From contig JALEGK010000030.1 of the NCBI GenBank assembly GCA_022763105.1, positions 358-64,357 on the forward strand: 64,000 nucleotides of DNA, given 5' to 3'. This stretch comes from Rickettsiales bacterium (GTDB lineage: Bacteria > Pseudomonadota > Alphaproteobacteria > Rickettsiales > UBA3002). A program made the position numbers and the translations under genes. A model generated the notes under the pieces. The model made no database searches. It was not told the origin of the DNA and was given only the letters and a program-made list of their open reading frames with translations. Positions 1-64,000 of this stretch are shown here, in pieces; positions within the stretch are counted from its first letter, which is position 1, and every line of letters begins with the position of its first letter.

Positions 1-892
1 CAAACCCCATCGAGCGATAGAGATGGCAGGCCGGATGCAAGCTGCGGCTGGATAGAATAAAGATGCGCTTGGCGTCCAGACGTGTCTTGGCATCATCTAT
101 CACATGACGCAACAGCGCACGCCCAATACCCTTGCCACGCACATTGCCGGTGGTGCCCATTTTGGTGAATTCGTAATGACCATCTTCTTCTTTATAGAGC
201 GCTGCGGTGCCTAAAATTTGCCCGTCAATCTCAGCGAAATAGACCATGCCGCCATTATCGATGATGTATTTCTTCGGATCATTCATGACCTTCTCATCAT
301 GCGGTTCCAGTTTGAACAGCTCCTCAATCCACGCCTTGTTGATGCTGGCAAAATACGGCGCCAACTCTTCGGAGTAATCATGAATACGAATACGCTCAGA
401 ATAATAATGGCGCTGATGATCGGCCATGCGCTGCGGCAGGCTCGCATCGGTAATGGCGCGCTCATAATTATCTAGCAATGCAAGCAGCGAGTAGGGTAGC
501 TCGGCACCAATTTCCTGCTGGGTTTGACGAATCGCATACCACATCGGCTGCAAACGCTTCACGAGTGCCTTGCCCTCGGCGGTCAGGCGCATCACCTTAG
601 CGCGCTTATCATCGGCATGGGTGTGGTACGACAAAATATTGTTCTTCTCTAAGATGCTGGCCTTCTGGCTTACGCTCGCGGCTGACACACCAAGCGCAGA
701 TGCCGCATCGCTCATGCTCACCTCATGCTCTTGGTCAAGCAAAGAGAGCAGGGGAAAACAGCTCGGCTCAAAATCAATGTGATTGGCGGCGTAAAATTCT
801 GACGTCGAACCATATAGCGTATCTGAAATACGTTTTAAGCGACTACCCAGCGCTAAAAAACCTAGCGCATGTAAATGATCCGGTTGAGACAT
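1..892 (-). CDS. MarR-family HTH / GNAT acetyltransferase fusion (3' end runs off window)
   Basis: Hand translation from ATG at 892: MSQPDHLHALGFLALGSRLKRISD..., HTH ASALGVSAASVSQ, wing DDKRAKVMRLTAEG, GNAT motif A VRGKGIGRALL and HLYRSMGF. Not in ORF track because the stop lies outside the window. Confidence 0.85.
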   Translation of the reverse strand, partial: MSQPDHLHALGFLALGSRLKRISDTLYGSTSEFYAANHIDFEPSCFPLLSLLDQEHEVSMSDAASALGVSAASVSQKASILEKNNILSYHTHADDKRAKVMRLTAEGKALVKRLQPMWYAIRQTQQEIGAELPYSLLALLDNYERAITDASLPQRMADHQRHYYSERIRIHDYSEELAPYFASINKAWIEELFKLEPHDEKVMNDPKKYIIDNGGMVYFAEIDGQILGTAALYKEEDGHYEFTKMGTTGNVRGKGIGRALLRHVIDDAKTRLDAKRIFILSSRSLHPACHLYRSMGF

Positions 893-1149
893 AGCATCCT
901 CTATTGTGATTGTATTTGGCCATAGCGTAACCAGCCGAATAAGAACTGCCAGAATATATAGTTAAGTGTTTAAGTAAAAACAAGACTATTGATGGGGTTA
1001 TTAGAATTTGCGCCTATCTAGTGAATAAGGCGGTGTGCCAATACTAGATATTGATTAAATTTTATTAACGACTGCACAGATACTAATTGAATATTTATAT
1101 GTTACGGATTACTTCTGTAGGCAATCACAGCCCATAGGAGATTAAGGAC

Positions 1150-2514
1150 ATGGCAACCATCACCGGAACATTGGATAACGATACTCTAATCGGTAGCGAA
1201 TTCGCGGACGATATTTCTGCATTCGATGGCAATGATGTGGTCTTCGGTAACGAAGGCGATGACACGATTTATGGTGGCTTAGGCCAAGACACGCTATGGG
1301 GCTGGCTCGGCTCTGACATCATCGAGGGTAACGAGGGCAACGATTTGCTCGGCGGTGATGGCGGCAATGATACGCTGTATGGTAACGAGGGCAGCGATTC
1401 GATTTACGGTGTAGATGGCGACGACCATATGTATGGCGGCGCAGAGGCTGACCGCATCGAAGGTGCATCGGGTAATGACTATATCAATGGCGGTGCAGGC
1501 GGCGACTTTATGCATGCCGATATTGGCAATGACTCCATCGATGGTGAAGACGGAAACGACATCGCCTATGGCGGTGAAGGTGATGATTCACTCGATGGTG
1601 GCGCAGGTGATGATTCATTGTTTGGTGAGTCGGGCAATGACAGCGTCTATGGCGGTGCCGGTAACGATATGATCTTGGTCGATAACGGCGATGATTACGT
1701 TGAAGCACAGGGCGGTAACGATCTGGTGTATGGCTGGAGCGGCTCTGACACGCTTCGCGGCGGCGAAGGTAACGACACGATTCTGGGCGATTGGGAAGGC
1801 GATGAACTTCGCGGTGGCGCAGGCGATGATTTGATCTTTGGTGGCTCAGAAAATGACACCATCTATGGCGGCGCTGATAATGATGTGCTGGCAGCAGAGT
1901 GGGGTGATGACTGGGTCGATGGTGGCACGGGTGATGACACCATCTATGGTGGCGCGAATGTCGATACGCTGTTTGGTAACGAAGGTAACGACTCTATCGA
2001 TGGTCAGGAAGAAACCGACTATATTTACGGTGGCGCAGGCAACGATAATCTGTTCGGTAATGGCGGTAGCGATTACGTCGAAGGCGGCGATGGCGACGAC
2101 ACGCTCGATGGTGGCGTGGGTAATGACATTATCGTCGGCGGTAAAGGCTTTGACGATGCCACGGATGATGAAGGCGTCGATCAATTCTTATTCTTCTATT
2201 CAGCAGAAGGTAATGACGAGCTCGATGCGCTCGTACCAAATGTCATGACCGTTCATAACTATAATTACGGCGAAGATTATTTAGCATTCAACGCCAATGT
2301 GAATGAGGTGACGCTGAACGAAACCATGGTCAGCAATGACGGTACCTACACGTACCTCACGCCATTCTCACACGACACGAATGATCATATGCGCCTCGTC
2401 GGTGTGCATGATCTGACCTATAATGTGAACACATTTGATAATGGTACGGCGGAAGATACATCGGATGATTTCTACGTCATCGAATTCCTCCCAACACCGA
2501 TTGCGCTTGCTTAG
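1150..2514 (+). CDS. RTX (hemolysin-type) calcium-binding repeat protein
   Basis: Dozens of GGxGxDxLx nonapeptides, no N-terminal signal peptide, AGGAG RBS upstream. Confidence 0.92.
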   Translation: MATITGTLDNDTLIGSEFADDISAFDGNDVVFGNEGDDTIYGGLGQDTLWGWLGSDIIEGNEGNDLLGGDGGNDTLYGNEGSDSIYGVDGDDHMYGGAEADRIEGASGNDYINGGAGGDFMHADIGNDSIDGEDGNDIAYGGEGDDSLDGGAGDDSLFGESGNDSVYGGAGNDMILVDNGDDYVEAQGGNDLVYGWSGSDTLRGGEGNDTILGDWEGDELRGGAGDDLIFGGSENDTIYGGADNDVLAAEWGDDWVDGGTGDDTIYGGANVDTLFGNEGNDSIDGQEETDYIYGGAGNDNLFGNGGSDYVEGGDGDDTLDGGVGNDIIVGGKGFDDATDDEGVDQFLFFYSAEGNDELDALVPNVMTVHNYNYGEDYLAFNANVNEVTLNETMVSNDGTYTYLTPFSHDTNDHMRLVGVHDLTYNVNTFDNGTAEDTSDDFYVIEFLPTPIALA

Positions 2515-2517
2515 GCA

Positions 2518-3777
2518 TTAAGGGCCATCGCGCCCACCGCCTTTATCTTGGGCTTTAGTGAATGGATGCGGCTGCGTAAGCATCGCCGTATCGCGGCGTG
2601 CGCCTGGAATATTTCCTAAAGCTGGTGCCATGGCGCGGCTAGTGGTTAGTGGTCCGTCTTCAATCGATGCCGACCATTGATCAATCGTCTCTTTCAACGC
2701 TTCAACATCGTGAAAGCGATCAAAGAACGCCGCCGCTGCGGTAATGTATCGCTCGCCTTTTGCATTACGCAACGGACCAGCCCCCCAGATTTCTTCTGCG
2801 CTTGCTGCTTTTAGTTGGCGCGGGTCTAGAGCCTGATCATCGTGATGAATAATCGGATCAACATAGCCAGCTGCTTGCATGGCTTTCGCATCGGTTAGCG
2901 CGCGGCCATCGCGATAGAGATAAAGCAGATCAAGTGCGTCTGAGCTTAAATGGGGACGGTACAAATGACTCACATGATAAGATTTGCTCATGACCTTTGC
3001 AGCTTGCGTGCTAAATGCGGTAATCTCTCTGACTGCCTCTTCATTAGCAACGATCAACGCATCCCGCACGGTGACACCTTGCGCCTGTAATGCATCATCG
3101 ACAATGCCTTGCATATTAGCATGTGGAATGTGAATCCCTGCCGCATGCACCAATCCGAATGGCATAATGCCCACGCCATTTACGCCTAAACTATGACGTA
3201 CCAAAGTGGCGGTGGTAATGTCATTGGGGACGCGGTCTGCATTGCTAGCAGCAATAAACGGCGCATGCTTGATACTTTGCGGATATTCTTTCGCAAGCTG
3301 TTGTGACAGCTGAATGGCCTCGACATAAAAAGGCGAGACGCCTGCCGCTAATATGCCTTCTCTGTTAGGAGGTAGGTGGGTTTTACCGCGGCTATCAATC
3401 GCCTCAACTATGACAGGTGGCGTACGGCGATGCAGTTCAATAATCGCTTCGGCTGTGTCTCTGACAGCCTCTTCATATTGCTTTAGCTCATACGGATGGG
3501 CATGCCCACGGGCACGGTAAAGATTGTCACGTGCGACTGCCCGAAAGACGGTGCGGAGTGTATTGTCATCAATGCGTCCTTCGCGATGCGCATGCAGTAT
3601 CGGATTGAAGATGACATAAGGAAGTTCAAGTAATACCTTAGCATCACGTGTTAGCTCGGTATTTTCACGCAGCATATCCGTATTCGATTTGTCGTAATGA
3701 TAGTCGCGCAGATATAACAAGAACGGACCGTCTCGTTGTTCGGGAAAAGCTGCTTTATTGAATGCTTTAAAATCCAT
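2518..3777 (-). CDS. hypothetical protein, paralog of 3785-5020; possible ChaN/EreA/TIKI-fold
   Basis: Likely start MDFKAF at 3777. Aligns by eye with neighbour (MLRENTELTRDAKVLLELPYVIFNPI vs MLRENVELTRGATVSLELPYVAFNPI). Ends DKGGGRDGP. Confidence 0.75.
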   Translation of the reverse strand: MDFKAFNKAAFPEQRDGPFLLYLRDYHYDKSNTDMLRENTELTRDAKVLLELPYVIFNPILHAHREGRIDDNTLRTVFRAVARDNLYRARGHAHPYELKQYEEAVRDTAEAIIELHRRTPPVIVEAIDSRGKTHLPPNREGILAAGVSPFYVEAIQLSQQLAKEYPQSIKHAPFIAASNADRVPNDITTATLVRHSLGVNGVGIMPFGLVHAAGIHIPHANMQGIVDDALQAQGVTVRDALIVANEEAVREITAFSTQAAKVMSKSYHVSHLYRPHLSSDALDLLYLYRDGRALTDAKAMQAAGYVDPIIHHDDQALDPRQLKAASAEEIWGAGPLRNAKGERYITAAAAFFDRFHDVEALKETIDQWSASIEDGPLTTSRAMAPALGNIPGARRDTAMLTQPHPFTKAQDKGGGRDGP

Positions 3778-3784
3778 CTTTAAC

Positions 3785-5020
3785 CTATTGCGGTCCGCTA
3801 ACGCCGCCGCCTTTGTCTCTTGCGATGGGTGGGGTGCTAAGGGCCGTTTTGCCTTCTGGTAACACCACTTTTGCTCCGTACTCGTTACTCGCGTTATCAA
3901 GTTCAATCTTCACATTAGTGCCCTTGGGCTGCGATTCAATAAAGCGGTTAACCGCTTCAATAAATTGCCGGCCTTGTTGATTTTCTAATACGGATGCGCC
4001 CCACGCATCGCTCGCGGATTTGCCGTAAAGTTGATGGCCTGCATTCGGATGTCGCGGCTGCCCATCTGTGATGACGGGATCGTAATAGCCATTGCGTTGA
4101 ATATCCGTACCGCTATGAAGCTGCCCCTGAACAAAGAAATACAAATAATCTAATCGGTCATGCGAAAGTGGATGACGTTTGGATTGATCAGGCTCACCGG
4201 CAGACTCGAGCACATATTCGGTTATGGCCTGTTTTTCGAGCGCAACGGTCATTTTCAAAAAGTCGGGATGGGCGGCAATCATCGTATCAACCACCTTTGC
4301 GCCCTGACGCTGTAAGGTTTCATCAAAGGTGCCTTGCGACTTATAAGCTTTAATGGGAATGCCGCTGGCATGCAGTGCACCGATATTGACAATGCCATAT
4401 CCGTTCTTGCCAATCATGTCCGAGGCGATGGTAGCAGAGGTTACATCATCGGGGATGCCATCTTTTTGCGAGGCAGCAATGAATGGCACATATTTAAGGC
4501 TCTCAGGAAAACGCTCACCCATCTGTCGCGATAAGAGTAACGCTTGCTGCATTTCCGGCGGGTATTTTTTATTAATGCCAAGTTGATGATGATGCAAATA
4601 AGGAGTGCCGCGCGTATCATGTGCCACCACAGGCACGGGGGGCTGACGGTTATGTAATGCTATGGCCATATACGCTTTTTCCATGTAAGCACCAATGCGA
4701 TCTTGTAGTGTCACACCATGCTGTATGTAAAATTCACGCATCTCGCCGCTGAGCGTTTTCTCCTCATGGCGCGCATAATCACTAAAGAACTCCAACAATT
4801 GTTCATCGGTGATCGCCCTGTTACGGTGTGCGGTAAAAATGGGGTTAAATGCGACGTAAGGTAGCTCTAGGCTAACCGTTGCACCACGTGTCAGCTCGAC
4901 ATTCTCGCGCAGCATTTTAGCGGTCGAATCATCAAAATGATTCTCGCGCATCACCACAATATGCTGAGTTGTCTCACCAGCCTTTGGCCGTACTGCCGCT
5001 GTATAATCTCTAAAGCCCAC
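3785..5020 (-). CDS. hypothetical protein, paralog of 2518-3777; possible ChaN/EreA/TIKI-fold
   Basis: 411-aa ORF, GTG start with GGAGAG RBS; motifs RENH, LE, DTRG, GALH; ends DKGGGVSGPQ. Confidence 0.75.
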   Translation of the reverse strand: MGFRDYTAAVRPKAGETTQHIVVMRENHFDDSTAKMLRENVELTRGATVSLELPYVAFNPIFTAHRNRAITDEQLLEFFSDYARHEEKTLSGEMREFYIQHGVTLQDRIGAYMEKAYMAIALHNRQPPVPVVAHDTRGTPYLHHHQLGINKKYPPEMQQALLLSRQMGERFPESLKYVPFIAASQKDGIPDDVTSATIASDMIGKNGYGIVNIGALHASGIPIKAYKSQGTFDETLQRQGAKVVDTMIAAHPDFLKMTVALEKQAITEYVLESAGEPDQSKRHPLSHDRLDYLYFFVQGQLHSGTDIQRNGYYDPVITDGQPRHPNAGHQLYGKSASDAWGASVLENQQGRQFIEAVNRFIESQPKGTNVKIELDNASNEYGAKVVLPEGKTALSTPPIARDKGGGVSGPQ

Positions 5021-5100
5021 AGGCTGCCCTCTCCATCGAGATAGAGTGTTTCACCCTTTAAGAGTAAAGCGATAAGGTAAAGAAAATCCTAAGGAATCAG

Positions 5101-5823
5101 TTATTTGCCAAGGGCAGATTTGAGCGAGCGCACCATATTGTTAGGCGAAGAAGGCAGCGCCCCCAGCAATTGCTTGGATTGTGGCGAGCCAGAACTTTGC
5201 AGCGACTGAATCGAATTCAGCGCCATCGAATTATAATAGCGCGACATGCCCATATCGCGGCCTACACCGCCCGTGCCGCTGGCATAAGCAGAGCCAAGTG
5301 ATAGCTGTGAAAGCACGCCCATATCACCCATATTGGCGCTGGATTGCAGATAAGGCAGCCCCATATCGGCCTTGCCCATGCTCAAATAATTCGAGCCGAT
5401 TGAGCCTTGGGTCAGCGCTTGCGAAAATGGATCGAGCGAGCCGCTGCCCAACCCGTCAAAATTGATGAAGCCTGCCAAGCTAGGCGAGCTAAACCCAATG
5501 GCCTGCTGCGAGAAAGAACGCGCCACCATACCAGCGAATCCTTCTAAATCCATCATATCACCAAAACGCGACATGCCGACCATATGCTCAAGCTCTAAGC
5601 GCAGACGCGCCACCGATTCACCAATCGCATCACACGTATCGGCAATCTGCATAATGCCGGTTTCTTCAGCGAGCGTGTGGCAGCTATCGCCAAGCGATAA
5701 GGTGCTATGCCAAAGCTGGCGACCAATGCCGGTCACCAACAAAAACCCGACAATAATACCAAGCAATGTCAGCGTACCAAAGCCCGCCTGAGAATGGCGC
5801 ATCGATGTCTTTGCGTGTTTCAT
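5101..5823 (-). CDS. membrane-anchored protein with a Sel1-like repeat
   Basis: N-terminal hydrophobic helix; YLQSSANMGDMGVLSQLSLGSAYASGTGGVGRDMGMSRYY resembles SEL1. Confidence 0.6.
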   Translation of the reverse strand: MKHAKTSMRHSQAGFGTLTLLGIIVGFLLVTGIGRQLWHSTLSLGDSCHTLAEETGIMQIADTCDAIGESVARLRLELEHMVGMSRFGDMMDLEGFAGMVARSFSQQAIGFSSPSLAGFINFDGLGSGSLDPFSQALTQGSIGSNYLSMGKADMGLPYLQSSANMGDMGVLSQLSLGSAYASGTGGVGRDMGMSRYYNSMALNSIQSLQSSGSPQSKQLLGALPSSPNNMVRSLKSALGK

Positions 5824-5968
5824 GCCCCTATTATAGCAGAAAAAGATTTAAGAAAAAGTTGCTTAGATTGGCCGATAGATAGATGACGAGAAGATAACAT
5901 CCTCGGTTTGCTTACCTTTTCTTAAAGTTTCTGCGTTAGCGTGGGTGGGTGAGGAAAGAGAAGACGGA

Positions 5969-7279
5969 ATGAACGATCAGTCACCACAGCAAACACCTGC
6001 CGCCTATTTGCAACAATTGGCGGAAGGCAAAGGTGTGCCAATAGAAGATGTAGCCCAAGCGGCAGGGTTGCATTGGGATGATCTGCAACGCCTCAGAAAA
6101 GATACGGGCTTTTACGGCACATTAAAGATGAGCCCGATATATCAAGTGCTGCAAATGAGTTTTGACGAGCGCCGCACCTTCGATCAATTAGCCTATGCCC
6201 ATTGGCCGCATCGCGTGCTGCCATATCAGGATACAAACCCCGAAGACGTCTCCATGACTAAGGCGCGCGGTCAGCAGCTCTTGCACATGATAGAGCGACG
6301 AGGCATCGGCATGGATAAAGTGCAGGAGATACTTGGCATCAACGACCCAGACCCGTTGGCACCGCCAGGACGGTTGGCGCGTGACAGATTAAATGGACTT
6401 GATGGCGGAGTGAGCGAAGCACAAACACAAATAATCTATCAATTTATTCAGGATGTGGCATCCATAGACGATACAGAGCGTAACGCATTCCTGAATGAAC
6501 AATCCCACATTTCAGAATTATGGCATCATCATGCGCTGGAATCCGAAACCATACCCGATTTTATGCGTGCTAAATTCACGCAAAGAGGCATCAGTCAGGC
6601 AGCAATCGCTGAGCGTCTGGAAAGAACGTCCGATCATATGGCGCATGCAATGGGCGGCAAAAAGCCATTCCCTTATAAATGGGTCAATGATTTTGATCAT
6701 ATTCTGTATTTCGAGCCAGATGAGTGGCAGCATCTGCAGGATTTATACGAGCGCAATCATGGCTACAGCTCGGCTTTCATGATGAATCTGGTCTATGCGG
6801 AAAGCCATCAAGGCTTGCCATTGCGCCCCGATATGCCATTACCAGAGGGTGAATTATCGAAGCAGGCAAAAGGGTTGATAAATAGTTTAGGTTGGGATCA
6901 TCTGTTGGATGAAACAATCAACAAACCTGCTGCTGCAAAACCAGCTCCTGCCAAAGCAAATGGCGCAGGCTTTAGAGATGACGCTAATCATACCATTAGC
7001 AAACCCAAGCGCCCAGAGCGTGTGGTGGTAGATGAACAGATGGGGTTAATGGAAACATTACAAGCCGTAGGTATTACCCTGCATGAGTTAACCGAACATA
7101 TCAACCCGCGTGCTATGAGCGAAGGATTAGACCGAGGCTTTAGCCCCAAAGCGCTAAAACGTGTGCTGGAACAAGAGATGCTTCAGCCGCCTCACATTGT
7201 TGAAGCGGTGCTTGCCGCCAATGAACGCCATCGTGAAGCAGCGCAAAGAGCAGGTGGCGCAGGTTCTGTCGGTTCTTAA
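5969..7279 (+). CDS. hypothetical protein with several XRE-like HTH segments
   Basis: Segments GKGVPIEDVAQAAGL, RRGIGMDKVQEILGI, QRGISQAAIAERLER; start moved to ATG 5969. Confidence 0.65.
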   Translation: MNDQSPQQTPAAYLQQLAEGKGVPIEDVAQAAGLHWDDLQRLRKDTGFYGTLKMSPIYQVLQMSFDERRTFDQLAYAHWPHRVLPYQDTNPEDVSMTKARGQQLLHMIERRGIGMDKVQEILGINDPDPLAPPGRLARDRLNGLDGGVSEAQTQIIYQFIQDVASIDDTERNAFLNEQSHISELWHHHALESETIPDFMRAKFTQRGISQAAIAERLERTSDHMAHAMGGKKPFPYKWVNDFDHILYFEPDEWQHLQDLYERNHGYSSAFMMNLVYAESHQGLPLRPDMPLPEGELSKQAKGLINSLGWDHLLDETINKPAAAKPAPAKANGAGFRDDANHTISKPKRPERVVVDEQMGLMETLQAVGITLHELTEHINPRAMSEGLDRGFSPKALKRVLEQEMLQPPHIVEAVLAANERHREAAQRAGGAGSVGS

Positions 7280-8712
7280 CGCACAATCAGCTTATGCTGG
7301 GTGTAATCATGCATTGTCTGGGCAATACCACCCACACCTAATCCACTCTGTTTGCGACCACCAAATGGCATGTAATCGACACGGAAGGCGGTGGTGTCAT
7401 TGATCATCACGGCGGCCGCATCGATGCGATCTGCATAGGCTTCGCAGTCTTTAATGTCTGCGCCCCAAACACTCGCCTGAAACGCATAAGGAGTGGTGTT
7501 AATGCGCGCGAGTGCCTCATCGGGTGATTCATAGCCATAGACGGCAACGACCGGTCCGAAGATTTCTTGGGTGGAAAGCGCTGCATCATCGGGCACATCA
7601 AACAGCACGGTGGGCTTATAGAGCGACTCAGAGATCGCTTCCGCACCGCACATCACCTTACCGCCACCTGCCATCGCATCCATCACGCTTTTATGAATGC
7701 GCGCGAGCGCTTGTGGCGTAATGATGGGGCCGACATCGGTATGCTCATTTGCAGGGTCGCCAACCTTTAGCGCTTCGGCTGCCTCGGCAAGCTTACGCGC
7801 GAGATTTCCCGCCTCATTCCACGGCGCATAGATGCGCTGGGTGGACACACAGACCTGACCCGCATGCGCCATGCTTCCTTTGATCAGGGTATTGACCATC
7901 CGGTCACTGACATTGGCGTGCGGCAGAATGAGGGCAGGGGCGATGCCACCATGCTCCAACGCGCAGCGCGTGCCAGGGGCCAGCTTTGATCGCAAATGCC
8001 AACCGACTTTGGCCGAGCCAATGAAGGATAAGAAATCCACGCGGGCATCGCAGGCGAGTGGCTCAGCGAGCGCATCCTCACACAGCAACAATTGGCAGAA
8101 TGGCTCAGGGACGCCGCAGCCGTGAATGATCTCAACGAGTTTGGCTGCCGTCAGTGGCGTGCGCAGATCGGGCTTGAGTATCACCGGAGCACCCACCGCA
8201 ATTGCAGTGATCACCTGATGCACGAGCAAGTTAAGCGGATGATTAAACGCAGAGATGGCTACCACCACGCCAATTGGCTCGCGCTTGGTATGTAATTGCT
8301 TGTCTTCAGCCGCTGGCACCAAGCCCTGAGGCAGCGCAACGCCTGCCAACATTTCATGCAAACAGCTTGCGGCATGGCGAATACCAAAAATGGCGCGATC
8401 AATTTCAATGAAAGTATCACGTTGTGGTTTGCCGCCTTCCGCGATCATGATGCTAGCGAATTGATGTTTCTCAGCCTCGACCTTATTGGCGATGGCATGC
8501 AACGCATCGATACGTGCCTGAGGCGATAACCAGCCCGCACGGTCTGCAAAGGCTGCTCGCGCCGATTCAAGCGCCGCATCAACCTGATCGGGCGTTGCCA
8601 GCGTAATCTCTTCAATATCGGATGAATCAAACGGGTTCACCACGGTGACATGCGTGCGCAAATCGGGGTTGGGCGCGGCAAGCTCAGTCTGTGCTACGGG
8701 TGTAATGCTCAT
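7276..8712 (-). CDS. aldehyde dehydrogenase family protein
   Basis: Motifs AFNHP, FIGS, LEHGG, AGQVCVS (catalytic Cys), EIFGPV, PFGGRKQSG. Confidence 0.95.
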   Translation of the reverse strand: MSITPVAQTELAAPNPDLRTHVTVVNPFDSSDIEEITLATPDQVDAALESARAAFADRAGWLSPQARIDALHAIANKVEAEKHQFASIMIAEGGKPQRDTFIEIDRAIFGIRHAASCLHEMLAGVALPQGLVPAAEDKQLHTKREPIGVVVAISAFNHPLNLLVHQVITAIAVGAPVILKPDLRTPLTAAKLVEIIHGCGVPEPFCQLLLCEDALAEPLACDARVDFLSFIGSAKVGWHLRSKLAPGTRCALEHGGIAPALILPHANVSDRMVNTLIKGSMAHAGQVCVSTQRIYAPWNEAGNLARKLAEAAEALKVGDPANEHTDVGPIITPQALARIHKSVMDAMAGGGKVMCGAEAISESLYKPTVLFDVPDDAALSTQEIFGPVVAVYGYESPDEALARINTTPYAFQASVWGADIKDCEAYADRIDAAAVMINDTTAFRVDYMPFGGRKQSGLGVGGIAQTMHDYTQHKLIVR

Positions 8713-8772
8713 GCGCGGCAAATTAGCACATTAAAAAGCGTGCGGCTAGCAGAGTCATGCTGGTTTTACGTG

Positions 8773-9291
8773 TTAAACGCTACGATTAGCGGGCGATTGA
8801 TCGATTTCACTATGTTTACCTCCACTGCCTGTCGGGGTAAGTAATCCCAAATCTCGCTTCAGCTCAGGGGAGGTTCTATCTGGAAAAACTGTTGATATCA
8901 CCGTGTTAATTTCGTCGGGGGTAAGAGGCTTGGCATTGTCTGTCGCGAATTCACTTTTGGGGTGTAATACACTTTGAAGCGCCGCTTGCACTACGGTAGT
9001 GCCAAATTTACCGACATATGCCTTCAGGCAATCTTCGGTCGGAATATCTGTCAGGCCTTTCATGTCTAGCCCTTGTGCCTTGGCATAATTATCCAAGATT
9101 AACTTAAAATCATGGTGATCAAGCACCCCTTTATCACCGCCTGAAGTTGCATCAATGTGACTGAGTGAGTGAATAGCGCGATCTACCGAAGAAGGTAGCA
9201 TCTGACGTGACGAAGCGGGTAGGAGCGGGGCTGGTTCTTTTTTGAAGCTCGCTAATGCATCGAGCATATCTTTGTCTGGCTGTGTGGCCAT
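8773..9291 (-). CDS. hypothetical protein
   Basis: Start MATQPDK at 9291 with AGGAG RBS; no family recognised. Confidence 0.6.
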   Translation of the reverse strand: MATQPDKDMLDALASFKKEPAPLLPASSRQMLPSSVDRAIHSLSHIDATSGGDKGVLDHHDFKLILDNYAKAQGLDMKGLTDIPTEDCLKAYVGKFGTTVVQAALQSVLHPKSEFATDNAKPLTPDEINTVISTVFPDRTSPELKRDLGLLTPTGSGGKHSEIDQSPANRSV

Positions 9292-9464
9292 GTCATTATC
9301 TCCTAATCGTTTTAATCCGTGTCTAAATCGCACGATTAAATCTAATCTATCTGAAGAATAACGATTTTAGTGTGAAGCTTTTGTGACATTAGGTGATAAA
9401 AATGCGCAAAATACGCCATATAATGAGCGCTCATTTTCCGCCCCCCAGAAAAAAGCGTTTTGCT

Positions 9465-9479
9465 TTAACCCTTTATTAA
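9465..9479. promoter_or_regulatory. CtrA-box consensus TTAA-N7-TTAA
   Basis: TTAAccctttaTTAA in a divergent intergenic region. Confidence 0.6.
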
Positions 9480-9615
9480 ACATCCAAGAGTATCTTGGAA
9501 AAAAGAAGGGGATACAAAGCCCCGTTAAACATCACGTAGAAGATGAAGAAAACACACTAACTAAACACATAAAGAACAACGAGACAAAAACAGGAAGAGA
9601 ACGAGGTGAGCGAAG

Positions 9616-10953
9616 ATGGTATCTCTGGATCAATATATTAGCCAATTGGAAGCCTATCCGGCACTGCCGCCGGAAATCCATATTGAAGATCTGCGTATTA
9701 TGGTCGGTGACCGTATCATCGATATACGCGAGCAAATTGCCCTTTCACGCGACGATAAGAAGAAGTTAGAGTCTAAAACCAATCTGGGCCGCCAGAAGAT
9801 TTGCGACTATAGCTTTGATGATGGCCGCGAGACCTCGATTTATGTCAGTAAATATGATCTGGCGACCGCTAAAGAGCGCGCCAAATTCTACGACAACCAT
9901 TTCCACCCACATGTCGGCAATGTGATGCTGCATGACGTGCCACTTCGCGTAGAGCGCGCTGCATGGCAAGCTTCCCAGCTATGGGAACGCGAGCAAAAAG
10001 AACGCAGCATGGCCGATAAGCTGAAAAACGGTAAATCAGGCGATCAGGTTGGCGAGATGTCGCAACGTGAAATCATCCGCTATACCGTCTATACCCGCTA
10101 TGCTAACGGCTCTCGCTGCCACGCAGTGCTGACCGAAGTAGCCGAATTTGTCTATGGCTTCAGCCTGAAAAAAGGCAGCCAGCGCATGCTGTTCAAGCTG
10201 AATGACATTATTACCGACGATAAGCCAGTCCGCGCGCGTTACACCAAAAACTGCATCAAAGACGCAGAGGGCCGCGAGATTGTGCTGGACGATAACAAGC
10301 TCACCATCGATATCCGTGCATTAGACATGGCAGAGATGGCACCAGCCCGCGAAAAAGCCGCAAAAGCGCACCAAGCGCCAGTCTTTGACGCACAGGCAGA
10401 GCCAGTATTTACCGCGCCGGATCGTTCTCAGAGCGAGGGTGAAAGCAATTCATACACGAATGACGGCGCGACCAATATCACCGCAGCAACCATGACTGCG
10501 GCCGCAGAAATCATCGCACAGGAAGCACCATCACAGCCAATCAATGGCAACCATGCAAATGGATCAATGAATGGTGCACACACGAATGCTCATGAATCCA
10601 TCATTGTTGAGGCCAACGGATCGCCGATAGCGCCTGAACAAGCGTCACAGCCAGCACGGGAGGCGACCCACCCGCAGGCCGAGACGGTCCTAGAACGCAA
10701 TGACGACGTTGCGGCTCCGGGTGAGACGATTGATACGATTCAGGGCGCGTCGTGCAACGGGGCCTTTGATATGAGCGCGCCATACGGCATTCAGCTGGAT
10801 GACATGCCATACAAGCCCGCTGCACCGACGCAAAATGGCCTTAATGGTCATGATGCAGAGGAAGAAGTGGCTGCTATTGCCGCAGAAACCGCAGAAATGC
10901 AGGCTGCAGAGGCGCAAGCAACTAATCCTCAGTCCGATCCGAATAGTTTCTAG
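9616..10953 (+). CDS. hypothetical protein (globular N-terminus, acidic disordered C-terminus)
   Basis: 445-aa ORF with GAGG RBS. Confidence 0.7.
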   Translation: MVSLDQYISQLEAYPALPPEIHIEDLRIMVGDRIIDIREQIALSRDDKKKLESKTNLGRQKICDYSFDDGRETSIYVSKYDLATAKERAKFYDNHFHPHVGNVMLHDVPLRVERAAWQASQLWEREQKERSMADKLKNGKSGDQVGEMSQREIIRYTVYTRYANGSRCHAVLTEVAEFVYGFSLKKGSQRMLFKLNDIITDDKPVRARYTKNCIKDAEGREIVLDDNKLTIDIRALDMAEMAPAREKAAKAHQAPVFDAQAEPVFTAPDRSQSEGESNSYTNDGATNITAATMTAAAEIIAQEAPSQPINGNHANGSMNGAHTNAHESIIVEANGSPIAPEQASQPAREATHPQAETVLERNDDVAAPGETIDTIQGASCNGAFDMSAPYGIQLDDMPYKPAAPTQNGLNGHDAEEEVAAIAAETAEMQAAEAQATNPQSDPNSF

Positions 10954-21113: not shown

Positions 21114-21392
21114 CTAGACCTCGAAGCCGTAGCGCTCTTTTAACATCTCTTTGATATCATCGCTTGGCTCTTCGCCGTAGCACGACGCAATGACCTTACC
21201 AAAATCTTCCAGATCGATCATACCGTCACCTTCAATCGCCTGCATAAAAGCAGTCTCACGAGGAGGCTCGACCAGCACAAAGTAATAGGCCCAGCGTCCA
21301 GTCGAGTCTTTCGCCTTTAGCTTGTGAATCAGATGTCCCTTTTTCGAGATAATCTGATCCGCAAAGGATTTCTTCTTTGGAGGTTCAGCCAT
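21114..21392 (-). CDS. small hypothetical protein, homolog of 41589-41951
   Basis: EDFGKVIASCYGEEPSDDIKEMLKERYGF vs EDYGVIVESGVGEPTDEVKQRMHDEYGF. Confidence 0.75.
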   Translation of the reverse strand: MAEPPKKKSFADQIISKKGHLIHKLKAKDSTGRWAYYFVLVEPPRETAFMQAIEGDGMIDLEDFGKVIASCYGEEPSDDIKEMLKERYGFEV

Positions 21393-21551
21393 GATAAATG
21401 CGCGCGTACCCTGTTCGTTTTATAACTATTTCCCTTATAGTTAGGCAAATAGCCCAAAAAATCAACCTGCCTGAGCATATGCCCTCTCAAACCCCTCATT
21501 TTCTGCGCAATGTGGCCTAAACGCACATTCATGCACATTTTCCGGGCGGTC

Positions 21552-21567
21552 TTAACGTCTTTTTAAC
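21552..21567 (+). promoter_or_regulatory. CtrA-box consensus TTAA-N7-TTAAC
   Basis: TTAAcgtctttTTAAC, followed by a TATGCT -10-like element upstream of 21605. Confidence 0.65.
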
Positions 21568-21604
21568 ATATCTATGCTATTGTATAGGCAATAAAAAAGG
21601 AAAA

Positions 21605-21847
21605 GTGAGAGTGACAGAGCGAGACTACACCAAAATTTCGGCAGAAATCATCCAGCCACAAGCAGGGCAGGAGCATGATGCTGTTGAGCAGTCGAAGGAT
21701 GTCGCATCGAACTGGCCGCCGACCGAGATGGTTGTCAATCTGGCAGAAAAAGCCGCATTCAAATTTGCGCGCCGCGAGCATGAATTCGATAATGCCGGTG
21801 CTAAAGATGTCTTGCCTAAGCCGCCTAAGGGCTTCAGCATCGCCTAA
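21605..21847 (+). CDS. small hypothetical protein
   Basis: 80 aa, GTG start with AAGGA RBS, downstream of a CtrA box. Confidence 0.5.
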   Translation: MRVTERDYTKISAEIIQPQAGQEHDAVEQSKDVASNWPPTEMVVNLAEKAAFKFARREHEFDNAGAKDVLPKPPKGFSIA

Positions 21848-21867
21848 TCATTATGTTTCAAAGAATC

Positions 21868-22608
21868 TTAGTGATGACCACCATGTAAATGATGGTGATG
21901 ATGATCGTGGAACATCGAGTGAATCAACCCCGAATGCTTACTATGCGCCGCAAGCACGGTCTTAGACGGCATACCCGTCTCTGGGTGATGCAGAATATGC
22001 GATGAATGACTATGGCGCGGGTCGTATTTCTCTTTAAAAGAGCGCACCTTAGGGTGGTTCATGATGCTGCCTTTAAGTGAGTCAGCATTAAATTGTCCGC
22101 CTGTCTGACCAATATTCGCCACATGCTGCACAGCCATATCAACGACATGTGCAAAAATTTCATGAATTTCCTCTGGTGGAATGCGCAGCGCCATTGAGCC
22201 GCGTAATAGCTCTGCCACGACCTGATGCGCCACCTGAGTGGCCTTAACCACATGGTCGGGGTCTAGTGAAATGCCGCGCTGCTGCTCAAAACTGCGCGCG
22301 CCATCGACCATCATGCTGTCCATTTGCTCATGCATTGTATGCATTTTGCGAATCGCAGCAAGCTGGTCGTCTTTGGTGTTCAGGAAGTGGTTGCGATCAA
22401 CAAATGTGTCATTACTCTCGGTATGTACAGCCTGAGAAGGGCTGCCCACCGATACATTAGCCACTTCGGCACGATCAATCTTTTTCTCGCCGGGGCTGGT
22501 CGCTGCCGGCACAGAAATATTAATCTGGATGACGCTCCCTTTGGGGGCGTTGAACCATTCTGGCATGGCTTCGGTCTGTGATTTCTGTTCTTCCATTGAT
22601 ATCTCCAC
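21868..22608 (-). CDS. hypothetical protein with His-rich C-terminus
   Basis: Ends HSMFHDHHHHHLHGGHH. Confidence 0.7.
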   Translation of the reverse strand: MEISMEEQKSQTEAMPEWFNAPKGSVIQINISVPAATSPGEKKIDRAEVANVSVGSPSQAVHTESNDTFVDRNHFLNTKDDQLAAIRKMHTMHEQMDSMMVDGARSFEQQRGISLDPDHVVKATQVAHQVVAELLRGSMALRIPPEEIHEIFAHVVDMAVQHVANIGQTGGQFNADSLKGSIMNHPKVRSFKEKYDPRHSHSSHILHHPETGMPSKTVLAAHSKHSGLIHSMFHDHHHHHLHGGHH

Positions 22609-22747
22609 ACTCCACTATAACCTAAACCCTTGTCTTTGTTTGTGAATATTGCGTGACAGTTGAGTGTTAATTTTGCAACAAATGTTAACCTTTTAGTCAT
22701 AGTTTTTTGTTAATATTACGCATGGGGTTTTAGGAGTTAAACACACG

Positions 22748-23559
22748 ATGGAATTATTGAATAGATTGCCCAATACCACCAGCGAGATGCTAGAAGCGAT
22801 GGGCGTAGATTTAACCAAAATGCGTGAAGAGGCAGGGGACGAAGTAGCCTTTCAGCATCGTATCCGAATGCTGCCACAAACACATTATGCGAACCGCATG
22901 CTGATGGCGATTCATTTGCGACGCCAAGCGCGCGGTGACAGCGTTGAGATGATGGAATTTGAGTTCTTTCATCCCAATGACCATGACAATGCGGACTATA
23001 TTGCCGCACGGGATGCTGCTTACCTGACGCAGCAATGGCGCGACGAAACCAATAAATACGGGACGATTGAAGCCCGCGGCCAATGAGCCAAACAAGACAA
23101 CGATGGGAGCTAGACTATGCAATATGAAGGTGAACGCTTAGCGGCGGTCTATGCGCGAGAAATCGCGGAAGAGGCGCGCATGGAAGGCGTAGAAGGTGCA
23201 GAGATTTTAGAGCTGATTGCACTATCGCTGCTGCCAGAAGATACGGACTGGCACGAGCTGGACCAGCGCGACACAGCAGAACGCAAGCTGATAGCCGCAG
23301 CGGTCAATGCCCCAACATGCAAGTGCTGCTCGCACAAGATAAAATGTGGCCGGGCGGCGGTCTGCTCAACCATATTATTCAGACATTGGGCACGCCTGCT
23401 AATCTTCGCAAAGCACAAGCAGCCATCGATGCGAGCGATCCGGGCATCCGCGCGATTCTCGATCTGGCTAAGGCACAGGTTAAAGAAGATAAGCTGGCTG
23501 ATGTCGCATCGAATTTAGGGAATCATCCGCCGGGTGACAAACCAACGCGCGGTCGATAG
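22748..23559 (+). pseudogene. frameshifted hypothetical gene(s): ORFs 22748-23086, 23117-23518, 23317-23559
   Basis: One extra C in the CCCC at 23310-23313 fuses ...AAAVNAP to NMQVLLAQ...KPTRGR. ORFs 22748 and 23117 share a frame and are separated by two stops. Confidence 0.5.
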
Positions 23560-23584
23560 CGACCTTCTCATAAAGTGATACTAT

Positions 23585-24814
23585 TTATTGTTTCATGATG
23601 TCGCCCGCACTCATGCCGGCCACCGAATGTGCTTGTAAAATCGAGCGGCCATACCTGACGGTTGCGGCGGTGAAGACGATGTCGGGATCATCTTGAGCAA
23701 TGGCGCTCATAAGCGCACCACTTTCCATCAAATGATTATCGAGCTGATCAGGCGAGCATTCTTTAGCGACATCTTGTGCTGCACGGCACGGGTTAATGGC
23801 GCGGCGCGTGGTTTCTAAAAAGGTATGCGCAAACCCCATCCCAGGAATGGGCGCTTCTTTGCTATCTAACACGCTGATGCTGTTATTGCCTGCACGGCTT
23901 GGCTGGCCTTGCGTGATGGCATGGTCTTTTATAAAGCGGTTCGCTTGGCTCAGCGATTGTAATTTCTCATCGACATCTTGGCCGGTATTCTGATCATCGG
24001 CACATAGTGGACGCGCATGAAGTTGCTCGGGGCACGCACCAGACTCTACGGCCTTTGCAAAGCCGATCTGATCTGGGCTAGCAGGGCGAAATAAATCACT
24101 TCGATGCTCTTTGATAAAGGCGAGCATCTGATCAAGGCGGCGGGTCGCCTCAGGCGTTGGCGATAGTTCCACATCTTCAAGCAGCAACGCCTCAGATAAA
24201 GGAATACGGAAATTGCCACTGCCATCATTCATCGGGCGCACAGGGCTATGCTCATCGATCTCCTCATCTTCCATGCCTGCGACTAAGTGGGCGGGCACAT
24301 CTTGAGGGCGTGCGACGGCGCCATATTCGTCATATTGAGACGGCACATGATAGCTGCCTTTTGGAAAGTCAATCGGACCGAATGCTAATTGGACAAGCCC
24401 GGCAAAGGCTTGCAAATGGCGCTGATAATCGGGATTGGAAAACAGGTCACGCTCAATCTCTTCGGCGATGCTCTTAAATTCGCTGTAACCATGTTCGGGA
24501 GTGCGCGCTTCAAGCACAGCTCCGATATCATCTAATATCTTGTTGGCAACATACAGCCGTCCAAAATAATTCATCTCCGGCATCGGAGGTTGCGAGGTAA
24601 TCGAAAGTAGCTTTTCCTGATATTGCGCGACCAGTGTTGGGGCCGCACTTGCTAAGCTGACGCGCTGCGTTGACGGGCCATCACTAAGCGCCATACTGCC
24701 AGGCACAGACGTGGTGACTTGTATGTCTTTCATATCATCAGCCAACAGATTCAGCATCATCTGAACATGCTGTGGTTCCATCTCATAGCGTTTTGATCTG
24801 CGTCCTGTAACCAT
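23585..24814 (-). CDS. hypothetical protein, paralog of 24820-26274
   Basis: Shared blocks NLLADD/NLIADD, PDYQRHLQAF/PEYQNHLRAY, YHVPSQY/YHIPEQY, HRSDLFRP/HRDALFMP. Confidence 0.75.
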   Translation of the reverse strand: MVTGRRSKRYEMEPQHVQMMLNLLADDMKDIQVTTSVPGSMALSDGPSTQRVSLASAAPTLVAQYQEKLLSITSQPPMPEMNYFGRLYVANKILDDIGAVLEARTPEHGYSEFKSIAEEIERDLFSNPDYQRHLQAFAGLVQLAFGPIDFPKGSYHVPSQYDEYGAVARPQDVPAHLVAGMEDEEIDEHSPVRPMNDGSGNFRIPLSEALLLEDVELSPTPEATRRLDQMLAFIKEHRSDLFRPASPDQIGFAKAVESGACPEQLHARPLCADDQNTGQDVDEKLQSLSQANRFIKDHAITQGQPSRAGNNSISVLDSKEAPIPGMGFAHTFLETTRRAINPCRAAQDVAKECSPDQLDNHLMESGALMSAIAQDDPDIVFTAATVRYGRSILQAHSVAGMSAGDIMKQ

Positions 24815-24819
24815 AATTC

Positions 24820-26274
24820 CTACTGTTTTATCGGGCCATTGCCTCGCCCCATTCCGAGTGCCGCAGTAGAGCTAATCGCACCGCCATGCGACACACGTGT
24901 TTCACCTAACATAAAATCACCGGACTCCATCTCTAAATCGCGCGTATCATCTGCATTGGCATGTGCTTCGAGTTTTAAGAAGCTTTGTGTCCAAGCACGC
25001 TTGAGTTTAGTGGGGGATAAGCGCGGCTCAAACGCATGCTCCGTCATATCGAGTAAGGTGCGAGAAAACGCAACCGCTGGCATGGCATCATCCGGATTCA
25101 TCATATTGCGAATCCGTTTTCTGCGCCCGCCACGCGCTTCCATTTCTGAGCGCTGCGCCATATCACGCAAGGTTTTTGCACCATTACCAAGCACGGCTAG
25201 TTTCGACTCTACGCCTTTATGTGTGTTATTGTCATGAGTGCTTAAATCATCAAACGGCGCATCCACCAGATCGCGGCGCTCTACATCGATATGCTGAATC
25301 TGGTGCGGTTGTAACGGCATGAAAAGCGCATCGCGATGCGTATCTAAATGATGCATCATGCGCGATAGTCGAATCGATGCTTCGGCAGAAGGGTCAAGCT
25401 TGACGCCTTCAATTTGCATGCGATGCGATAAGGTCAGTGATTCGCCTTCATCCTCAATGTCATGCTCGTCATCATCTAGCTCTTCGCCTGCTTCTTTTTC
25501 ATCTTCAACGGCTGTATCTGGTGTGTGCTCTGCTGCGACGCGATCATCGGAAGCGACTTCTGCATCGGCTAAATCAATATCGGCTGGGTTTTCTGGCTCG
25601 CTATAAATATCTGCTACATCACGATTAGCGGGAGGCATATCTTTAAGCTCAACAGGACGATCTTTAACATCGCTACCGGCAGCATCCATCAGCCCGATAT
25701 CTTTAGGCTGCTCGCCCGGCTCATCTTCAAGAGCGGAATCATCGAAATGACTGAAATCGAAACGCGCATATTGTTCGGGAATATGATAGGTGGAATGAAG
25801 CTCGACCGGCTCAACTGCCAGCTTTACTAATTGCGAGTAAGCGCGCAAATGATTCTGATATTCAGGAGAGTGAAACCATTCGCAATAATCGTCGACGGCT
25901 TTGCGCAAGCTCTGCGCCGTAAAGCCTTCACCTGTTTGCGATTCGAGGAAGAAGACAAAATCATGCCGCATTTTGAAGGAAATAAAATTCCGTGTGAAAT
26001 TACCCGCTTCAGCCAACTCACCCTTATGCATGGCCGAGAAAAATAAACGCGCCACACGGTCACCACAATCAGGGTAGAGTAACTCAATATCATGGGACGA
26101 ATAACGATCCGTAGCCGGGTTATAAGACATGACCGAGATGTGCCCCACATCATCAGCAATCAGATTCAGCACATTTGTTGCCGCCTGCGATGACATCACA
26201 TGCTCATCATGGCCAGTGATCACCGAATCGGTTGGCTGAGTCTGATCTTCATTCTGTTCGTCGTCGTCGGACAT
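24820..26274 (-). CDS. hypothetical acidic protein, paralog of 23585-24814
   Basis: Likely start MSDDDEQ at 26274; carries a longer acidic insertion than its paralog. Confidence 0.75.
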   Translation of the reverse strand: MSDDDEQNEDQTQPTDSVITGHDEHVMSSQAATNVLNLIADDVGHISVMSYNPATDRYSSHDIELLYPDCGDRVARLFFSAMHKGELAEAGNFTRNFISFKMRHDFVFFLESQTGEGFTAQSLRKAVDDYCEWFHSPEYQNHLRAYSQLVKLAVEPVELHSTYHIPEQYARFDFSHFDDSALEDEPGEQPKDIGLMDAAGSDVKDRPVELKDMPPANRDVADIYSEPENPADIDLADAEVASDDRVAAEHTPDTAVEDEKEAGEELDDDEHDIEDEGESLTLSHRMQIEGVKLDPSAEASIRLSRMMHHLDTHRDALFMPLQPHQIQHIDVERRDLVDAPFDDLSTHDNNTHKGVESKLAVLGNGAKTLRDMAQRSEMEARGGRRKRIRNMMNPDDAMPAVAFSRTLLDMTEHAFEPRLSPTKLKRAWTQSFLKLEAHANADDTRDLEMESGDFMLGETRVSHGGAISSTAALGMGRGNGPIKQ

Positions 26275-26328
26275 TTCATCTCCCGCGCGAATTGCACCGC
26301 CTACAGTATATAGATAAGGAGCCGTCAT

Positions 26329-27240
26329 ATGCGTGACAATTCGATGAAAGATGCCGGATTGCGAACCCAGCTTGAACGCATGATAATTAACGATTTTTGC
26401 GGCTTTTTAAGCTATGGCTTCGCGATTTTGAATCCAAACCGCGCTTACCAGCATAATTGGCATATCGAGCTGATTTCTGAGTATTTAAAAGCTATTGAGC
26501 AGGGCCAAATCACGCGCCTTATTATCAATTTACCGCCCCGATCACTCAAATCGACGATGATATCGGTCGCATGGCCCGCATGGTTGCTGGCACATAACCC
26601 CAGCATGCAGATTATGGCGGCAAGCTATAGCCAACAACTCGCCGATAAACATAGCCAGGATTGCCGCATGATCGTGCAATCTGAAGCTTACCAGAGGTGT
26701 TTTTCTGACACCAAACTATGCCGCACACAAAATGAAAAACATAAATGGATGACGAGCAAACGCGGCATGCGACTCGCCACCAGTATCTGGGGGTCAGCCA
26801 CAGGTGAGGGCGGCGATATCCTCATCGCCGATGATGTGATGAACGCGCTGCAAGCGCAAAGCGCAATGGCGAGAGCGAGCATCAATGATTGGTTTGATCA
26901 TACCTTTGCCACACGGCTGAATGACAAAAAGAAAGGCGCGATTATTGTGGTGATGCAACGGCTGCATGAAGACGATACAACGGGGCATTTACTGCAAAAA
27001 GGCGGGTGGGAGCATCTGTGCCTGCCAGCGATGGCCGAGCAAACGCTACGCTATCAGATGAATGGCAAAACATGGACACGCAAACGCGGCAGCCTGCTGC
27101 ATGCCAAACGCGAAAACACCAAGCTGATTGAGCGCGCAAAGACAGAGCTTGGCTCGGCGCATTTTAATGCGCAATACCAACAAAACCCGCTACCACAAGG
27201 CGGTGGCATGATAGAGCTGGATTGGTTTGTTAGGTTTTAA
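26329..27240 (+). CDS. terL: terminase large subunit, N-terminal ATPase half
   Basis: LIINLPPRSLKS (Walker A variant), GEGGDILIADD (Walker B), VMQRLHEDD, FNAQYQQNP; stops at the interdomain linker. Confidence 0.9.
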   Translation: MRDNSMKDAGLRTQLERMIINDFCGFLSYGFAILNPNRAYQHNWHIELISEYLKAIEQGQITRLIINLPPRSLKSTMISVAWPAWLLAHNPSMQIMAASYSQQLADKHSQDCRMIVQSEAYQRCFSDTKLCRTQNEKHKWMTSKRGMRLATSIWGSATGEGGDILIADDVMNALQAQSAMARASINDWFDHTFATRLNDKKKGAIIVVMQRLHEDDTTGHLLQKGGWEHLCLPAMAEQTLRYQMNGKTWTRKRGSLLHAKRENTKLIERAKTELGSAHFNAQYQQNPLPQGGGMIELDWFVRF

Positions 27241-27246
27241 TTGAGC

Positions 27247-27984
27247 TTAGGCGACGCCTTCGCCTGGCCCACCTTTAGGGCGGCGGTCTTCGATATCTGG
27301 TCGCTGCACGCCATCATCCATGCCAGCGAGCTTAATATCAGGATGGCCCAAGTCTTTACCATCAACAGCACTTTGTTTGCCCAAGCCAAAACCAAAACGA
27401 TTAACATCGCCTACACTGCCGTCTTCGAGTTGCTTGAAAAGCTCATCCATTGATTTAATCGTGCCACCACTCGGTGATATGGATATGAAACTTTTTAAAG
27501 TTGGCGGAGTTTCGCCTGGCTTGTAATCCATTTTATGGCCTCGAGCGAGACCGCGCATATATTCTACTGATTGGAAAAGTTGAATGCCGCCACGGTCAAA
27601 TTGCTGATATTCTTTTTCGATCTGATCCCTTAACATTCTAAAGCCTAATCTGTATTCACCAGCATTCTCACGCCAGTCATTTGAGTTAGCTTCTAACGCT
27701 GGTAAATTTTCAAGGCGGCGACCATAGCCATTCCATACTTGTTCGCGCATACTGTCGATGACGGTTTGAAAGCCGCCTCGGTAATCTGGTGGAGAGGTTT
27801 TATCTGCTTCGGTTTTTACCAAACGACGAAAGGCATTGAGATCATCATTGCTCATCGTACGGAACATGTCCGATATTAACCCGTTCACGCGTTCGACAGC
27901 CTGTCTGGCATCTTTATAATGCGCATAATTATGCCTGTCCTTAGAGGCGAGTGATTGATAGGTCATTCCCGATAAATCGGCCAT
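27247..27984 (-). CDS. hypothetical protein inserted between the two terL halves
   Basis: 245 aa, AGGAG RBS, ends RRPKGGPGEGVA. Confidence 0.75.
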   Translation of the reverse strand: MADLSGMTYQSLASKDRHNYAHYKDARQAVERVNGLISDMFRTMSNDDLNAFRRLVKTEADKTSPPDYRGGFQTVIDSMREQVWNGYGRRLENLPALEANSNDWRENAGEYRLGFRMLRDQIEKEYQQFDRGGIQLFQSVEYMRGLARGHKMDYKPGETPPTLKSFISISPSGGTIKSMDELFKQLEDGSVGDVNRFGFGLGKQSAVDGKDLGHPDIKLAGMDDGVQRPDIEDRRPKGGPGEGVA

Positions 27985-28048
27985 CGCGCTAACTCCTACT
28001 TTCTTATTTTTCTGCCCTTACAGCTTAACATCAAGAGGTTAACACTTT

Positions 28049-28540
28049 ATGAAAATTACCCAATCATGGGACACGGCAATTAAGTCGGGTTCTCAGCATG
28101 ATAGAAGCGTCTGCGCGACCTTTGAAAAGGCCGAAGGTGCACCGCATAAACTCATCGATATATGGGCGGCGCGCGTGGAATATCCGGCTCTAAAACGCCA
28201 AGTGATCGAGTTGGCCGCTAAATTTCAGCCGCATGCCATTTTGATCGAAGATAAGGCATCGGGCCAATCGCTCATTCAGGATCTGCGGCGCGATACCGAT
28301 TTGCCGATTCTACCCATCATGCCCAAAGGCGATAAAATCACGCGCGTGGCACAAATCACCCCAATGATAGAAGCAGGATTGATCGCGCTGCCTAAGCACG
28401 CCCATTGGCTTGCAGATTTTGAAGCGGAGATAGCAGGGTTCCCGAATGCATCACACGATGATCAGGTCGATGCGTTCTCGCAATATCTGAATTGGGTGCG
28501 TGCGCAAAGCTGGCAACAAACGAAGATTCGTACGCTCTAA
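28049..28540 (+). CDS. terL: terminase large subunit, C-terminal nuclease half
   Basis: TQSWDTA, ILIEDKASGQSLIQDL, DKITR, FPNASHDDQVDAFSQ; own ATG with GAGG RBS. Confidence 0.9.
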   Translation: MKITQSWDTAIKSGSQHDRSVCATFEKAEGAPHKLIDIWAARVEYPALKRQVIELAAKFQPHAILIEDKASGQSLIQDLRRDTDLPILPIMPKGDKITRVAQITPMIEAGLIALPKHAHWLADFEAEIAGFPNASHDDQVDAFSQYLNWVRAQSWQQTKIRTL

Positions 28541-29268
28541 CCCATCGGTGGCAGATCGCTTCCTGCCTCTCGTTTTGGAGGCGGGTTAGGTAGGGTGCCG
28601 TGCCATTCGCTGACCGCTATTTCAGCCATATCGCACATATGGGCAGCAAATTGACACAGCGCCTGACCATTAGGACTCATCGACTTAAGCTTGCCTTGCG
28701 AATTGAGGGCGCTACGGATTTCGTCGGCGCGTCCTTCAATCTGTTCACGCAATAAGCCAATTGCGGCGCTCGCTTCTTCATATTGTCCTGCTGCTGGAGC
28801 TTCCTCATCACTATTGTCGTTTGCTGCCGCGCTAAGAGAGTTAAAAAAGCGCGCCTGATTGACAGCCTTACGGTATGCTTGCGTTTCGTTATGTACAGCG
28901 GTTAGCGCGCGCTCCCACATGCCGTCATTGAGCGTAAAATAAGTGTCATCAGCGGTAATCGCCTCGGCAGAATAATTATCACCACTCAGATCAGCAGCAA
29001 TGTTCATGAGATGCTTGCTGGAATCCAGATAATGCTTCACCACCATCCAATGCGCATCATCGACATTGGCGACTTCGGGTAAACATTCAACCATCGCGCG
29101 CTCATCGGTCAATGCTTCTTGCACGTTGAATTCGGCTTTCTTAGGTGGGTTGCTTAGCACTTCGATAATCTCTGGTGCGGGGCGACGTTCTGACCATTGC
29201 GGCCCATCATAAAGCCATGAGAAGATCGTATCGATTGGGGATTTAATATATTGCTGACCCATGATCAC
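28537..29268 (-). CDS. hypothetical protein, paralog of 29265-29999
   Basis: Shared SAEAIT..D.YF, ALN.Q..LKSMSP, SEWH...P.PPK. Confidence 0.75.
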   Translation of the reverse strand: MIMGQQYIKSPIDTIFSWLYDGPQWSERRPAPEIIEVLSNPPKKAEFNVQEALTDERAMVECLPEVANVDDAHWMVVKHYLDSSKHLMNIAADLSGDNYSAEAITADDTYFTLNDGMWERALTAVHNETQAYRKAVNQARFFNSLSAAANDNSDEEAPAAGQYEEASAAIGLLREQIEGRADEIRSALNSQGKLKSMSPNGQALCQFAAHMCDMAEIAVSEWHGTLPNPPPKREAGSDLPPMG

Positions 29269-29999
29269 CCTCCACCAAGCGGCGATCTGTCTGGCAGTTC
29301 TTTAAGATTCTTAGGAGGAACTGGCGGCATTTTGGAATGCCATTCAGAGGCGACAATCTTCGCCTGATCTAGAAAGGTGTTGGCATATTCAAACATGGCA
29401 GCCGATGTTGGGCTCATCGATTTGAGGTGGTTCTGTGCATTGAGCGCATCCTGAATCTCTGACTGGCGCGCTGCGATATTATGCTCTAACGCATCGAATG
29501 CCAGATTGCATGATTCATATTGCTGCTCCGGTGTAATCGATTCATCGACGACACCCTGAACACCAATCGCCGTATTGCCATATAGCGCGCGGTTAACGCT
29601 CATGCGGTAATATTGCGCTTCGGTATGGGTTTGTCGCAAATTATCGCGCAGCACATCGTCATTTCCCAAAAAATACACATCGGAATTGGTGATCGCCTCT
29701 GCGGAGTTCGGGTCTTTGGCATAAGCCGCAGCAATCTCCATTAGCCCAGTGCTTGCCTCAATATGATGTTCAATCACCTTGGCAAAGGCTTCATCTTCAT
29801 TCTGTGCGACGCTTAATTCGTCTATTCGTCGATGCTCATTCTCACGCGCATCACTCACCGCTGTAATCAGAAATTGACCGCTTGGACGGCTCAAATGACT
29901 ACGGATTTCTGTCGGCGTGCGCTGGTGCCGCAATTGCGGATCAACATGCTCCCAAGGGAACAATGTTTGAATAGGGTCTGTGATAAAGCGGTTCACCAT
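29265..29999 (-). CDS. hypothetical protein, paralog of 28537-29268
   Basis: 244 aa vs 243 aa, colinear similarity; ends DRSPLGGG. Confidence 0.75.
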   Translation of the reverse strand: MVNRFITDPIQTLFPWEHVDPQLRHQRTPTEIRSHLSRPSGQFLITAVSDARENEHRRIDELSVAQNEDEAFAKVIEHHIEASTGLMEIAAAYAKDPNSAEAITNSDVYFLGNDDVLRDNLRQTHTEAQYYRMSVNRALYGNTAIGVQGVVDESITPEQQYESCNLAFDALEHNIAARQSEIQDALNAQNHLKSMSPTSAAMFEYANTFLDQAKIVASEWHSKMPPVPPKNLKELPDRSPLGGG

Positions 30000-30162
30000 C
30001 CTTTTAGAACTAGCGCTAAAATGTTGAAAAAGCGTTAAGTTGAACGCTTTTCGTCATGTTTTTGTCATCGAAACTTCACAACATAGCCCCGTATCCCTTG
30101 CTATACTGGAACTATGGCTATCCATAGCTTCGGCTATGGCGTGGCGTATGAATAACAAATGA

Positions 30163-31131
30163 ATGGACGAAATGACCGAAGAAAAAACACGGTTGGAATT
30201 GCAAAAAGAGCGCTATGAACGCGCGCTGGAGCTGTCTGAAGAAAAAGACGAGCTGCCCGCAATTGCGACCGAAGATTATCATGGCCCCTCTGAAGCAGTC
30301 ACCGCGATGGTACGCGGTTCGATTCTGGGTGCGGTCGGGTATTTCGGCGGTAGGGCTTTCGGTAATGCACTCTATCCGGGCGCTGCAAGAGCGAGCGGTG
30401 GACATGATTTAACCCGCAAGCTGTTCCGCTATACCGGTGCGGGTATCTTGGGTGTTATGGGCGTGCATAGCGGGTCTAAGCAGGTGCGCGATACACGTAG
30501 CCAAACACGACGCATGCAGACGACCATCACCAAAATGTACAAAAAGAACGAAGCCCTGAAAGAAGAGCTAAAAGCACAGCTTAAAGGTCAGGGGCGATTA
30601 AACGCATCGGATGTTGATGCGGTTGAAGAAAACCAGATGAATAAGGTCGTGGAAGAGGTGGCTGAAGAAGTACAAGTGCCGCTACCAGACGAGAAGCAAG
30701 TAGTAGAAGCCACCGAAGCTGCTGAAGCGGTGGATGCAGATGAAATCACTGACCTGAACGAAGATATGGCGGAAGCCATGGCCGACCAAGATGGCACGGA
30801 TAAAAGCGAAGCTGCGGGCCAAGCCGATGACGGGCTGGTCGATGACGAGGTAGCGCAGCCGGAGGAGCAAGGACTAGATGAGCAAGGGCTGGATGAGCCA
30901 GAGCCAGAAGAGCAAGAATCTATAGATGTGGCCGATTTAGAGGAAGAAGAGCGCGGCTTTGATCATGACGATGAAGAGCAACGCAAATCAGCAAAAGGAT
31001 CGGGCAAGAAAGACCCGCAAATTGCGAAAGATAATGACGCAGAATTAGGCGATGACCCTGAAACGCAAATCAGCATGCAGGGTATGCAGCACGAAGTCGT
31101 AGGACAGCACGAGCAACAGCTCGGCGCATAA
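30163..31131 (+). CDS. hypothetical protein: Gly-rich hydrophobic helices, coiled coil, acidic tail
   Basis: GSILGAVGYFGG and GAGILGVMG segments; ends PETQISMQGMQHEVVGQHEQQLGA. Confidence 0.75.
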   Translation: MDEMTEEKTRLELQKERYERALELSEEKDELPAIATEDYHGPSEAVTAMVRGSILGAVGYFGGRAFGNALYPGAARASGGHDLTRKLFRYTGAGILGVMGVHSGSKQVRDTRSQTRRMQTTITKMYKKNEALKEELKAQLKGQGRLNASDVDAVEENQMNKVVEEVAEEVQVPLPDEKQVVEATEAAEAVDADEITDLNEDMAEAMADQDGTDKSEAAGQADDGLVDDEVAQPEEQGLDEQGLDEPEPEEQESIDVADLEEEERGFDHDDEEQRKSAKGSGKKDPQIAKDNDAELGDDPETQISMQGMQHEVVGQHEQQLGA

Positions 31132-31166
31132 ATGTCAGTACAATTTTTTCAGTATAATATAGAGAA

Positions 31167-31937
31167 TTAGTGAACCGTAGGCGCACCCGGCGTATCGGGT
31201 ACGTAAATCATATTCGCACGGGTGGTGAAGGTGTTGTTCAACAACGGGTCACCCGGCTTGGCAGTAAAGCGCGGCGCTTTGTAACGATACAGCTTCCAGA
31301 GCTTGCCATCTTCGCGCAGCTCATGCGCAATCATCGATAGCCCTTCAAATTCATCGAAAGTCGTCTCGGCAATCTGATCGGCTTGCTTGATCATATCATC
31401 GAAGAATTGCAGCATCGGGCCGATGCGATACGTCTTGAAACAATCGGCGTGAATCGCGCGATGCCCCGCCATGCGAATGGCGCGAACATACGAATCGGGT
31501 AGGGGGTCATAATTTTGACGTGCCGCCATAATACGCTTTAAGCGCATATGCAAAATGGCGTTGCGCTCTGCCAGCGGAGATTCGTAACGCTCTGCCAGCA
31601 TGACTGGCTCGTAGCGTGCGCGCTCCATCGCGGCAGCAGACAAAAAGCTCTGTGCTACCGGCGAATCGTCGCCAATATAGGCTTGCAGCTTGGCGAGCAT
31701 CTCTTCAGGCTCCAGCCATCCCTCTGCATTGAGTGATGCCGCGATATTGACCAGATCGGCCATCAACTCGGTGACTTTGTAACCCGGCATGTAGGTGACA
31801 TCTTGTGCAGCCAAAATAGAGGCAGCGCTTTCTTTGAGTGCATCAACGCAAGGCTCTGGCAATACCGCGCCAGACTCAACCAGCTGATCGATCAGTCCGT
31901 CTAGTATGTCCAGGAAATCTTGGCGTTCGCGAATCAT
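31167..31937 (-). CDS. hypothetical protein
   Basis: 256-aa ORF; no family recognised. Confidence 0.7.
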   Translation of the reverse strand: MIRERQDFLDILDGLIDQLVESGAVLPEPCVDALKESAASILAAQDVTYMPGYKVTELMADLVNIAASLNAEGWLEPEEMLAKLQAYIGDDSPVAQSFLSAAAMERARYEPVMLAERYESPLAERNAILHMRLKRIMAARQNYDPLPDSYVRAIRMAGHRAIHADCFKTYRIGPMLQFFDDMIKQADQIAETTFDEFEGLSMIAHELREDGKLWKLYRYKAPRFTAKPGDPLLNNTFTTRANMIYVPDTPGAPTVH

Positions 31938-31971
31938 TCTATCAGTATAGCACGAATCGATGAAAAAATCT

Positions 31972-31986
31972 TTAACACTCTTTTAA
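31972..31986. promoter_or_regulatory. CtrA-box consensus TTAA-N7-TTAA
   Basis: TTAAcactcttTTAA between divergent genes. Confidence 0.6.
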
Positions 31987-32042
31987 ACCATGGGTTTGGC
32001 TTGTAATCTTCGCAATATCATCACATTTTTTAAGCGCTTAGT

Positions 32043-32852
32043 GTGTTACGTTTAGGGATGGGATTAGATTTCGCAAATATGGGTAATATTGCCTACAGCG
32101 CGGGTGGTATGGGCGGTGGCCTATACCAAGAAGCGGTGGATGATGGCAGCTTTGGCAAGATCGGTTATACCGATATTGGTTGGCCTTACATTATGAGCGA
32201 TATTCCTCTGGAAGAATCGCATGCGTGGCTCGATAAAGTCACCGATATTGCGGCCGACCACCCAGAAGTGGACCGCCTGCTGAAAAAGATCGGAAGTGCA
32301 TTTAATTTACCCGAAACCCCAAAAGCCTACTGCGTACCCGATGATAGGTTGCTGATGGGGGCCTATATGACCGATAGCGGCAATATCGTGGTAAGTGGCC
32401 CGATCAATGCGCTATCAAGTCATGCACTGTGCGCGCTGATCGCACATGAAGCCGGACATGGCGTGTATGATGACTCACTTACCGTTAATCATAATGGCCA
32501 TGCAGCGATCGTGAAAGAACTGCAAATGGATGCCTTTGCCGCTGCCCTTACTTCGCCAAACTCGATGGTGAGTTGTGTGCAAGAGATTGGTAGAATCAAT
32601 GCGAAGCTAATCGCACAAAAAGGTTGGTATCCAAGCGAAGAAGAGGCCGCCCAGCATTTGTTGCATGAAGCTGGCGAAGAAGGTCACCCCGGCGCACCGA
32701 CGCGCATTAAAAACATCAAGGCGATGGAGAAGTCGCAGCAATGGCAGGATTTGGTCAAAAAGCCTAACCGTGAACACCTCGATGCATTGCTGGAAGGCGT
32801 GCCATACGATGTCGATCAGACCGATATTGACGCCGGAAACTGGGAGCGTTAA
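32043..32852 (+). CDS. M48-like zinc metallopeptidase
   Basis: LIAHEAGH, downstream KELQMDAFA and HPGAPTRI; lacks the HtpX membrane helices. Confidence 0.75.
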   Translation: MLRLGMGLDFANMGNIAYSAGGMGGGLYQEAVDDGSFGKIGYTDIGWPYIMSDIPLEESHAWLDKVTDIAADHPEVDRLLKKIGSAFNLPETPKAYCVPDDRLLMGAYMTDSGNIVVSGPINALSSHALCALIAHEAGHGVYDDSLTVNHNGHAAIVKELQMDAFAAALTSPNSMVSCVQEIGRINAKLIAQKGWYPSEEEAAQHLLHEAGEEGHPGAPTRIKNIKAMEKSQQWQDLVKKPNREHLDALLEGVPYDVDQTDIDAGNWER

Positions 32853-32997
32853 GCGCCTCGAAACTTTTTTCAAAAAAGACACTTCCACAATGTCACAACA
32901 TATCTCACATTCGTAAATGTAGGTTGAGCGAAGTGGGTATTCACCCATACACACCGCCACCATTTCCCAAACATTCATAGATATACCGGAGCATGCC

Positions 32998-34146
32998 ATG
33001 CGAAGCTTTATTGCGCGTCTTTTTGCGACCAAATCCACGACCACTGATCTTCTTCAACCGGGCTATGCCACAAGCTATATGCATGCACCCGGCAAACCCG
33101 TTTGGATGCGCCGCGACTATGCGCGCTTCGCCCAAGAAGCATACGCACGTAATGTGATTGCGCATCGCTGCATCGATTTAATTGCTAAAGGTGTCGCAAG
33201 CGTGAAGCTGAGCATCAAAGGCGAAGATGCGCGACTCTCCACGCTACTGGCGCGCCCAAACCCGCGCGCAGATTACGCAAGCTTCATGCGCGATGTTATC
33301 AGCCATCAAATGATTGCGGGTAATGCGTATATTCATGCGGTTGGCCCAAAAGGCGAAGCACCGCTAGAGCTACACACATTACGCCCAGACCGCGTGGCCG
33401 TGATTGCGGGTGCAGGTGGCGTGCCACAAGGCTACCAATATAAAGTTGGCGAAAAAGTGATGCAGTTCCCCGTTGATCCGATTACGGGTGCGTCACGCAT
33501 ATTGCACCTGAAACAATTCCACCCGCTTGATGATTGGTATGGGCTATCGCCTGTAGAGGCCGCGGCCTACGCCATCGACCAGCATAATCAGTCAGCCGCG
33601 TGGAACCAGTCTTTGCTACAACATGGCGCGCGCCCATCTGGTGCGTTGGTTGTAAACCGCAAGGAAGGGGCAGGGCAGTTATCTGAGGAGCAATATTACC
33701 GACTCAAGCAACAAATGGACGAGCAATTCAGCGGCACCGATAATGCCGGACGCCCGCTGCTTCTAGAAGGCGGCTTAGAATGGCGCGAGATGAGCCATAG
33801 CCCAAAAGATATGGATTTCATCGAGGCGAAACATTCCGCTGCGCGTGAAATCGCACTGGCATTCGGTGTGCCACCGCAATTACTCGGCATTCCGGGTGAT
33901 AACACCTATGCGAACCTGGCCGAAGCGCGCCTTGCGCTGTGGGAGCAGATTATCATGCCGATGACCGAAAGCGTCTGCGGTGCGCTGAATTACTGGCTGC
34001 TACCGAATTTCGGTAATCAGCTAGAGTTGAATCCGAACTATGACGCGATTCCCGCACTCGCCCCAAGACGTGAGAAAATGTGGGAACGCATCAATAATGC
34101 GACCTTCTTAAGCGACGAAGAAAAACGCGAGAAGCTAGGGTTCTAG
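32998..34146 (+). CDS. phage portal protein, HK97 family (GTA g3)
   Basis: LLARPNP, GNAY, LRPDRV, HPLDDWYGLSP, GARPSG, NAGRPLLLEGGLEW, AREIALAFGVPPQLLGIPGDNTYAN. Confidence 0.95.
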   Translation: MRSFIARLFATKSTTTDLLQPGYATSYMHAPGKPVWMRRDYARFAQEAYARNVIAHRCIDLIAKGVASVKLSIKGEDARLSTLLARPNPRADYASFMRDVISHQMIAGNAYIHAVGPKGEAPLELHTLRPDRVAVIAGAGGVPQGYQYKVGEKVMQFPVDPITGASRILHLKQFHPLDDWYGLSPVEAAAYAIDQHNQSAAWNQSLLQHGARPSGALVVNRKEGAGQLSEEQYYRLKQQMDEQFSGTDNAGRPLLLEGGLEWREMSHSPKDMDFIEAKHSAAREIALAFGVPPQLLGIPGDNTYANLAEARLALWEQIIMPMTESVCGALNYWLLPNFGNQLELNPNYDAIPALAPRREKMWERINNATFLSDEEKREKLGF

Positions 34147-34217
34147 ATAAAGTATTAACGAAAAATCAACCACTTGGCGCTAGGCTGACTCTAAAACGAA
34201 TCGTTTAAGAGGAAGCT

Positions 34218-35225
34218 ATGGGAAAAAGACGCCCAGATGCCGGGTTGCCGATTGAGCAGATAAGGAAAGACTGGACGAGCCCCGGTGCAAGCAAATTGCT
34301 GTTTGAGGGGTTATCAGGCCCTCAGGTGATTTTCCCTAATGAAAATGACGGGGCAGAGGGCGTGATTGGTAAGACCATCTCTATCATCGCCGATGATCAA
34401 AGTCGCCCGATTATAACGCTTCAAGTCGAATTCGATACGAATGATCAGACTCTCTATCTCAATAATATGCTGATCGACCGCCACATCGCCGATGAAGGTC
34501 ACGATATGGCTGTGGGTACGTTAAAACGTATCGTCAATAACACCATCAATTATGCGCAACACCAGCTACTCGCAGAGCGCTTGGTGCTAGGCGGGCGCAA
34601 CCAGACACGCGATAATCAAGTGCATGGTGCGGCGTCGCTAGTGGCTTCTCGTGCCTATTTGAAACCAACTGACAGTGTGCAGGATGATCGCGCAAGAGAG
34701 CAGGTGATGTACTGGATTGAACGCTATGCTCACCCTAATGTGACCTTAGCCTCAATCGATGATGTGCAAGATGGTGTGGTGAAGGTGCGCTATTCAGACA
34801 CCTATGCCGCCACCCATGCTATGGGCACAGAGATTGGCACCGAAATCAGAGAGTGGAAAGGTGCTGATATTGCGAATCATATATTGCATGGCGAGATTAT
34901 TCCCGTGGATAGAAATGTCGAACTGATGCCGATTTCATCCAACGTGAAGAATTCCTCGCGTCTGAAACAAGATGCGATCGCCTTACAAGAATTAGCTATG
35001 TACGAAAATGATAAACAGCCTTGGACGGGCGAGTTGGCGATGCAAACAGTTCGATCATCTTGTATTGGACAAGAGATTCTCTCGCATGTCGATGCGGAAA
35101 TGTCGCTGGATTTAACCGATAAGAGAGCAGTGGATTCAGCGCAATCATATTTAAAAGGTGGCAAGGCGCAGCAAGAGGCCGTCACCCGCGCGATTAAGCA
35201 TGCGCAGGGAGTGTCGATGTCATGA
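34218..35225 (+). CDS. hypothetical protein
   Basis: 335 aa, GAGG RBS, ends HAQGVSMS. Confidence 0.7.
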   Translation: MGKRRPDAGLPIEQIRKDWTSPGASKLLFEGLSGPQVIFPNENDGAEGVIGKTISIIADDQSRPIITLQVEFDTNDQTLYLNNMLIDRHIADEGHDMAVGTLKRIVNNTINYAQHQLLAERLVLGGRNQTRDNQVHGAASLVASRAYLKPTDSVQDDRAREQVMYWIERYAHPNVTLASIDDVQDGVVKVRYSDTYAATHAMGTEIGTEIREWKGADIANHILHGEIIPVDRNVELMPISSNVKNSSRLKQDAIALQELAMYENDKQPWTGELAMQTVRSSCIGQEILSHVDAEMSLDLTDKRAVDSAQSYLKGGKAQQEAVTRAIKHAQGVSMS

Positions 35226-35428
35226 GCGCTCAAACACACGATATGATCTGCGGATTCACATTCATTGCGCTACATGACAGACGCCATGCGGGCGCCAAAC
35301 GCACCGACGCTGAACAAGCAGAACTCGATGAGTGTATCGCTCGTGCAAAACGTGCAGGGATAGACGATGATCGCATCGCGTCACTCTTTGATGTGGAATT
35401 ATCTGATATAATGGCGGTGATGATCTAA
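35222..35428 (+). CDS. small hypothetical protein
   Basis: 68 aa, ATGA overlap with the upstream gene. Confidence 0.4.
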   Translation: MSAQTHDMICGFTFIALHDRRHAGAKRTDAEQAELDECIARAKRAGIDDDRIASLFDVELSDIMAVMI

Positions 35429-36471
35429 TTATCGTTGGCCGCGCTACCTTTGACATGATCAATCATAGAACGCATTGGCTCGCGTACATCGCGCGCTGGC
35501 TTATCGCCACCAATCGATAAAACAGATGCCGGTTTTTGTGCCTCGCCCGCACCCACTAAATTACGCTTAAGCACAATGCTCTGCTCATTGCCCAGTGGAT
35601 ACGTCTCGGAGCGTTCGATTTGCACGGTGTCATCGCGCTTGGTGGTGCTGATATTGCGCACACCGCACAAATCGCAATCATTGATAAAGGCCGTGCCATC
35701 AGTCATTTTAACGCTTTGCATATCGACATCCTCAAAGGTACAATGATCAAAGGTGCAAGCATCAAAATGCAGATGCGACATATCGACCCCAGTAAATTTG
35801 CAGTCTTTGAATGTGCAGTCGTGAAAGACCGGCTCATCCAATGTAATATCAGGTTGATTGATGATCCCCATATTTTCGAATAAGCAATGATCGAACGTAC
35901 TATCTATTACATCGCAATCTATAATATTGCCAAACAGGTCCGAGTTTTTGAACTTGGCACTAGTCAGTGAGCCAAGTAACAAATTACCGCCAAATAAACC
36001 GTCTTCGCATCGCAGATTGTAGATATCGGTGGCCTTGCCTTGTAATCTTAATGCGCAACCATTGGCCTCTAGTTGTTTAAATTCTGACAGGCTGGTATTC
36101 CATAAATACTCTTTACGTTTCTCTAATGGCGGAAGGTGATCAACACTCAGATTGATCAGATCAATATCTGTGCGAGTTTGACTAACCCCTTCTTTGAGGG
36201 TTTCCATAAATTCACGTTGTTGATCTGCGCTCGCCTGATCAAACATGAGCGGCACATGGCGCGCTTCGCCGCGCTGTTGTAAATGATTAGCAGCAATGGC
36301 AAAGTCGCGTTGAGACTGAACCAATGCAGGCGTGATCATCGGGTCGGTATACGACTTGAGCAGCATGGCTTTCGCGGCATGCTCAGCCGCATAGGGAATC
36401 GCATAACGATCACAATATTCTTTAAAGGCAGGCGTATCTGCACGCAGAGGGTGGACATCATCATCACTCAT
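35425..36471 (-). CDS. pentapeptide repeat protein
   Basis: FHDCTFKDCKFTGVDMSHLHFDACTFDHCTFEDVDM; paralog of 36468-37577 (TTKRDD / TTKRDN). Confidence 0.85.
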   Translation of the reverse strand: MSDDDVHPLRADTPAFKEYCDRYAIPYAAEHAAKAMLLKSYTDPMITPALVQSQRDFAIAANHLQQRGEARHVPLMFDQASADQQREFMETLKEGVSQTRTDIDLINLSVDHLPPLEKRKEYLWNTSLSEFKQLEANGCALRLQGKATDIYNLRCEDGLFGGNLLLGSLTSAKFKNSDLFGNIIDCDVIDSTFDHCLFENMGIINQPDITLDEPVFHDCTFKDCKFTGVDMSHLHFDACTFDHCTFEDVDMQSVKMTDGTAFINDCDLCGVRNISTTKRDDTVQIERSETYPLGNEQSIVLKRNLVGAGEAQKPASVLSIGGDKPARDVREPMRSMIDHVKGSAANDN

Positions 36472-37577
36472 GATTGACCTCCTTCACTCTCAGGTTTGCC
36501 ACGCGGTTGAAACCGCACCACACCGGGTGGTAAAGGCTCGCGCGGGTCAAGCTGTCGTGCATCACTGACTACGGCTGCTCCGGCATCAATGTGCTGGTCT
36601 TGGCGAATAGGTTCTACATTGGCGTGATCAACCGATTCCACGCGCGGCTTTGGCGCTTCTAATTGCTTTTGCCCGCGTGCAATCGCAGAGCCTAATGACA
36701 GCTTGAGCATATTGTCTGGCTCTAGCGAGCAATTCACAATCATAAAACTGTTATCGCGCTTGGTGGTGCCCATTTTCTTTAGCCCCGTCATATCGCAATT
36801 CTGAAAGGCGGTGTGTGTGCTGAAGTGCGAGTTGTCCATGCTGCTATTCTGAAAGTCGCACTGATCAAAGCCTGTGCCAAAGAATTGGCTTTTCACAAAG
36901 TGACAGTTTTTGAAATGGCAATGCGTAAATTCGCAAGCATCAAATGTGGCTTCGTTGAAGGTGACATTCTCAAAAGTGACATCGGAAAATTGACCGCGTA
37001 CGATTTTCGTTTCTTTGGAATCGATGTCGTGAAGCGTGGTTCCCTGAATCACTATTGGATCATACAGGCGGGTATGATCAAATGCACCGCTCAAGCGCCC
37101 GCCGCCAAATTGAAAATCATGTAATTGCGCACCTTTGGCACGCACATGCACATCGGATGATAGCGGCATAAAATCATGCAGATCGCTGCCGGTCATATCT
37201 AAAAAGAAGGTATGAGGCTGCCCATCGGCGTTATTTTGGAAAAAGCCCTGCGTGTTGATCAGATCGACATAACGATGCTTATTTCCGCGTTCTAAATCTT
37301 GAGCAAATGCTGCTAATTGGTCAGCTTCTGTTGCTTCCAGATGCAGCCTTACATGCGCGCGGCCATCATGATCAAGCTTATGCTCTTCGCGGCGGTCTCG
37401 CACAAGCTGAGGTACATAAAGTTCGTGCTTTAGCGCCTCACAATACAGGTGATAAAGCTTGTGATCAGCCTTTGCCGCCAGATGCTCCCATACGAGCTCT
37501 TCCTGCGGTTTGCTTTCTCTGCCGCCCACGACGGTAAAGGGTGTTTTTTTATCATCATCCGTCATTTGGCCCATCAT
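36468..37577 (-). CDS. pentapeptide repeat protein
   Basis: FSDVTFENVTFNEATFDACEFTHCHFKNCHF; ATGA overlap with its paralog. Confidence 0.85.
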   Translation of the reverse strand: MMGQMTDDDKKTPFTVVGGRESKPQEELVWEHLAAKADHKLYHLYCEALKHELYVPQLVRDRREEHKLDHDGRAHVRLHLEATEADQLAAFAQDLERGNKHRYVDLINTQGFFQNNADGQPHTFFLDMTGSDLHDFMPLSSDVHVRAKGAQLHDFQFGGGRLSGAFDHTRLYDPIVIQGTTLHDIDSKETKIVRGQFSDVTFENVTFNEATFDACEFTHCHFKNCHFVKSQFFGTGFDQCDFQNSSMDNSHFSTHTAFQNCDMTGLKKMGTTKRDNSFMIVNCSLEPDNMLKLSLGSAIARGQKQLEAPKPRVESVDHANVEPIRQDQHIDAGAAVVSDARQLDPREPLPPGVVRFQPRGKPESEGGQS

Positions 37578-37625
37578 ACCGCCAAATTCCTAATCTTTCG
37601 TTACTTATTTCAATGAGGTACCATC

Positions 37626-38186
37626 ATGCACCCAGATTTTTATGAACGTAAAGTCGCGCGCACCATGCGCGAGAATAAAAAACATACCTTCGAGCTGGAG
37701 CTGAAATCGATAGATGAGCAGGGGCGCTTTGCAGGCTATGCCAGCGTGTTTGATATCATCGATAATCAGCGCGATGTGGTGGTAAAAGGCGCCTTCCTAG
37801 AGACGCTACAAGACCGAATTTCAGAGATTAAACTGCTGTGGCAACACCAACTGGACACGCCCATTGGCTATTTCACCAACATGTTTGAAGATGCACGCGG
37901 ATTATACGTAGAAGGTCAGCTGATGCTGAGCTTAGGAAAAGCCCGCGAAGCGCTCGATTTGATGCAAAGTGGGGTGGTAAAAGGGCTATCAATCGGCTTT
38001 ACACCCATCCGCTATTATACCGACCCGGATACGGGCGTGCGCTACCTGACCAAAGTGGCACTTTATGAGGTGAGCTTGGTCACCATGCCCGCTAATGAGC
38101 AAAGCCGCGTGAGTGTGGTAAAAGCAAGTGATTATAGTGGGTTAAGCGCCGCTTTCGACCGTGCGATGCAGCAATTATGCTGCTGA
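37626..38186 (+). CDS. HK97 family prohead protease (GTA g4)
   Basis: FAGYASVF, KLLWQH, PIG, EDARGLYVEG, GLSIGF, EVSLVTMPA. Confidence 0.95.
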   Translation: MHPDFYERKVARTMRENKKHTFELELKSIDEQGRFAGYASVFDIIDNQRDVVVKGAFLETLQDRISEIKLLWQHQLDTPIGYFTNMFEDARGLYVEGQLMLSLGKAREALDLMQSGVVKGLSIGFTPIRYYTDPDTGVRYLTKVALYEVSLVTMPANEQSRVSVVKASDYSGLSAAFDRAMQQLCC

Positions 38187-38266
38187 TTCAAGGAGCAATC
38201 CACAGTGGGTTGTATTCATAAAACCTTCACACCGTTAAACGTGCATTCCTTTATAATAAAAACGTT

Positions 38267-39013
38267 ATGGTAAAGCGAAAAGAACTCAAAATGCTGGATG
38301 AAATGCTGCAGCGTAAGATTGACGCGAAAGGCGGCGAGGTCCTGCGATATGATCCTGAAGATGATCCGGCCTATGTTCAACGACGCGAACAGCAGGAAGA
38401 AAAAGGCCATAAATATGGTTACGGTAACCTGAATCTGATGGATTATCTGGTCCCTGACCGTGACCCGAATCTCCAATATATGGCAGAGGAGCCGGAAGAA
38501 CACACGCTCGCTCGCTACATTCACAACCGTAAAAAAGTCTATACTTGGGAACAGATCGCCATTGGTGCAGGTGCTATTGCTACCTTACTGGGTGCGACCG
38601 TGGCAACCGGAGGCGCAGCGCCGATGTTTGCTGCCATCGGTGTCACCACATTAACCAATATTACCGCAACTGCCTTGGCGCTTGGCGTGGGCGTTGCCAG
38701 TGCTAGTGTGGCATTCTTTGCGGGTTATTTTGCATTCAGAACCGACATTAAAAACGACGTAGATATTGAAGAGATGTTGGCAAAACGTATTGGCCGACAT
38801 GTGGCTGCCAATCTTGAGCCAATTATTGAACAGCCCGATGTGACCAAACGTCAGGCTAAAGTGTATGAAAAAGCCGATGAGCTACCAAAAATTGGCGCGT
38901 ACGGACAAAGCTATGCACGCGAAGGCAATATGTTTGCCCCCGATAACCAGATTCGTAACGCGGAATTAGATGACCGCCTGCTGCACGCTCTCATCGAAAA
39001 GCAGATGCAGTAA
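38267..39013 (+). CDS. hypothetical membrane protein
   Basis: Long Ala/Gly hydrophobic hairpin; ends PDNQIRNAELDDRLLHALIEKQMQ. Confidence 0.7.
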   Translation: MVKRKELKMLDEMLQRKIDAKGGEVLRYDPEDDPAYVQRREQQEEKGHKYGYGNLNLMDYLVPDRDPNLQYMAEEPEEHTLARYIHNRKKVYTWEQIAIGAGAIATLLGATVATGGAAPMFAAIGVTTLTNITATALALGVGVASASVAFFAGYFAFRTDIKNDVDIEEMLAKRIGRHVAANLEPIIEQPDVTKRQAKVYEKADELPKIGAYGQSYAREGNMFAPDNQIRNAELDDRLLHALIEKQMQ

Positions 39014-39034
39014 CACAGATTTAATAGCATTAAG

Positions 39035-39070
39035 AGCCACCACTTAAGAGCCATCTTAGGTGGTTTTTTT
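39035..39070 (+). terminator. terminator-like hairpin directly upstream of the capsid gene
   Basis: AGCCACC...TAAGA-gcca-TCTTA-GGTGGTT followed by a T run. Confidence 0.6.
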
Positions 39071-39130
39071 ATGGCTAAAAATCCCCTCCATTTTATCTCA
39101 ATCCAACCAACCAAAGTAAGGAACACGCTT

Positions 39131-40333
39131 ATGAGTATCGAAGCAATTACCGACAAGGTGCATTCACTCGGCTCTGCTTGGGAGCAATTCAAGCAGGTCA
39201 ATGATGCGCGCCTAAAAGATTTAGAGCGCAAAGGCCATGCCGACCCGCTTTACACCGAACATCTGACCAAAATTTCTGCGGCGCTAGACAACCAAAAATC
39301 GCGCCTAGACCGCATTGAAACTGCCCATGCCCGCCCAGGTGTTGAGCTGGCTGGCTCACCTGTCATGGGTGAGGTCGCATCTGAATATAAATCAGCCTTC
39401 CGCAATTATTTGCGCAAAGGCATGGATGCAGGCCTAGAGGCAATCAGCACCAAAGCATTGTCTGTTGGCACGGACGCTGACGGTGGTTATTTGGTGACCC
39501 CACAAATCTCTGAAGAGATTGTCCGCATCGTGCATGAGCGTTCACCAATGCGTGAGCTGGCATCGATTGAAACCATCTCTACCGATTCGCTGGATGTGAT
39601 CGAAGATACCGAGCAGCCGGGCGCTGCTTGGGTCGCTGAGACAGCGTCTCGCTCAGACACCACCACCCATCAGATCAACAAAAACAGCATTCCAACCTTT
39701 GAGATGTATGCGCAGCCAAAAGCGACGCAAAAACTGATCGATGATGCATCGATTGATGTCGAAGCGTGGCTGGCAGAAAAAGTTGGCGAGAAAGTCGCAG
39801 ACCTAGAAGCCACCGCATTTATCTCTGGTAACGGTACGTCAGCCCCTAAAGGGATTCTGAGCTACACCGCAGGCACCAGTTTTGGCGAAATCGAGCAGAT
39901 CGATTCCGGCACCGATGGTGTGGTAACCGCAGACAGTCTTGTTCAGCTATACTACGCACTGAAAGATGATTATGCGAAAAACGCGACCTTCCTAATGAAC
40001 CGTTCGGTCATTCAGGCGGTGCGTCTGCTGAAAGAATCAACCACCGATCAGTATCTATGGCAGCCAGGTCTAGCCGCTGGTACGCCAGACACCCTCATGG
40101 GTGTACCGGTGAAAGCAGCAGCCGATATGCCAGTTGCAGCGACTGACTCACTATCTGTCGCGGTCGGTGATTTCAAACGTGCCTACAAGATTGTAGACCG
40201 TGTCGGCATCCGCGTATTGCGTGACCCATTCACCGATAAACCTTACGTGAAATTCTACACCACCAAGCGCGTTGGTGGTGAAGTGGTGAACACTGAAGCC
40301 GTTAAAATTCTAAAACTGGCTTCTGGTTCGTAA
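39131..40333 (+). CDS. major capsid protein, HK97 family (GTA g5)
   Basis: DGGYLV, SPMRELA, MYAQPKATQKLIDDA, AFISGNG..PKG, LRDPFTDKPYVKFYTTKRVGG; start MSIEAI at 39131. Confidence 0.96.
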   Translation: MSIEAITDKVHSLGSAWEQFKQVNDARLKDLERKGHADPLYTEHLTKISAALDNQKSRLDRIETAHARPGVELAGSPVMGEVASEYKSAFRNYLRKGMDAGLEAISTKALSVGTDADGGYLVTPQISEEIVRIVHERSPMRELASIETISTDSLDVIEDTEQPGAAWVAETASRSDTTTHQINKNSIPTFEMYAQPKATQKLIDDASIDVEAWLAEKVGEKVADLEATAFISGNGTSAPKGILSYTAGTSFGEIEQIDSGTDGVVTADSLVQLYYALKDDYAKNATFLMNRSVIQAVRLLKESTTDQYLWQPGLAAGTPDTLMGVPVKAAADMPVAATDSLSVAVGDFKRAYKIVDRVGIRVLRDPFTDKPYVKFYTTKRVGGEVVNTEAVKILKLASGS

Positions 40334-40450
40334 GTGATCTTTTAGGCTGCAAATAACAGCAGTCTGCGCTTCCAATGCTCATGTACGTTTAAGTACATTC
40401 TGCGTTGGTTCTCACCTGCTGTTATTTTCGCACTAAAATCTTCACTTACG
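40329..40450. repeat. palindromic element (RPE-like), copy 1
   Basis: Arms CGTAAGTGA/TCACTTACG and AAATAACAGCAG/CTGCTGTTATTT; core CTGCGCTTCC..TGCTCATGTA shared with the copy at 60051. Confidence 0.75.
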
Positions 40451-40487
40451 TAAAATCAATCAAGATTGTGATCTCCCGTTGCTCTTG

Positions 40488-40521
40488 GCAGGGGTTCGGC
40501 ATGCCCGCGCCCCTGCATTTT
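40488..40521 (+). terminator. terminator-like hairpin after the capsid gene
   Basis: GCAGGGG...CCCCTGC then ATTTT. Confidence 0.45.
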
Positions 40522-40585
40522 CCTAATGTTTTTTTAATCACTGCTGTGCTAATCCTATATGTATAAAAGGAATAGGAGCAGACTC

Positions 40586-41521
40586 ATGGGAACGATGGAC
40601 GGCAAATGCGGAATGATCACCGGCGGTGCCAGCGGTATTGGCTTGGCAGTGCTGGAAGAAATGCTAAAACGCGGCGCAAGCGTGGTGGCGGCTGATATTA
40701 AAAGCTCACCAGAGCTGGATGCGCTGATTGCGCAATATGGCAATGATCGCGTGCGCTATGTGATGACCGATGTGTCGAACCCGAAAGCGCTCGAAGAAGC
40801 ATGCAAAGTCACCGCCGAGTTGGGCGGAGGAAATATCGATTTCCTGATCAATAATGCGGGCATTCAAATTCAGAAGCCAATCTCAGAGCAAACACCTGAA
40901 ACCTTCCAGAAGCTGATTGGTATTAACCTCATGGGTAAAGCCTATGGCACCATGGCCGCATTGCCTTACATGAAGGGTGAAGATGGCGTGATTATCAATA
41001 CCTCATCGGTACATGGTCATGTTGGCTCTGATGAACGTGGCCCTTATTGTGCCGCCATGCATGGCACGATTGGCCTGACCAAAACGACAGCGGCTGACTT
41101 AGCCAAAGATAATATCCGCGTCTATAGTGTCTCACCTGCCTTCATCGATACACCGCTCGCGCAAGGCCCACTCGAAGATCTGGTAGAGAAGGGACGCTTT
41201 AAGAATTACGAAGAGGCAAAAGAGTGGCGCCTGCAGTACCAAGGTAATAAATGGATTAGCATGGAAGATACGGTCGCGGCCTATGCCGATTTGCTCGATG
41301 GCACCAACCGCGCACCAACCGGACAGGATATCTTGCTAGATAATGGCTATGTGCGCAGCGCGAATGAGCGCAATGGCGGTATGGCGATCTTTGAAGATGA
41401 GGCGCAAAGCGGGGTGGACCGCATCAATGCCGGCGCAACCGTACCCACTCAGCTAGATGCGTCTAATTTAACACATAATGCACCGCAAAATAAGGGTTCT
41501 GATAAGCTTGAAGTGGGCTAA
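40586..41521 (+). CDS. SDR oxidoreductase (3-hydroxybutyrate dehydrogenase-like) with C-terminal extension
   Basis: TGGASGIG, INNAGIQ, SSVHG, YCAAMHG (YxxxK altered), P..IDTPL; start at 40586 with AGGAG RBS. Confidence 0.85.
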   Translation: MGTMDGKCGMITGGASGIGLAVLEEMLKRGASVVAADIKSSPELDALIAQYGNDRVRYVMTDVSNPKALEEACKVTAELGGGNIDFLINNAGIQIQKPISEQTPETFQKLIGINLMGKAYGTMAALPYMKGEDGVIINTSSVHGHVGSDERGPYCAAMHGTIGLTKTTAADLAKDNIRVYSVSPAFIDTPLAQGPLEDLVEKGRFKNYEEAKEWRLQYQGNKWISMEDTVAAYADLLDGTNRAPTGQDILLDNGYVRSANERNGGMAIFEDEAQSGVDRINAGATVPTQLDASNLTHNAPQNKGSDKLEVG

Positions 41522-41588
41522 CTTGACCGATTTCACCTGAAATCGTACAATAAGGGTAGATTATAAGTAACAAAAACAGGGATATGCT

Positions 41589-41951
41589 ATGACGGAGTTA
41601 ACCCGCTCTGAGAAAATGATCGCCGAGAAGACCGTCTGTGTCTTGCTCGTTCGTGGTGAAAGCCCCGATGGCGAGAAGATTTACGCGTATGTTGCCGTTC
41701 GCGCCGATAAGCTGGAAGAGTTTATGGAAGCGCAGAAAACCGGCACATTCTACCCTGAAGATTATGGTGTGATTGTAGAATCCGGAGTCGGAGAGCCGAC
41801 CGACGAGGTCAAACAACGCATGCATGATGAATATGGCTTCAATCATGATGCCATGGTCGATATTCCGGATGCCGCAAGTGCGGGCGATCTGAAAATGGAT
41901 GTGGTCAAGTCTGACCCGAAACATCCAGACAATACGAATAAAGACAACTAA
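41589..41951 (+). CDS. small hypothetical protein, homolog of 21114-21392
   Basis: Shared Y..V...F..A.....EDxG.....G.EP......YGF pattern. Confidence 0.75.
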   Translation: MTELTRSEKMIAEKTVCVLLVRGESPDGEKIYAYVAVRADKLEEFMEAQKTGTFYPEDYGVIVESGVGEPTDEVKQRMHDEYGFNHDAMVDIPDAASAGDLKMDVVKSDPKHPDNTNKDN

Positions 41952-42146
41952 TTCTCTTCATTCCTGATGTGCGCGCCGCAGGATAGGCTGTGGACTGTCA
42001 TCTTTATTTCATAAAAACGTCACATCCAACGTATTCTCAATAGGTTACACTGTAACTAGGCGTAGAGTAGTCTCTGCGTGGTCGTCTATGGTGGCCGCGC
42101 GCATGGGGCATGGCTCTAAGCCGTTGAAAGGAATGAAAGAAATTAA

Positions 42147-42830
42147 GTGACTGAGAAGCGGACATTAGGTTACATCGACACCTCCACTACAACGGTGGCG
42201 GGACAACGTAACCGTATTATTGCTACCCGAACCGGCGCGGAGATTACCAACGTCGCAGGTTCATTGGGGGCCATTATGCTTGCGCGCGAGCTGGTCGATA
42301 AAGGACCGCTGAGCGGTGTGCGCGAATTTGTCGCGGATCATGTGGTGCGCCCTTATCTGGATACGTGGAAACATATCGGTGGGGCAGCCAAATCGATTCA
42401 GACCAAAGACGATACCGAACGCTTAAAACAGATGAATAAACAAGATCAGTCGCGTTTCTACGCAGACTTGCTGATTGATTATTCCGCAGGTTTCATTGGC
42501 GGTGCTGGTGGTCAGATTGGTGGCCAGATGATTTTTGATGATCTGGCATCGGTTCCAAATATCGGACCAAAGAATCACGCAGCTGTTTATGGCGTGGATA
42601 AAGCGGCACAGATCGGCTCGATCTTCCTGCTGAATACGGCGCTATCAAAACCATCAGAACAGATGCAGAAAAGCCTGGCTGGCGTCATGCAAAAAAGCAT
42701 GGGCTTTGACGAAGAGTCGGCTAAGAAAAATGCGAACTTCCTTGTGAACTTCCAGATTCCAAACTTTGTCGGTGCGGCCGCAGCCGTAATGGCGCACTTG
42801 AAAATTTCTAGAAACTTTAAGTGGAACTAA
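42147..42830 (+). CDS. hypothetical protein with Gly/Ala-rich helices
   Basis: 227 aa, GTG start. Confidence 0.65.
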   Translation: MTEKRTLGYIDTSTTTVAGQRNRIIATRTGAEITNVAGSLGAIMLARELVDKGPLSGVREFVADHVVRPYLDTWKHIGGAAKSIQTKDDTERLKQMNKQDQSRFYADLLIDYSAGFIGGAGGQIGGQMIFDDLASVPNIGPKNHAAVYGVDKAAQIGSIFLLNTALSKPSEQMQKSLAGVMQKSMGFDEESAKKNANFLVNFQIPNFVGAAAAVMAHLKISRNFKWN

Positions 42831-42865
42831 CCCACACCCACACCTTGTAAATCCATGAGTTGATT

Positions 42866-43051
42866 ATGCCCTGTTGGTTGCAGATGCAAAGCAGTCTGTT
42901 TGGCTGCAATGCACATCTGCGCCTGCATTTCAGGCGGGCAGGTAAGCTCTATTGGGTGGATGATGCCGAGGCGCAGTTACTACTACGTGCGAACGATGCG
43001 ATACGGATCACCCCCGCGTTTTTTGACCCCCCACACAGATCAGGAGAATAG
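42866..43051 (+). CDS. small phage-like protein preceding the head-tail connector
   Basis: MQSSLFG...AGKLYWVDDAEAQLLLRANDA resembles small proteins found after HK97-type capsids; stop lies 1 nt before the g6 ATG. Confidence 0.45.
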   Translation: MPCWLQMQSSLFGCNAHLRLHFRRAGKLYWVDDAEAQLLLRANDAIRITPAFFDPPHRSGE

Positions 43052-43052
43052 C

Positions 43053-43598
43053 ATGAGCGAATACCCAACCCGCGGGCTGCACCGCGTGACAGACCCAAGC
43101 GTCGAGCCGCTAAGCGTTAGTGAAGCGAAGCTCTTCTTGCGCATTGATACGAGCGATGATGATAGCCTGATTGGCGATTTCATTACCGCCGCACGCGAGC
43201 TAGCCGAGGCCATGACCGGACGCTCGCTCATTACGCAAAGCTGGCGCGTGACCTATGAGAATGCCGCACCGAACCCGATGCCATTGCCGCAAGGCCCAAT
43301 CCTGTCGATCACATCGGTGAAGACGATAGATGAAAGCGCCAGTGAAACCACGATCAGCAGTGATGATTATGAGCTGAATGCAAGCAAGACCGAATTGTTA
43401 AGCGATACCGGCCTGTGCGCACACCGCATTGAGGTAACGTACCAAGCGGGGTACGGCCCAAGCGCCAGCGATGTGCCTGCCGATATCCGCCAAGCGATGC
43501 TGATGCATATCGCGCATATCTATGGCCACCGTGATGAGATGAACCCACCCCAAACCAGCCTGATTATCTATCAGCAATATCGTGGGGTGCGCGTATGA
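43053..43598 (+). CDS. head-tail connector / adaptor (GTA g6, phiE125 gp8-like)
   Basis: EPLSVSEAKLFLRID, AARELAEAMTGRSLITQSW, AGYG..VPADIRQAML; AGGAG RBS. Confidence 0.9.
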   Translation: MSEYPTRGLHRVTDPSVEPLSVSEAKLFLRIDTSDDDSLIGDFITAARELAEAMTGRSLITQSWRVTYENAAPNPMPLPQGPILSITSVKTIDESASETTISSDDYELNASKTELLSDTGLCAHRIEVTYQAGYGPSASDVPADIRQAMLMHIAHIYGHRDEMNPPQTSLIIYQQYRGVRV

Positions 43599-43960
43599 GT
43601 ATCCGAGGCAGAAACACTGGCATTGCAGGTGAGCTAAGCGCGCGCTTGCGCCACCGTATTACGATTGAACAGCCAAACGATACCGCCGATGGCGGCGGCG
43701 GCGTCACACGAGGCTGGACGACAGTAGCAACCGTGTGGGCAGAGATTATCCCAACACGTGGCGGAGCAGAGCAGGGCTTAGGCGAAGCAGCCATACAAGC
43801 GCTACACACACACCGCATCACCATTCGCTATCGCGACGATGTCAGCACCGATATGCGCATCGGTTTCGATGGTCGATATTTCAATATTCGCAGTATCACC
43901 AATGTAGAGGAAGCCAAGGTCGTACTGGAGCTAAATGTTGAAGAAGGAGGCGCCGTATGA
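43595..43960 (+). CDS. head closure protein (GTA g7, SPP1 gp16-like)
   Basis: LRHRITIEQP..DGGGG..W..VATVWA, HRITIRYR, MRI, FNIRSI. Confidence 0.92.
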   Translation: MSIRGRNTGIAGELSARLRHRITIEQPNDTADGGGGVTRGWTTVATVWAEIIPTRGGAEQGLGEAAIQALHTHRITIRYRDDVSTDMRIGFDGRYFNIRSITNVEEAKVVLELNVEEGGAV

Positions 43961-44367
43961 GCGATTGGATTTTATGGCCTGCCCAAAAGGCAATTTATTC
44001 GCATTTAAGCAGCGATTCTGCCCTAAATGCGCTGGTGACGGGCACCTATGACCACGTGCCGCCAGATGCTGCCTTCCCATACGTTTATTTAGGCCAGGGA
44101 ACGGCGGAAGATCAGAGTGTGATGGGCCGTCAACGCAGTGTGATAGAGCTGCCTATTTTCGTCTATAGTCGCGAGGGCGGTAAGCGCGAAACACAGAAGA
44201 TTTTTGCGCGACTCTATTGGCTGCTCCATGACCAAACACTCAGTGGCGATGGCATTTCGCTGTACCATATCGAACACCGCACGGCAGTCATACGATTACT
44301 CGATGACAGACAAACCTATCAGGGTGAAATGCGGTTTCAGATTTGGTGTGAAGTGAGTGTGGCGTAA
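43957..44367 (+). CDS. DUF3168 tail terminator/completion protein (GTA g8)
   Basis: QKAIYSHL, YDHVP...FPYVYLG, SREGG; ATGA overlap with g7. Confidence 0.85.
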   Translation: MSDWILWPAQKAIYSHLSSDSALNALVTGTYDHVPPDAAFPYVYLGQGTAEDQSVMGRQRSVIELPIFVYSREGGKRETQKIFARLYWLLHDQTLSGDGISLYHIEHRTAVIRLLDDRQTYQGEMRFQIWCEVSVA

Positions 44368-44868
44368 CTAGCGAACCGCGGCAGCCGATGTGCTGCTAAA
44401 GAGTGCGGCAGAATCTTTATAGAAACTGGCGCGCTCATCATCGCAGATACTACGCTGATTCGACGCGTAATGCGCACAGGCCAGCTTGTTGTCTTGAAAC
44501 TCAAAGACAACCGGCTCTGGCTCGACATCGAAAGTATGGAATTCATAGACCATGCCGTTACGCACGCGAACCATCGAATTGTCCGCAGGCGCGCCAAAGG
44601 CAAGTTCTAACATGTGCTGTGCTGCTCCCCAGAAGGGACGACCCTCAATGAGGTCTTTCTTGTTGCGATCAGAAATCAGCATGCTGCGAATACGCTCGAT
44701 GCGGCGCTTTTCTGAAAGATCGGGATCGCTCTCGATAGAGGCCATCGCTTTGCTGCCAGTCAGAATATATTTCATATTACCCAATAGCTCTGAATGACTC
44801 GCATTCAGATACAGAATCATGACGAACACTAATGATCCGAGTAATAATGAAGGGACGATTGTCCTCAT
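44368..44868 (-). CDS. hypothetical membrane-anchored protein
   Basis: N-terminal hydrophobic helix; 166 aa. Confidence 0.6.
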   Translation of the reverse strand: MRTIVPSLLLGSLVFVMILYLNASHSELLGNMKYILTGSKAMASIESDPDLSEKRRIERIRSMLISDRNKKDLIEGRPFWGAAQHMLELAFGAPADNSMVRVRNGMVYEFHTFDVEPEPVVFEFQDNKLACAHYASNQRSICDDERASFYKDSAALFSSTSAAAVR

Positions 44869-45019
44869 AGTCTGCTAGCCTTCCGTATCTGCCCAAAAAA
44901 TGGGCCTTTTACAGTACGTTTCTCTGTCGCACTCTTAGGTGCAATCTACTTCACTATAGCAACAAAAAGTTAACAAAGTGTCAAAATGAAGATGAAATGA
45001 GGGCGGTTTTGTTAATAAA

Positions 45020-45757
45020 TTAAGGGGTCTTAGCCTGAAAACGCAGCATGAAATTGGCGTATTGCTGGTCTAGCATGGCAAGCTCTGGCGCATCACATGG
45101 TGTGCGGCTATACATCATTTGGAACGAGCCTTCCGCCGCCGTGACAATACCCGAATAAAGCTCTGATACATCGATTTTTTCAACGGTACCATGCTTCTTA
45201 TGCTCCAGTAGATCGGAATGCATGGCGCGCATGAGGGCTTTGACCTCATCGGCATTGGTACGCTCACAACGCAGCAGGATATAAGCACCCACCAGCGAGT
45301 TCTCGTAACGTTGCTTCAAATCATCCAACGTTGCATCATGTGCCCAGTCGCTCTCAGACTCTAGCAGGCTTAAAATAAGAGATGGATCATCCTCAGAGGT
45401 CTGATTTTCTGTGCGATACACACTGGTTGCGCTGCGACGCTGCATCTCTAACTGCTGAATACTATCGCTGATACGCTGCTGAGCCGCCATGCGCAGCTCT
45501 AAATGACGCACTTGATGGCGCAAATCTTCCAGCAAATAGCCCATTGAGCTAAAAATCAGCGCGATAAACAATAAAGATAGCACATTGCGCTGACGAAATT
45601 TCTTCAGCAGGAAATCGATGCGATGCTCAGGAATGACATCTTCGAGTTGAGCGCGTAACGCTTTCTCATCCATGAATAAATAGGCCAGTGTCAGCACCAG
45701 CAATAATACAAAAATAATCGCAAACGCAATCGGCGGGATATCGTGGATAAATTCCAT
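45020..45757 (-). CDS. hypothetical membrane protein
   Basis: Two TM helices plus coiled coil; start MEFIH overlaps the upstream stop (TGATG). Confidence 0.65.
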   Translation of the reverse strand: MEFIHDIPPIAFAIIFVLLLVLTLAYLFMDEKALRAQLEDVIPEHRIDFLLKKFRQRNVLSLLFIALIFSSMGYLLEDLRHQVRHLELRMAAQQRISDSIQQLEMQRRSATSVYRTENQTSEDDPSLILSLLESESDWAHDATLDDLKQRYENSLVGAYILLRCERTNADEVKALMRAMHSDLLEHKKHGTVEKIDVSELYSGIVTAAEGSFQMMYSRTPCDAPELAMLDQQYANFMLRFQAKTP

Positions 45758-46224
45758 CAGCCTGAAGCCCCCTGTCCGGTGCAATCAATGACCAGATTCT
45801 CGCCCATCGCGGCTTTAACTTGCCATAAGCGGTCATACGCGAAACAGCGATATTCAACATCTAAACGCTTACGGCAAGAGGGATGCTTTTTGTTTTCCAG
45901 CACCTTCGGCGTCGCTTTGATCTGGCAGGTGAATTTACCGCCACACAGCTCTTTCATTTTATGCAGCACATTATTGCGCTCCATATTATCCAACCCGTCA
46001 GTGGGCAGGTTACGACGCGCATAATCTTTGCGCTTTAGATCGAGCACATAATTACAATTCTCGCCCCAAGTGGCAGAATGAATATCGATAACTTTATTGG
46101 GGTCCACACCGCTAATGCCTGCTTCGGCAGCGATTTGCTCTTTATTGCCGGCTACGAGAAATACGATGATCGCCGCAGTGATCATCATAGAGACAGCCAT
46201 AATATGAAACTTCATATTCGTCAT
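45757..46224 (-). CDS. membrane-anchored protein with SUEL/Gal_Lectin-like domain
   Basis: IDIHSATWGENC...CGGKFTCQIKA...PSCRKRLDVEYRC fits SUEL cysteine spacing. Confidence 0.6.
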   Translation of the reverse strand: MTNMKFHIMAVSMMITAAIIVFLVAGNKEQIAAEAGISGVDPNKVIDIHSATWGENCNYVLDLKRKDYARRNLPTDGLDNMERNNVLHKMKELCGGKFTCQIKATPKVLENKKHPSCRKRLDVEYRCFAYDRLWQVKAAMGENLVIDCTGQGASG

Positions 46225-46417
46225 TGCTGCTTACCGCTTAAGTCCGTGCGAGACTCCCTGTTTTGTTTGTTTTTGTCTTATGATCTGAACGCTGGTTTAG
46301 TGAGATTACGCGCCGACCACAAGGTTTTATTATCATTATTCTAAGGTAATAGCGTACCGGGTTTAAGTAAAAAAATAATTAATACTAAGATAACAAAGCG
46401 TTAATGTTTGGTTTTAT

Positions 46418-48478
46418 TTAGACATTAGCGGCGCGTGCGCGCTGCTCCAGAAGAATCTTTAGGGCTGTCTGTGCATCGACGCTGCCCGTTGTGCCTGCAT
46501 CTTTCATCTCTACAGAGCCAACCATGCCACGACCAACTTCGAGTGTGTCAGCGCGCGCTAGCTCGGTGCGATGACCGGTAGGGGTGACATCACCCGCATC
46601 CGCGCGATCGGTACGTCCAGTGGTTGCACGATCAACGGTTGCGCCGCCCATATGCTCACGACGATAGGCCAATGATGCCTCAAACCCTTTGCTGGTATCG
46701 GCATATTGCATCATATGCTTTGGAATATCGATGCCATGATTACCAAACAACGCCAAATGACCACCCCACCATCCTTGATAGTGCAGATGCGCCAAATAAA
46801 CTTTTTCACCTTCCTTAGTGCCATCTGGAACGACACCGGTGAAGGTGTTTAGCAGCTTACGCTTTTCCTGAAGCACGGGCGAGATGACTTGTGCAATCTC
46901 ATTGTAAGTGAGTGGGCGATATAGCGCCTGATTATCTTTGACTGATTTAACCTTGCCATCCGAAGTGGTGACTTTAAATTCATCGGTCGCGAGCAAGGCT
47001 AGCTCTTGTTCATTTAATTGACCGCCTTTACCGGCAAGTAAGCGATCCCATACGGATTGATCACCAGAAAGCTTGGCTTCTTTGAGTTTTGCAACCTGCG
47101 CATCAGATAGCTTTAACTGATTTTGCAATATGCGACCATATAAGCCGCCCATATCATCTTGCAGATACAAGCGATCTTCTTCGGTCAGATATTGCGAACC
47201 AAATGGGTTTTGCTCTGGGTTTAAGAAGACTTGCTGCAAGAGACCGGCGCGATGCGAAATCTCATTAAGTTGCACATGGTATTTGACCATACTGGCACCG
47301 TCTTTACCTTCTTCCCATAAGGTGTGCCCTGCGTCTGATACGCTCTTTTTGAACTTATCCCAGCTCTCAATCGAAATTTTCTCACCGGCCTTAAACATGC
47401 CATTGAATAGTTCTGCAGCACCTTTGGTCATGCCTTGTACGGCACCATTGATCAGAGTGATGTGACCATGACCAAGCGCCATATGCTTGCCCACCACGCC
47501 CATAATGGCGCCCATTTCATCGGTGGTTAGTTTGATGTTTTTAAATGGTGAATCGGCGGCACCTAAAATGCGATCCAGATCACCTTGTGAAATATCACCA
47601 TGCTTAACGGCAGCACGAATAAAGTGTACACCAGTGCCACGCAATTCACTTGCCTTAAGCTCGCGAACCAGCGGGTTAAAGAGCTGGTCGCCCCACATGC
47701 CTTTGGTTTTACCGGCATATAGCTCCATCATGTGGCGCAGATTCTGAATACGCTCTTCTTCAAGCGCGAGCGTGCGACCCTTCATGATGCTTTCATTGAA
47801 ATCTTCCAGATGCTTCTTCGCCAGATCAACCTGTGCGGCTGCTTGGAATGTCTCTAACATAGAGCCTTTGCCAGACATGGCGGCTTCCATCTGAACAACA
47901 ATCGCTTCAGCTTCCTCAGCGGTAACTGGTTCACGTTTGCCGGTTTTCTCATCCACCACTTTTCCGCGTGATTGAATCGAAGAGACCAGCTCAGCACGTG
48001 TATCTTTTAGGCGTTGCTCAAGGTCAGCATGCCCTTTTTCAGCGCGAGGCGGCTTACCATCAACAAAGAAATCTTTATAAAGCGCTGCCTTTGCGATAGG
48101 TGATTTCGTATCGCGCTCATGCTGGGGCTTGCCTTCGTTGGTTTCACGCCACTTATCGATCTCTGCTTGTAGCGCATCTTTATCACCACCATGTGCGACT
48201 AATGCCGCTTCATAAGCAGATTTATAACCACCATTACCTTCATAACCACCACCAATCTCGGTGACGAGTTCGTCGAAACGACGTTTGATATATACGGCAC
48301 GCGAAAACTCCGCTAGCGCGGCGTCGCTGCGGATATTCTCTTTATGAACCGTTTGCTGGGCATCGAGCTTTTGTTTGATCGCACCTTGCATGTCCAGGTG
48401 CTTACGATTTTGAATCTGCTCCTCGACGATGTTCGAGTAGCGATGTCCCCCCTTAGTTGTTTTCGTTTTATCGGTCAT
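46418..48478 (-). CDS. large hypothetical protein (helical/coiled coil)
   Basis: 686-aa ORF; no family recognised. Confidence 0.75.
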   Translation of the reverse strand: MTDKTKTTKGGHRYSNIVEEQIQNRKHLDMQGAIKQKLDAQQTVHKENIRSDAALAEFSRAVYIKRRFDELVTEIGGGYEGNGGYKSAYEAALVAHGGDKDALQAEIDKWRETNEGKPQHERDTKSPIAKAALYKDFFVDGKPPRAEKGHADLEQRLKDTRAELVSSIQSRGKVVDEKTGKREPVTAEEAEAIVVQMEAAMSGKGSMLETFQAAAQVDLAKKHLEDFNESIMKGRTLALEEERIQNLRHMMELYAGKTKGMWGDQLFNPLVRELKASELRGTGVHFIRAAVKHGDISQGDLDRILGAADSPFKNIKLTTDEMGAIMGVVGKHMALGHGHITLINGAVQGMTKGAAELFNGMFKAGEKISIESWDKFKKSVSDAGHTLWEEGKDGASMVKYHVQLNEISHRAGLLQQVFLNPEQNPFGSQYLTEEDRLYLQDDMGGLYGRILQNQLKLSDAQVAKLKEAKLSGDQSVWDRLLAGKGGQLNEQELALLATDEFKVTTSDGKVKSVKDNQALYRPLTYNEIAQVISPVLQEKRKLLNTFTGVVPDGTKEGEKVYLAHLHYQGWWGGHLALFGNHGIDIPKHMMQYADTSKGFEASLAYRREHMGGATVDRATTGRTDRADAGDVTPTGHRTELARADTLEVGRGMVGSVEMKDAGTTGSVDAQTALKILLEQRARAANV

Positions 48479-48501
48479 TGTTTCACGTGCTTATGTTGTA
48501 C

Positions 48502-49764
48502 TTACATAGTTACCATAACGTCTTTTGCCGTTGTTTTCACTTTAGCTTCTTCACTGCCGTGATATTTAATCGGATCGAACGTCAAACCAGTTAGTTTTGA
48601 TTCAATCACAATACCGCCGTCGGTAAAGTCGATATCTTTGATATTCTCTAACTGACCACCAACAAGCGCTTTGATGCTTTTAAAGGTTTCCGGGTTCTCC
48701 GTAGCGATTTGATTAAGTACACGGATTTCAGCTTCGGTTAGATATTCTTTATGATCGGTTTTGCCCTTGCCCTGATCAATGAGGGCTTTTAGTGCCGCAA
48801 TCGCTTTTGCATTGCCGGTAACACCAAGATTCTGCGCTGTCAGATTAGTGATAATACCCTGACGCAGATCGTCCGCAGCTTTATCAATGGCAGCGATGCC
48901 GTCTGCTGCATTTACAATAGCGCCATCCATTGTGATACTAGTAAATTCGCCTTTTAGGCGCGCATCATAAATGGCACCATACAAACCGGTGCGTGGCTCG
49001 ATTGCGGTTAGTCGTAGGCCAGTTTTGCCGTTACCATGAATACGAATCTCGCGGTAACCATAACCGGTAATTCGCTCGGCAATTGATTGCGCGTATTTCT
49101 TCGCGTCGGCATCACCATTCAGAATAGTCAAAGCATTCTTGCGGTCATCAGCAGTGAGAACATAGGGTTTCCCACCCGGAGTCAGGTCTTTATTCAGACG
49201 TGATTCAAGTAATTTGACGAGTGCCTCTTCGTAGACCGCTTGATAGGTCGCTTTCGCTACAGATTTAGCATTTGCTTTTGCTTCATCTTCTGGGCCACGA
49301 ATCCAATCTGCGATCCCCATACCAACACGACCATCCTTAAAGGTTGTCGATGCGGTTTCTGCGGCTACTTTAAGTAATGATTCTTGAATGCCTTTTGGTA
49401 CGTCAGTGCCTAATGGTTCTTTTCCTTCTTTGGCAAGCTTGGTCATTTCATCGAGTTTGGCAACAACAGCGTCATTCAGTTTGGTTGCTGTTGGTGCGAT
49501 CAGGTCGCCCAGTCCGCTCCATAATTGACCAAAGACTTCTGTTAGTGGCTCCCACCACCAACCAACGAGATATTGATACCAAGTACTGTTTTTTGCTTCT
49601 TCTGCATCTGCTGGACGCACTTCACCTTCTTTAAGAAGGCCGAATCTTGCTTTAAGATCGTAAGCCATCGCTTGCTGAAGACCTTTTTGCGCATCCCCAG
49701 TAGGGTCGCCTATAGTCTCCTTGAATACGCCTCCGAAAAACTCGCTAAGATTAAATCCAAACAT
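48502..49764 (-). CDS. hypothetical protein
   Basis: 420-aa ORF; no family recognised. Confidence 0.75.
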   Translation of the reverse strand: MFGFNLSEFFGGVFKETIGDPTGDAQKGLQQAMAYDLKARFGLLKEGEVRPADAEEAKNSTWYQYLVGWWWEPLTEVFGQLWSGLGDLIAPTATKLNDAVVAKLDEMTKLAKEGKEPLGTDVPKGIQESLLKVAAETASTTFKDGRVGMGIADWIRGPEDEAKANAKSVAKATYQAVYEEALVKLLESRLNKDLTPGGKPYVLTADDRKNALTILNGDADAKKYAQSIAERITGYGYREIRIHGNGKTGLRLTAIEPRTGLYGAIYDARLKGEFTSITMDGAIVNAADGIAAIDKAADDLRQGIITNLTAQNLGVTGNAKAIAALKALIDQGKGKTDHKEYLTEAEIRVLNQIATENPETFKSIKALVGGQLENIKDIDFTDGGIVIESKLTGLTFDPIKYHGSEEAKVKTTAKDVMVTM

Positions 49765-50041
49765 TGTCTGCCCTTTAAGGTTTTTTTCGCTTTCAATTTC
49801 GTTCGGGATACAATGATCCCTTTCTACTGTACTAATAGTACCAATTTTACCCCCAATTTTGTGTGAACCTTATGTGACAATATCCTTGTTTTTCAGTGGT
49901 TATCTTCACGCAAACGTCACACATACTGCCCAATAGCTCTGATAAACTGCTAAGTGCATCAATGTGGGTTGGTGCGCGTGCGCTATGGGGAATAAACCCG
50001 ATGGCGAAACTAGAAAAAACGGGAGTATTGCAACCGCTTAT

Positions 50042-52168
50042 ATGGCAAAAGACGATACAGAAAAGCAGCCTAAAGAGAAGACCGCAGCACAGCGTCTAGC
50101 GGAGCTTGATAAGGATGCTGCGCCTGATGCAGTCGATGCTGTAGCTAACCAAGGCAAACAGCTCGCAGATGAAGGCAAGCAAATTGCCGATCAAGCCACA
50201 GCGATTGCCGCAGGCGGCGTTACGGCCGATGCCGCACGCGAAATGGCACTGAAATATGGTGGCGATAACGCACAGAAATTGGTGGCCGCAGGCGATCAAC
50301 TCAAACAACTTCAAAATGCAACGAATGGCGACACACCAGATTTTAAAGCACTGGCAGCCTCCGCCGAGCAAATGGGCGTGGATGGCAAAACCAAAGAATT
50401 CTTACATCACCTAGCAGATAGTAGTGACCCTGCAAGAGCGGGTGAAGTGCCGGGCCTGATCGTCGATCGCGATTCGGGCAAAGTAAAACTCTTCGGTATC
50501 GAAGGCATGGAAGTGCCACCGCAATATGCGGCGATCATGGCTTCGGGTTATACCTTTGCGCTGAACCTAATAAATGGGTTCGTCTGGGACAAAGCATATA
50601 AGGGCGCATCGCATGTAGCAGAACATCAGTTTAACCTAGATGCAGCTGGTCGCCATAGAGCAGGCTTAGTCGCAGCTTACGCTGGTATCGGCGCGATGAC
50701 ACACTGGATTGATATCAATCAGTTCTATCAGGCAGAAAAACAATACCGAGAAGATTATCGCAAATTATCGCGTCATTTAGCACCCGTGCTGGACGACATG
50801 AAAGGTCACCACGGCACAGCGGCTCTCTTCAGTGTGAAGCCGGATGAAAACGAACTCGTATATAATGAACGCCGACGCATGCATGATATCAATAATGCAG
50901 AACGCAATAAGCACTTTGTGCAGGCGCTGGGTCGTAATGTTCAGTTTGTCGTGAGTGCCGTCGAAGGCCACGCTAAGTTAGGCGCGCAGGGCTTTAATTC
51001 GGATGCGGCAAAACAAGCAGCGAAATTCGCAAAAGACAAAGATGCTATGAAAGAGCATTACGCGAAACTTGCCGAGACGATGGACGAAATCAAATCGCAA
51101 GTGGGCGATCGCATTAGTAAAGAGAAACTCTTGGAGATGGCTGAAGAGCAAATTGGCGCCGCTCCAAAAGGCAAAGCAAAAGCAGACGCGAAGGGCGGCT
51201 TCAGTAATGTTCAAAGCCAGCTGATGAATGGTGGCGCACTGATCTCAACCTTTGTCGGTCAGATGGTGGGTAATGCGCTATTCACCTCTCGCCGTGATAA
51301 AATTCAGCCAATCTCGGCCTATGACATGATCCGCGAATTAAAAGCGCAGGTCGATGATAATACCAAACGCGAACGCTACCGCCTGCCAACAGGCATGAAG
51401 GTGGAAGGTCGCAAAGGCGTGAATGATAATGCACTCACATTAGAGCATTATATCGAGCAAATCTTTAGGCAGCATGAGCGCGACGGTGACCCGAGCGCAA
51501 AAATCAGCGACCGCCTGAAAGACGAATTTGAAGAAGCATGCGGTATCATCGCACAAGAAATTCGCGATGAGCGACTAGACACCATGGCGCTGATCCAGCT
51601 CGTCGGTGAGCGTAAAGTGGTTCGCCGCGGTGGTAAGTCGGTGGTTGGTAAGGACGTAGTCAATGCAGAAGTAGATCGCATTGAAGCGCAGATGAAGCAC
51701 GCAAGCTTCATCGACGAGGCAGAATATTTCAACGACGCATCATTCAGCAAAGAACAGCTACGCGACGCATGGGATGCTATGGATGCAGAAGAACGCGAAA
51801 TTTTCGCGACCTTCGTACCAGAAGAAGTGTTAGAAGCAGCAGGGGTGAACCTGAAGAAACTACAGCAAGACAAAGCACAGCGCCGCGAAGCCATGCACAA
51901 GAATGTGAAACAGGTCGTCGATGGCTTGGTGAAAATGGGCGATGAAAAAATGCGCGAACTAGACGCGACCAACACCGAAATCGAACTGCTCAATAATGCA
52001 GCAGAAAAAGTAGCAAAAGAAGGCGATGACGCCATCGATAAATACATGCCGGGCGTGGGCAAGAATGGCGAGCTAACACTCGACAGACCCGTTGCCAACA
52101 TGCTGGTGCACCACGTTCAACATGGCGGACGACTACAGGAGTTAATGATAGAGCGTAGCGCTGAATAA
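50042..52168 (+). CDS. large hypothetical protein (helical, with hydrophobic segments)
   Basis: Likely start MAKDD at 50042. Confidence 0.75.
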   Translation: MAKDDTEKQPKEKTAAQRLAELDKDAAPDAVDAVANQGKQLADEGKQIADQATAIAAGGVTADAAREMALKYGGDNAQKLVAAGDQLKQLQNATNGDTPDFKALAASAEQMGVDGKTKEFLHHLADSSDPARAGEVPGLIVDRDSGKVKLFGIEGMEVPPQYAAIMASGYTFALNLINGFVWDKAYKGASHVAEHQFNLDAAGRHRAGLVAAYAGIGAMTHWIDINQFYQAEKQYREDYRKLSRHLAPVLDDMKGHHGTAALFSVKPDENELVYNERRRMHDINNAERNKHFVQALGRNVQFVVSAVEGHAKLGAQGFNSDAAKQAAKFAKDKDAMKEHYAKLAETMDEIKSQVGDRISKEKLLEMAEEQIGAAPKGKAKADAKGGFSNVQSQLMNGGALISTFVGQMVGNALFTSRRDKIQPISAYDMIRELKAQVDDNTKRERYRLPTGMKVEGRKGVNDNALTLEHYIEQIFRQHERDGDPSAKISDRLKDEFEEACGIIAQEIRDERLDTMALIQLVGERKVVRRGGKSVVGKDVVNAEVDRIEAQMKHASFIDEAEYFNDASFSKEQLRDAWDAMDAEEREIFATFVPEEVLEAAGVNLKKLQQDKAQRREAMHKNVKQVVDGLVKMGDEKMRELDATNTEIELLNNAAEKVAKEGDDAIDKYMPGVGKNGELTLDRPVANMLVHHVQHGGRLQELMIERSAE

Positions 52169-52211
52169 AGACGACAACCAAGGCAAAGCACACGGGAGAT
52201 AGCCAAGCCAC

Positions 52212-54239
52212 ATGGGAAAACACGACGAACTACAAAGCCAATGGCGTAATCCGCCGGATGAGGTAGACCCATCCGAAGTCGGCATGACGACCAGCGCTGT
52301 GCTCAATAATGGCGATGCAGGCTATAAACTTTTCAAAAAATTCACCGACACCGGACTGAAAATGGATAGCATGTTCAGCCCATGGAGTTACTTCACCAAG
52401 ATCCCTGGCCCGTTTGAGCATTTCTTGAAAAATAACGGCAATGCACAAGGCTCTTGTACCGCTGGCTGGATGGAATATATCGGACAAATGTATGCGCTTG
52501 GCGATGATATGCGCAGCTTTACAAGCATGATGATGCCACCACCCATTGCGATGATGGCAGGCCAGTTCGGCTTATTGGCAACCGATACGCATCGTGAATT
52601 TAGCCAGAAATTTAACGATAACCTACTGACTCATAATGACGATGGTTCGCTGAATCGTGTGTATTCAACCCATGTAAGAAAATTGTTCGAGCCGGGAAAA
52701 GAAGATCAATGGCCGCAGATTTTCTTAACCAGTAATCACGCCATGTCCGCAACACATGAAGATGTGGCGGGCCTAATGACGGGGCTACAGAAATTAGCCA
52801 AGGATAGCTTTGGACTAAAACCAAATCTTATTCGTCGCATCGATAAAGGCGCGCCCGAAGAAGACCCCGCTAAAGAGGGGGTTGGCCCAAAAACCATGAT
52901 CATTTCGGCGGTCAGTGCCCGCCCGAATGCATGGCTAAACGGTTCGGCTTTACTGCGCCGCCTGATTGAACTGCGTGTTCAGCATGACCGTAACCCGCAT
53001 CAATTCCCCGATCAGGATTCGGAGATGAGCCCGGCAGCGATTCGCCTGGCTAAATTTATGCTACGCATGATGGTCGAAGAAAAAGATATCAGACGCGTTG
53101 ACCCATTCGGTACAGAGCGCATGGCCGATATCATCGCGGATGGTCAAGAGCCTGTCACACTACGCAGTGACGCCCGCGCCATCGCACAGCATATTCGTAT
53201 TGCAGGCTATAGTAAGGGCGGAAATACCGTGACCGATGCAATGCGCTACTTAGTATCAGAACTGAAAGCGACACGCGCAAATGGCGAGCCAGCCTTTGTG
53301 ATCCGCCATAAAGAGAATGAGCCGCTAAAAGAAGACGAAAGAGATTATGGTGATGCCCAAGGCGCGGCATCGGCACTGGGCAAATGGGATATCGCATCGA
53401 TTGTACGTAATATCGGTTTGCTAAGCATTGCTGCCGGTGAAGTACCGCTAACACACGAAGAAAAAGAATATGGCATCCGCCGGATTAATATTCTGAATGA
53501 TAAAGATGTGGTGGCATCGCATTTCAGTGCGGCAGACCGCAAACGCCCGGAATTATTCTATGGCCGCCATGATGATTTCCACCTTATTGGCGGTGTCGGT
53601 GATGAGTTGGGGCACGGACCCGACTTTGCGCTAGGTACCATCAGCAAAGATGGCAAAGAAGAAAGCGGCTATATCATGAGTAAGCCCAACGGTGGCGTGC
53701 GCGATAAATTGCGTTGCTATTTCGCGTCGATGTTTGACAAGGTAGCCGTACAGGACCTTGTAATTATTCCCGAATTTGAGAAGGATGGAAAACATTACGA
53801 CGCACAGGTCGAAATCGAGCTGGCACCCGGTGTAACCTTTGATCAGGCAGAGAAAAAACTGCTACCCGCATTGAATGACGCTGTGTATGGCAATGGCAAA
53901 AAAGTGAGCCAAGAAGAGGCGGTAAGTTTCTATACAGACCTAGATAGCCGCTGTTTGCGTATGACGGGCTGGAAATCTGGCATGGATATGAGCAAACTCG
54001 TCTCGCGCATTAAGGAAGCCTTTGAAACATTAGGACCAAATGATGCCGGAAACGACGTGCTGATCTCAAAGAATGCGATGTGGGAGCTAGATAATTATGA
54101 GCGTGAAGTCGCACAAACCAACCATCCAAATGCTGCGGCCATCTATGCTGAATCGGTGATTCACGACCGCATGCATGACGCAACACGATTCTACCCCGAG
54201 CTGGCAGAGCCGCAAAGCCATGCCATGCGAGGCTCCTAA
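52212..54239 (+). CDS. putative alpha/beta-hydrolase (lipase-like)
   Basis: IRIAGYSKGG nucleophile elbow, NILNDKDVV acid, LGHG histidine in the expected order. Confidence 0.6.
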   Translation: MGKHDELQSQWRNPPDEVDPSEVGMTTSAVLNNGDAGYKLFKKFTDTGLKMDSMFSPWSYFTKIPGPFEHFLKNNGNAQGSCTAGWMEYIGQMYALGDDMRSFTSMMMPPPIAMMAGQFGLLATDTHREFSQKFNDNLLTHNDDGSLNRVYSTHVRKLFEPGKEDQWPQIFLTSNHAMSATHEDVAGLMTGLQKLAKDSFGLKPNLIRRIDKGAPEEDPAKEGVGPKTMIISAVSARPNAWLNGSALLRRLIELRVQHDRNPHQFPDQDSEMSPAAIRLAKFMLRMMVEEKDIRRVDPFGTERMADIIADGQEPVTLRSDARAIAQHIRIAGYSKGGNTVTDAMRYLVSELKATRANGEPAFVIRHKENEPLKEDERDYGDAQGAASALGKWDIASIVRNIGLLSIAAGEVPLTHEEKEYGIRRINILNDKDVVASHFSAADRKRPELFYGRHDDFHLIGGVGDELGHGPDFALGTISKDGKEESGYIMSKPNGGVRDKLRCYFASMFDKVAVQDLVIIPEFEKDGKHYDAQVEIELAPGVTFDQAEKKLLPALNDAVYGNGKKVSQEEAVSFYTDLDSRCLRMTGWKSGMDMSKLVSRIKEAFETLGPNDAGNDVLISKNAMWELDNYEREVAQTNHPNAAAIYAESVIHDRMHDATRFYPELAEPQSHAMRGS

Positions 54240-54369
54240 CACCCTAAAACCCCTCTGTTTTTTCACGGAAACGTCATAAAAGGTTCATACTGACGAACCA
54301 AAGGCACGATATACTGATAAGGATGCTAAAAGTGTATCTACAGTTGAATTATGTGCATGAGGTGGCGAA

Positions 54370-56190
54370 ATGGTAGAGCAATTCGTCAGTAGCGCTATGC
54401 GTGCGCCAAAACCGGGTGGCTTAGGCCAAGTCGGCGGAAGTGCGGGCATGAAAGGTGCCAAGCTCACGCAAATGGGTGATCCGACCAAAGTACGCACATG
54501 GGATCACCAGAGTTTCTTCGAGTCAGGTTTAGAAAATGTTGGTACCGTCGGCGATGTCGCCTTTGGTGCGCAATTCCTGATTCCGGGTTTAGCATGGGTC
54601 ACACGAAATACATTAGGCCGCCTTCCGAATGTTGGGCTAGGCATTACCAACGGTGCAGGTAAAATCTTCACCGCGCCAATGCGTGCATTAGAAACCACAA
54701 CAGTAGAAGATGCATTAAGCGGCCGCGCATTTGGCAAGCTGGCATCGGAACACGCACGACACAGTAAAGCCTATGCTGCCGAATTCGGTTCGCTCAAAGG
54801 CACGGCTGAAGGCGCTGAGATTCTCGCTAACCATAGCATTGCACCGAAAGCAGCAGAGTTTACCTCTGGCGCATTCCGCAATGATCACTTCCTGCATGGA
54901 TGGGCACAGCGAGGCATTACAAAAGGATTTGAAAACCTAACCGAACAAGCAACCGGCCATCAGGCGAATCTGGCAATCGGTAAGCAGGGCATGCTGGAAG
55001 GCACGCTCACCAAAATGGGCATAAAAGAAGCACCAGCCATTGCACAGATGCCAGCAGAAGTACAAGCCATTCACGATGAGTTAGGCGCATTCAAACAGAC
55101 CATTTCAGGTGAAGCACATCTGGTGGATATGGCAAAAGCAGAAAAGCATTTGGGTAATGTGGTCAAGCTTTCGCAAACCGCAGAAGTAGCAGGTCACGGC
55201 AAGCTGATTGGTACTATCGCCAAAGATATGGGCGAGATGAGAGAAAAGCTGACCGGCGTTCAAAAACACATGAGCGCTGCGCGTAATCCTAAAGGTGCGA
55301 TGGCAACGGTAGGCACCGCAGTTAAAGGTGCGTCGCTGTTTGATGTTGTGTTTAAAGGCGGTATGGCCGCTGGTGCCGCGTATTATGGCGTACGCACCAT
55401 TACACATGCGAGCCAAGCGATCTCTTACCTGAAAGAATTAAACAAAGACCTGACTGGCAAAGAGCTGGGCACGCTAGATCTGATCATGGGTAATCACCTA
55501 ACCCCAATGATGCAAGAAGCGCGCGCCAATATGATTGCGAAGTTTGGACCAGAAACAGTCGCTGCCGCAGCCAGTGCCGCGCTGAACATTATTTTCATGA
55601 GCAAGCACCTTAATGCTAAATCGCAGGCACTCATGATCGGTGCAATCGGTACACAAATGGCCGCTAGCAGCCTAAGCCCACCACAGCACCTGCTTGATAG
55701 CTATATCCAGATCAAAGACATGCAAAAGCAGAATATTCCAGTGCCAGTTGAATCTTACGGCATGTTACTCGATGCCGCATCGGCAGATGCACGCGCCGCA
55801 GGTGGCCCTGAGAGCCGCTTGGTACGACGCTTGGCCGAGGAATATACCAAAGAACAAATCAAACCAGCAGATTTGCTGAAAGAAATCGAAGGCAAAGACG
55901 TCTTCAATAAACGCGCGCACCGCATTGCCAAAGAGATCAAAGCAGAAGATGCGAAGAAGCATCGCCATCCAACGACCAATAAATCGCTTCTAGATGACAA
56001 AGACCAGAAACCTGATAGCAAAATTAATGCGAAGAGTGCGAAACGTCAGGATGAAAAAGAACATGATGATCAGCGCACCAATACCGATGGAGCCGCGTTA
56101 GAAAAAGCCGATGCAAAAACCGTGATCGCTGCAAATGAAATGAGCCATGAAGGGCGCATGCAAGAAGCAAGCAGGGAGGTGAGCAGCTAA
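54370..56190 (+). CDS. large hypothetical protein with Ala/Gly hydrophobic helices
   Basis: 606 aa, GAGG RBS; ends KTVIAANEMSHEGRMQEASREVSS. Confidence 0.75.
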   Translation: MVEQFVSSAMRAPKPGGLGQVGGSAGMKGAKLTQMGDPTKVRTWDHQSFFESGLENVGTVGDVAFGAQFLIPGLAWVTRNTLGRLPNVGLGITNGAGKIFTAPMRALETTTVEDALSGRAFGKLASEHARHSKAYAAEFGSLKGTAEGAEILANHSIAPKAAEFTSGAFRNDHFLHGWAQRGITKGFENLTEQATGHQANLAIGKQGMLEGTLTKMGIKEAPAIAQMPAEVQAIHDELGAFKQTISGEAHLVDMAKAEKHLGNVVKLSQTAEVAGHGKLIGTIAKDMGEMREKLTGVQKHMSAARNPKGAMATVGTAVKGASLFDVVFKGGMAAGAAYYGVRTITHASQAISYLKELNKDLTGKELGTLDLIMGNHLTPMMQEARANMIAKFGPETVAAAASAALNIIFMSKHLNAKSQALMIGAIGTQMAASSLSPPQHLLDSYIQIKDMQKQNIPVPVESYGMLLDAASADARAAGGPESRLVRRLAEEYTKEQIKPADLLKEIEGKDVFNKRAHRIAKEIKAEDAKKHRHPTTNKSLLDDKDQKPDSKINAKSAKRQDEKEHDDQRTNTDGAALEKADAKTVIAANEMSHEGRMQEASREVSS

Positions 56191-57311
56191 TGGCATTACC
56201 ACCTGAAGAGCGCGAAAAACTAGGTTTGCCAGAAGCCAATGTCAATGGTGCAAGCTTGGCTGGAGTTGCGGTAGCACAGCGCGAAGAGGCCGACCAAAGC
56301 ATGTTGCCCGGCCGCGCAGGCAAGATGATGGCAGAAGGCCAAAAGGCGATTCAGAATTTTGACCCTAAAGAACTCATGACCACCGATTTCTTACTCGAAG
56401 TAGCAGAAGGTGGCGTGCCGATTCCAGGTGTGCAGATGGTGGGTAACGTCGCAGGTGCTGGTGTTGGCTTTATCGTCGCAGACCGTCGCGCAAAGAAACA
56501 ATATGACGCTATGATTGAGCGTTACCGCGATGAAATCTCAACCCAACTGGGCGTGCCGTCTGAGCAAGTGGGCATTAAAGAATTATTGGAAGCCGCCAAA
56601 CACAGCCCAGGACTGCGTAAGTCACTCGAATCGATTGATGCGGAGAAAGAATCCCATCCATATGTCAATATCTCTGGCCTACTCGGTATGGGTGGCGCGG
56701 TGATGGCATCCGCCCCATTATTCGCAGGTGGTCCGATTATTGGCCTAGTCGGTGGTGCCGTCGCGGCGATGGGTGGCTATATGGCGGGTAGTAAGATTGG
56801 AGAATCTTTCTTGAGTCCCAATGAAGATGCCAACCCGCAAAAGCATTTAGAAGAAATTGAAATGAAACTGCAAGCCGGTGAACCGGTGACCGAGCTAGAT
56901 TTATTCAAGCTGCGAGTCGCGCAAAGCCCGTACCTAGAGCAACAAATCGAGTCGCAGATGGGCAAACATTTTGCGCAGCTAAACAAAGCCGACCAGAAAT
57001 TTGTGATGCGACGTAATGCGTCACTCAGACATCGTTGTATGGTGGATGCTGACAGATGCAATAACGGATTAAACACCGATGAGCTGATGTTTGATCAGCA
57101 ACAACATTCTCCAGTACAAGAAATTAATGATTTAGCCGAGTTAACGGGCGATGCGCAAATGAGCGAACAGGTAGGTGATGAGCCGGGCGTGTTCGGTAAG
57201 CACACCGCCCGTCACCAATCTGGCTCTGGCAAAGGCGGTAATTTCCGCGAGATGGTCAAAGCGCGCCGCGTGCTGGCTTCGCAAGGCGCAGCACTCGATA
57301 AGACATCCTAA
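56190..57311 (+). CDS. glycine-zipper-containing hypothetical protein
   Basis: GPIIGLVGGAVAAMGGYMAGSKIG; TAATG coupling with the upstream gene. Confidence 0.75.
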   Translation: MALPPEEREKLGLPEANVNGASLAGVAVAQREEADQSMLPGRAGKMMAEGQKAIQNFDPKELMTTDFLLEVAEGGVPIPGVQMVGNVAGAGVGFIVADRRAKKQYDAMIERYRDEISTQLGVPSEQVGIKELLEAAKHSPGLRKSLESIDAEKESHPYVNISGLLGMGGAVMASAPLFAGGPIIGLVGGAVAAMGGYMAGSKIGESFLSPNEDANPQKHLEEIEMKLQAGEPVTELDLFKLRVAQSPYLEQQIESQMGKHFAQLNKADQKFVMRRNASLRHRCMVDADRCNNGLNTDELMFDQQQHSPVQEINDLAELTGDAQMSEQVGDEPGVFGKHTARHQSGSGKGGNFREMVKARRVLASQGAALDKTS

Positions 57312-57372
57312 ATTCAGACGCACCGTCTGAACCTATTTTCACCTTTTATTCTATCTAACCAATGAGGCTATC

Positions 57373-57972
57373 ATGGCGTTTCACGACGTTCAGTTTCCCA
57401 CTGACATCAGCTATGGCTCGACTGGCGGGCCGGGCTTTTCTACCGATATTGTCATCAATCATGGTGGCTATGAACAGCGCAACAGTAATTGGGCGCAAGC
57501 GCGCGGGCGATATAATGTCGCGCATGGCATTAAAACCCAAAACCAACTGAATGAGCTGGTCGCATTCTTCCGCGCACGCAAAGGTCGCGCCCATAGTTTT
57601 CGTTTTAAAGATTGGACAGACTATGAGGCCAACGGTGTCATCATCGGCACTGGCGATGGCAGCACCGTCGAATTTCAGCTGATCAAACCCTACACCAGCG
57701 GCGCAACGACAATCAGCCGCACCATCAGCTTACCTGTCGCGGGAGCGTTGAGTCTTTATCTGGATGGCTCGATCACCCCAAGCGGCTACAGCATAGATAA
57801 TAGCACCGGATTGATCACCTTCGATTCCGCACCCGGATCAGGCGTGGTGATCACCGCAGATTACGAATTTGATCTGCCCGCACGATTCGATACCGACCAG
57901 CTCTCTGCCCGCATCGAGAATTATGGCGTGCGTAGCTGGTTAGATATCCCAATCATCGAAGTGCGGAGGTAG
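57373..57972 (+). CDS. DUF2460/TIGR02217 distal tail protein (GTA g12)
   Basis: FHDVQFP.DISYGSTGGP, EQRN..W, FFRARKGR..FRFKDW.D, FDLPARFDTD. Confidence 0.93.
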   Translation: MAFHDVQFPTDISYGSTGGPGFSTDIVINHGGYEQRNSNWAQARGRYNVAHGIKTQNQLNELVAFFRARKGRAHSFRFKDWTDYEANGVIIGTGDGSTVEFQLIKPYTSGATTISRTISLPVAGALSLYLDGSITPSGYSIDNSTGLITFDSAPGSGVVITADYEFDLPARFDTDQLSARIENYGVRSWLDIPIIEVRR

Positions 57973-57974
57973 CC

Positions 57975-58823
57975 ATGCATACACTCACCAGCGCATTCAA
58001 CGCGCATTTGCAAACCGATGTGACGACACTTGCAACTTGCTGGAAGATCACGCGGCGCGATAGCACAATCATGGGCTTCACCGATCATGACACCGATATT
58101 GAGTTAAGTGGCGTCACCTATCTGGCATCATCCGGATTCACGCCCACAGCCGTGCAGAACTCATCCGCACTAAATGTCGATAATCTAGACGTACAAGGGC
58201 TGCTCGATTCGGCGGCCATCACCGAAGAGGATTTGCTCGCCGGTGTGTATGACTTCGCCGAAGTGGAATGCTTTGTCCTCAATTACGAAGCGCCTGATGA
58301 TGGCACGCTACCGCTGCGCACCGGATGGATTGGCGAGGTAACAGTCAATCAAGGCGAGTTCATCGCCGAGATTCGTGGACTCACCCAACGTCTGGGCCAA
58401 ACCATCGGCCAGCTTTATTCGCCCACTTGCCGTGCGCAGTTAGGTGATAGCAGATGCGGCGTGACGCTAGGTAGCTTTACCGTAACCGGTACGGTCACAG
58501 CCAGCACAGACCGCAACCAACTAACCGATAGCGGCCGCTCAGAAGATGACGGCTATTTTGCTTACGGCGTGGTGAGCTTTACATCCGGTGCGAATACCGG
58601 CTTAAGCATGGAAGTAAAACAATTCAGCAATGGTAGTTTTATTCTGATGCAGGCCATGCCGCACACGATAGAGGCAGGCGACACCTATAGCGCGATAGCA
58701 GGCTGCGATAAACGCATCGCCACCTGCGCCAGTGTTTTTAGTAATGCTGCCAACTTCCGTGGCGAGCCGCATGTGCCCGGAACCGACCGGATTTTAGAGA
58801 CTTCGACCACACGTAACGAGTAA
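57975..58823 (+). CDS. DUF2163/TIGR02218 baseplate hub protein (GTA g13)
   Basis: CWKITRRD..GFTDHD, CRAQLGDSRC, GCDKR..TC..F.N..NFRGEPHVPG. Confidence 0.93.
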   Translation: MHTLTSAFNAHLQTDVTTLATCWKITRRDSTIMGFTDHDTDIELSGVTYLASSGFTPTAVQNSSALNVDNLDVQGLLDSAAITEEDLLAGVYDFAEVECFVLNYEAPDDGTLPLRTGWIGEVTVNQGEFIAEIRGLTQRLGQTIGQLYSPTCRAQLGDSRCGVTLGSFTVTGTVTASTDRNQLTDSGRSEDDGYFAYGVVSFTSGANTGLSMEVKQFSNGSFILMQAMPHTIEAGDTYSAIAGCDKRIATCASVFSNAANFRGEPHVPGTDRILETSTTRNE

Positions 58824-58911
58824 AGCAGCCCCAAAGCCCACATTTAAGTCATTCTGCTTGCTTGTGCGCCGCAAAAGGCGTACATCCTGAAAGGAGAAAA
58901 ACGAGCAATAT

Positions 58912-59085
58912 ATGGCTTTTATTCTGAATATGCTGGGCGGGATGATGTCAGTGCTAACACTGCGCTCATCTGGCGTGTACCGATACCCCTACCGCAACAG
59001 CATGGAAGGATTGGGCGGCGACTTCAAACGTGTCGCAAGCGATATCAGCTATATCATTGCCGAGGATGATGAAGACGAAGACTGA
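58912..59085 (+). CDS. small hypothetical protein upstream of DUF2335
   Basis: Hand-translated 57 aa MAFILNMLGG...EGLGGDFKRVASDI...EDED; 3-nt gap to DUF2335; below the ORF-track cutoff. Confidence 0.55.
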   Translation: MAFILNMLGGMMSVLTLRSSGVYRYPYRNSMEGLGGDFKRVASDISYIIAEDDEDED

Positions 59086-59088
59086 CGC

Positions 59089-59586
59089 ATGAATACGCAG
59101 AACAAACCACAAGGCAATAAAGGCAACAACCCGCGACGCGGTAACAATAACCGTACCGAATCCGCAGGTGGCCGCCAAAACCGCAACCGCCGCCCGCGCA
59201 AAAAGGCGGAGGTCTTGCCAGATCCAGAAGTGCTGGAAGCGTATGATTACGTTGTCGAAGGCTCTGCAAAAGAAATCATCGAAATGTTCAAGACCGAACA
59301 AGCGCACCGACACCAATGGGAACGACGCGCCTTGCGTATTCACATGATGAGCACGGTCATCGGCCAAGTGCTTGGTTTCCTCATCGCGATTGCGATTTTT
59401 GTCTCCGCGGCCGTTATCGGCATTCACGGCGACTCAACCATTGGCGCATTTATCTGGGTCTTTGGCATGGCGATCATCACCATGGCCGCACTGGTCTGGT
59501 GGTACGCAAAAAGCCTGGGCCAACGCCCACTCTTTGCCCGCCCCGCGCTACGTTCATCTTTCCGCGCGGAAAAAGATAAGAGCTAA
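59089..59586 (+). CDS. DUF2335 family membrane protein
   Basis: LPDPEVLEAYDYVVEGSAKEIIEMFKTEQAHR followed by two TM helices. Confidence 0.85.
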   Translation: MNTQNKPQGNKGNNPRRGNNNRTESAGGRQNRNRRPRKKAEVLPDPEVLEAYDYVVEGSAKEIIEMFKTEQAHRHQWERRALRIHMMSTVIGQVLGFLIAIAIFVSAAVIGIHGDSTIGAFIWVFGMAIITMAALVWWYAKSLGQRPLFARPALRSSFRAEKDKS

Positions 59587-59614
59587 TCATAACCCTTTAT
59601 ATCCGAGGTATATC

Positions 59615-60055
59615 ATGCAACAGCCATGCATTGTCGCGTGCGCGCGCAGCTATTTGGGCACGCCATTCAAACATCAAGGCCGAAGCAAAGACCGAGGCGT
59701 CGATTGCTTGGGGCTGCTGGTGGGCATTGCGCGTGATTGCGAATTGAAATCCGGCGAGCAACGACTTGCTGATCGCGATGATCGCGGCTACGGACACATT
59801 CCGCCTTACTCGCGATTACATCAAGGGCTCTGCGAAAACCTAACCGAGATTTCAAAAGAAAATATGAGGGCAGGGGATGTGGTATTGCTACGCCATGATG
59901 GCAACCCACAGCATCTGGGAATCATTGCGCAATTGGACGATGGCGTTTGGTCCATCATCCACGCCTATGCTAAAGCACGCAAGGTGGTCGAACACAGGCT
60001 GGATGATGGTTGGTATGCGCGAATCGCGCATATATACCGCTTCTGTGCGTCATAG
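59615..60055 (+). CDS. NlpC/P60 cell-wall peptidase (GTA g14)
   Basis: ARSYLGTPFKHQGR, GVDCLGL, GDVVL, HLGI, IIHAY; start MQQP at 59615 with GAGG RBS. Confidence 0.92.
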   Translation: MQQPCIVACARSYLGTPFKHQGRSKDRGVDCLGLLVGIARDCELKSGEQRLADRDDRGYGHIPPYSRLHQGLCENLTEISKENMRAGDVVLLRHDGNPQHLGIIAQLDDGVWSIIHAYAKARKVVEHRLDDGWYARIAHIYRFCAS

Positions 60056-60191
60056 CGTCTCTTGTTTTACATCGTGGGCTGCAAAGCTTGTTCTTCTGCG
60101 CTTCCGTTGCTCATGTATACGAAATACATTGCGCGACGGTTCTCGAATCCCATTCTTTTCGCACCACGCTCTAAAACAATAAACCGCTATG
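60051..60191. repeat. palindromic element (RPE-like), copy 2
   Basis: Arms CATAGCG/CGCTATG, TTGTTTTA/TAAAACAA, CGTGG/CCACG; same core as 40329-40450. Confidence 0.75.
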
Positions 60192-60260
60192 AATGTGTAA
60201 GTTGGGGAGGAGTCGAATCCGGATATGGTGGGGTCTAACCTGCGCTCATAGCTGCGCAGA

Positions 60261-64000: not shown

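Follow-up and report, generated by a model that had tools for sequence, protein, structure and literature searches.

The locus described here raises the question of whether a large terminase (TerL) whose ATPase and nuclease domains are encoded by two separate genes, with a third gene on the opposite strand between them, is a broken enzyme or one that operates as two proteins. The window, i.e., the whole stretch of DNA analyzed (64,000 nucleotides), comes from an uncultured marine bacterium, the genome of which is a metagenome assembly of 81 contigs. The analysis favors the following answer as the probable one: the TerL of an RcGTA-like cluster was divided by gene fission at the hinge that links its two domains and has been kept as two separately translated genes, the products of which would reassemble non-covalently.

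Layout of the Locus and Domain Assignment

Three intact open reading frames without internal stops make up the locus (Table 1): an ATPase half, an antisense gene (ORF X) and a nuclease half, precisely the arrangement given in the preliminary description. The two domains and the hinge are not found in a single polypeptide; the halves are two ORFs in different frames, 808 bp apart, with the antisense gene lying between them.

Table 1. Positions of the split TerL, its spacer and the neighboring cluster genes in the window
Feature	Position	Strand	Remarks
TerL ATPase (motor) half	26329..27240	+	303 aa; end ...GGMIELDWFVRF-stop
C-terminal tail of ATPase half, residues 292-303	27202..27237	+	GGMIELDWFVRF; predicted docking strand
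Spacer between halves	27241..28048	.	808 bp
Antisense ORFan X	27247..27984	-	245 aa
Sigma-70-like promoter match upstream of nuclease half	27893..27920	+	TCGACA-16-TATAAT, 11/12; consensus match only
Shine-Dalgarno-like AAGAGG of nuclease half	28033..28038	+	10 nt before ATG
TerL nuclease (RNase H-like) half	28049..28540	+	163 aa; start MKITQSWDTA
Portal protein	32998..34146	+	Phage_portal 1.3e-77
Prohead protease	37626..38186	+	Peptidase_S78 1.8e-32
HK97-type major capsid protein	39071..40333	+	Phage_capsid 1.4e-80
Head-tail adaptor, head closure, tail terminator genes	42900..44367	+	phrog_442, phrog_25, phrog_176; TIGR02215, TIGR01563
RcGTA-type distal tail genes: DUF2460, hub (Gp84_N + BR0599), NlpC/P60	57373..60055	+	domain matches
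GTA_TIM-domain protein, runs off window	62389..63999	+	PF13547 5.9e-36

Both halves are readily apparent in profile searches against phrog_38 (terminase large subunit), where the ATPase half covers positions 271-535 of 760 (E 5.4e-65) and the nuclease half positions 548-705 (E 6.9e-29), with about 12 profile positions (about 10 residues) of the hinge missing between them. The nuclease half is also matched by Pfam Terminase_6C (1.1e-16) and, above the cut-off, by TIGR01630 (77.8 bits); the ATPase half reaches 17.1 bits with Pfam Terminase_6N, below the curated cut-off of 22. Comparison of the sequence profiles of both halves with PDB chains gave no match at E<=0.01. In the ATPase half, PPRxxKS, DD and MQRLHxxD are invariant in all 17 split orthologues in which the motifs were checked; in the window they read PPRSLKS (Walker A-like), DD (Walker B-like) and MQRLHEDD, and they are taken as the Walker A, Walker B and coupling motifs. 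Together with the phrog_38 match, these motifs identify an N-terminal ASCE ATPase domain. The acidic residues D8, E67, D68, D137, D138 and D141 of the nuclease half are likewise invariant (17/17), as in a C-terminal RNase H-like nuclease domain, and the earlier claim that both halves retain their catalytic motifs is borne out.

The nuclease half had further been described as restarting with its own ribosome-binding site and ATG, which agrees with the AAGAGG element found upstream of it. An AAGG-TTA element resembling this sequence precedes the nuclease-half ATG in four relatives (G002, G003, G004 and G011). Because an antisense gene separates the halves, the nuclease half is probably carried by a separate transcript, and a candidate promoter lies upstream of it (Table 1). 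This consensus match is the only feature bearing on the separately regulated nuclease dosage that the preliminary description raised as a possibility.

Occurrence of the Split among Related Genomes

A TerL match is present in 36 of the 40 family genomes, and the genes on either side of it are conserved within genera g8, g11 and g13, the pattern of vertical inheritance across the host clade. Close relatives are by no means uniformly fused: all 15 matched family genomes outside genus g8 are split, each with a stand-alone nuclease half, and the 21 matched genomes of g8 comprise 15 fused, 4 split and 2 cut ones. The preliminary description had proposed a search of relatives for the same split with different inserts, and this search was successful in 19 related genomes, spanning 13 genera, in which the junction was examined. 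In every one of them the ATPase half ends at, or a few residues past, WFxRF/Y (with an immediate stop in 10 of the 19), the nuclease half begins with an in-frame ATG located 2-12 codons ahead of QSWDT, and neither half contains an internal stop.

The distance between the halves varies widely: at one extreme they overlap by 32 nt, at the other they are 15,002 bp apart. The spacers hold mostly antisense genes that are unrelated to each other. In G005 the nuclease half is found downstream of the portal, protease and capsid genes; in G008 the halves are on two different contigs. Short-spacer genomes have junctions of the usual coupled type, with ATGA in G017, TAATG in G022, and a GGAGG element plus an ATG within the end of the ATPase half in G014. 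All compared genomes are metagenome-assembled, and among the short-spacer splits some may be products of indel errors or may be overcome by recoding in translation.

The TerL tree shows at least six changes between the fused and the split state. In other families of the same order the protein is fused wherever the junction was examined, the exceptions being G108, where a hinge split leaves the halves about 800 bp apart, and G101, which is unclear. Six short frames outside the family, among the matches listed, were covered, next to 33 further matches outside this set. G252, G156 and G199 proved to be fused at the hinge, their frames being short owing to a contig end or a break elsewhere, and the G059 frame is cut by a contig end.

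Predicted Association of the Two Halves

The structure model of the two halves obtained a score of 0.84, versus 0.09 for the best of three controls; 58 of 80 solved complexes attain the mark applied, as do 2 of 110 mismatched pairs. At least 92% of the contacts are common to the runs, and the pLDDT of the partner is at least 83. The modeled interface involves residues 292-303 of the ATPase half, which are its only residues in the confident interface, and residues 32, 34, 97-116 and 125-133 of the nuclease half. Three residues of this tail, W299, F300 and R302, are invariant in 17/17 split orthologues. The two-chain complex suggested in the preliminary description was thus modeled with a clear separation from the controls, but the pass may reflect only the intramolecular packing of fused TerL, because fused terminases have solved structures. 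The model supports binding of the halves rather than demonstrating it.

The proposed mechanism is as follows. The ATPase half would be translated from its own start and the nuclease half from its own Shine-Dalgarno element and ATG. The two proteins would then reassemble non-covalently, with the conserved C-terminal strand (…WFxRF) of the ATPase half docking on the nuclease domain. The outcome would be a two-chain terminase that may package and cut DNA for a particle presumably produced from the cluster. A more far-reaching reading is put forward tentatively, as somewhat short of probable: the hinge would be a tolerated fission/fusion point and insertion hotspot, at which the enzyme switched between one and two chains six or more times, antisense genes (cell-wall-hydrolase-like in several cases) moved in and out of the gap, and the two-chain form works through the C-terminal strand of the ATPase half plugging into the nuclease domain.

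It is also conceivable that both halves are functional without forming a stable complex, with the ATPase half acting as the motor and the nuclease half as a free headful-cutting enzyme or in some other role. The packaging ATPase of phi29, gp16, has no nuclease domain. Since the halves can be as far apart as 15 kb or even occupy different contigs, co-translation seems hardly required, and the T4 hinge result discussed below argues that a mechanism based on domain motion across the hinge would not survive the split (PMC9958956). However, such independence is difficult to reconcile with the conservation of the last 12 residues of the ATPase half, including the three invariant ones, with a tail that forms the whole confident interface of the model, and with the co-occurrence of both halves in 19/19 split genomes examined; this alternative is regarded as unlikely.

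Spacer, ORF X and the Possibility of Repair

The GC content of the spacer is 0.46, versus 0.50 in the ATPase half. ORF X has no match in Pfam, PHROG or NCBIfam, matched itself only among 1.84 billion representatives, gave no usable match in the ESM Atlas (low recognition value), and has no homologue in the 32 related loci searched. Compared with the near-identical strain from run X3 of another study, it carries four synonymous and two non-synonymous differences. A GH108-like insert protein of G044 was not found in G000, G017, G018, G020 or G024, in a search that had no positive control. The preliminary description regarded TerL as split by the opposite-strand gene. An antisense gene does sit in the spacer, but it is not the conserved cause of the split, because no homologue was found in any of these searches and the corresponding site of relatives holds other genes or nothing. 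ORF X is a lineage-specific occupant of an insertion-accepting spacer and not part of the enzyme.

A gene in pieces may also be repaired at expression into one polypeptide; routes to consider are self-splicing of an intron, ligation by a split intein, excision of the spacer DNA, and frameshifting or bypassing by ribosomes. Precedents are described for phage terL genes that are split by group I introns and spliced back (PMC12880540), for a terminase fractured by a split intein (PMC2677866), and for short non-coding breaks in Streptomyces phage ter genes, proposed as bypassing sites (PMC10732093). The five family members in which the halves are at most 32 nt apart, in different frames, also fit this explanation. 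On the other hand, no Rfam family matched positions 25500-30500 at E<=1, and the halves can be aligned with the fused relatives and the fused paralogue as far as the break, so that intein parts of 33-122 residues (PMC2677866) would find no place. There is no recombinase gene and, around the spacer, no excision-type repeat pair, only short matches (<=28 nt at 71% identity), and the spacer gene is antisense. Furthermore, every nuclease half has its own ATG, preceded at 5-11 nt by an AGG/GAGG-type element in all 11 long-spacer cases shown, and splicing or bypassing is ruled out where the halves are 15 kb apart or on two contigs. Repair into one chain is consequently considered very unlikely, and two separately translated genes remain the preferred description of the locus.

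Selection on the Halves and Cluster Context

The ratios of non-synonymous to synonymous substitution, which the preliminary description had proposed to determine for each half, are low. Among the split pairs, only G012|G019 is unsaturated; its dN/dS values of 0.064 in the ATPase half and 0.047 in the nuclease half (dS 1.2 and 1.0) are similar to the 0.065 and 0.091 of the fused pair G007|G013. The NG86 ratios were computable in 29 of 36 cases and all fall between 0.047 and 0.306; those of pairs with the window's own genes (0.11-0.31) are rough, since dS is saturated in every such pair. Relative to the near-identical strain of run X3, all seven differences in the nuclease half are at third codon positions, five of them synonymous. 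Judged by these substitution patterns, both halves are under purifying selection.

The surroundings are those of an RcGTA-like cluster. The head-tail set (TerL, portal, S78 protease, HK97 capsid, adaptor, head closure and tail terminator) is present with its gene order kept and all genes on one strand. DUF2460, a Gp84_N/BR0599 hub, NlpC/P60 and GTA_TIM/Phage-tail_3 are signatures of GTAs, and these distal-tail signatures are found here as well; in the control search for DUF2460, Caulobacter only was matched. RcGTA-like clusters are typically compact, of about 15 kb, and free of unrelated genes. The present cluster covers at least 26.3-64 kb of the window (>37 kb), with many other genes interspersed, among them ORFans and genes for pentapeptide proteins and an SDR. 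A search of the genome gave no match to the major tail protein family PF06199. Stretched by unrelated genes as it is, the cluster may encode an incomplete particle machinery. Elsewhere in the genome there is a second TerL, intact and fused, of 479 aa.

The many unrelated genes that interrupt the cluster, the missing PF06199 match and the second intact TerL would all suit a terminase pseudogene undergoing decay within a degenerating prophage or a GTA remnant. Such decay is highly improbable, being already contradicted by the dN/dS of 0.05-0.06 in the unsaturated split pair, by the catalytic residues, invariant in 17/17 split orthologues, by the absence of internal stops across 19 split genomes of 13 genera, and by the restriction of the recent nuclease-half differences to third codon positions (7/7). 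The preliminary description took the halves for functional genes and not for products of decay, and this view draws support from the recurrent split at the hinge, the purifying selection, the invariant motifs, the separate start codons, and the intactness of the halves even at a distance of 15 kb or on different contigs. An assembly chimera or contig mis-join, which a metagenome assembly of 81 contigs might suggest, is excluded because contigs of a different study's run (X3) bridge both junctions (27191-27412 and 28016-28169); a contig of run X2, from the same study as the possible source of the window DNA, bridges the right one (27988-28253), relatives share the architecture, and the split is confirmed.

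Comparison with Known Terminases

The closest counterparts are the fused TerL proteins of RcGTA-like clusters (in RcGTA, presumably g2) and of HK97-like phages (Terminase_6N + Terminase_6C), which have the same ATPase and RNase H-like nuclease domains and motifs. The context of portal, S78 protease, HK97 capsid, DUF2460, hub and GTA_TIM is shared with RcGTA-like clusters. Unlike the fused proteins, the enzyme described here is encoded by two genes with separate starts, has lost hinge residues, and has a spacer that accepts other genes.

Interrupted terminase genes are known from other systems. The terL of Jug phages, interrupted by group I introns, is likewise in pieces with genes between them; there, according to PMC12880540, splicing at the RNA level restores one ORF and the inserts carry homing endonucleases, whereas here no intron was detected in the region searched, the inserts are antisense and mutually unrelated, and the pieces have their own starts. 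Fractured genes, including a gp17-like terminase, are also broken in two with a free-standing gene between the parts, but their split-intein halves ligate the protein (PMC2677866), in contrast to the lack of extra residues at the present break. Assignment of the locus to group I/II intron-interrupted terL was rejected for want of an intron RNA (no Rfam match in 25500-30500 at E<=1), and assignment to split-intein fractured genes for want of intein parts. In herpesvirus UL15, as described in PMC3079670, the gene consists of two exons with the opposite-strand genes UL16 and UL17 in the intron. Both terminase genes are thus interrupted by opposite-strand genes, the content of which varies by lineage; spliceosomal splicing makes one protein of UL15 (PMC3079670), whereas two proteins are expected here. 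Bacteria have no spliceosomal splicing.

The T4 enzyme gp17 offers the most direct comparison. When the hinge is missing, its separated ATPase and nuclease domains each remain active on their own, but DNA translocation is lost (review, PMC9958956, section 4.2.3). There, too, the cut falls at the hinge between the two domains; the separated form found here, however, is kept under selection across the family. Because of this loss of translocation in T4 (PMC9958956), a two-chain motor would run against the best-studied case. In a search of the literature on split or two-gene terminases, terminase gene fission and GTAs in Rickettsiales, no two-gene terminase in a GTA was found; the word "split" is absent from the main text of one article (PMC9254644).

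The split also bears on how packaging motors work. In the electrostatic model of T4, translocation involves both the nuclease domain and the hinge (PMC3012670, PMC9958956). A naturally hinge-split terminase, under selection and able to revert, offers a ready-made system in which the role of nuclease domain and hinge in translocation can be tested. In a contrasting view of packaging, the ATPase ring does the translocation work. If the reading of the hinge as a fission/fusion point is true, a covalent hinge would be unneeded for viral-type DNA packaging, and motor and cutter could have different expression levels. With regard to GTA biology, the case shows that selection on the core enzyme of a domesticated particle cluster can persist while host or foreign genes enter the cluster and its parts are drawn away from each other.

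As to annotation, terminase proteins of about 163 and about 300 aa that stand alone in such genomes do not warrant the label of partial gene or pseudogene. Stand-alone nuclease halves are in fact common, with 1140 clusters of 89-286 aa at E<=1e-10, of which the best 120 have lengths of 161-239 aa and a query coverage of at least 91%.

Structure of the split terminase

The preliminary description had proposed that the large terminase (TerL) is split at its ATPase-nuclease linker, and this is borne out by the ORF listing of the window, in which the ATPase part (N half), an antisense ORF and the nuclease part (C half) are all intact (see the table). Against the PHROG large-terminase family 38, the N half matches profile positions 271-535 (E 5.4e-65) and the C half positions 548-705 (E 6.9e-29), which places the break at the ATPase/nuclease junction, with about 12 profile positions missing between the two halves. 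The C half also matches Pfam Terminase_6C (1.1e-16) and, over its cut-off, NCBIfam TIGR01630; the Terminase_6N match of the N half lies under the curated cut-off. Elsewhere in the same genome, an intact 479-aa TerL paralogue (G000:C73, 48% identical) reads ...GGGMIKTDWFQCYDQDALPDFDHIVQSWDTA across the break point, so the window's pair lacks about ten hinge residues. The paralogue's locus is probably a prophage or other element.

Terminase genes and RcGTA-like cluster of the window, with the second TerL neighbourhood of the same genome
Feature	Coordinates	Strand	Remarks
TerL N half	26329-27240	+	303 aa; ends in GGMIELDWFVRF-stop
Antisense spacer ORF	27247-27984	-	245 aa
TerL C half	28049-28540	+	163 aa; starts with MKITQSWDTA
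M48-like peptidase	32043-52		weak match; within cluster
Portal	32998-34146	+	head gene
S78 protease	37626-38186	+	head gene
HK97 capsid	39071-40333	+	head gene
Short-chain dehydrogenase (SDR)	40559-41521		within cluster
Adaptor, head closure, tail terminator	42900-44367	+	connector genes
SUEL-lectin-domain protein	45757-46224		within cluster
Several large ORFs without family match	46418-57311		within cluster
DUF2460	57373-57972	+	distal-tail gene
Gp84_N/BR0599 hub	57975-58823	+	distal-tail gene
NlpC/P60	59372-60055	+	distal-tail gene
GTA_TIM protein	62389-63999	+	distal-tail gene; runs off the window
Second TerL neighbourhood	G000:C73 (L002 464-3857)		small-terminase-sized, ParB-like/methyltransferase-like and serine-recombinase-like ORFs, named by eye from translations

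The arrangement is also supported at the level of assembly. Runs containing the stretch come from seawater and coral metagenomes; a single contig from a possible source run covers its full length, and the right junction is bridged identically (27988-28253) in a run of the same study. In a coral metagenome run from a different study, contigs of a related strain bridge both the left junction (27191-27412, 8 differences from the window) and the right one (28016-28169, 4 differences). In this strain, all seven differences in the C half fall at third codon positions (5 synonymous), the antisense ORF has 4 synonymous and 2 non-synonymous differences, and a single codon of the N half is changed (V301 to G), counts that are weak evidence owing to the low depth of those contigs.

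Distribution of the split among relatives

Both halves were searched in 40 relatives; a further search with the C half covered every one of the family's 40 species genomes. Outside one genus of the family, g8, a stand-alone C half (frames of 165-283 aa) is present in 15/15 genomes with a match, covering 12 genera plus the window's own; one further non-g8 genome, 77% complete, gave no match in the C-half search. Within g8, 15 genomes carry both domains in one frame (474-736 aa), four are split and two are cut short. The split is thus a family trait, and the close relatives are not uniformly fused. Outside the family the fused form dominates: matches were obtained in 14 of 16 other families, of which 13 carry a hinge-fused TerL and one a multi-stop remnant. 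Sampling was then widened to 251 genomes of the order; of the six short frames inspected among the matches listed, G108 is another hinge split and G101 is ambiguous. G108 (L086 1426-3583) belongs to another family; its spacer measures about 800 bp, the N half ends in ...WLRYYVL-stop and the C half starts with M-R-I-QSWDMA, an altered motif. In a search of 5.8 billion protein clusters, 1140 in the range of 89-286 aa match the C half (E<=1e-10); the top 120 measure 161-239 aa, each covering 91% or more of the C half, and many of them lie on long contigs.

The junctions were read in 19 split genomes. Ten of these have an N half whose stop comes directly after WFxRF/Y; the other nine have a few extra residues that resemble the hinge of fused relatives (RFDLE..., RFTLE...). 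The nuclease half was said to have its own start, and indeed an in-frame ATG lies 2-12 codons upstream of QSWDT in 19/19, while an AGG/GAGG-type element is found 5-11 nt before the C-half start in all 11 long-spacer genomes. An AAGG-TTA... motif upstream of the C half is common to the window's genome, G002, G003, G004 and G011. From N-half stop to C-half start, the distances in 16 genomes are -32, -11, -4, -1, 4, 228, 346, 468, 553, 808, 839, 1340, 1454, 1683, 1719 and 15,002 bp; in G041 and G044 a gap of ~1.4-1.5 kb extends up to the C-half match, and the two halves of G008 are on separate contigs. The G005 C half is found downstream of the portal, protease and capsid genes. The short-spacer junctions take standard translational-coupling forms (ATGA, TAATG, TAA-n-ATGATG), or show GGAGG plus ATG within the end of the upstream gene.

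Genes in the spacer

Relatives share the split with different inserts. The opposite-strand gene stands for the window itself; across relatives, the content of the gap differs. Spacer genes are antisense in every ORF-bearing long-spacer genome and mostly unrelated to one another (BLASTP at 1e-3). The 245-aa ORF of the window has no family match in Pfam, PHROG or NCBIfam, and its sole match among 1.84 billion representatives was itself; within the gap it is local and replaceable, the split itself being the property of the family. One GH108-like protein is common to G012, G019 and G044, though these represent two genera; G041 carries a different GH108-like protein (1.6e-7) and G004 a glucosaminidase (2.1e-24). 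The remaining spacer ORFs, including the window's, have no Pfam match.

Peptidoglycan-hydrolase-like antisense genes occur in five spacers (L050, L056, L059, L079 and L080, of G004, G012, G019, G041 and G044), with GH108-like matches ranging from 1.6e-7 down to 2e-3, and could serve the particle cluster as lysis genes. The GH108-like gene, a single 523-aa ORF in G012, is represented in G019 (L059 3021-4642) by two ORFs of 208 and 332 aa that overlap. The antisense stop overlaps the TAG stop of the N half in G001, G004, G011, G012 and G019 (L047, L050, L055, L056 and L059; four genera), the ORFs being unrelated except for the G012/G019 pair.

Maintenance of the two genes and candidate repair mechanisms

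Over 17 split sequences each, mean column identity is 65% for N halves and 64% for C halves. The catalytic motifs were described as kept; invariant in these alignments are P69, P70, R71, K74, S75, D168, D169, M209-H213, D216, W299, F300 and R302 in the N halves, and D8, E67, D68, H136, D137, D138 and D141 in the C halves. Among split pairs, dS is usable for G012/G019 alone, with dN/dS of 0.064 for the N half and 0.047 for the C half; the fused pair G007/G013 gives 0.065 and 0.091 for the corresponding parts. By NG86, 29 of 36 estimates were computable, all between 0.047 and 0.306; dS was saturated in pairs including the window's own genes. With the split family-wide and dN/dS low, the two genes are maintained and not decaying.

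Repair at expression was also considered. No Rfam family matched the spacer, the broken ends have no extra residues that could be intein parts, and neither a recombinase gene nor an excision-type repeat surrounds the spacer. Splicing or bypassing is excluded in those genomes whose halves lie 15 kb apart or on two contigs. A strong consensus promoter match (27893-27920, 11/12), a pattern match only, precedes the C half by 130 nt. Interrupted phage terL genes are rejoined by group I intron splicing (PMC12880540), a gp17-like terminase is broken by a split intein (PMC2677866), and herpesvirus UL15 contains opposite-strand genes within the intron of a spliced gene (PMC3079670).

Proposed association of the halves

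The modeled complex of N and C halves scored 0.84 versus 0.09 for the best of three controls. Of 80 solved complexes, 58 reach this mark, as do 2 of 110 mismatched pairs; agreement between runs is 92% of contacts or higher, with a partner pLDDT of at least 83. The confident interface is restricted to the last 12 N-half residues (292-303), facing C-half residues 32, 34, 97-116 and 125-133. Sequence search found no solved relatives of either half; as fused terminases have solved structures, the model may just be recovering how the domains of a fused enzyme pack within one chain. The heterodimer model supports, rather than shows, binding. The break would lie just beyond a strand structurally belonging with the nuclease domain, and the motor half would bear a plug for the cutter half, forming a simple tether. 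Of the proposed functional two-subunit enzyme, the maintained genes stand; assembly of the two proteins into an active two-chain motor, and any particle production by the clusters, are inferred. For T4 gp17, a review states that hinge-less separate domains retain their own activities and lose translocation (PMC9958956).

History of the hinge

The TerL tree recovers the family as one clade (94/94); all members of the seven-genus subclade containing the window (99/98) are split. Once G041 and G044 are included, at least 6 changes of state are needed, many forks being weakly supported; G044, which is split and has a 1.4-kb insert, groups with the fused G024 as its sister (100/98). A single group of the seven fused g8 rows, chosen after seeing the tree, was rejected (p-AU 0.0001). 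Judging from this sequence tree, the hinge has changed state repeatedly, whichever the direction; fission and re-fusion are indistinguishable because root and direction were not inferred.

The surrounding cluster

The head-tail cluster of the window is RcGTA-like and lies on the + strand. PF06199 (major tail) was searched in the genome and not found; a Phage-tail_3 match lies on a different contig. Numerous unrelated genes, mostly on the opposite strand, are interspersed, which extends the cluster to more than 37 kb (26329-63999). The literature searched, supplements aside, does not describe a GTA whose terminase is encoded by two genes; a GTA survey of protist endosymbionts reports terminases away from the main cluster and, on a term search, does not use the word "split" (PMC9254644).

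The split terminase is flanked by two tandem paralogue pairs, at 23585-26328 (-) and 28537-29999 (-), one of 409 and 502 aa and the other of 243 and 244 aa (37% identical), with no Pfam or PHROG match for any member. Two tandem pentapeptide-repeat proteins lie antisense between portal and protease in both the window (35425-37577, -) and G005 (L051 3863-7283, -). A 548-aa protein at 11296-12942 (+) contains 13 RTX calcium-binding repeat stretches, and the G005 cluster also contains an RTX/serralysin-C-like protein.

Follow-up and report, generated by a model that had tools for sequence, protein, structure and literature searches.

The gene transfer agent (GTA) of Rhodobacter capsulatus, RcGTA, is encoded by a compact cluster of about 15 kb, g1–g15. 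In the structural account of Bardy et al. (2020, PMC7296036), five tube rings enclose a trimer of the 219-residue g11 protein, which fills the channel of the particle. Endosymbionts of the Rickettsiales, Holosporaceae and Rhodospirillales are described, in the passages of George et al. (2022, PMC9254644) that deal with them, as carrying reduced or scattered GTA gene sets in which head and portal are kept and the tail tube is undetected. The same passages propose either that the particle is reduced or that the unknown genes lying downstream of the adaptor include diverged tail genes that escaped detection, also weigh whether unrelated phage genes were recruited, and report purifying selection on the remaining GTA genes (PMC9254644).

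We analyzed a window of 64,000 nucleotides from an uncultured marine alphaproteobacterium, which carries a domesticated phage, a GTA of the RcGTA head-tail type. The families and their order are those of RcGTA: terminase, portal, protease, HK97 capsid, g6–g8 and g12–g15 (Table 1). As the first-pass annotation had claimed, the genes for head, neck and baseplate are intact, their Pfam matches being near full length, and g12 and g13 are spaced by 2 bp. Profile searches of the window showed a cluster at least 38 kb long, in which many unrelated genes are interspersed. In contrast to RcGTA, it is without g9, g10, g10.1 and g11, and encodes neither the g11 trimer nor the tube rings; its terminase lies in two ORFs, and its insertions are an antisense cassette, genes A-X-B-C and a gene for a DUF2335 protein. 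HMM searches showed that the DUF2335 gene keeps its position between g13 and g14 in related clusters. Since the listed frame of g14 overlaps it, the true g14 start is probably further downstream. The g15 gene is interrupted by the end of the window and of the contig (64,436 bases). Unlike the reduced endosymbiont sets, this cluster retains the neck and the full baseplate (g12–g15), the tail interior alone being missing.

Table 1. Cluster genes and features of the g8–g12 slot, in window positions.
Feature	Position	Strand	Evidence
Large terminase, N-terminal ATPase part, separate ORF, 303 aa	26329..27240	+	NCBIfam NF033889, E 2.8e-10, profile positions 24-266 of 500
Large terminase, C-terminal nuclease part, separate ORF, 163 aa	28049..28540	+	PF17289, E 1.1e-16; TIGR01630, E 1.1e-21
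Portal (g3)	32998..34146	+	PF04860, E 1.3e-77
Prohead protease (g4)	37626..38186	+	PF04586, E 1.8e-32
HK97-type major capsid protein (g5)	39071..40333	+	PF05065, E 1.4e-80
Head-tail connector (g6)	42900..43598	+	PF05135, E 3.6e-12
Head completion / stopper protein (g7)	43595..43960	+	PF05521, E 9.5e-28
Tail terminator (g8, formerly DUF3168)	43957..44367	+	PF11367, E 2.9e-22, near full length
g8/m166 junction, site of g9 in most relatives	44365..44370		sequence read
m166, antisense small protein, N-terminal hydrophobic anchor	44368..44868	-	hydropathy peak residues 3-21
m254, antisense, two hydrophobic segments	45020..45784	-	hydropathy
mSUEL, antisense anchored protein, SUEL-type lectin domain, 6 Cys, 155 aa	45757..46224	-	PF02140, E 5.6e-8
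W686, lineage-specific ORFan, 686 aa, no Cys	46418..48478	-	no homologue found
W420, lineage-specific ORF, 420 aa	48502..49764	-	no homologue found
Divergent intergenic region, antisense block / gene A	49765..49963		ORF listing, sequence read
A, conserved all-helical protein, 734 aa	49964..52168	+	alignment A2, 14 sequences
X, conserved GxSxG-type motif, 675 aa	52212..54239	+	38% identity to G001 syntenic gene
B, conserved helical protein, Gly/Ala-rich, 606 aa	54370..56190	+	alignment A4
C, conserved, glycine-zipper hydrophobic segment, 373 aa	56190..57311	+	alignment A1, 18 sequences
Distal tail protein (g12, DUF2460)	57373..57972	+	PF09343, E 3.9e-70, full length
Baseplate hub (g13)	57975..58823	+	PF09931, E 2.2e-61; PF09356, E 2e-27
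DUF2335 membrane protein, between g13 and g14	59089..59586	+	PF10097, E 1.4e-15
NlpC/P60 peptidase (g14)	59372..60055	+	PF00877, E 4.7e-7, residues 96-215
g15 (GTA TIM-barrel-like domain)	62389..63999	+	PF13547, E 5.9e-36

The slot of about 13 kb between g8 and g12 (44368–57372) holds nine non-overlapping ORFs, five on the minus strand (166, 254, 155, 686 and 420 aa) and four on the plus strand (734, 675, 606 and 373 aa). Six of them measure 373–734 aa, which bears out the earlier count of nine ORFs, six of them large; the 734-aa frame shortens to about 708 aa from the ATG at 50043, its likely start and the one that agrees with the family consensus. A tenth frame (217 aa, 51448–52101, minus strand) lies wholly within the 734-aa gene and was treated as spurious. 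None of the nine ORFs matched a tube, chaperone or tape-measure family, so g9–g11 are indeed unrecognizable between the g8 and g12 flanks, as first noticed. At E≤0.01, Pfam left eight of the nine without a match, the exception being the 155-aa ORF; PHROGs and NCBIfam gave zero matches to the nine, and PADLOC a single marginal row of 13.9 bits.

The absence extends to the whole of the organism's own assembly (2,064,743 bases in 81 contigs, marker completeness 100%), in which no g9–g11 homologue was found. Eight Pfam models (PF06199, PF09550, PF11836, PF09718, PF20155, PF04630, PF08813 and PF06791) gave nothing above cut-off, the best E values, 0.105–0.30, all coming from tape-measure models. 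When 18 tube proteins of relatives were compared with the assembly by tblastn, the best match (E 0.024 over 38 residues) was not significant. Custom HMMs run with --max over the six frames of the assembly reached at best E 1.2 for the tube (18 sequences), 0.32 for the tape-measure C-terminal motif and 0.46 for mini-g11, the short g11-like protein described below; as a control, the tube HMM recovered 18/18 positives at E≤2.9e-29. At the junction where most relatives carry g9, the g8 stop TAA (44365–44367) directly abuts the stop of the convergent antisense 166-aa gene (44368–44370), leaving no g9 remnant. The junction is unchanged in a second assembly (a Logan contig of 6,002 bases at depth 11.3, from a run that is possibly the source), and in the relative G001 a 137-aa tube gene lies between the homologues of the same two genes.

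What fills the slot falls into three parts: an antisense cassette coding for three small proteins, anchored or secreted (m166, m254 and mSUEL), a helical trio A, B and C that runs into g12–g13, and the narrowly distributed W686, W420 and X. Syntenic homologues of m166 were found at three loci by BLAST, and in other families by HMM; m254 belongs to a BLAST cluster whose 14 members include the window's own, with HMM matches in other families, and mSUEL, whose PF02140 score is 33.5 bits against a cut-off of 31.4, to one of 15. The AF2 models of A and B are all helix (pLDDT 66.7 and 59.1). A falls into 353 clusters at 50% identity among 1.84 billion proteins, and two subfamilies of B are linked by hhalign at 99.2%. 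C has its hydropathy peak at residues 161–195 and a BLAST cluster of 24. Its start overlaps the B stop by one base and 61 bp separate its end from g12; in relatives, too, B and C adjoin or overlap. The layout from B through g13 is operon-like. A search of the divergent region upstream of A for promoters found nothing convincing. X has five relatives among 5.8 billion proteins and is carried by one other cluster, that of the closest relative, where the GxSxG-type motif is conserved in the G001 gene; atlas leads to lipase-like families score just 0.82–0.83. W686 has no homologue in the fetched loci and no paralogue in its own genome, and among candidates from 5.8 billion proteins it matched itself alone; W420 has no homologue in the fetched loci or its own genome.

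The description of these ORFs as orphan genes therefore fits W686 and W420, which are true ORFans, and does not fit the six (m166, m254, mSUEL, A, B and C) conserved at the same position in related genomes, X being shared with one relative. Synteny of the block holds across families by BLAST and HMM. Of 201 genomes sampled from the order, 49 have A, as do all 13 sampled from the family (G000 included); in at least 29 of the 49, A shares the strand of g12 and lies 1.8–7.8 kb upstream of it. In the cluster of G221 (L039), g8 is followed by g9, g10 (PF11836, E 1.3e-17), m254 and mSUEL in antisense, an ORF of 152 aa, another of 352 aa in antisense, and then A, a gene resembling C, B, C and finally g12. 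We call the 152-aa ORF mini-g11; its final 42 residues match the C-terminal end of tape measures in the order (E 1.8e-13). Since g9, g10 and mini-g11 stand here alongside A, B and C, the latter are additions and not diverged g10 or g11. Compared against the order's tape measures as candidate orthologues, A, B, C, X, W686 and W420 gave profile probabilities of ≤1.1% and were rejected. The suggestion of highly diverged replacements, taken as orthology, is thus not supported.

Loss of the tail interior is graded among relatives. The g10 gene was found in 0/13 family genomes sampled against 20/201 in the order, and a tube gene was detected in 31/40 family genomes. Among the 49 A-carrying genomes, 32 have a tube match and 17 none detectable; 12 of these 17 are at least 95% complete. 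Tape measures are 542–787 aa long in families without A, whereas clusters with A have mini-g11 or none. In G043, G046, G047, G034, G090, G072 and the MAG L054, the antisense cassette comes straight after g8 without an intervening tube gene, and the same arrangement was seen in 4/4 genomes examined of the genus g30. Three relatives each have a lone tube gene remote from the cluster: G090 at a distance of about 690 kb on the same contig, G072 on a different contig and G131 at a distance of about 86 kb. This gradation and the relocation of single tube genes set these genomes apart from the reduced endosymbiont sets, and the "unknown genes" here are a conserved module made up of the antisense cassette and A-B-C, which one relative carries together with g9, g10 and mini-g11. 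We found no description of this module in the endosymbiont passages of George et al. (2022, PMC9254644).

Collectively, our results suggest that this is, somewhat more probably than otherwise, a lineage-specific, expanded RcGTA-type cluster whose tail interior (g9 tube, g10 chaperone and g11 tape measure) was wholly lost, and whose slot holds no replacement of g9–g11 but mostly an older accessory block of related genomes. Because that block is kept at the same spot in related bacteria, we regard the locus as an evolved variant and not as random orphan filler. On the best reading of the sequences, it would stand at one end of a stepwise loss, and any particle made would be tube-less. Of the options raised at first, a predicted tube-less head-plus-baseplate particle is the one that genome content supports best, since the assembly holds no g9–g11, the same junction recurs in other lineages and the baseplate is conserved in a tube-less genus. 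We infer that g10 and a recognizable g11 were the first to disappear, ahead of the family's diversification, and that g9 would have gone later and several times, independent losses being counted by taxonomy labels and not on a tree. In a particle of this kind the neck (g6, g7 and the g8 terminator) may dock directly onto the g12 ring and the g13–g15 baseplate, which would give a short, podovirus-like tail.

An alternative that we consider unlikely is plain decay, in which the cluster is a non-functional relic eroding piecewise and the cassette, A, B, C and the ORFans are host genes in a permissive spot, unrelated to any particle. The great length of the cluster and its interspersed unrelated genes would fit such a relic, as would the fast evolution of A and B (dN 0.45–0.70 within one genus) and the mosaic losses in relatives: tube only in some, baseplate only in G012 (a one-contig genome with head, neck, tube and A-B-C kept and g12 absent), and in G127 and G160 A without any GTA gene within the 20 kb fetched around it. 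G119 has A with m254, m166 and DUF2335 but without g8, g12 and g13; these cases indicate either that A, B and C may act without a baseplate or that erosion differs. Against decay, every recognizable GTA ORF in the window is intact, and the order and orientation of A, B and C and the coupled B/C junction beside g12 are retained across several families. In the four tube-less g30 genomes, moreover, dN is 0.11–0.22 for g12 and 0.10–0.23 for g13 with synonymous sites saturated (pS about 0.7), a saturation that makes a reliable omega unobtainable. The split terminase, which could impair packaging, also points towards decay, but the same split in 4/5 relatives checked shows it to be old and tolerated.

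Rather less probable is that the tube gene, possibly with g10 and g11, has moved to an unassembled part of the genome and that the particle has a normal tail. The first-pass annotation had raised relocation, and for G090, G072 and G131 this is what was found, whereas in this genome no lone copy turned up; the 81 contigs leave a small loophole, and with three such relatives a copy in an unassembled gap is conceivable. The complete marker set and the empty results of the eight Pfam models, the 18 query proteins and the three custom six-frame HMMs argue against it, and the lack of g10 in the family genomes sampled makes a normal tail templated by a tape measure unlikely even if a tube were present. 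Least probable of all, and very improbable, is that A, B or C is a tape-measure or chaperone analogue diverged beyond recognition and paired with an unrecognized tube protein: placed in the slot immediately upstream of g12, they are long helical proteins whose hydrophobic Gly/Ala-rich stretches resemble those of many tape measures, and the long tape measures occur where A is missing, but when A, B1, B2, C and X were compared by hhalign with the tape measures of the order, the probabilities were 0.0–0.7%, the conserved C-terminal motif is absent from A, B and C, G221 has them together with g10 and mini-g11, and the tube HMM found no candidate tube in the six frames of the assembly.

Under the favored reading, loss of the tail interior, A, B and C may tentatively be proposed as candidate tail-lumen or ejection-type proteins made together with g12–g13, a role we hold to be doubtful; in that case they would take the place of tube and tape measure in plugging the channel and spanning the envelope. 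Short-tailed phages have ejection (internal virion) proteins, gp14, gp15 and gp16 in T7 and gp7, gp20 and gp16 in P22, which are encoded by consecutive genes, are largely helical with some membrane-active segments, and serve a tube-less particle in bridging the periplasm. The likeness of A, B and C to them would be one of working alike, as consecutive genes for helical proteins among tail genes. The T7 and P22 proteins were absent among the Foldseek and VIA matches listed, with no sequence or fold similarity to A, B or C; nor did the structure models, which for A and B are of moderate to low confidence, or the sequences of the three match any virion protein. In contrast to the ejection proteins, A, B and C are found also where the cluster has retained its tube gene.

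Accessory or moron-type regions occur inside prophage structural modules, an example being the eukaryotic association module of Wolbachia phage WO. The slot may be likened to it in holding lineage-specific, fast-turnover genes at a fixed spot beside tail genes, ORFans in the window and, in the relative G036, an ankyrin-repeat protein among the lineage-specific genes lodged there. No homology to the WO module was found, and unlike that module the core of the block (A, B, C, m254 and mSUEL) is conserved from family to family instead of being variable cargo.

The right half of the window, which takes up almost all of its contig (C77, 64,436 bases), carries an RcGTA-type head-tail cluster; the assembly as a whole comprises 2.06 Mb in 81 contigs, with 48.6% GC and a marker completeness of 100%. 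The HK97-type head module of such clusters (terminase, portal, protease and capsid) is present, the neck genes g6, g7 and g8 are all there and in order, and the baseplate set g12–g15 is present as well, with g15 truncated at the contig end. The cluster extends over at least 38 kb and has unrelated genes scattered all through it. Two adjacent pentapeptide-repeat proteins are encoded between portal and protease, and a short-chain dehydrogenase between capsid and neck genes. A DUF2335 membrane-protein gene lies between g13 and g14, and occupies the same place in related clusters of several families. Separate ORFs encode the ATPase part and the nuclease part of the terminase, with a 245-aa antisense ORF in between, and this split could impair packaging. 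It is old: of five family relatives checked, four likewise have the nuclease domain in a short frame (172–283 aa) and one has an unsplit 490-aa frame.

Features of the GTA cluster in the window, and mini-g11 ORFs in loci (L) of related genomes
Feature	Coordinates	Strand	Pfam family or remark
Terminase, ATPase part	26329-27240		
ORF between the terminase parts	27247-27984	antisense	245 aa
Terminase, nuclease part	28049-28540		PF17289
Portal	32998-34146		PF04860
Pentapeptide-repeat proteins (two)	35425-37577	minus	
Protease	37626-38186		PF04586
HK97 capsid	39071-40333		PF05065
Short-chain dehydrogenase	40559-41521		
g6	42900-43598		PF05135
g7	43595-43960		PF05521
g8	43957-44367		PF11367
g8–g12 slot	44368-57372		nine ORFs
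mSUEL	45757-46224	minus	
X	52212-54239		
Terminator-like hairpin	57313-57331		weak T run
g12	57373-57972		PF09343
g13	57975-58823		PF09931+PF09356
DUF2335 gene	59089-59586		
g14	within 59372-60055		PF00877
g15	from 62389		PF13547; cut by contig end
mini-g11 ORF	L039:12903-13361		
mini-g11 ORF	L047:11518-11898		
mini-g11 ORF	L065:8581-9228		
mini-g11 ORF	L067:11631-11990		
mini-g11 ORF	L068:10670-11029		

By its head, neck and baseplate genes, which it has in common with RcGTA, the cluster belongs to the RcGTA kind, yet it is without three of the defining features: g9 (tail tube), g10 (chaperone) and g11 (tape measure). The slot between g8 (tail terminator) and g12 (distal tail) holds nine ORFs instead, five of them antisense (m166, m254, mSUEL, W686 and W420; 166, 254, 155, 686 and 420 aa) and four in GTA orientation (A, X, B and C; 734, 675, 606 and 373 aa). 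Searches against Pfam, PHROGs and NCBIfam gave no match to a tube, chaperone or tape-measure family for any of the nine, which confirms that these genes are absent between g8 and g12, as the first-pass annotation had claimed. The sole domain among the nine was a SUEL-type lectin in the 155-aa ORF.

A genome-wide check for g9–g11 elsewhere, made with eight Pfam models of tubes, chaperones and tape measures, 18 tube queries and custom HMMs, likewise found none. Across the whole assembly no Pfam model rose above cut-off: the tube model PF06199 and the g10/g10.1 models PF11836 and PF09550 had no match, and the tape-measure models PF09718, PF20155 and PF06791 all stayed below threshold. A tblastn search with the tube proteins of 18 relatives returned nothing, and a tube HMM that recovered 18/18 positives reached a best E of 1.2 over all six frames. 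HMMs of the tape-measure C-terminal motif and of mini-g11, a short tape-measure-like ORF of related clusters, gave best E values of 0.32 and 0.46, respectively. The g8 stop codon directly abuts the stop of the antisense m166 gene, so that the junction has no space for g9 and no remnant of it is left. A second assembly, from a run that is possibly the source of this DNA, spans this junction unchanged, and the coverage of sequencing run X2 does not reach it. From these searches of an assembly in 81 contigs, it is very probable that g9, g10 and g11 are missing from the genome.

Similar losses, of graded extent, were found among relatives. The g10 family PF11836 was detected in 0/13 sampled genomes of the same family versus 20/201 in the order, and no family locus was matched by either the HMM of the tape-measure C-terminal motif or that of mini-g11; a tube is present in 31 of 40 family genomes. 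The arrangement seen in the window, where g8 adjoins the antisense cassette and no tube lies between them, was also observed in three genomes of another genus of the family (G043, G046, G047), in G034, G090 and G072 from three other families, in 4/4 examined genomes of the genus labelled g30, and in a MAG (L054). Another MAG (L051) is without the tube and also without A. A cross-tabulation of the 49 genomes that carry A gave a tube match in 32 and none in 17, and 12 of these 17 are at least 95% complete. In G090, G072 and G131 (loci L044, L045 and L046), a well-conserved tube gene stands by itself in an unrelated gene context, at a distance from the cluster. PF06199 matched it with E ~1e-35 in the two genomes scanned, G090 and G131, and the tube HMM with E 2.6e-31 in G072; tube relocation is therefore real in this group. 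Counting by taxonomy labels rather than on a tree, the tube has gone from its site at least three times: in the genus of the window, within the genus labelled g8 and in genus g30.

In 3/4 tube-less g30 clusters, a small ORF (119–215 aa) upstream of A shares the mini-g11 motif, and the motif HMM matches two of the four. Once probable N-terminal over-extension is excluded, mini-g11 measures about 119–126 aa; its N-terminus carries a short coiled-coil-like stretch, and its C-terminus the motif that is conserved in the long tape measures of the order. Selection was examined in the four tube-less g30 genomes, where synonymous sites are saturated (pS ~0.7) and only dN is usable. Values of dN were 0.11–0.22 for g12 and 0.10–0.23 for g13 versus 0.45–0.60 for A and 0.47–0.70 for B. 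Such low dN at saturated synonymous sites argues that selection has maintained the baseplate genes of a tube-less lineage throughout a long divergence, provided that the junction shared by these genomes goes back to one ancestral loss.

The first-pass annotation had further described the slot as filled with orphan genes. To compare its content, all ORFs of the region round the tube and/or DUF2460 gene were collected from 16 same-family genomes and 3 of other families. Syntenic homologues were found for six of the nine slot ORFs: m166, m254, mSUEL, A and C fell into BLAST clusters of 4, 14, 15, 14 and 24, respectively, and B into two subfamilies joined by hhalign at 99.2%. Among the compared loci X was common only to the window and its closest relative, G001 (38% identity), and it had five relatives among 5.8 billion proteins. 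No homologue in the compared loci and no paralogue in the genome itself was found for W686 and W420; W686 also had no relative in a large protein database, within the limits of that search. The orphan label thus suits W686 and W420 and has to be withdrawn for the six syntenic ORFs and for X.

The usual order in the family is capsid, a 120-aa gene, g6, g7, g8, tube, antisense cassette, A, B, C, g12, g13, DUF2335 and g14. In the window, the B stop and the C start share one base, 61 bp separate the end of C from g12, and the gap between g12 and g13 is 2 bp. A promoter and terminator scan gave 14 promoter-like sites versus 17.8 expected, and a terminator-like hairpin with a weak T run just past C. 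In a sample of 201 genomes of the order, family A was present in 49, which come from at least seven families. Among 1.84 billion proteins it comprises at least 353 clusters at 50% identity, with lengths of 550–740 aa in nearly all; none of 34 members scanned had a Pfam domain above threshold. A homologue search with the C alignment (A1, 18 sequences) retrieved 13 proteins only, one of them annotated as hypothetical in a 'Rickettsiales bacterium' MAG, and no Pfam domain was found in any of the 13. The mSUEL gene, which is retained antisense within the GTA cluster in several families, encodes a small anchored product that contains six cysteines and a galactose/rhamnose-binding lectin domain of the SUEL type.

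Our favored reading, to which we give somewhat better than even chances, is that the tail interior was truly and recurrently lost from a lineage-specific expanded GTA cluster whose slot holds a conserved accessory module. The interpretation in the first-pass annotation is upheld in part.

Some genomes cut the other way. A and g12 share a strand, with A 1.8–7.8 kb upstream, in at least 29 of the 49 genomes that have A, and some of the rest are contig breaks. In G127 and G160 no GTA neighbor of A was found within the 20 kb examined, and in G119 A sits beside m254, m166 and DUF2335, without g8, g12 or g13. The one-contig genome G012 (L027, G012:C1:158000-176000) retains capsid/head, neck, tube, antisense cassette and A-B-C, and a DUF2460 (g12) gene was found nowhere in its genome. 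These cases fit piecemeal erosion, or a role of A, B and C that is independent of the baseplate.

The cluster of G221 (L039) bears directly on whether A, B and C are diverged forms of g10 and g11. It reads g8, g9, a full-length g10 (PF11836, E 1.3e-17), antisense m254 and mSUEL, and a 152-aa ORF on the GTA strand, followed by an antisense 352-aa ORF, A, a C-like gene, B, C and g12. Over its last 42 residues, the 152-aa ORF matches the C-terminal end of tape measures from the order (E 1.8e-13). G221 thus has canonical tail-interior genes alongside A, B and C. Families without A have long tape measures (542–787 aa) directly upstream of g12, one of which matches PF20155 (E 4.7e-18). In hhalign comparisons with the order's tape measures, A, B and C reached a probability of at most 0.7%, and the wider set that adds X and the ORFans W686 and W420 at most 1.1%; A, B and C did not match known tape-measure families in Pfam, PHROGs or NCBIfam either. 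One long helical protein from chaperone to distal tail, the hallmark of a tape measure, is not what the slot contains, as three or four genes lie there. We conclude that A, B and C are in all probability additions and not orthologous replacements of g10 and g11. An origin by fission of a long tape measure was rejected because the conserved C-terminal motif sits in mini-g11, upstream of A, and not in the gene beside g12.

AlphaFold2 models built from family alignments were all-helical for both A (mean pLDDT 66.7, the C-terminal half mostly 80–90) and B (mean pLDDT 59.1, with a single confident domain at about residues 440–535). With Foldseek, the best PDB match of A had E 0.21, and none reached E≤0.001; against BFVD the best E was 0.021 for A and 0.067 for B. 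VIA-wide gave a best Z of 7.2 for A, to BAR-type helical bundles, and of 10.6 for B, where a low-confidence stretch (residues 183–303) matched generic helical bundles. Since all these fold scores lie within the range described for helical noise, no fold was assigned to A or B. Tape measures occurred among the non-significant BFVD rows for both models (E 0.07–0.65, TM 0.11 or less). T7 gp14-16 and P22 gp7/20/16 were not among the matches listed for A (Foldseek PDB, BFVD and VIA-wide) or for B (BFVD and VIA-wide), both models being of moderate to low confidence. The best ESM Atlas score for A was 0.76, a lead only, and profile searches of the PDB with the C alignment and the A alignment (A2, 14 sequences) gave nothing relevant.

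Two parts of C are conserved, a glycine-zipper hydrophobic segment and a helical region in which an Arg and a Gln are invariant; a single marginal PADLOC row that pointed to LeoBC (E 0.0052, 13.9 bits) was dismissed. The antisense proteins m166, m254 and mSUEL each have an N-terminal hydrophobic anchor. In X, a GxSxG-type motif is strictly conserved between the two syntenic copies, that of the window and that of G001, and suggests a serine hydrolase. No hydrolase profile matched X, and no Pfam hit even at E≤10 counted as support; at this cut-off, X, its G001 homologue, W686 and W420 gave sub-threshold rows only. ESM Atlas scores for X (best 0.87, lipase-like families 0.82–0.83) are leads only.

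George et al. 2022 (PMC9254644) reported endosymbiont GTA sets without a tube, and proposed that such sets were reduced, that genes had diverged beyond detection or that other phage genes had been recruited. A literature search found no title or abstract describing the module reported here. What is new is that the 'unknown genes' resolve into a conserved module that appears to predate the losses, and that mini-g11, lone relocated tubes and a graded series of loss are recognized. The series runs from a full interior with A, B and C, through tube only, a lone relocated tube, and a mini tape measure without tube, to none of the three, as in the window.

Whether A, B and C are particle components is doubtful, though a real possibility. 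Rather less probable, in our estimate, is the wider proposal that a siphovirus-derived GTA was rebuilt repeatedly in one order of uncultured Alphaproteobacteria into a short-tailed particle. Tube, chaperone and tape measure would have been shed stepwise, the tape measure first shrinking to a mini-g11 of about 120 aa that kept only the conserved C-terminal helix. The recruited helical proteins A, B and C, made with the distal tail ring, would then take over as plug and trans-envelope conduit, perhaps in the manner of podovirus ejection proteins. Bardy et al. 2020 (PMC7296036) showed for RcGTA that the tube is filled by a trimer of g11 which shares features with the tail needle of P22, so that a shrunken mini-g11 acting as a plug is plausible. 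Because g12 and g13 are conserved in the tube-less genus represented by four genomes, the question can be tested on expressed clusters. If true, these clusters would show, at intermediate stages, a natural series in which siphovirus tails turn into podovirus tails, with a bearing on how long- and short-tailed phage particles interconvert and on what a GTA needs for DNA delivery.

For annotation, an unannotated protein family, A, gains a name and a context, and where a reduced GTA cluster has 'missing tail genes', neither decay nor hidden homologues need be the explanation. In the cluster of another family (G036), a 590-aa ankyrin-repeat protein is encoded between tube and g12 (L024:3977-5749), which suggests that accessory genes in general can land in the g8–g12 slot.
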